Assembly: GCA_032718475.1 (NCBI GenBank)
Contig: JAUCBJ010007885.1
Location: 1-32,978 of the forward strand
Source: Nemertoderma westbladi
Lineage: Eukaryota; Animalia; Xenacoelomorpha
Length of the DNA stretch: 32,978 bases
Direction: 5' to 3'
Of the stretch, positions 1 to 32,978 are shown in pieces. The translations under genes and the position numbers were made by a program. Positions within the stretch are counted from its first letter, which is position 1, and every line of letters begins with the position of its first letter. A model generated the notes under the pieces. The model had not been told where the DNA came from and did no database searches. It was given only the letters and a program-made list of their open reading frames with translations.

Positions 1-1678
1 ATTCTATAAAGATCAAAAAAGAAACCTGCGTTTGTTCAGATAAACGTAAGTTATAACAGTAAGTCCAATCGATAAACGAATTGGCCTTATCTCAGTTCGA
101 TTGGGAAACCTCGAATCTCAAAGAAGATATCAAGCTTAGAAAACCCTATTCTCTGCGAGAGTTTTGGACGAACGTATCCCATGACAAGCGGAGGAAAATC
201 AGCTCGAGGAAAAGCATATCGAAATGGACGAGACACCGACCGTAAACCCAAATCTTTTAATGCAATCATATTGCACCCTTCACCCAGGAGTTATGGCCCT
301 CCTAGTAAAGTGGCTCCCCCAAAGAGAAAAGGACTCTTGCTAGCCTCAAGAAACTGCGTAAACGCCGTCCGCGCAAGAAAGACTAACTGTTTAGAGTATT
401 TTTATATTTTAGAAACTGTGATTTTGTATATTTTATAGACTTAAATCCCATTTTCTGGGAGCGGTGTAAAAGCTTTTGTGGGATAACTGATTCGTTTGCC
501 TTGTTGGCCAGTTCCCCCCCAGTCGCTAAGAATACTCTCAAAGTGATCTACAGTTAAAAATAGTGCAAGTTACCAGCTTATTGGCTGATTTGCTATACAC
601 AGGCATCTGGGCTCTGTTTAATCGGCCAACAAGCCTAGGGAGGTTGCGTCATAGCCTTGTGTTGTATCTCCCAATAGAATTTGAGTTAGCCTTGATTTCG
701 ACCTATCACAGAGCACTGAACTGAAAATTTCCTATCTCACTGCTCTTTCTCTGTGTTGAACGGGAGCTTCGTGGAATAAGGGAGTTGGTATCCTCGTATA
801 GAGCAGTAGTCACGAGTTTTTCAAAGCCACGAAAGAACGGCTTTTTAGTGTTTTGTGCTTTCTGCTTTTTAGCTCAACACTAGTAGGTTTAATTACAAGG
901 ACATATATCCTTTAACTGACGAAACAAACACTCTGCAATTTCGTAATCACTGCATACTGCAGTACTGCATACACTGCATACTGTGTAATACTGTGCATAC
1001 TTTTATATTGTTATACTGCTATTTACTGTCAGTTCTTCATAATATGGTTGATGAATTATTATATTTGGAATAACGAGAAATAACCCCGAAACCCAATATT
1101 CTTGATATACCGAAGGTAAGAGAGAAAGGTTACAGATAAACGATTGTGACTTATGTTAAAGTGGTTTGAAGTGAATCTAATGTTATTTGATAGACCCTAC
1201 ATGAGTCAGTCTGTGTTCCTTTTATATGTGACTAAAATCAGTGAAGATCGGCAGATTAGTGTGCAGTATTGTGCAGCATTGTGTATGAGTGAGTCTGTTA
1301 AAGAAGCATTCCTAAAGAATGCGCCATATATGTGAATTATAATTAAGCCATGTCGTTGTGAGTAGTTTAAGTCATAACTCTGTTTATGTAGATAAAGCGC
1401 CACGTCCTAAAGGAACTGTTAATATTCCCGAAGGTAAATAATATTGTCAGAGATTATATAATACTGTCAGTCGAATAATACATTAGGCTTACATAGCAAC
1501 AAAATTAAACCGTCGAACCCAATCTCCCGGGAATATCCAGCGGGTGAATGGTCGCGCACGGATTGGTTTCGACTAGTGTAGTGAATCAAATACTTGTCAT
1601 AGGCTAAAAAGCGATTTAATATCTAGAAGACATCTTAATTTGGCGGGTTAAACTGCCAAAGGTCTGAAAGCGCGAACA
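1..1678 (+). mobile_element. 3' end of a BEL/Pao-related LTR retrotransposon (end of accessory ORF, PPT, 3' LTR); 5' part lies outside the window
   Basis: About 258-545 and 1050-1678 are inverted homologs of 12960-13250 and 11804-12460, the 3' end of the BEL element at 11804-22209. The peptide AIILHPSPRSY..P.KVA and, after a 1-bp deletion, KKLRKRRPRKKD* is shared. Confidence 0.85.
465..1678 (+). repeat. LTR (~1214 bp, TGT...ACA)
   Basis: Begins TGTAAAAGCTT right after the purine-rich CTGGGAGCGG (PPT-like) and ends AAAGCGCGAACA. Homology to the second copy stops exactly at this ACA. Confidence 0.75.
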
Positions 1679-1769
1679 ATACTTGAGTGTTTAAAGCTCA
1701 TCTATCTCATCACAGTAGACATGTACCGAACAACAAGAGTCCCACAAGAAATGAAAACAAATAAGTTGG

Positions 1770-2766
1770 CACAGAACCATTTGAAGTGTTATGGGGCGTC
1801 CTCCAGGGAGACACACTTGCACCGTTCTTGTTCATAATTGTGGTTGTCTATGTTCTACGCATGTCCTTAGATCATCATAATAATGATGGGGTGATGTTAA
1901 CTCCACCTACTGGCTCCAGAAATCGAGGAAATCCTGCCAAGTACCTAACTGATCTAGACTTTGCTGATGACTTAGGAGTACTCTCAGAATCACTTGAGGG
2001 AGCCCAACGGCTCCTCAGCTCATTAGAACATGCTGCTTCTGGTGTTGGTCTTTTTATTAACTCTAGAAAGACCAAAATTTTGACTCTTAACTTTGAAAGT
2101 CCTCAGCAAGTCTCTGATCGGATGAGCATAAGCTCAAAGGATGGTATGCTTGAGCATGTGGACGACATCTGTTACCTGGGGTCATGGATCCGGAAGTCAG
2201 GTAAGGATCTTCGAATACGTAAGGGAAAGGCATGGGCAGCCTTGAATAGGCTCTCAAGTATTTAGAAGTCACCGATAATTAATCGGAAACTTAAAGTCTG
2301 ATTATTTAGAGCAGCAGTAGTTCCAGTACTCGTCTATGGGAGTCTATGCTGGGCTATAACTGCTGAGGACACCAAATCTCTGGATGGGACATTCACAATA
2401 ATGCTACACCGGGATCATTGTGTCAAGTACAATGCACACATCTCCAACCTGACACTATATAACATTGGAGGTGTTTCATTGGTACCCCCAAGCTTGACAC
2501 TAGAACAAAATCGCCTCCGCTTTGCAGGACATAGCTTTCGCCGTGAGGACCAGCCAGTGCATAATCTTGTACTTTGGCAGCCTCATGGAATGAATAAGCA
2601 TGGTGGACAGCCCATGACTTTCTTGAGACGCATTTTAAAGGACACTGGCCTTGAAGATGCGGATGATCTAGCAAATTTCATGGGTGATAGGGAGTTGTGG
2701 TGGCGCAATTTTGTCGACAAGCCGGCACAGCATTCTTAAAAATGCAGCAGCAATGCAGCAATGCAA
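1770..2766 (+). mobile_element. 5'-truncated, decayed non-LTR retrotransposon (RTE-like), RT C-terminal half
   Basis: A single frame 1786-2739 holds GVLQGDTLAPFLF, LDFADDL, YLGSWI, LVYG and RLRFAGH. It is broken by in-frame stops TAG 2263 and TGA 2299. A short (AATGCAGC)n tail follows the terminal stop. Clade call is from motif style only. Confidence 0.85.
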
Positions 2767-3007
2767 CTACTGCAGCCTAGTAGTAGGCGGGGCTTTGTTT
2801 ACACGAATTTCAGTAATGTGCCCCAGATGGTTCATGGTGATCTTGGTATATACAGTATGTACCTCTAAACGAAAAATATTGCCAAATTTTAAGTAAAGTG
2901 GAAGTAGGCCTACAGTATTGAAATGTCCAATTACATATTCTCTAATCCTAATCTCTCCCTCACTCACTCCCTCACTCTCTTCTCTCTCTCACACAAATTA
3001 AACTTAC

Positions 3008-4906
3008 AAAGTTTGGGCAGCTATGGCAATAACATGATCCCCTCCAGATTGGTTTCTAGAAGGAGGAATAACTGTGAAGTAAGTTGTAATCTCTTCCGAA
3101 ATAGCATTGTCCTTCCAGGCCACGTCAACCTAAAGTTAAACCAGGTAAATTTGTATCACTCTATAATATTATACACTATTACATATGGTATGGTGGGCAG
3201 AACCCAACATCCTCTTTCGACACCTGGCTAGAGCCCTCTGTTACGGGAGCGATCCCTGAGATCAATATGTCACCTTAAACAGTTATTAGCCAAAATGGGA
3301 AACAATTAACACCCCGGTTTGTAAGCGCCAAAAGGTCAAGGACCCCGATTGTAAATGATACTAAATGTTAAACCTATTGTTTCATGTGTATATTTATTGG
3401 TATGGTGCATATAACAACCTACTATAGGCATCGGCTTACTAACCACAAGCCGTTGCCCATTCATCGGATCTTCATCGATTAATCAGGAAAGTAAGCAAAT
3501 TAATAAACAAGGCTATAATAGTGAAGTAGCAGCTCTGACATCTCATTGGTTAGGGCAGCAATAACCAAACCCCTCTCAAGCTAACAGCAGCTTATACTAC
3601 TGTAATAATGTCTAAATTTAGCTACATGCGCCTCTCAAACCTGAGAAACGGCTTTAGTTTTAACCAAGTTCTGATTTATGTGACGGTTCTGATTTATGTG
3701 ACAATTCAGACTTGTGCTTTTAGTGGTTACTGTTTATTACCTATATATTTCTATTGTATACATGGAAGGAAGAACAAAAGACTAGTTTTCCCAAGACCTA
3801 GGTCACGTCATCCGTCCCCCAAGAACTAGTGAGAACACACCAAACTCTAAACCTCACCCGCACAGTAACCGGCTGTGCATCTTCTCTAAGATCTAGGTGG
3901 AAGTTGCGTTCCTAAGATGGAGCTCCCTCTGTCTCCATGGTTCACGGTGTTCCTGGCGTGGACTCGGATTCGGGGATGGCTCAGTACTGATGGGTACCGC
4001 GCTGCAGGATGGTTCATGATGACGGCTGATTGCGCCATACGATGACTGTAGGGATGTGTGACTTCCGGTCGCAGATTTCACTTCCTGTAGCTCCGTTAGG
4101 GTTAGTGTGCATTTGAGTTGTAAAGGACCTAAATCGAGAGAATCTTCTCATTTGGACCGTTTCAACAACTTGCTAGTTCACCAACAACTGGCCAATCTAA
4201 ATTAACTGTATGATCCTAAAGCTAGTTTGGGCATTAGTCTACCAGAAGTGCGCCTTAGCGTACTTCTATTGTTGTAAATTTGGCGCTATACAAATGCATT
4301 ATTATTATTATTATTATTATAACAACATAATGTTGTGAACGATTGCTGGGGGGGGGGGGGGGGGGGGGTTGTAATAAAATCTTCGTTAAATAGTTTACGG
4401 GATAAAATTTCATCGGTTATTGAACGTCAGAAATGTTAAAGTATAGATATTAATAATAATGAATATAATTGATTTATTAATTATGCTACACTATATATAT
4501 TACATTATACTATTATATTATACTATATTATTTATTAATAATTACATATGAATAGTAAATAAAGTAGTTCACGTTCTACTAACCCAGGGAATCCAATCGT
4601 GTAATAGTAAATAAAGTAGTTCACGTTCTACTAACCCAGGGAATCCAATCGTGTGTCAATGATTCTACTTTATAGCCCAGATACTCTAGTCGATCAGCTA
4701 TGTAATTAGCCTTTCGGTTAGAGACAACAACAGCAGCCTTGTCATCGTCGCTGGGAATATCGTCGTCCGTAAACATCGATTCCAACATCATTGTAAGACA
4801 CGCCTTGTTGGTAACTGAGTCATCAAACTTACAAATTCCTTCTTCAGTCATAGTGGTAAAAACTTCTCCGATAGCCTGCGAATGGTCATGGGCGGTCACG
4901 ATATTT
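3008..4906 (-). CDS. Two exons (4906-4636, 3129-3008) of a divergent M28 peptidase-like paralog, N-terminal part; partial model
   Basis: Phase-0 donor TGG|GTTAGT joins in frame to phase-0 acceptor TTTAG|GTT; the second exon ends TT|GTAAGT. Peptide ...CLTMMLESMF...ANYIADRLEYLGYKVE...ITTYFTVIPP...DHVIAIAAQT follows the M28 N-terminal pattern (YI...L...GY.V; D.IIV.GAHYD) with Q in place of H. Confidence 0.55.
4244..4320 (+). mobile_element. 3' tail of an L2/CR1-type LINE or partner SINE
   Basis: Hairpin AGAAGTGCGC...GCGTACTTCT, then GGCGCTATACAAAT and an (ATT)n tail, the typical layout of L2-clade 3' ends. Confidence 0.55.
4551..4654. repeat. Perfect 52-bp tandem duplication
   Basis: AATAGTAAATAAAGTAGTTCACGTTCTACTAACCCAGGGAATCCAATCGTGT occurs twice (4551-4602, 4603-4654). 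Confidence 0.95.
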
Positions 4907-5319
4907 CTTTAATCACTTATGTAAAGAAAAATAATATGAAAAACTTGATGCTATAAAGTCCTGAACCCTTATTTGAACTATCGGACGGCCGGGCCGTCCT
5001 CAGTGGATTTATATAAAATCAGTGAAATATATACCAGATAACATTTAATTAAGTAAAAATAATAGAAATAAAATATAATACATCATGTAATACAACATAG
5101 AGATATAATTTCATTACATTAACTCGTCTGATAGATCAATAAATACAGCAAGTAAATAAACTAAAACAGGATATCACTTGATTTTTATTTCTAATTTAAA
5201 TAGAATATTAATGAAATTAAACAATACACCCATCACCGTCAGGTAATTGTCTTGATGCTACCAGGAAAACAATCAGTCAAATATAAATATTATATTTGAG
5301 ATTCTAAATACCTTTAATA

Positions 5320-6263
5320 CACCATGACCCGTAATATAGTGTCAGTTTCTGATGACACCCCCCCCCCCCCCAAAAAAAAATTTTTTTTCTACAAATCTTT
5401 ATCATATTGCTTGAAATTAGAAACACAACTAGTTCAACTCACCGTGGTTGTTACCATGAAGCCGGAATTTTCTATTACGCCTTTAAATTTTTTTTATAAG
5501 CGTTTTAAAAAAGTGTCTTTTGCGAAATCGCACCCTCCGTATCATTACCATTCTCCATATTAGTCGTGCTTTTTCATATCAATAGAAAGCTTGCGTTGCA
5601 AGGATTCCAAATATATAACAATGTGTGAATTTCGTTGAGAATCAGCTGAGATATAGGCGTTTAAAGATTGCAATAATTATCGTTCGCTGCAGGCCATTTA
5701 TTCTATTTAATAAAATACACAATGTTCTGGAACAATTTGTTTAAGTATGAATAGCTATGCAATATAGATATTGTATAGGCATACCGCTGTTGCCAACCAA
5801 CTCATAAAATAAATAACACGTTCTAGAATTTTGTGTATTTATTAAATAGAATAAATGGCCTGCAGCGAACAATAATTCTTGCAATCTTTGAGCGCCTATA
5901 TCTCAGTTGTTTCTCAACGAAATTCAGATATTGTTACATATTTGGAATCCTTGTAACGCAAGCTTTCTATTGATATGAAAAAAAAACACAACTAAGAATG
6001 TGAACAGTGAAGAATGGCGGACGGATGCGGATGGATACGGATGATACGGATGGATGGTGCGATTTCGCAAAAGACACTTATTTAAAACGCTTATAAAAAA
6101 ATTTTTAAGGCGTAATAGAAAATACCGGCTTCATGGTAACAACCACCACGGTGAGTTGAACCAGTTGTGTTTCAAATTTCAAGCAATATAATAAAGATTT
6201 GTAGAAAAATTTGGGGGGGTGTCCGTGTCATCAGAAAATGACACTATATTACGGGTCATGGTG
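5320..6263. mobile_element. Fold-back MITE with TA target duplication (Tc1/mariner-type)
   Basis: TA|CACCATGACCCGTAATATAGTGTCA ... TGACACTATATTACGGGTCATGGTG|TA. The inverted arms (~420-450 bp) run almost to the centre, leaving a loop at about 5750-5800. No coding capacity. Confidence 0.9.
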
Positions 6264-6344
6264 TATGACTATTTCCAAATGAATCATATTATATTGGCTA
6301 ACTATTATCTGTATGATCAAACACTTCAGACTAATATTACTTAC

Positions 6345-9300
6345 AGCGGTTACTTTACTCATTAGCATCAAGTTATTTTGCGTAATATGAGATTCATCAT
6401 CACATTGTTTGTGATAACATTGTTTCATATAACCTGAAAGAGTGAATAAAGAAGGCGGTGAATCACTGAATAACTAATAATTAATAATAATTAATATTTA
6501 GCAAATTTGTTATTACGTTTTGATTACTATGATAATTTAAGACAACAATTAAGGTTGGCGGTTGGCAGGGTTTTCTAACCAAACAATACTGTTACCTACG
6601 GTAAAATAAATTGTTAGTGAATAGTTTATATCGTTATCATCAACACCCAAATTAGTTTCCGTTTCCAGATCAGAGTATTTTGGAATGACTGAATGCGCAA
6701 ACTACAGGCATTTGTTCATAATCTATTGAAAAATGTGAAGTGAAATAAGAAGTGAAATACGTAGACAATGTTAGGACATAACTTTTTACAAACCTCTTAA
6801 CTCGCCAGTGTCAGTAATGAATATCGCGTTCATTCTGGGATGGGCCGACCAAAACCTCGCGTGATCGGCACGGAGTAGGTGATTAGTTGGGCCGTAGTCT
6901 GTGAGATAAAAACAGATACATTCAAAAAATTAATGATATTAAGTAATTATGTAATATACGGTACATTGCTAAAAATTAAAATATTTAATTATCTCACCTG
7001 GTAGCTCAGCTGGGTGAAAAATTGGAATAGCAAAATATTGTGCATTTGGATTGAAACTTGGAATAAGTGACCCAATCAGAATCTGCTGTTCAGCCGGCGT
7101 CGATATCATAAATAATCCGTTCCCTTTCTGCCCGTCGGCGATGTATTGGTTTATCATATTCTTCATCTCATCAGAAGCGTCTGATAACAAAGCATCTTTC
7201 AAGCCGGACGGTATCTCCTAAAATATTATCGAATAATATATTAACTATTAACCATAATATATATTATAGTGAAAAATAGGGAGGATGGGTAAATCTAAAT
7301 AGTATATTTAATTTTCGAGCCGTAGACCCCCGTAGGTACCGTAGACAATAAATAGATTTTATATATTTACTTAATTTAAATCAGATGGATATAAACTATT
7401 CTTACATTTGTAGGCATACCTAAGTGTCAAAGAGTTTCTAGAGTTACTAGGGTTACTATAGTTACTGTTAATTATAATTACCATTACAATAATAATAATA
7501 GCTAAATACCTGAGAATTAGGTGTATCATCCCAGTTCATCATTGTGTCTACAACAATGTGGATGAGAACATCCTCGTTTCTGTAGCCAAATTTATCCTTC
7601 AATTCTTTCCACCAGGTATCAATGAATACCTGGGCACCAATCACTGAAACAAACCAAAATAAAGATGATGATGATGCTATAAACATAATTATATATATAT
7701 TTATTTATTATTTTATTTATTAAATTTTCTGCTCGGCGTTAAATACACAGTAAAATAAAGTAAACTCTATGATGGACTTTTGGGAGGCTAGATATAACGG
7801 CATGAAATAAAGTAACTGTATTCTTTCAGTATGATTATACCGTATTCTACGGTCACGCTAGGTAGGCCTAAACTGTAAGTCATTCATCACAGTTGCAGAC
7901 AGCACAAGATACATTGGTCGTTACCGGTACTGTACCGGGGGGCGGGACCGTTGGTGTCAATTATTATATCGATGCCTACACCTAGTCTGCCTACTTATTC
8001 ATCCTTTGGGCTGCAATCAGCATAAGCTACTTAGTTTGATAAGGGTAGGCCTACCGTACCGGTACCCATATTCTAATTAATAAAACTTCTAAACTTGAAA
8101 GAAATCAAATTACATGATCGATTTAAATAAAGTATCTGTATTTCACTTTCAGGTTCTCGTTTCATATTTTACTCACTGGCTTACGCTCGTTCGTTGAAAT
8201 ATTCAAACTCGAGCTAGCGTGAAATACAGTGCTACTCTGTTTAAATAGAATATACTGTACTTTATATTTAATATCATCTGAATTTCTTCGTTTATTTGGA
8301 GTCAGTAAGAATTCCCTGAGTTGTCACTTTATATTATATTTGAAACATTGAGCCGCAATGAACTAGGCTCAAGTCGCGGTGAGCCAGGCTCAAGTCGCGG
8401 TGTGCCAGGCTCAAGTCACGGTGAACCAGGCTCAAATCGCGGTGAGCCAGTCTCAAGTCGCGGTGAGCCAGGCTCAAGTCCCGGTGAGCCAGGCTCAAGT
8501 CGCGGTGAGCCAGGCTCAAGTCGCGGAGCCAGGCTCATGTCGCGGGTGAGTCAGGTAGGGTGTACCTTCAAAGTGAAACTATTATTTATATTAAAGTGGC
8601 CACATTCAGCCACCGTACTCAGCCACATTCAGCCACCGTACTCAGCCACATTCAGCCACCGTACTAAGACATATTCAGCCGCCGCACTCAGCCACAGTAC
8701 TCAGCCATATTCAGCCACCGTACTCAGACACTTTCAACCACCGTACTCAGACACATTCAGCCACCGTACTCAGCCACATTCAGCCACCGTACTCAGCCAC
8801 ATTCAGCCACCGTACTCAGCCACATACAGCCGCCGTACTAAGCCATATTCAGCCACCGTACTCAGCCACATTCAGCCACCGTATTCAGCCACATGCAGCC
8901 ACCGTGCTCAGCCATATTCAGCAACCGTACTCAGCGATATTCAGCCCCCCTACTCCTCCACATTCAGCCACCGTACTCAGCCACATTTTGCCACCGTACT
9001 CAGCCACATTTTGCCACCGTACTCAGCCACATTCAGCCACCGTACTCAGCCACATTCAGCCGCCGTACTCAGACAGATTCAGCCACCGCACTCAGCCACA
9101 TTCAGCTACCGTACTTAGCCACATTCAGCCACCGTACTCAGACACATTCAGCCACCGCACTCAGCCACCGTACTCAGCCACATTCAGCCACCGCACTCAG
9201 CCACCGTACTCAGCCACATTCATCCACCGTACTCAGCCACATTCAGCCATCGCACTCAGCCACACTACTCAGCCACATTCAGCCACCGTACTCAGTCACC

Positions 9301-9847
9301 GTACTCAGCCACCGTACTCAGCCACATTCAGCCACGGTACTCAGCCACATTCAGCCACCGTACTCAGCCACATTCAGCCACGGTACTCAGCCACATTCAG
9401 CCACGGTACTCAGCCACATTCAGCCACCGTTATCTCCCCCTAGCCATGTGTGCTTAGAGCTACAATTATAGTCCACAACTCTCGTCCCCTAACCAGTAAA
9501 ATATACTAGACTAGCGTAATATGCCATCCGAGAGAATAATTAAATTCTGAACTGAATAAACATTCCAATATAAATACATATTACCTGAATGTAATTTTAC
9601 AGATCGCATTACAGATATTTAGGAAAAAATGACAACTATATCTCCCGGGCAATCATAGAAGAGTTCCCAATGACAAATTTATGCGAATTTTCTTAAAGTA
9701 TTTGTTTATAATAATGATGACACTTACACATGTATTCTTCCAAATCAGAGGCGACGGCTATCAAAGTATATTTTCTTGGTTTCTTATTAACCATAAGACG
9801 AATTACTTCAAACATCACAGACATTCCGCTCCCATCATCATCAACAC
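6345..9847 (-). CDS. M28 family Zn-peptidase (YfbL-like), five internal exons: 9847-9728, 7643-7510, 7217-6998, 6898-6794, 6433-6345; first and last exons not found
   Basis: All introns are GT-AG with consistent phases (1,0,1,1). The spliced ~222 aa contains GVDDDGSG, DLEEYMLIGAQVF, VDTMMNW..PNSQ, LLRADHARFW, AIFITDTGELRG and CYHKQCDD, the ordered M28 motifs. Confidence 0.88.
8121..8246. mobile_element. Small (~126 bp) inverted-repeat element (MITE-like) in M28 intron
   Basis: ATTTAAATAAAGTATCTGTATTTCAC pairs imperfectly with GTGAAATACAGTGCTACTCTGTTTAAAT, around a central GCTTACGCTCG motif. Confidence 0.5.
8360..8556. repeat. 21-bp minisatellite, ~9 copies
   Basis: Unit GAGCCAGGCTCAAGTCGCGGT, containing the palindrome GAGCC-A-GGCTC. 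Confidence 0.95.
8598..9429. repeat. 23-bp (10+13) minisatellite, ~36 copies
   Basis: Unit CAGCCACATT-CAGCCACCGTACT, with occasional doubled 13-mers. Confidence 0.95.
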
Positions 9848-9913
9848 CTGAATAAAATAATTATGAGTTACTACTTATACTATTCATTAATAATGTAATA
9901 TATCAAAATATGC

Positions 9914-11803
9914 AAAACTAGTAACTAGTAGCAGTATCCTATCATCAAAACTAGTAACTAGTAGCAGTATCCTATCATCAAAACTAGTAACAATTAGCAG
10001 TATCATATCATCAAAACTGGTAACTAGTAGCAGTATCATCAAAACTAGTAACTAGTAGCAGTATCCTATCATCAAAACTAGTAACTAGTAGCAGTATCAT
10101 ATCATCAAAACTAGTAACTAATAGCAGTATCATCAAAACTAGTAACTAGTAGCAGTATCCTATCATCAAAACTAGTAACTAGTAGCAGTATCCTATCATC
10201 AAAACTAGTAACAATTAGCAGTATCATATCATCAAAACTGGTAACTAGTAGCAGTATCATCAAAACTAGTAACTAGTAGCAGTATCCTATCATCAAAACT
10301 AGTAACTAATAGCAGTATCATCAAAACTAGTAACTAGTAGCAGTATCATCAAAACTAGTAACTAGTAGCAGTATCCTATCATCAAAACTAGTAACTAGTA
10401 GCAGTATGATATCATCAAAACTAGTAACTAATAGCAGTATCATCAAAACTAGTAACTAGTAGCAGTATCATATCATCAAAACTAGTAACTAATAGCAGTA
10501 TCATCAAAACTAGTAACTAGTAGCAGTATCCTATCATCAAAACTAGTAACTAATAGCAGTATCATCAAAACTAGTAACTAGTAGCAGTATCCTATCATCA
10601 AAACTAGTAACTAGTAGCAGTATCATCAAAACTAGTAACTAGTAGCAGTATCATATCAACAAAACTAGTAACTAGTAGCAGTATCAACAAAACTAGTAAC
10701 AAGTAGCAGTATCATATCAACAAAACTAGTAACTAGTAGCAGTATCATATCATCAAAACTAGAAACTAGAAGCAGTATCATATCATCAAAACTAGTAACT
10801 AATAGCAGTATCATATCATCAACACTAGTAACTATTAGTATCATATCAACAAAACTAGTAACTAGTAGCAGTATCATATCATCAAAACTAGAAACTAGAA
10901 GCAGTATCATATCATCAAAACTAGTAACTAATAGCAGTATCATATCATCAACACTAGTAACTATTAGTATCATATCATCAAAACTAGTAACTAGTAGCAG
11001 TATCATATCAACAAAACTAGTAACTAGTAGCAGTATCATCCAAACTAGTAACTAGTAGCAGTATCATATCATCAAAACTAGTAACTAATAGCAGTATCAT
11101 ATCATCAAAACTAGTAACAAGTAGCAGTATCATATCATCAAAACTAGTAACTAGTAGCAGTATCATATCATCAAAACTAGTAACTAATAGCAGTGTCATA
11201 TCATCAAAACTAGTAACTAGTAGCAGTATCATATCAACAAAACTAGTAACTAATAGCAGTATCATCAAAACTAGTAACTAGTAGTATCATATCATCAAAA
11301 CTAGTAACTAATAGCAGTATCATATCATCAAAACTAGTAACAAGTAGCAGTATCATATCATCAAAACTAGTAACTAGTAGCAGTATCATATCATCAAAAC
11401 AAGTAACTAATAGCAGTATCATATCATCAAAACTAGTAACTAGTAGCAGTATCATATCAACCAAACTAGTAACTAGTAGCAGTATCATATCAACAAAACT
11501 AGTAACTAGAAGCAGTATCATCAAAACTAGAAACTAGTAGCAGTATAATATCATCAAAACTAGTAACTAGTAGCAGTATCATATCAACAAAACTAGAAAC
11601 TAGAAGCAGTATCATCAAAACTAGAAACTAGTAGCAGTATAATATCATCAAAACTAGTAACTAATAGCAGTATCATATCATCAACACTAGTAACTATTAG
11701 TATCATTTCATCAAAACTAGAAACTAGTAGCAGTATAATATCATCAAAACTAGTAAATAGTAGCAGTATCATATCAACCAAACTAGTAACTAGTAGCAGT
11801 ATC
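9914..11803. repeat. 33/28-bp minisatellite, ~60 copies, in M28 intron, ending at the BEL LTR
   Basis: Unit AAAACTAGTAACTAGTAGCAGTATCATATCATC, with 28-bp (-5) and 30-bp variants. It stops at GCAGTATC|TGTACGCG. Confidence 0.97.
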
Positions 11804-13048
11804 TGTACGCGCTTTTGAAGACCTTTAGCAGTTTAACCTGCCAAAATTTATATGTCTTTTGGTTTATAAATAAACTTTAGAAGTTGACAAATATTTAATA
11901 CCAATAAACACAACATTAGCAGAAGCCAGCCTAGTGCGCGTCCATTCACCCGCTGGATATACCCGGGAGACTGGATTCTGATGGCTTAGATTATTATTGC
12001 AGTGTAAGCTTACTGTATTATTCGATTGATCGTTAATAAATAATTTCTGACTAATATTATTCACTTTCGGGAAATATTAACAGTTCCTTTTGGACGTGGC
12101 GCTCTATCTAGGTAAACAGAGATATGACTTATACTAATCACAACGGTAAGTCGGTAAGGCTTATGATTCACGTATGAGGCGCATTCTTTAGGAAATGCTT
12201 AGTTATCAGTCACAATCAGGCACACTACCGGTAACACACAATACTGCTCACTAATTTGCCGACCGTCAATGAATTTTATCATATATAAAGAGAGCAGCAA
12301 CGGACTCATGTAGTGCTTACCAAATAGCATTAAATTCACTACAAACCACAACAATATAAGTCGCAATCGCTATATATAACCCGTCTCTCTAACCTGTAGT
12401 GTATCAAGAAAATTGGGAAATTTGGGTTCTTTATAAATGTTCTCCAAATAATAATATTCAACCAAAACACAACAGTAAATAGCATTAAGACGGTAGGTTA
12501 AGATGGTAACACTGTTTGACTGGACCGTGATATGCACTGATAACAGTTATACGCTCTATAATCTTAAGCCTACTAATGTTTCTACTAAAGTCTGAAACGA
12601 ATTGACTCTAGAGCCGGTGTTCCTGGCCTAGATAGAAGGAACACAACAGTATCACAAAAACAGTAAGACTAAACACTCCTAGTATGATCGGCCGAATATC
12701 TACACGTCGACAGAAAAAATCGCTCTGATTGGCTCAAGCCAAACAAAGAACCATGCGTCCAATGGCTGTTTCCATGCCAGCAACCAGCTTCTAGATGTCG
12801 CAATCTGAATCATCAAGGCCAAGCCGTGTAAAGGTATTTGGTGCATTGCGGGTTTTTTGCCTTACCATGTCCGCCAAAGCACGTATATAGAAGAATGACT
12901 TTTATGTCCGTTAAAACACCTGTAACGGTACCTTGCGGGCGAGGGGAATATATATACAGTTAGAGAACCTTTTAGAGTATTCCAGCGCCTGGGGGGAAAC
13001 TGGATTGCGAAGCAAAGGGGCCAGTTATATACCACAGAAGCTTTTACA
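11804..13048 (-). repeat. 3' LTR (~1245 bp, TGT...ACA)
   Basis: Minus strand reads CTGGGAGCGG|TGTAAAAGCTT ... AAAAGCGCGTACA|. Both ends match the LTR at 465-1678. Confidence 0.78.
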
Positions 13049-13126
13049 CCGCTCCCAGAAAATGGGATTTGAGTCTATAAAATATACAAAATCACAGTTT
13101 CTAATATACATAAATACTCTAAACAG

Positions 13127-14575
13127 TTAGTCTTTCTTGCGTGGACGGCGTTTACGCAGTTTTTTAAAGCTAGCCAGAGTCCTTTTCTCTTTGGGGCGAG
13201 CCACTTTACAAGGAGGGCTATAACTCCTGGGTGAAGGGTGCAATATGATTGCATCAGAGGGTGTAGGATTATGGTCGGTGTATCCGCCAGTCGAAGTACC
13301 GGGTTGATTGACATCATCGTCAGGGGAGAGAGGTCTAACGGCTTTGAGAGCTCGTTTCAAGGCAGCCGCTCTTACGGGTCCTTTACGAGTGGTCTGAACG
13401 AGGGCCGTGGGTGGACCATAGGCAGTTAGAAACCTCCGGGGTTTAATGGTCCTTTCCAACTCGCGTTCGCGGGCTCGGTATTCGTAAGGCCGTCGATATA
13501 CTTCCTGTAACTCAGGGTGTGAGTTAACAAACAAGTCTCCATAGTCCGGATCCTGACGGATATAATTGATTAAGTTATAGGAATGAAGGTCGCTAGGATT
13601 AACACTCCTGAGAAATTTGCGTACGAATTTGGTTGAAATACATTCTCCGACGCGCTTCAGTAGCTCGTAACTTGATATGCGTGATTTCTGTTCAACCGAA
13701 GCGAATAGATAAGGATGGAACGCATAAACTCCTTCGTAAGCGCGTCCGGGATAATAGCGATGGCGCGAATCACAATGTAAATCAGCGTTCGCTTCCCAAG
13801 CTCTGATGTAACGTAGTGTGATCATTTCATCTACGCTTTCCAAATCGTGATTAAAAGGGCAATCGAAACTGGCATGTCCCTTTAGTTGACAATGGTGACA
13901 TTGAGTCATAAATTGAGGGCAAACCGCAAAAATGTGCAAGTTATTGAATCTGCAATACGCACAATAAATTTCCATCGCCGGTTGTTCGTGGAAATAGGAA
14001 CAGCGGACGTTTGTGTCCATGGGCGTAACATGGTCTCTCGATGCGCATAACCGACAACGTTGCCGAGAAACATAGTTGGCATGGCGATAATCGTACGCAG
14101 TGAGACACTGTGGACCTTGATACCATTCTAGGATGTAATCGTTGTCGCTGTTCCGGGCGCGATAGGCTGAATCTCCTCAGATTCTAGACATATTGGTTCG
14201 TCTTCCCAGTCTGTTACGAATAGAATTTTCGTGATCTATTCTCGGTTTATCGTTACGACTCCGCTGGGTATGATATTTAAATAGAACCATTTCCCTTTCA
14301 GTGTCTACATCGTCCGTATCATGTAAATCGATAGGATGGCCGGTAGTTAGGAAGTCCATATACGTACTATTACGATGTGTATAGCGAGCGGTGAATTTTC
14401 GATAGTCCAATTCACGCGTAAGTTGCTCTTGGGACATCGGCGGTTCGATATAACGACCATCGTCCTCCGTAATGGTTGGATCGGCTTCATCGCGTATCAA
14501 GCTATCCACAAATGCTTGTAAAGGTAGAGTATATCGCTCCCTGATACCAAGATCATCTTCTATCAACTCCGTCAT
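13127..14575 (-). CDS. Accessory 3' ORF of the BEL element (~482 codons, one in-frame TGA at 14177-14179), Zn-knuckle protein with basic C-terminus
   Basis: ORFs 14177..14575 and 13127..14020 share a frame and the 156 nt between them is open. Contains CRLCASRDH...C, CAYCRFNNLHIFAVC and CHHCQLKGHASFDC, and ends KKLRKRRPRKKD. Confidence 0.7.
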
Positions 14576-15390
14576 ATCTGCTATCTGAGTTTATTAATAT
14601 TGTAATGAGTTTATGTTTAGGGGAGCGGGCGTCGCTGCCTACCTCTCTTCGCCCCGGACAGTGGGATTCTCAGCGCCGATGTACCGTCGTCGCGGTGTTT
14701 ACGCCAACATGTAGCAACATCACGACAACGATAACCGGCACAAGTCACTCCACTGTCCTTCCCAAAGGCTTGAATCCACTTTAGGTTCTTTCTATAGGAG
14801 AGTTGGGCTACTTTCACAATTGCGACTAGCTACTGTAAACACACCTTAGCAGTAACATTCACCTACAAACGCACAAATTCCACACAACTGTCACCAATTG
14901 TACACATACAGGCCATTTGTCCGTTAGTCAGTGCCTTCCAGAATGTCACGTTATTACTGTGTATCCTTGGATACTAACAGTGTGCTATGTATTCTCTATG
15001 CTATGCAACGTGACAAGCTTTCTATTGTTCTCTTAACTTGCTTCTAATTCTAGCGTGGGTGTTGCTATGGTGACATTATGGAATGCTAGCGGTAGAATTA
15101 GGGTAATTCTCATGCATACAGATCTGGGATGCTATTTAATAATAATTCTTTAATTGTCCATATCCTCTTTATGTATGATTTTATTAATTTTATCGGATAT
15201 TGACTGTATGTTGGAGATTCTCGCACTCTAATACACTCAATAGGATGAATCTCCGCTCCCATGATCTATCAATTAATGGAATTTTGGGAATGTTATAAAT
15301 TGTACAAAATGACAATTTATGAAATTCATTTAAATATGAATTTAAATTTATTCCCGTGAATTTTATTATTTGATGTTAAAATTGACACAA

Positions 15391-15680
15391 TTTGATTCCA
15401 GAGCAGGTCTGGGGACATAGGATCCTTAGTTCTATGACAATTGTCCTTTAAGAGTATTGGTAAGTGCTGCGATATCTTAATTGACTAGAAATTTAAAGGA
15501 TCTGAATTTTACAGATTTTACTAAATATTAAATTAATATTTAAGATGGGCACCGATTTATTCCAGAGCTTGTCTGGGGACGTTAACCACTGATTCTAGAA
15601 TTTGTCTTTCAAGTATATCGGTGGGTGCCGCGATATCTTAATCGACTAGAATTACAGATGGTCAAAAGGTTTAACAGATT
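15391..15680. repeat. Two diverged ~165-bp direct repeats in the BEL pol-to-accessory-ORF spacer
   Basis: ATTCCAGAGC..GTCTGGGGAC...GCGATATCTTAAT.GACTAGAA occurs at ~15395 and ~15559. Confidence 0.75.
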
Positions 15681-16112
15681 TATTTGCGTTTTACGCTACT
15701 GTTATATGGACATCACGCTACTATATGTATTATTTAATATAAGGTAGAAGAGCAATATCGCACGAAGCAATGTCAGTGTGAAGAGGCAAGTCGTTTCCAA
15801 GGTCTACCCAGAGCTTGGTTTAGCTGAGACACGAGGATCTGAACTTTGCATTCCTAATACTCTGCCTACCAATAATACTTGAATATAGTAGTGGCTTTAT
15901 TGTACTTTAAGAAGTACGGACATTTCATCTTACTGTAGTCACGTATTTATAATATGATACGGACAGTAAGGAAAGAGAAAAAATTATTTCTCGCCATCGC
16001 ACTAAATATATATTATAAGTAATTACGTACGTAATAAACACTAATATATTGCACTAATCTACTAAATAATCACTAAAATAACATTCTACTAAATAAAATT
16101 GAATAAAAACGA

Positions 16113-19100
16113 TTATAATAAAGTACATAATAAAGTTCGCATATAAAAATATAATAAAATAGATAAAACAATATAGTCATACACCCATTCCAGACGTATC
16201 ACGTTGGTTGGGGAGTCCCTAGATGTTTGAGGAATTAGGGAGGTGGTCGTGGGAAGAGTGTCTTGCCTTCCATAGTTTCCAGAGAGTTCTCTGTCTCTTT
16301 CCAGTAAACATAAACGACCAACTGGGCGATTGAGTTGTTGCGTCTCAAAGATTATGCCTGGCTTCTTGAAGTTACGCCGCATGACGACAAGTTCTACTGA
16401 GCGCACTAAACCATCATCCGAGATGTGAGTCTCGATGATACGACCTGTCTGCCACCGTTTACATGGGAGGTCTGGATCTACAATAAGTACCATATCTCCG
16501 GCGCTGACGTTTTCTTGCTGCACAAACCACTTAGTTCGAAGTTGTAGCGTGGGCAGATAATGTTTCTCGAAATGGTCAGCGAAACGACGGGATAGCAACT
16601 GCATAAGTTGCCAAGTTCGACGGCAGTATTCGTCTCCGTCGGCAATCTCCGATCGTGGGAGCATGGCTACAGGTTTCTTCAGTAGGAAGTGCGCGGGTGT
16701 TAGCGCTTCCAGGGAATCGGGACTCGATGAGACTGGCATAAGCGGTCTCTCGTTGAGATAGGCAGCTATTTCCTCCATTAACGTCCGCAAAAGTTCGTCG
16801 GTGAGATACGCGCGGCATGGCACTATAAAGTGAAATGCGGTTTTGACACTTCGAATTAATCTCTCCCAACTTCCTCCCCACCAAGGGGCGTCGGCAGCGT
16901 TGAAGGTCCAGCTAGACGCTGTTATCCTTAGCTGGTCGTCCACCTGTCTTTGGTTCCAGTCCTTCACGTAAGCCTGTATTTCGTTGTTGGCACCAATGAA
17001 GTTCGTTCCCTTATCCGATCTCATGGTATTACTCGTCCCGAAGCGAGCGATCTGTCGTCGTAAACTTAAGACGAAGCTGTTGGTAGATAGATCGTTCACC
17101 ATATCGAGATGGATGGCTCTACAAGTCATGCACACGAAGATGACACACCATCTCTTGACTATAGTCCTAGCACGATATACTTCAATAGGGCCAAATAAAT
17201 CTACACCAGTATTAGTAAAAGGTGGTTCATAGAAGCTTACTCGTTCCCTAGGTAGTTCTGCCTCTCGCTGTGTTAAAGGCCTACTGAATGCTTTCCTACA
17301 GGGTATGCAGTTCCTAAGAACTTGGTTCAGAGCTCTACGGGGTTTATCAAAATAATAGCGAGTTCGAATTTCGCTAAGAATTCGTTCTCTACCAGCATGA
17401 TAAAGTTTACTGTGAACATCTACAATCATCTTGATTTGTACTTCAAGATTTCTAATAAGTATGGGGAATTTGGTGTCAAAGGATAAGGGCGCATTGGTGA
17501 GTCTTCCTCCAACACGTATTAGCCCATCTATCATTGTGCTCGAGAATCGATCCCTTAAGCGCATCTGCGGATTTCTCAACAACAGGAAATACTTTTCGGA
17601 ATCCTCATAGCATTGCAGGAGTCTCAGTATCTGCTTATTGGTTTCTTCATGCTCCTGGTGACTAATTTTTTCCTTGAGAAAACGGTCAGATGTCTTATAT
17701 TTGGGTAAATTTTTAATAACATGAACTTGTGCAGATGTCAATGGAGCGTTATCACTAGTGGTCTTCGTCCTGGAGTAGTGATGATGAAAACATCGTCTTA
17801 AATATGTGACGGCTTTACAGAGCCGATTCCAGGAACTGTAATGATGCATTGCTCTCTGCAGCATGGGTGAGATTCCTTGCGAGACGTCTGGTATTCCAGA
17901 TTTCCAATCTTTATCTCTAATTTCCACAACAGACTTATTTGTGTTGAGGGATTGTGGATCCGAAGCATCATTCCCGGAAGTATGTAATACAGAGTGAGGA
18001 GGCCATTCATCCTCTTCCTTGCTCAGGAAGTCGGGTCCACCCAACCAATCTGGAGTATCTATCAGTTCCTGTGGAGTTGCTCCCCTGGAGGCGATATCGG
18101 CTGGATTAATCGTACCAGGCCAATGTCTCCATTGATCTATCTTTGTGCGACTAAGAATAATAGCTACCCTGTTAGTAACAAAAACGCTGAACTGACAGAC
18201 TTCATTGGTTAGATATTCCAACACGAGTAAAGCGTCGGTCCAATAAACCGTTTTCTCCAGTGTATAGTCGATTTGTTCCGTTACGTTCCGGCCGATGGCT
18301 GTAGCGTATAAAGCCGCCTTTAACTCCGCTCGAGGAACCTTTAACTTGTTGTGAATCAATGCCTTAGAGGTAACCAAGGCGACTTTGATTCCATCCGGAG
18401 TTTCAACTCGCAGATATGCTACTATACCTATTCCCATGTCGCTGGCGTCTCCAAACACATGGAGTTGATAAGAATACGTAGGAAGAACATGGCCAAAATA
18501 TGCACGGGAAATTATAAAGTTCTCGATGGCAGGTAGAGAATCTTCCCATTTCATCCATTTCTTTAACAATTCTCCCTTAAGCGGATCGTCCCATGAGTGG
18601 TTTTCAAGCCACATTTGTTGTACTAAACTCCGAGCAATCAATATAACTGGGCTAATAAATCCCAATGGGTCGAAATAAGTGCTCAGGATACTTAAACAAA
18701 TCCGTTTGGTCCGAACTGGATTATCTCGCTGTTTTAACTGAAAAAACAGGATGTCTCTTTCAGTGTCCCACTTCAAGCCAAGCGTCTTGGTTTCAAGAAG
18801 ATCGTCCTTTATTAAGTCTAGGTCTTTCGCTCCTCGGTCTGCTACCGGTATCGCTTCCAGAAACTCACGGGAGTTGCTGGTGAATTTCGTCAGTCGAAAT
18901 CCACCTCTTTTCAAACACTCTACCGTTCCTTTTGCGACATCTATGGCTTCTTCTACTGATGGAAGGGACCTTAAATTGTCGTCCATGTATATATTCCGTT
19001 TGATGTTGTCTATCACCTCCTTTGAGAAGGAGTCTCGGTTGTCATTCGCAGTGGTTCGCACCACGGAGCAGGCGTTGGAAGGGCTTGATATGATTCCAAA

Positions 19101-21065
19101 AGCCTGGATGGTCATCCAGTACTCTACCGGTTTCTGATTGAGGTCTCCTTCCGGCCACCACAGAAATCTCAGGCTGTCTCTATCTCTATCCAGCGCCTTG
19201 ACTTGTAAGAACATTCCTTCTATATCGGAGGCGAACGCGATGGAATATTGTCTTAATCTTAAAAGTATTCCCAACAAAGATTGGAGTAAGTTGGGTCCTG
19301 GTAACAACTCGGAATTGAGGGATTGGCCCATATATAGGGCGGAGCCATCGAATACGACTCGTACTTCGTGGGGTTTACCGGGTTTGGGAACGTAATGATG
19401 TGTTAAGTAATACGTTCTCTCAGTCACTGGTGTTCCTTGCGGTACTCGCTCCGCGTATCCCTTTGTTATAAATTTCTTCAGCTGAGTTTGGTACATTTCT
19501 TTCGCTGAAGCGTTAGCTGTAAGGCGTCGATGTAATTGAGCGATTCTTTTCTCTGCCAAGGGTCTGTTATTTATAAATCTAGGTTCTCGTTTTCGAAATG
19601 GTAGGCCGATTTCATATCTACCTTGGTCCTTTAAAAAACGTGTAGTTGTTTCCTGGATTTGCTTGGCTCTTTCTTCTTCTATCGATAGAGCCTTATCATA
19701 TGAATTGGGCTCTACCAGTTCCTGAGTAAAGAATCGTACGGCTAGTTCGTCCCGAGTTCTAGCGTTGTAGCGCTCTATCTCATCGTTTAGTTCGTCATTG
19801 TAAGCGATGGGTTCCGATGGGCGAATCAGTTGACATAGGTTCACCTGGTTTTCTGTAAGTAGGTCGATTGTGTTCTCTTCATCGAAGAGTTGGTAGATGT
19901 CGTCATTATCTGAGGAGTATGGTGTTCCCTCAGTTAGTTCGTCCACCTCACTGCTCTCCACTTCCCAATCATTTACTTGGTATATTTGTTCTTGTGGCAT
20001 TCTCTCTTCGAGAGTCCTGCGGGAAGGGCCAGTAAAGTACCAACCTACTCTAGTTCTTACCGCATAGGTTTGCAGTGGCTGTGGTTGAGCAGGCCGTTTC
20101 TCCAATGTTTCGAGCGCCTCATGCGCGTTTTGGCCGATGAGTATTTGCACTCCAGGATAATCTGTCTGGAATCGAGGTATCTTAAGATGTTGGATGCTCT
20201 CATCCTCGTCCCAATTATAAAGGTCTGCTTGAGTAGTAGCAAAGTTCTTTATAGCTACTATTTTTACCGACCTTATACCTTGTGCTCCTAACTTATCCTG
20301 GGGGGTGGACAACACACCTACATAGTAATCTGCCGTTAGGGTAGATTTCCAAACCTGCATAATTCCTGACATATTCAATTTAGTCCGGAATTTGGGTTGT
20401 CCAGCAAAGATATCTTCGGCTAATTCTTGATCGATGAATGTTCCTGTGCTGCCGGAGTCAAGGAGTGCGTTCACTATGTAACTGTGGTTAGGACCGTGAA
20501 CTCTTACCTGCACTACAGGAAATTCTCTGATTCCTACGTTGGAAGTTGGAGCTTTCCAAGATGGTTGTTTGGCAAAAGTAGTTGGGGGAAACTCATTGTT
20601 GTTGTCCTTTTCATAAGTAAGTGCTCGATACACTGCGGTATTGATTAGATAACAGGATTCGTTGGCGTCGGAGAATTCGTCAGTATAGAATCCTTCCATC
20701 TCAGATTCTTGATCAGTGTCGTTTACATCACTGAATTGGACATGTAGTTCGGGCTCACTTACCTGACTCAGTTTGTCTCGTTCGAACTCACTGTGTAACA
20801 AGATGTGATGTTTCGCGCCACACTTTGCACACTTTATGTCGGAGTAACAGGTTCGCCGTTGGTGTCCTGGTCTGAGGCGATTATAGCATAACCGCTTATC
20901 CCATACGACTGCACGTCTGTCTACAAGGGATTTCTTTAGAAATTCAGCACACGCACTCAAACGGTGGGTCCCGTCGCACAGCGCACAGTTAGGTTTTATG
21001 TTACTCACTTTACCTTGGGTAACTTGATGCACTCTCGTTTTTTCTTCGGGTTTTCTTCGGTGCAT
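16113..21065 (-). CDS. pol: BEL/Pao gag C-terminus (Zn knuckles) + pol polyprotein (PR, RT, RNase H, IN)
   Basis: Knuckles CALCDGTHRLSAC / CYNRLRPGH..C / CAKCGAKHHILLH; protease LLDSGS; RT RVVFDGS, DIEGMFLQV, YMDD; RNase H LHVFGDAS, YWTD, NPADIASRG; integrase HHCC, GVDLFGP, RSDKGTNF, PWWGGSWERL. Confidence 0.95.
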   Translation of the reverse strand: MHRRKPEEKTRVHQVTQGKVSNIKPNCALCDGTHRLSACAEFLKKSLVDRRAVVWDKRLCYNRLRPGHQRRTCYSDIKCAKCGAKHHILLHSEFERDKLSQVSEPELHVQFSDVNDTDQESEMEGFYTDEFSDANESCYLINTAVYRALTYEKDNNNEFPPTTFAKQPSWKAPTSNVGIREFPVVQVRVHGPNHSYIVNALLDSGSTGTFIDQELAEDIFAGQPKFRTKLNMSGIMQVWKSTLTADYYVGVLSTPQDKLGAQGIRSVKIVAIKNFATTQADLYNWDEDESIQHLKIPRFQTDYPGVQILIGQNAHEALETLEKRPAQPQPLQTYAVRTRVGWYFTGPSRRTLEERMPQEQIYQVNDWEVESSEVDELTEGTPYSSDNDDIYQLFDEENTIDLLTENQVNLCQLIRPSEPIAYNDELNDEIERYNARTRDELAVRFFTQELVEPNSYDKALSIEEERAKQIQETTTRFLKDQGRYEIGLPFRKREPRFINNRPLAEKRIAQLHRRLTANASAKEMYQTQLKKFITKGYAERVPQGTPVTERTYYLTHHYVPKPGKPHEVRVVFDGSALYMGQSLNSELLPGPNLLQSLLGILLRLRQYSIAFASDIEGMFLQVKALDRDRDSLRFLWWPEGDLNQKPVEYWMTIQAFGIISSPSNACSVVRTTANDNRDSFSKEVIDNIKRNIYMDDNLRSLPSVEEAIDVAKGTVECLKRGGFRLTKFTSNSREFLEAIPVADRGAKDLDLIKDDLLETKTLGLKWDTERDILFFQLKQRDNPVRTKRICLSILSTYFDPLGFISPVILIARSLVQQMWLENHSWDDPLKGELLKKWMKWEDSLPAIENFIISRAYFGHVLPTYSYQLHVFGDASDMGIGIVAYLRVETPDGIKVALVTSKALIHNKLKVPRAELKAALYATAIGRNVTEQIDYTLEKTVYWTDALLVLEYLTNEVCQFSVFVTNRVAIILSRTKIDQWRHWPGTINPADIASRGATPQELIDTPDWLGGPDFLSKEEDEWPPHSVLHTSGNDASDPQSLNTNKSVVEIRDKDWKSGIPDVSQGISPMLQRAMHHYSSWNRLCKAVTYLRRCFHHHYSRTKTTSDNAPLTSAQVHVIKNLPKYKTSDRFLKEKISHQEHEETNKQILRLLQCYEDSEKYFLLLRNPQMRLRDRFSSTMIDGLIRVGGRLTNAPLSFDTKFPILIRNLEVQIKMIVDVHSKLYHAGRERILSEIRTRYYFDKPRRALNQVLRNCIPCRKAFSRPLTQREAELPRERVSFYEPPFTNTGVDLFGPIEVYRARTIVKRWCVIFVCMTCRAIHLDMVNDLSTNSFVLSLRRQIARFGTSNTMRSDKGTNFIGANNEIQAYVKDWNQRQVDDQLRITASSWTFNAADAPWWGGSWERLIRSVKTAFHFIVPCRAYLTDELLRTLMEEIAAYLNERPLMPVSSSPDSLEALTPAHFLLKKPVAMLPRSEIADGDEYCRRTWQLMQLLSRRFADHFEKHYLPTLQLRTKWFVQQENVSAGDMVLIVDPDLPCKRWQTGRIIETHISDDGLVRSVELVVMRRNFKKPGIIFETQQLNRPVGRLCLLERDRELSGNYGRQDTLPTTTSLIPQTSRDSPTNVIRLEWVYDYIVLSILLYFYMRTLLCTLL

Positions 21066-21136
21066 TCTGTTAGGAGACTGAGGAGGGGTCTTGGCAACCT
21101 GTTCTCTCCTATCGTTGTTTCGAGCCTTGTATTTAC

Positions 21137-22207
21137 TTACGTCTTTTGAGGTTTTGTCAACGTAGTAAATCGATCGGTGTCTTTCCCGCTGTCCTCTTCT
21201 TGAGAAGCTTGGCTTTCGCCGTCGTCAGTGTAACACACCGGTGTTACTCTTCTCCTAGAAGCGGGTTTCTCACTTACCTTATTTTCCGATGTTTTCTCTC
21301 TGGACTGCTTGATGAGTTGTAGTTTTACTTCACCATCTAAGAAGGACATGAGATCAGCCATGGTAGGACTTCGTCGTTGTTGTTCATTCATGTACAACAC
21401 TTTCTTGTCCCAGCGTGTACATACTCCACCCTTTGGTAAAGTAGAGACTACGGCTCCAATAACCATGGAACTCTGATATTCATGAGACTTACCTAACCAG
21501 TCCAATTGTCTACAGATTTCCTGAATCTCATCGGAAAACTCTATAATCCCGCTACTAAGGAAGTGTCGGGGGGCTACTAATTTTGCATACAAATACTTAG
21601 CTATGTTATCCTTGTTACCATACCTGATGTTTAATGTATCCCATACTTGTCTTAATCCTTCTGGATGTCCAATAAACTTTAACGCCATTAACCTGGGAGG
21701 TCCTTCCAAGCACTTGATGAGGAACCTAAGTTTCTCTCCGTTAGATAGTACAGAGTTTTGTATGCTATCTTTGTAATATTCGTTGAAAGGTAACCATTTC
21801 ATCTCATCTCCATTGAATTTGACGATCTCTCCCACTTTGACCGCTTGGCGGGCTTCTGTTCTAGCCATCTGACGCATAAAGCTTTCTTGGGCCATCGTGT
21901 TATTTAATATCGAATTATCGGTATATAAATTTCTCGGATCATTATCAGGTCTATAGGGAATATCATTAACAACAGGTCTATAATCACCCTTAATAGGGTT
22001 TGCTATAGGAGTTTCTACTTCACTAGCAGTATAGATGCGTGTAGGCTCCACACCTTGCGCATGTAATACTTCAGACCTAACAGGTTGACACAATTTTACA
22101 GGGGGTATTGGTATCCCTTTTTGGATATTGACTAATTTGTCGCGTTCTAGCGCGATACTTTGCTGCACTTCTTGCAATTCGGCCCTACCTTCCCTTACTG
22201 TTCCCTT
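21137..22207 (-). pseudogene. gag: BEL/Pao gag (DUF1759-like region), 5'-truncated and frameshifted relative to pol
   Basis: KFNGDEMKWLPF...LSNGEKLRFLIKCLEG...WDTLNIRYG motif. The frame is open up to the TTAA junction and stops at 21137; the downstream ORF is in the -1 frame. Confidence 0.88.
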
Positions 22208-22209
22208 AA

Positions 22210-23764
22210 CCCTATTAGTACCGGGCTATAAAATGTTGTACAAATACCGGGGAGGGGTCATATTGACCCCCCCCCCTCTAAAATCTACAAATATTTACGA
22301 AAACGTCTGATTTTTTGTTTGTACGTAGGTATCACTTGTCTGGATCCGACCGAAAAAAAAAATTTTCGAAAAAATGTACTGGGGTGGTTATATTGCAGCA
22401 CCAAAATTACAAGTAGTGCAGAATTTTCACCAAATTTGAAAGTTACATTTTCGGCTAATTATTTTTCAATACAGGTTTTCTGGGGTGCAAAATACATTGG
22501 AAAATATTAAAAAATGATATGATTACTATAAATGGCTGTTTAGTCCTCTCTGCGTAGGAAAAAAATGAAAAAAACAAGTAACCAGCACTTTTCAGTTAGA
22601 ACACAAAATTTGTAATTCACTTATACGATGCTATAAATTCACATTTTCAGGTTTTTGAGGGCGCTGATTCTAATGGAATACATTTCTAATATGCCAGATC
22701 ATTGCTACTTGTATTTTTCGGCGTAATTTGGCAAATTTTGGTGCTAGCACCAAATTTCGTACCCATCACCAAAAAGTACAAGTTTGCGATGTCCAGTGCT
22801 GTTTTTATTGATTCCATCGGATTCAGGACCCTCATAAACCCGTATAACGCAAGAAACAAGGTGATACTATCTACTTATCAATTTGCCTATTTTCCAAAAT
22901 TTGGTGCTGGCACAACAATTTTCACCCACCGGCGAAAAATACAAGTTTGAGAACTCTTATGAAATTTTTACTGATTCCATTGAATTCAGAACCATCACAA
23001 ACCCGTATAACGCAAGAAACAATGTGACACAATCAATTGATATATTTGATGGTTTTCAAAATTTGGTGCTAGCACCAAATTTTGCACCCACATCCGAAAA
23101 ATACAAGTTAGAGATGTCTAGATCGATAATTATATTTTCCATTGAATTCAGAACAGCCATAAACCTCTAAAACGCAAGAAATAAATTGTCACAAGCAATT
23201 TTATCTATTGAATGGATTTTCAAAATTTCGTGCTAGCACCAAAATTTGCACACAGCACCGAAAAATACAAGTTTGATACGCTTGGTGCAACTCGTATATA
23301 TTTCATCGAATCCAGAAACAAAAAAAACCCCAATTGCGTAAAAAACAAGTTTCAAACGATCAATTTACAAAATTGACTTATTTCGAAATTTGGTGCTGGC
23401 ACCAAAATTTGGCACCCGCCGAAAAAAACAAGTTTGAAATTTCTAAATCAATTTATATGAATTCCATCAAATTTCTAACACCAAAAAACCGGTGTAAATC
23501 AAAAATAGAGATGTTACAATTCATATTTAATGAAATGTAATTTTCAAAAAACGTCTCAAAAAAAGTGCTAAAAGTAGGGTTAAAAAATGGTGCTATAACT
23601 CGAAAAGTACCCAATATTTTTGAAAACGGTTTTCACTACTAGGAAGACAATAGATTTTTAGGAAAAGTCATAAAATTTCAGATTCCCAACTGCCTTTGTT
23701 TCAGAATTATAATAAAAAAACCACGGGGGGGGTCATATTGACCCCCCCCCCGGGTTTAATAGGG
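22210..23764. mobile_element. Non-autonomous piggyBac-type DNA transposon (TTAA at both ends)
   Basis: TTAA|CCCTATTAGTACCGGG ... CCCGGGTTTAATAGGG|TTAA (13/16 TIR match). Subterminal palindrome GGGGTCATATTGACCCC at 22254 and 23729. No transposase. Confidence 0.85.
22730..23530. repeat. Five diverged ~163-bp tandem units, each with the palindrome AAATTTGGTGCTAGCACCAAATTT
   Basis: Palindrome cores at 22741, 22904, 23066, 23230 and 23393 (spacing 162-164). The sequence between cores is also homologous. Confidence 0.9.
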
Positions 23765-24996
23765 TTAAATTGAAAGATAAATGTTAGTCACGTAATGAGA
23801 GTATCTCCTGGCGTTAGTTATTGAATTCGAATCTGCTAATTTAATATTGCTACTGCTAAATTAATATCAAAATGTATTTTACTCATCATTTCAATAAATA
23901 CATACTTACATAATTTTAATATCTTTTGTGATTACACACGTTTATATTACTTTGATTTTATTTGGACCATTTGAGGTCTGGAATATTGAAGAATTGAAAA
24001 TCTCGCCTCATTGTTAAATAAACAATTAATGGAAAGGAGCAGGTCACAATGGCTCGTTATTCTAACAATACAAAAATTTAATTTAATAGAACAGGTAACA
24101 ACAGTTCAGCTGTTATTTACCCAGGATTTTCCCCTGGAGGAGAGGAATTAATTTTGATTGCATCGAAAGTCCCCCTAGCTAGCTGTCATGGTTAGAAACT
24201 CTGTGACAAGGTTTCATTTCCTTAGACTTAATTAAATATTACAAACCTATATAAAGTGTCCATATAGGGTAATTTATTTATCAACACTAAATGGCCAGTG
24301 TTATACAGTAGTTCCGGGCATACAGAGAAATCAAATTTACATTGATCTGGCCATAATGGCGAATTTCCACATGATATTGACTACGGATTTATGGCCACAG
24401 TGGCCATGGCAGAGAAGATATCACATTAAAAGATGCAAGCCCACAACTAAAGTGATTTCTTACATTTATTTAATCTGTATGGGTACAGGCAGCTAGCTAT
24501 AATAATAGTTCTCATCGGAAATTTGTATTTTTTTTAGATAATACAATGTAGAGATGTTATATACTAGTCTTGTTTGGATTTACAGTAATTTTGAGAGTTA
24601 AATGAATTCAAAGTTACATTTGAAGAATAATTTAGAAGTTAATGAGATCATCATGCTAACAATTTTATTGTGAGTACCCGAAGCTACAGTATGTTAGTCA
24701 CGTAATGAGAGTAGGCCTATCTCCTGACTTTTAGTTATTGAATTGGGGATCTGCTTGTTTGGGGTATGATTACAATAATGAAAAAAAATACTGTTGGTAA
24801 AGTAACGGCAATTATTGTTTATGGTTAGAAACGCTGTTACAAAGTTTCAATTCCTTAGACTAAATTACATATCCCAAATCTATATAAAGTGTCCATATAT
24901 AGGGTAAATTTAACTCAACACTACTTAATGAACAGTGTTTTGTAGTTCCAGGCATACCGAGATATCAAAATTTATTTGATATGGCCGTATAGTGGC

Positions 24997-25988
24997 GACC
25001 GACCGACCGACCGACCGACCGACCGACCGACCGACCGACCGACCGACCGACCGACCGACCGACCGACCGACCGACCGACCGACCGACCGACCGACCGACC
25101 GACCGACCGACCGACCGACCGACCGACCGACCGACCGACCGACCGACCGACCGACCGACCGACCGACCGACCGACCGACCGACCGACCGACCGACCGACC
25201 GACCGACCGACCGACCGACCGACCGACCGACCGACCGACCGACCGACCGACCGACCGACCGACCGACCGACCGACCGACCGACCGACCGACCGACCGACC
25301 GACCGACCGACCGACCGACCGACCGACCGACCGACCGACCGACCGACCGACCGACCGACCGACCGACCGACCGACCGACCGACCGACCGACCGACCGACC
25401 GACCGACCGACCGACCGACCGACCGACCGACCGACCGACCGACCGACCGACCGACCGACCGACCGACCGACCGACCGACCGACCGACCGACCGACCGACC
25501 GACCGACCGACCGACCGACCGACCGACCGACCGACCGACCGACCGACCGACCGACCGACCGACCGACCGACCGACCGACCGACCGACCGACCGACCGACC
25601 GACCGACCGACCGACCGACCGACCGACCGACCGACCGACCGACCGACCGACCGACCGACCGACCGACCGACCGACCGACCGACCGACCGACCGACCGACC
25701 GACCGACCGACCGACCGACCGACCGACCGACCGACCGACCGACCGACCGACCGACCGACCGACCGACCGACCGACCGACCGACCGACCGACCGACCGACC
25801 GACCGACCGACCGACCGACCGACCGACCGACCGACCGACCGACCGACCGACCGACCGACCGACCGACCGACCGACCGACCGACCGACCGACCGACCGACC
25901 GACCGACCGACCGACCGACCGACCGACCGACCGACCGACCGACCGACCGACCGACCGACCGACCGACCGACCGACCGACCGACCGACC
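24997..25988. repeat. Perfect (GACC)n microsatellite, ~248 units
   Basis: Uninterrupted for 992 bp, followed by a few TTAAATACAGA(C) units. Confidence 0.99.
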
Positions 25989-26413
25989 TTAAATACAGAT
26001 TTAAATACAGACCTTAAATACAGACAGATTAAATATACAGTATGTAAGAAATCACTTTAGTTGTGGGCTTTCATCTTTTATGGTGATATCTTCTGTGCCA
26101 TTTCTCTGTATGGCCACTGTGGCCATAAATGCGTAGTCAATATCATGTGGAAATTCGCCATTATGGCCAGATCAATGTAAATTTGATTTCTCAGTATGCC
26201 TGGAACTACTGTACACTGGCCATTTAGTGTTGATTAATAAATTACCCTATATGGACACTTTATGTAGGTTTGTGATATATAATTTAGTCTAAGGAATTGA
26301 AACTTTGTCATAGCGTTTCTAACCATGACGGATAGCTAGGGGGATTTACGATGCAATCAAAATTAATCCCTCTCCAGGTACTTTGCTGTACTTTGCAGTT
26401 AAGCCCAATGCAA

Positions 26414-26568
26414 TGTGAAGAATACAGGTTTTCACTAAAAATGCAGGTTACAGAAGGGCTGAATCTAACCAAAACAATAAACGATTTAGTATCTGTAGAG
26501 GTTATATTCTTCATATATACAATTCCAATAAAATTTCGACCGAAAGTAAAAACCTGGTATTCTTCACA
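26414..26568. repeat. Short inverted-repeat-bounded segment (MITE-like)
   Basis: TGTGAAGAATACAGGTTTT pairs with AAAACCTGGTATTCTTCACA. It interrupts the inverted homology to 24050-24135, and a related motif occurs at ~27113-27140. Confidence 0.45.
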
Positions 26569-27662
26569 CGGCAAAAAAACAGCTGATTACTCGAAAAAAT
26601 GAAACTGTAACATGTTCTACTGACTTTAGTTTATTATTTTGGTTAGAATAACGTGATGACGAATAATGAATGATCAATGATGAATAATTAAAAGCGTCAT
26701 CTCATCGCTTTTTACTCTATACCAAAAGGGACATTTTTCCAGCTATAAGAATACTTATTTCCCTGATTTATGTGTTTTCACTGTATGGAAACTGTGACCT
26801 TTGAGACTTACCCAATTCCGTCGAAATTTGCCACTATGGCCATATCAAATAAAGTTTGATATCTCGGTATGCCTGTGTGCCTGGAACTACATACTGTATA
26901 ATACTGGCCATTTAGTGTTGATATAAAGTTACCCTATATGGACACTTTATATAGATTTGAGATATATCATTTCGCGTTAGTCTATTTAAACGTTTGTAAC
27001 ATTATTTTTTCATTTGTAATCATATCCGAATTCATACCCCAAACAAGTAGTTTCCCAATTCAATAACTAACGTCATGTAAAGTACACCAAACTTTCTGCT
27101 GTTATATTTCACTTCGCAGTTTTCCCCATGTGAAGAATACTACGTAGGCCACTACCCGGCAGCACCACCACCACCCCCCCCCCCCCCCCCCCCCCCCCTT
27201 ATCACAATTTCGTTAATAATGTAGTACGCCCTAAGACATATTTTGCTGGGTTAAATTGTTTTTGATTTTGAAATAGGATATTTTGAAGAGAATAATTTTG
27301 TCATTCTAAATATGTTACGTTTGGCTACTGGTATGAAAGTTATCATATTAAATCTTTATCTTGAAAACAGGTGTTTTCAAAGCAATATAATTGAAGTTCA
27401 TCATTGTCTTAATGGAATATTAGATTTCTGTTGTATTGTTGTAATATTCATCCGCGTTAATGCAGTAGTACCATGGCCATGGTAGTACAGTAAATGCAGT
27501 GCTGCAAACTTGTTCTCTCTTACCGGTAGTCTGAATGAAAGTCGTAGGCCTAACAGCCTAAAGCTGTAAAGCATTTCAGCATTTAGCCCTTAACTTCACA
27601 TTTGCGCATTTCCTAAATGCATTTCCTTTAGGCCTACATAATTAACCTTGGCGCTTGGCATA

Positions 27663-30600
27663 ATGTTCTCCGTGGTGAAGTTTATTGTCGATAATAGTCT
27701 ATTAACAGTCCCGACCCGTTGGTTGTCGACTGATAATGAGGTGGATGGAAATGGCGAAACGGTACGGGTAACTTACTGCCCTTACCCTTCAAACATCCAG
27801 AGATTATCTAATGAAAAGTTTAAAAAACTTAGGAAACAATCAATGTTGGAACCATCTGATATGCTGGACTGGGAACATTACGATGTTTTTATTATCGATC
27901 AAAAAGGTAAGCCTCTAGCTGTCTAGCTCTACTGAATAATTACCGGTACATGTCTGCCTGTACAGGTGACAGGTAGGGTAGCCTGGCAGACCTTTACCTA
28001 CCGGCAGATATTTTTAGTAAAACACTGTAAAAAGTACCGGTCTGCCGGTAGCCCTAAAGTAAAGTGAAGTAAATTTTCTTCGGCCGTTAGGCCGGGGGCG
28101 GGTTTACACACAAAGTCTGACGACTTATTTCCAGTGCGGTCCCCCCAGAACTTTACTCCCCAGAGGAAACTGCAGTACCTGTACCCATTTAGCTACCAAT
28201 TAAGGATGAAAGGCTCAGATGCGCCCTGGCTAGTCCCCTTTAAAGCATTCGTGCCGAAACGAAAACTGCCCTTGCCCATGTGGCATGTGGGGGGGGGGGG
28301 GGGGGGGGGGGATTGAACCCGCGACCTACAGAGAGATGTGAATTCAATGCAAATGCAACCACTACACCAAGGTATTTAACTGTTACCAGTTTTACCACTA
28401 CACCAAGTGGGACCGGGTTGACGACCTACTACAGTACTATGCTTTACTTTAGATAACGGTACCATGAGTTTAATTTATATTACAGATTCGTTCAACCTGG
28501 CGGAGGAACAATTGATTAGAGCCAAGGATTGCTTTACACCTTCGAAAAAAAGAGCAGTTGTTCCCGTTCAAAGGTAAGAACTATGATGTAAAGGCATGAG
28601 CATCATATTGGCTGGTTAAAATATATCTCCTTATGTGAATGAGTGAGTCTACAATACCGGTAGTAGGTTAGGGCGATGTAATACTGGTCTCATTGTTAGG
28701 TTTAGGTGGTCATTGAATTAAAGATAGGGTCAACTGGGGGAATTTGGGACATAAAACATTTTAGAAAAATATGTGAAAAATGTACAGGGTAAAATGTGTA
28801 GGGTGTAAAATGTACTAGTTGCTAGTTTTGTATATTGGGTGATTTCAAAGCGCATCAGTGATCAGTATGCTACAACAGGTAGCCTACTGATACAGACAGA
28901 CAAAAAACTGAAAATAGTAAAGCACAAACAGTTGCGTGTACCAGTGTGGGCAGTCTAAAATGCTTTTTTTTTACTATTTTCAGTTTTCAGAGGTACCGGT
29001 ATAGCTAACATCTGAACAGTCAGTGTTCGGCTGTTGCAGTCTTTGTATCCTTTATTTATTTATTAGTCATACTATTTTTTTACAATCACAATATTTATTT
29101 TTTAAACCTATAGCCTATATGATGTCCCAAATTACGCCTAACGTATAGGAAGCTAAATTTTTTCATGGATGTATGGCTATTATTATATATTATTATTATT
29201 ATGTTATTATTAATTATTATATATTTTTCTTATTTATATGATAATATGTACAGATCTGATATAGGCCTACCGGTATTTAAGAGAACTGTACGCCCTGAAA
29301 TTCAGTGAATTGCGTCCTGCAATGAACTTTATATATTTGCAGGGGTTCATTCGTTTATTCGTCCGGGCGAATAGATACACCGGTTAATACAATTCAAAAT
29401 CGAAATACTCTTATTGAGTTGGGGCTAGATCTCGATCGAGGTGAGTCAGGTGAATTTTGTTACCGGTACCAGCATTTTTAGTCAAATACCTAACCCTATG
29501 TAAGCATTGAGCATTTTTGCATGACAGTTTTAATTAGGATTGGGGGCTGACTAACCATGCCCAAAATAATGAACCAATAATACTCTAGCTCCCCCCCCCC
29601 CCCCCCCCCCTAGCCTGTTCAAATTCACTGTACAAACTCATAAATTAATAATATTTTAGTAATTCTGTATTGCTGTATTAATTGTATACTTGTATACGTA
29701 ACTGTACGGTCTGGTCTGGTGTAGCATTTTTCGGCACCTGAAACATGACTGTTCCTTAATTTTTAGTTTCATTAGCTCAACACCAATTAATTTATTACAG
29801 ATAACAGCGTCGCACCACCTAACTTAGAAGAACCAGAAAGTTTATTGGATGAAGTTGATGGAAGTTCAGAAATACCACCTGACTTAGAAGAACTAGAAAG
29901 TTTATTGGATGAAGATGATGGAAGTTCAGAAAAACATGGAGGTACCGGTATTTAAACTTTTTAAAATAGACTATCGGGTAGACAGACAGACAGCCAAGCC
30001 ATATATCGAGAAGTAAAATATAATCTTGCTTAGAGTCCGTTCAAATGTCGATGGTGTTTTTCTAAGTGTCACAAACGCCAGTTTCATAACAAAGGGCACA
30101 TTCCATCCTTCCTTACTGTGATTGTATATTTTGTTGTCCTATATTTTAACGCAGATCCATCGGTTAACGCTTCTGCATCGTGGCATGATGTTCCACAACC
30201 AACTACACTGCCGAACGCAGGCATTGCCATGCAACAGATGGCCAACAATGACACATGTTACCAGGGTGTCGGTGATATTTTTCAGGAGCTTGATGCGGCC
30301 ACGACACAGGAGGAGTTTGATGCGGCCACGACACAGGAGGAGTTTGATGCGGCCACGACACAGGAGGAGTTTGATGCGGCTACGACCCAGCAGAATGGTT
30401 GGTATCATATCTGTTAGCGGCGTAGATTAGACCCCAGAATCTACCCCCTCAGTTTGTTGGTAATATATAATTTAGCTTACTAGTTATACTACATTTATTA
30501 TTTACTATTTCTGGCGTAGTTGGTCTTTTCCTAAATGCGGCCCTGCCTATACCCCACCCCCGGGCGGGGTGGGTGGGGTATAACTTATTCGCGTAAATAC

Positions 30601-32978
30601 AGTAAGATACATGTTTGTGGGGCTTTCGCGCAGCACGAGACTCAGTTAACCTGAGAAGCTGTAATCTATAGTACTTGCAACCAATCCACTTCTCAGCTGA
30701 GCTTCTATATACAGTAAGTATGTAAACATCAACCGGGCCAGCATACACCTGCCTCTCTTATGAATGCAATTAGTGGATGGAGGGACAATTTGTAAATTTC
30801 CCGCCCAGGTACGGCGTCTAGACGAAGTGGATATTTAGCGCCTCCTAGTGACGGACCGTGAAATTGTGGGAAGCTATAAACTCTATGTACTCATTGAATT
30901 ACGAATATTCCATACGTCAATCTGTGAAAGTTTCATCAAAATTGATGCAATGCTAAAGTTATTAAACCTAGACGAAGTGATGCGGTACCGCTAGAATACC
31001 TACCGGTACCGACTGACAGACTGTCTGATTTTTGACCAAACCTCATATTCTTTCTAAACTTTTGACGTACTACATACAGTACATACAAAGTTTGGTTTAA
31101 TATCATCAAGGAATTACAAAGTTATTAGTGATCAAAAGTTAGACGTGTGACGACTACGACAGACAACTCGTTAATGGTACCCATATGCTAAGGCTTCGCT
31201 CACTTCGTGGCTCGACAATACAGTCCCAGTCAGTTATATATTGAGTTGATTATACATTAACTTAGTTCAGATAAGCCCTCCAGTATTCAAATTATTTATA
31301 CTTCATTATATAATTTGTTTTTTTCTCCGTAGATTGCATTGATACCAATGGAGATTGTGATGATGTTTCCATGCCACAAAAATCAAAAGACTCTCATATA
31401 CCTAGAATCTGTAAACTCTGTCACAAAGAAACGCTTCGAATTAATGATCATCTACGCAATCGACACCAAATACAACATGCCGGGGTTTTAAGCCGGCTGT
31501 CTCTGGAGAGTAAAGAACTATATTTTAAGAAATCTGGTGTGATAAGATTATATAAAAGTGGTAAAAAGAAACCGAATCGTCGAATATCGCGGTGCTTAAT
31601 TTGCAATAAATGTTTTTATAAGATTGGTGACCATCTGACTTGTAAACACAATCTTCTACCCGGAGATCCAGAGCGTGAACGAATGTTACATGATCCAAGT
31701 CGTTATATACTACCTGCTATTGACGCTGGTGAACCAGGTGAACCTCCTATGATGGATCAATTTATGGATTATTTGAAAGCAGATTATAATGAAGAATCAT
31801 TAAAAGAAAGAGAGAGGGATATCTTAATGATAGCTTCGAGTGTGAGAACATTCTTTAAACATATGGGTGATAATAAAGAGAACTACATACTAAGGTTCGA
31901 TGAGATAAGTGATCCACAAAAATTACATAATGCATACTGTCAAGTAGCTTCTGAGAAAATTCGTGGTGGTGGCACCCGGTCTGCCAATACACTGAAAGCC
32001 GTACTAAGGAGACTTCAGAGATACTTTGAATTTCTTGTCTTAAATGATGTTAGCGGGGCCGTGAAAGGCCTGACAGTGACAAAAGATTTACAACGGCGAC
32101 AGAAGTCCGATGTTAGAAAGCACGCCTATACAGTTCGCCAAAGGGCTACGGAAACCATGCCTACAGCTGAGGAGATAAATAAGTTTCAGACGTCTTCATA
32201 TATTGATAAAATTCGCGACAATATTACAAGGTTACCTGACGTTGATGACAAAGACGAACTGACAGAAATGCAAACGTATCTTATAAGTCTAATAATATAC
32301 GACCTGGGATTGCGAGAGTGTGTTGTAAAGAACTTAAAAGTGAAACATTTCAAGGAGGGTTTTGTAACCACAGATATCAGCGGTAATAATGTGTTTATTT
32401 TTCAAGTACCAAATCACAAGACCTCAGGATTTTATGGACCACAGAAAATTATCATTAGCTATAAGGATTACGTTTTATTAAAGAAATGGGTTTATATCGG
32501 TCGCACATTATACACTTCTCGTACGTTGTCTTCTGATTCAAGTTTCGTATTTGTGACACGTAATGGAGAGCAACTTAACAACACCAGCATCCCACTTAAT
32601 AACCTGTGGCAAAAACTCGTCCCAGGTTCCAAGTCGAAGGCAGGATCGACTAGTTTTCGGCACGCCAAGAGTTTTTTCAACCAAAGACTACCAGGAGAAG
32701 TCCATGAAAAAGAAAACGCTGCTCACTCAATGGGTCATTCTAGGGAAACACAATTACGGATATATGAGGCTGTTCAGTCAACCAGTGAGGCTTTATCAGC
32801 ACGTGATAGACATCAAAGGGCATTCAACTTTGCTCTTTCACATCCTGGTTCTACTGCTCCAGACACCAATGCTATAGGACCAGATTCCAATGCTACAGGA
32901 CCAGATTCCAATGCTACAGGACCAGATTCCAATGCTACAGGACCAGATTCCAATGCTACAGGACCAGATTCCAATGCT
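27663..32978 (+). CDS. Six-exon gene encoding a C2H2 zinc-finger tyrosine recombinase (Crypton-like); exons 27663-27906, 28486-28573, 29343-29440, 29801-29941, 30155-30397, 31333->32978; >=820 aa, 3' end outside window
   Basis: All introns are GT-AG with matching phases (1,2,1,1,1) and the spliced frame has no stop. The last exon holds CKLC..HLRNRH and CLIC..HLTCKH, then GLR (R 32313), HKT (K 32418), FVFVTRNG, STSFRH (R 32658), MGH (H 32736) and IY (Y 32763). The recombinase exon is high confidence; upstream exon linkage is moderate. Confidence 0.82.
28055..28376 (-). mobile_element. tRNA-derived SINE in intron 1 of the recombinase gene
   Basis: Minus strand shows A box TGGTGTAGTGG (28369-28359), B box GGTTCAATCC (28319-28310), a central GAGCCTTTCATCCTT...TAAATGGGTAC resembling conserved SINE central domains, and a (TTTAC)n-like tail. 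Confidence 0.8.
28725..29145. mobile_element. Putative decayed MITE in intron 2
   Basis: 12-bp inverted pair AATTTGGGACAT (28741) / ATGTCCCAAATT (29122); outer ends are degenerate. Confidence 0.35.
30770..31220 (+). mobile_element. Putative Helitron/Helentron-derived (DINE-1/HINE-like) non-autonomous repeat in intron 5
   Basis: Internal ~150-170-bp degenerate repeats (AAGTTATTA...TAGACG.. near 30819, 30969, 31140), AAAGTTTCATCAAAAT, GACAGACA, and a terminal GCTTCGCTCACTTCGTGGCTCG hairpin-like motif. Confidence 0.4.
32859..32978 (+). repeat. 21-bp coding minisatellite (GPDSNAT)n in the recombinase C-terminal tail
   Basis: Unit GGACCAGATTCCAATGCTACA, in frame, continuing past the window end. 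Confidence 0.92.

Follow-up and report, generated by a model that had tools for sequence, protein, structure and literature searches.

The last exon in the DNA analysed here (the window, 32,978 nucleotides of a contig from Nemertoderma westbladi) encodes a tyrosine recombinase (YR) that likely serves as the transposase of a low-copy, intron-containing, YR-only DNA element. The protein very probably belongs to the nimavirus-related family of zinc-finger YRs, within which we assess it as a deep new branch of a known, barely described group. YR-only eukaryotic elements and nimaviral integrases are already known; new in this protein are a predicted N-terminal extension and a repeat tail, neither of which is seen in the relatives examined.

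This exon, exon 6 of the gene, starts at position 31333, behind a polypyrimidine-AG acceptor, and extends over 1646 nt up to the end of the window. The plus-strand frame 31314-32978 has no stop across 555 codons, and the chance of 515 open non-repeat codons at the local base make-up is approximately 1e-16. With residue numbers counted from 31314, the features of the exon are as follows.

31333-32978, + strand: exon 6 (fingers, core-binding domain, catalytic YR domain and repeat tail); stop-free, continues beyond the window.
31410-31466, + strand: C2H2-like finger 1, C33-x2-C36-x9-H46-x4-H51, from the sequence; 2 short strands and a helix in the model.
31593-31649, + strand: C2H2-like finger 2, C94-x2-C97-x9-H107-x4-H112, from the sequence and the model.
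31740-32042, + strand: core-binding (SAM-like) helical domain, from superposition of the model on Cre and XerH and a profile match to the XerA N-domain.
32166-32840, + strand: YR catalytic domain, from profile, model and alignment with relatives.
32313, 32418, 32649, 32658, 32736 and 32763, + strand: catalytic positions R334, K369, T446 (replacing His II), R449, H475 and Y484, respectively.
32859-32978, + strand: 21-nt coding minisatellite (GPDSNAT)n, from repeat detection; the end of the array lies outside the window.

The catalytic motifs occur in the contexts H368-K369-T370 and T446-x-x-R449, and the stretch RSANTLKAVLRRLQRYFEFL occupies residues 222-241. Because the last 120 nt consist of the 21-nt coding repeat, the window contains the whole of the recombinase proper, the tail being the one part that continues beyond it. 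The minisatellite is very deep in all 4 sequencing runs described below; its interpretation as a separate satellite or target was set aside, since its depth tracks that of the YR exon (44-62x, three DNA runs), as expected for a coding repeat inside a gene. Two or more finger motifs of this type are present in 19 of the 62 relatives introduced below and one in a further 13, and a Pfam scan of the query gives the fingers no score. The initial annotation had described a stop-free 1646-nt exon with two tandem CxxC-x9-HxxxxH fingers, a helical core-binding-like region at RSANTLKAVLRRLQRYFEFL, the catalytic R, K, R, H and Y, and Thr in place of the first His of HxxR. All of these elements are found, the core-binding domain also being seen in the model, but the fingers, lying 42 residues apart and having a 9-residue spacer, do not form a Kruppel-type tandem array.

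The query alone retrieved nothing relevant from Pfam, NCBIfam, PHROGs or PDB sequences, and word-based searches of proteins recovered nothing related to the YR, the same type of search with a profile returning one bacterial XerD-like protein. The profile of the query and 62 relatives matched XerA (E 7e-12) and XerD (1e-5), as well as XerC-like chains, with the R, K, xxR, H and Y positions paired with those of Xer. The best Foldseek matches of the AlphaFold model (pLDDT 86.7) were all Cre, Xer or Tn1549 Int, and structural alignment yielded Z scores of 17.2 for XerH (rmsd 4.5, 299 residues aligned) and 15.7 for Cre (about 300 residues), spanning the core-binding and catalytic domains, such that the model from residue 117 on corresponds to Cre from residue 20 on and to XerH from residue 13 on. 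Matches among viral structures are diverse integrases with 10-16% identity, none of them close. Thus, profile, Foldseek and structural alignment all give the YR fold, consistent with the identity originally proposed.

The 5 catalytic residues are conserved among the 62 relatives (R334 in 61, K369 in 62, R449 in 60, H475 in 57 and Y484 in 55). The 2 positions that are less strictly kept in YRs, His II and Glu/Asp I, are both missing from the query, which has Thr and Val, respectively. The former position is His in none of the 62 relatives and Thr in 43, indicating that Thr at His II is a family trait rather than a sign of decay, and the latter is Glu or Asp in 2 of 62. In Cre, all replacements of His289 leave the enzyme active in vivo except 5 (to Asp, Glu, Lys, Arg or Trp), whereas E176V has very weak activity (PMC2943603). 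Given that 5 of the 7 active-site positions are kept and that Cre tolerates most changes at His II, catalysis by the query is plausible on sequence grounds, in line with the competence suggested in the initial annotation.

The relatives were gathered by an exhaustive HMMER search (E<=0.001) among 1.84 billion representatives, which produced 63 matches, none better than 1e-10. The top match, a bacterial tail fibre without shared motifs, was dropped as false, leaving 62 relatives that are 22-32% identical to the query and many of which have weak matches to Pfam Phage_integrase. Names were checked for 30 of the 63 matches, most of which carry none. The closest named kin, overlooked in the initial annotation, are the C2H2-bearing integrases of endogenous nimaviruses: a protein of Penaeus japonicus (E 1.1e-6 in the HMMER search; 27% identity over 247 residues) falls into a 90% cluster with a protein whose name is tyrosine recombinase of Marsupenaeus japonicus endogenous nimavirus. 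Uncharacterised proteins of Nematostella, Actinostola, Gambusia and Artemia, the last of these fused to SET, make up the other named relatives, and the relatives span cnidarians, fish and crustaceans. The Atlas neighbours of the query are unnamed chordate and arthropod clusters (0.95-0.97). A profile of 18 metagenome YRs, from which the query was excluded, scored 52.5 bits against the query, 82 against the nimaviral YR and 13 against a bacterial XerD-like protein.

The YRs of endogenous nimaviruses, both telomere-associated and 28S-associated, combine C2H2, SAM-like and YR parts with 5 of 7 key residues, are termed arm-binding-domain YRs, and have been linked to integration into telomere repeats or 28S rDNA (Kawato et al., PMC10871703). 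They were found to be distinct from the YRs of DIRS, Enterprise, CryptonA/F/I/S, nudiviruses and NCLDV; CryptonV is absent from the comparison set in the available part of PMC10871703. The same work mentions further YR-like proteins of decapods outside nimaviruses and reports that some nimaviral YR genes are multi-exon and that endogenous nimavirus copies are nearly identical to one another. PMC10871703 treats the family, and no account of its host elements was found in the literature, although Repbase reports, the 2020 Kojima review or bioRxiv supplements may hold one; the accessible portions of PMC6431247, PMC13465017 and PMC11296320 contain nothing specific to the family. The query forms a long branch without a clear position in 2 quick trees and does not group with the nimaviral YRs; a forced clade of the two has a p-AU of 0.50, being neither rejected nor shown in such quick trees with many long branches. 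The trees were computed without Crypton, DIRS and Starship sequences, short rows and rows lacking the HKT motif were omitted, and one of the trees is based on 36 chosen rows.

Five upstream exons with GT-AG ends and exon 6 form one stop-free frame of at least 820 codons. The upstream exons and the repeats in the introns between them are located as follows.

27663-27906, + strand: predicted exon 1, with ATG, 81 codons and a small unnamed domain; GT donor, linked to exon 2 on a single contig of run X4.
27908-28359, no strand assigned: high-copy repeat in intron 1; summed contig depth thousands-fold above the flanks.
28486-28573, + strand: exon 2; AG/GT ends, exon 1-2 join in X4.
29343-29440, + strand: predicted exon 3; AG/GT ends, open frame, not covered by X4 contigs.
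29801-29941, + strand: predicted exon 4, acidic, with two 60-nt repeats; AG/GT ends, open frame, absent from RNA-like contigs.
30155-30397, + strand: predicted exon 5, acidic, with four 27-nt repeats; AG/GT ends, open frame, absent from RNA-like contigs.
30600-31214, no strand assigned: high-copy repeat(s) in intron 5, from depth and many loose ends at 31000, 31029, 31163 and 31214.

The presence of introns, claimed in the initial annotation, is supported by these in-frame GT-AG exons, with the exon 1-2 join seen in one contig of the public run X4 and the joins 2-3 to 5-6 predicted. X4 is regarded as RNA-like solely because one contig skips a GT-AG intron and the introns are uncovered, and its coverage of exon 6, of which 31387-32894 lies on a single contig, looks like transcription. 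The first 42 letters of that contig consist of exon 1 up to 27774 and 12 other letters, 9 of which copy 31394-31402. The resulting 27774-31387 junction, found in this one contig only, lacks exons 2-5 and has a stop immediately ahead of the YR. Templated inserts are a signature of repair, and the junction represents either a deletion copy with such an insert or an artefact of cDNA; it does show the YR and exon 1 together as parts of a single unit. Exon 1 has no Pfam match, no homologue in the word-based search and no match in the 80 relative loci described below; it may resemble the N-terminal domain of DUF4806-type transposon accessory proteins, a resemblance that received no support from the present searches. 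The Atlas neighbours of exon 1 are short unnamed eukaryotic proteins, a weak indication of its nature.

Copy state was assessed in three DNA runs from 2 samples (X1, X2 and X3) and in X4, with contigs compared at 80% identity or more. All three DNA runs hold exon 6 almost unchanged, and no diverged copy over 31222-32858 was found in them except for one 31-nt chance match, bearing in mind that contigs can drop rare variants. The absence of diverged copies is unlike an old transposon family, and the data are compatible with a single locus as well as with a few near-identical copies. X1 may be the run from which the window derives. The window is separated from X3 and X4 by 4 differences, all synonymous (chance approximately 0.003 taken alone). 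The 5 within-run variants, namely N422S in X2 and, occurring jointly in X1 and X3, E478D, I483T, E485D and S495A, all alter the protein. Overall, 4 of 9 differences are therefore synonymous, which is unremarkable (p 0.12). X2 displays bubbles at about 14% and 51%. Compared with 26-29.5 kb, the depth of the YR exon is 4-8x in X1 and X3 and about equal in X2; with the high-copy repeats as reference, the YR exon keeps a steady depth and the variation is in the upstream part, GC content not being the explanation. Contig depth is not equivalent to copy number, and nothing firm is drawn from it. Two introns carry high-copy repeats and the frame is intact, which fits a long residence of the gene. Runs of organisms B and C contain next to no words of the gene, which carries no weight.

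The surroundings of the gene include one region of potential relevance to its mobility.

23781-27070, no strand assigned: candidate left-end region, with a (CGAC)n array at 24996-25988 and related modules facing the array from both sides.

Four related modules face this 1-kb array, which ends 1.7 kb ahead of exon 1. The array draws attention since microsatellites serve some CryptonV families as insertion sites (PMC8869645). It is connected to the YR gene by no end or empty site, and no pair of direct repeats that would delimit an element was found in the window. An arrangement of two elements inserted head to head in the array was considered and set aside, as the flanking modules end at different points and meet opposite repeat strands. 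Further upstream are satellites, a BEL/Pao element on the opposite strand and a TTAA-flanked inverted-repeat element (22205-23770), and the reverse transcriptase (RT) at 1765-2739 is a broken piece located 25 kb from exon 1. No viral gene was detected in the 31 kb upstream of the YR exon. The initial statement that no DIRS RT or RNase H is adjacent holds within the window, with none upstream on the strand of the gene.

Relatives in other animals behave like transposon families, with several deep paralogues in each assembly, both intact and broken. One Nematostella cluster is found on three different large contigs. For one subclade, 105 loci were collected from metagenome contigs, and the 80 that were kept fall into 41 groups at 80% identity. 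An open frame of at least 700 residues with two spaced fingers is present in 27 of the 80 loci, 28 of the 80 are split over several frames, intact paralogues within single assemblies are only 32-42% identical, and dN/dS is 0.26-0.63 in 11 of 13 pairs of relatives (2 pairs were not computable). The analysis of 145 representative neighbouring frames, comprising at least 110 codons so that short exons would escape, revealed no viral family and no recurring RT; the 12 with Pfam matches comprise 2 RT pieces, 2 RNase H pieces, 2 DDE transposase pieces, a kinase, an OB-fold and 4 weak matches. Behind the YR, loci L067-L070 have an RPA-like OB-fold and kinase frame, L072 has a 1610-codon frame of unknown kind, and L004 has an RNase H fragment directly adjoining. 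No element ends or common microsatellite flanks were found among the 80 relatives. As these loci represent one subclade that is approximately 25% identical to the query, their behaviour may not apply to the query.

By analogy with the chemistry of Cre, XerH and lambda, 4 subunits of the recombinase would bring two core sites together. Y484 would become linked through a 3'-phosphotyrosine bond, with R334, K369, R449 and H475 holding it, and after strands are exchanged twice, by way of a Holliday junction, the element would be released or inserted with no need for terminal inverted repeats. In this way, the element may leave its site as a circle and enter a new one at a preferred target, probably a repeated sequence. 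As in nimaviral YRs, the two fingers could bind accessory sites or the target itself, which, judging from nimaviruses and CryptonV, might be a microsatellite, telomere repeat or rDNA. The corresponding model for Cryptons, circle excision followed by site-specific re-insertion, has been proposed and not demonstrated (PMC13565253).

Several other readings deserve consideration. The gene may have been domesticated from such an element and be a single-copy gene of the host, binding DNA by its fingers and core-binding domain and perhaps still nicking or recombining DNA for the host, which we consider possible, if doubtful. Domestication would account for diverged copies being absent from the three DNA runs, for the between-run differences being synonymous in 4 of 4 cases, as under selection on a useful gene, for the repeat insertions in the introns, for the predicted fusion to five upstream exons and for the coverage of exon 6 in the RNA-like run. 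However, old domestications have orthologues, and no close relative was found elsewhere among the 1.84 billion representatives (best 22-32%); furthermore, the catalytic residues are kept, whereas domesticated Crypton genes mostly lose them (PMC3212892), and the X2 bubbles together with the X1/X3 variant exceed one diploid locus unless animals were pooled. More ambitiously, the YR could be the lead gene of a large cargo-carrying DNA element, an animal counterpart of Starships, with its left end at (CGAC)n and the facing modules acting as finger-binding arm sites, and the family could be an animal reservoir of repeat-targeting integrases that was a source for nimaviruses more than once. Hints of this are the OB-fold and kinase frame in L067-L070, the 1610-codon frame in L072 and the SET fusion in Artemia, but this reading appears rather unlikely.

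It is unlikely that the query is an integrase gene bordering an endogenous large DNA virus or giant element that extends past the window end, even though the sole named homologue is a nimavirus integrase and the YR gene is the first after the 1-kb microsatellite and is directed toward DNA beyond the window. Near-identical endogenous nimavirus copies would also explain the absence of diverged copies, and some nimaviral YR genes are multi-exon (PMC10871703). The introns here are host-like and full of repeats. The 31 kb upstream are without a viral gene, five scans of viral contigs produced no relative, none of the 80 relatives has an adjoining viral family, and neither quick tree joins the query to the nimaviral YRs, the p-AU of 0.50 leaving the forced clade neither rejected nor shown. 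In DIRS-type elements, the RT precedes the YR, and the upstream DNA has none on the same strand, the 1765-2739 piece being broken and 25 kb off and the BEL element lying on the opposite strand. Combined with the five predicted introns and the scarcity of RT and RNase H (2 of 145 neighbouring frames of relatives each), this makes it very improbable that the YR belongs to a DIRS/Ngaro/VIPER-like retroelement with its RT past the window end, even though the downstream DNA lies beyond the window and an RNase H fragment follows the YR of L004.

A transposase of a low-copy YR-only element, which we favour, would fall in a poorly charted area, because animal YR-driven DNA elements are poorly described and their mechanism is not demonstrated (PMC13565253). 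The family connects host elements of cnidarians, fish, crustaceans and other marine animals with the integrases credited for nimavirus placement in telomere repeats and rDNA, and through it the origin of the nimaviral integrases and the basis of repeat targeting become testable. An intact, expressed-looking, two-finger member can be assayed for the DNA that it binds and recombines, and a natural animal recombinase targeting repeats would serve as a genome tool. If the query is a member of CryptonV, the gain would lie in describing the structure and catalysis of a group known chiefly through Repbase.

The assignment as Crypton-like made in the initial annotation stands only if the term is taken loosely, for any YR-only DNA element, whereas neither the query nor the 63 matches carry the Pfam marks of CryptonA or Starship. 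Specifically, DUF3504 of CryptonA has no match in the query (E<=1) or the 63 search matches (E<=0.01), and neither GCR1_C of CryptonF, with the far end of the query tail lying outside the window, nor DUF3435 of Starship matches the query or the 63 search matches. By the tests run, the query is not CryptonA, CryptonF or Starship and, with the downstream DNA outside the window, very probably not DIRS. CryptonA/I/F/S elements have a YR without RT, may have introns and are not expected to have terminal inverted repeats (Kojima and Jurka 2011, PMC3212892). Animal CryptonA and CryptonI lack a C-terminal domain (PMC3212892), whereas the query family has N-terminal fingers and varied C-terminal parts, such as SET in Artemia and the repeat tail in the query. 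CryptonV elements are YR-only DNA transposons first described from cnidarians, some of them residing in microsatellites (PMC8869645, PMC4455052). Similarly, relatives of the query occur in several copies in Nematostella and also exist in fish, and the query has a microsatellite on its upstream side; whether the query family and CryptonV of Repbase, compared by description alone, are one and the same could go either way. Starship captains are likewise eukaryotic YRs, with zinc fingers in some members, and the Atlas lists DUF3435 clusters at 0.91, a weak likeness, but they have only 135-138 of 256 features in common with the query, which is in the range of distant relatives, and no cargo is seen here.

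Cre, XerH and Tn1549 Int share with the query the core-binding plus catalytic fold over about 300 residues. They are 11-17% identical to the query, whose family lacks His II and Glu/Asp I and which has the fingers in addition. The nimaviral YRs are closer, sharing the layout of finger(s), SAM-like domain and YR, 5 of 7 key residues (the available part of PMC10871703 leaves unstated which 5) and detectable sequence similarity. Upstream of the query there is no viral gene, telomere repeat or rDNA, the downstream DNA being outside the window. Compared with the nimaviral YRs, the query is only 27% identical over the catalytic half, forms its own long branch, and has a predicted N-terminal extension of approximately 270 residues encoded by five exons and a (GPDSNAT)n tail.

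The DNA surrounding the tyrosine recombinase (YR) gene, within the window, carries several other repeats and elements:

1765-2739: LINE-like element, its reverse transcriptase broken over two frames
8365-9430 and 9913-11803: tandem arrays with periods of 21, 23 and 33/61/94 nt
13127-22225, minus strand: BEL/Pao retrotransposon, with a gag piece, a pol frame of 1703 codons and, downstream of it, two further frames
22205-23770: non-autonomous element, TTAA-flanked, with ends in inverted orientation and 163-nt repeats inside
23781-27070: four related modules (76-89% alike) and a (CGAC)n array

The gag of the BEL/Pao element is truncated on its 5' side by the neighbouring element, and one of the two frames downstream of pol encodes zinc knuckles; a search for a pair of LTRs belonging to this retrotransposon found none. 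The TTAA-flanked element is presumably piggyBac-like. The (CGAC)n array is perfect over 993 nt, and the modules on both sides point toward it, forming a loose palindrome. Depth suggests that the four modules are low-copy.

Comparison of the YR gene with contigs from the sequencing runs revealed a variant in 2 DNA runs, X1 and X3, with 4 amino-acid changes (E478D, I483T, E485D and S495A), all inside 50 nt (32747-32796). These surround the catalytic tyrosine, Y484, the remaining exon being near-identical, and the variant may have arisen by conversion, with an unseen paralogue as donor. In the same 2 runs, contig depth is several-fold lower over the 5' part of the gene (26100-29500) than over the 3' part (29700-32858), a gap that is absent in the DNA run X2. 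A single contig of the RNA-like run X4 joins exon 1 to exon 6 (27774 / 31387) through a 12-nt insert, 9 letters of which copy 31394-31402; the junction keeps the frame, yet creates a stop immediately 5' of the YR.

Among relatives from the nimavirus-type C2H2 YR family, metagenome loci L067-L070 carry two frames 3' of a broken YR, on its strand, one for an RPA-like OB-fold and the other for a protein kinase:

L067:3438-3827 and L068:6591-8252, YR strand: frames 3' of the broken family YR (OB-fold, kinase)

At L072, a broken family YR is followed on its own strand by a 1610-codon frame (5602-10431) that matches nothing in Pfam. The family members themselves differ at their C-termini: those of Artemia (P0025, P0074 and P0075) end in a SET domain, whereas annelid/cnidarian-like loci have another conserved domain in common, with an RLKYERR-like motif at its end.
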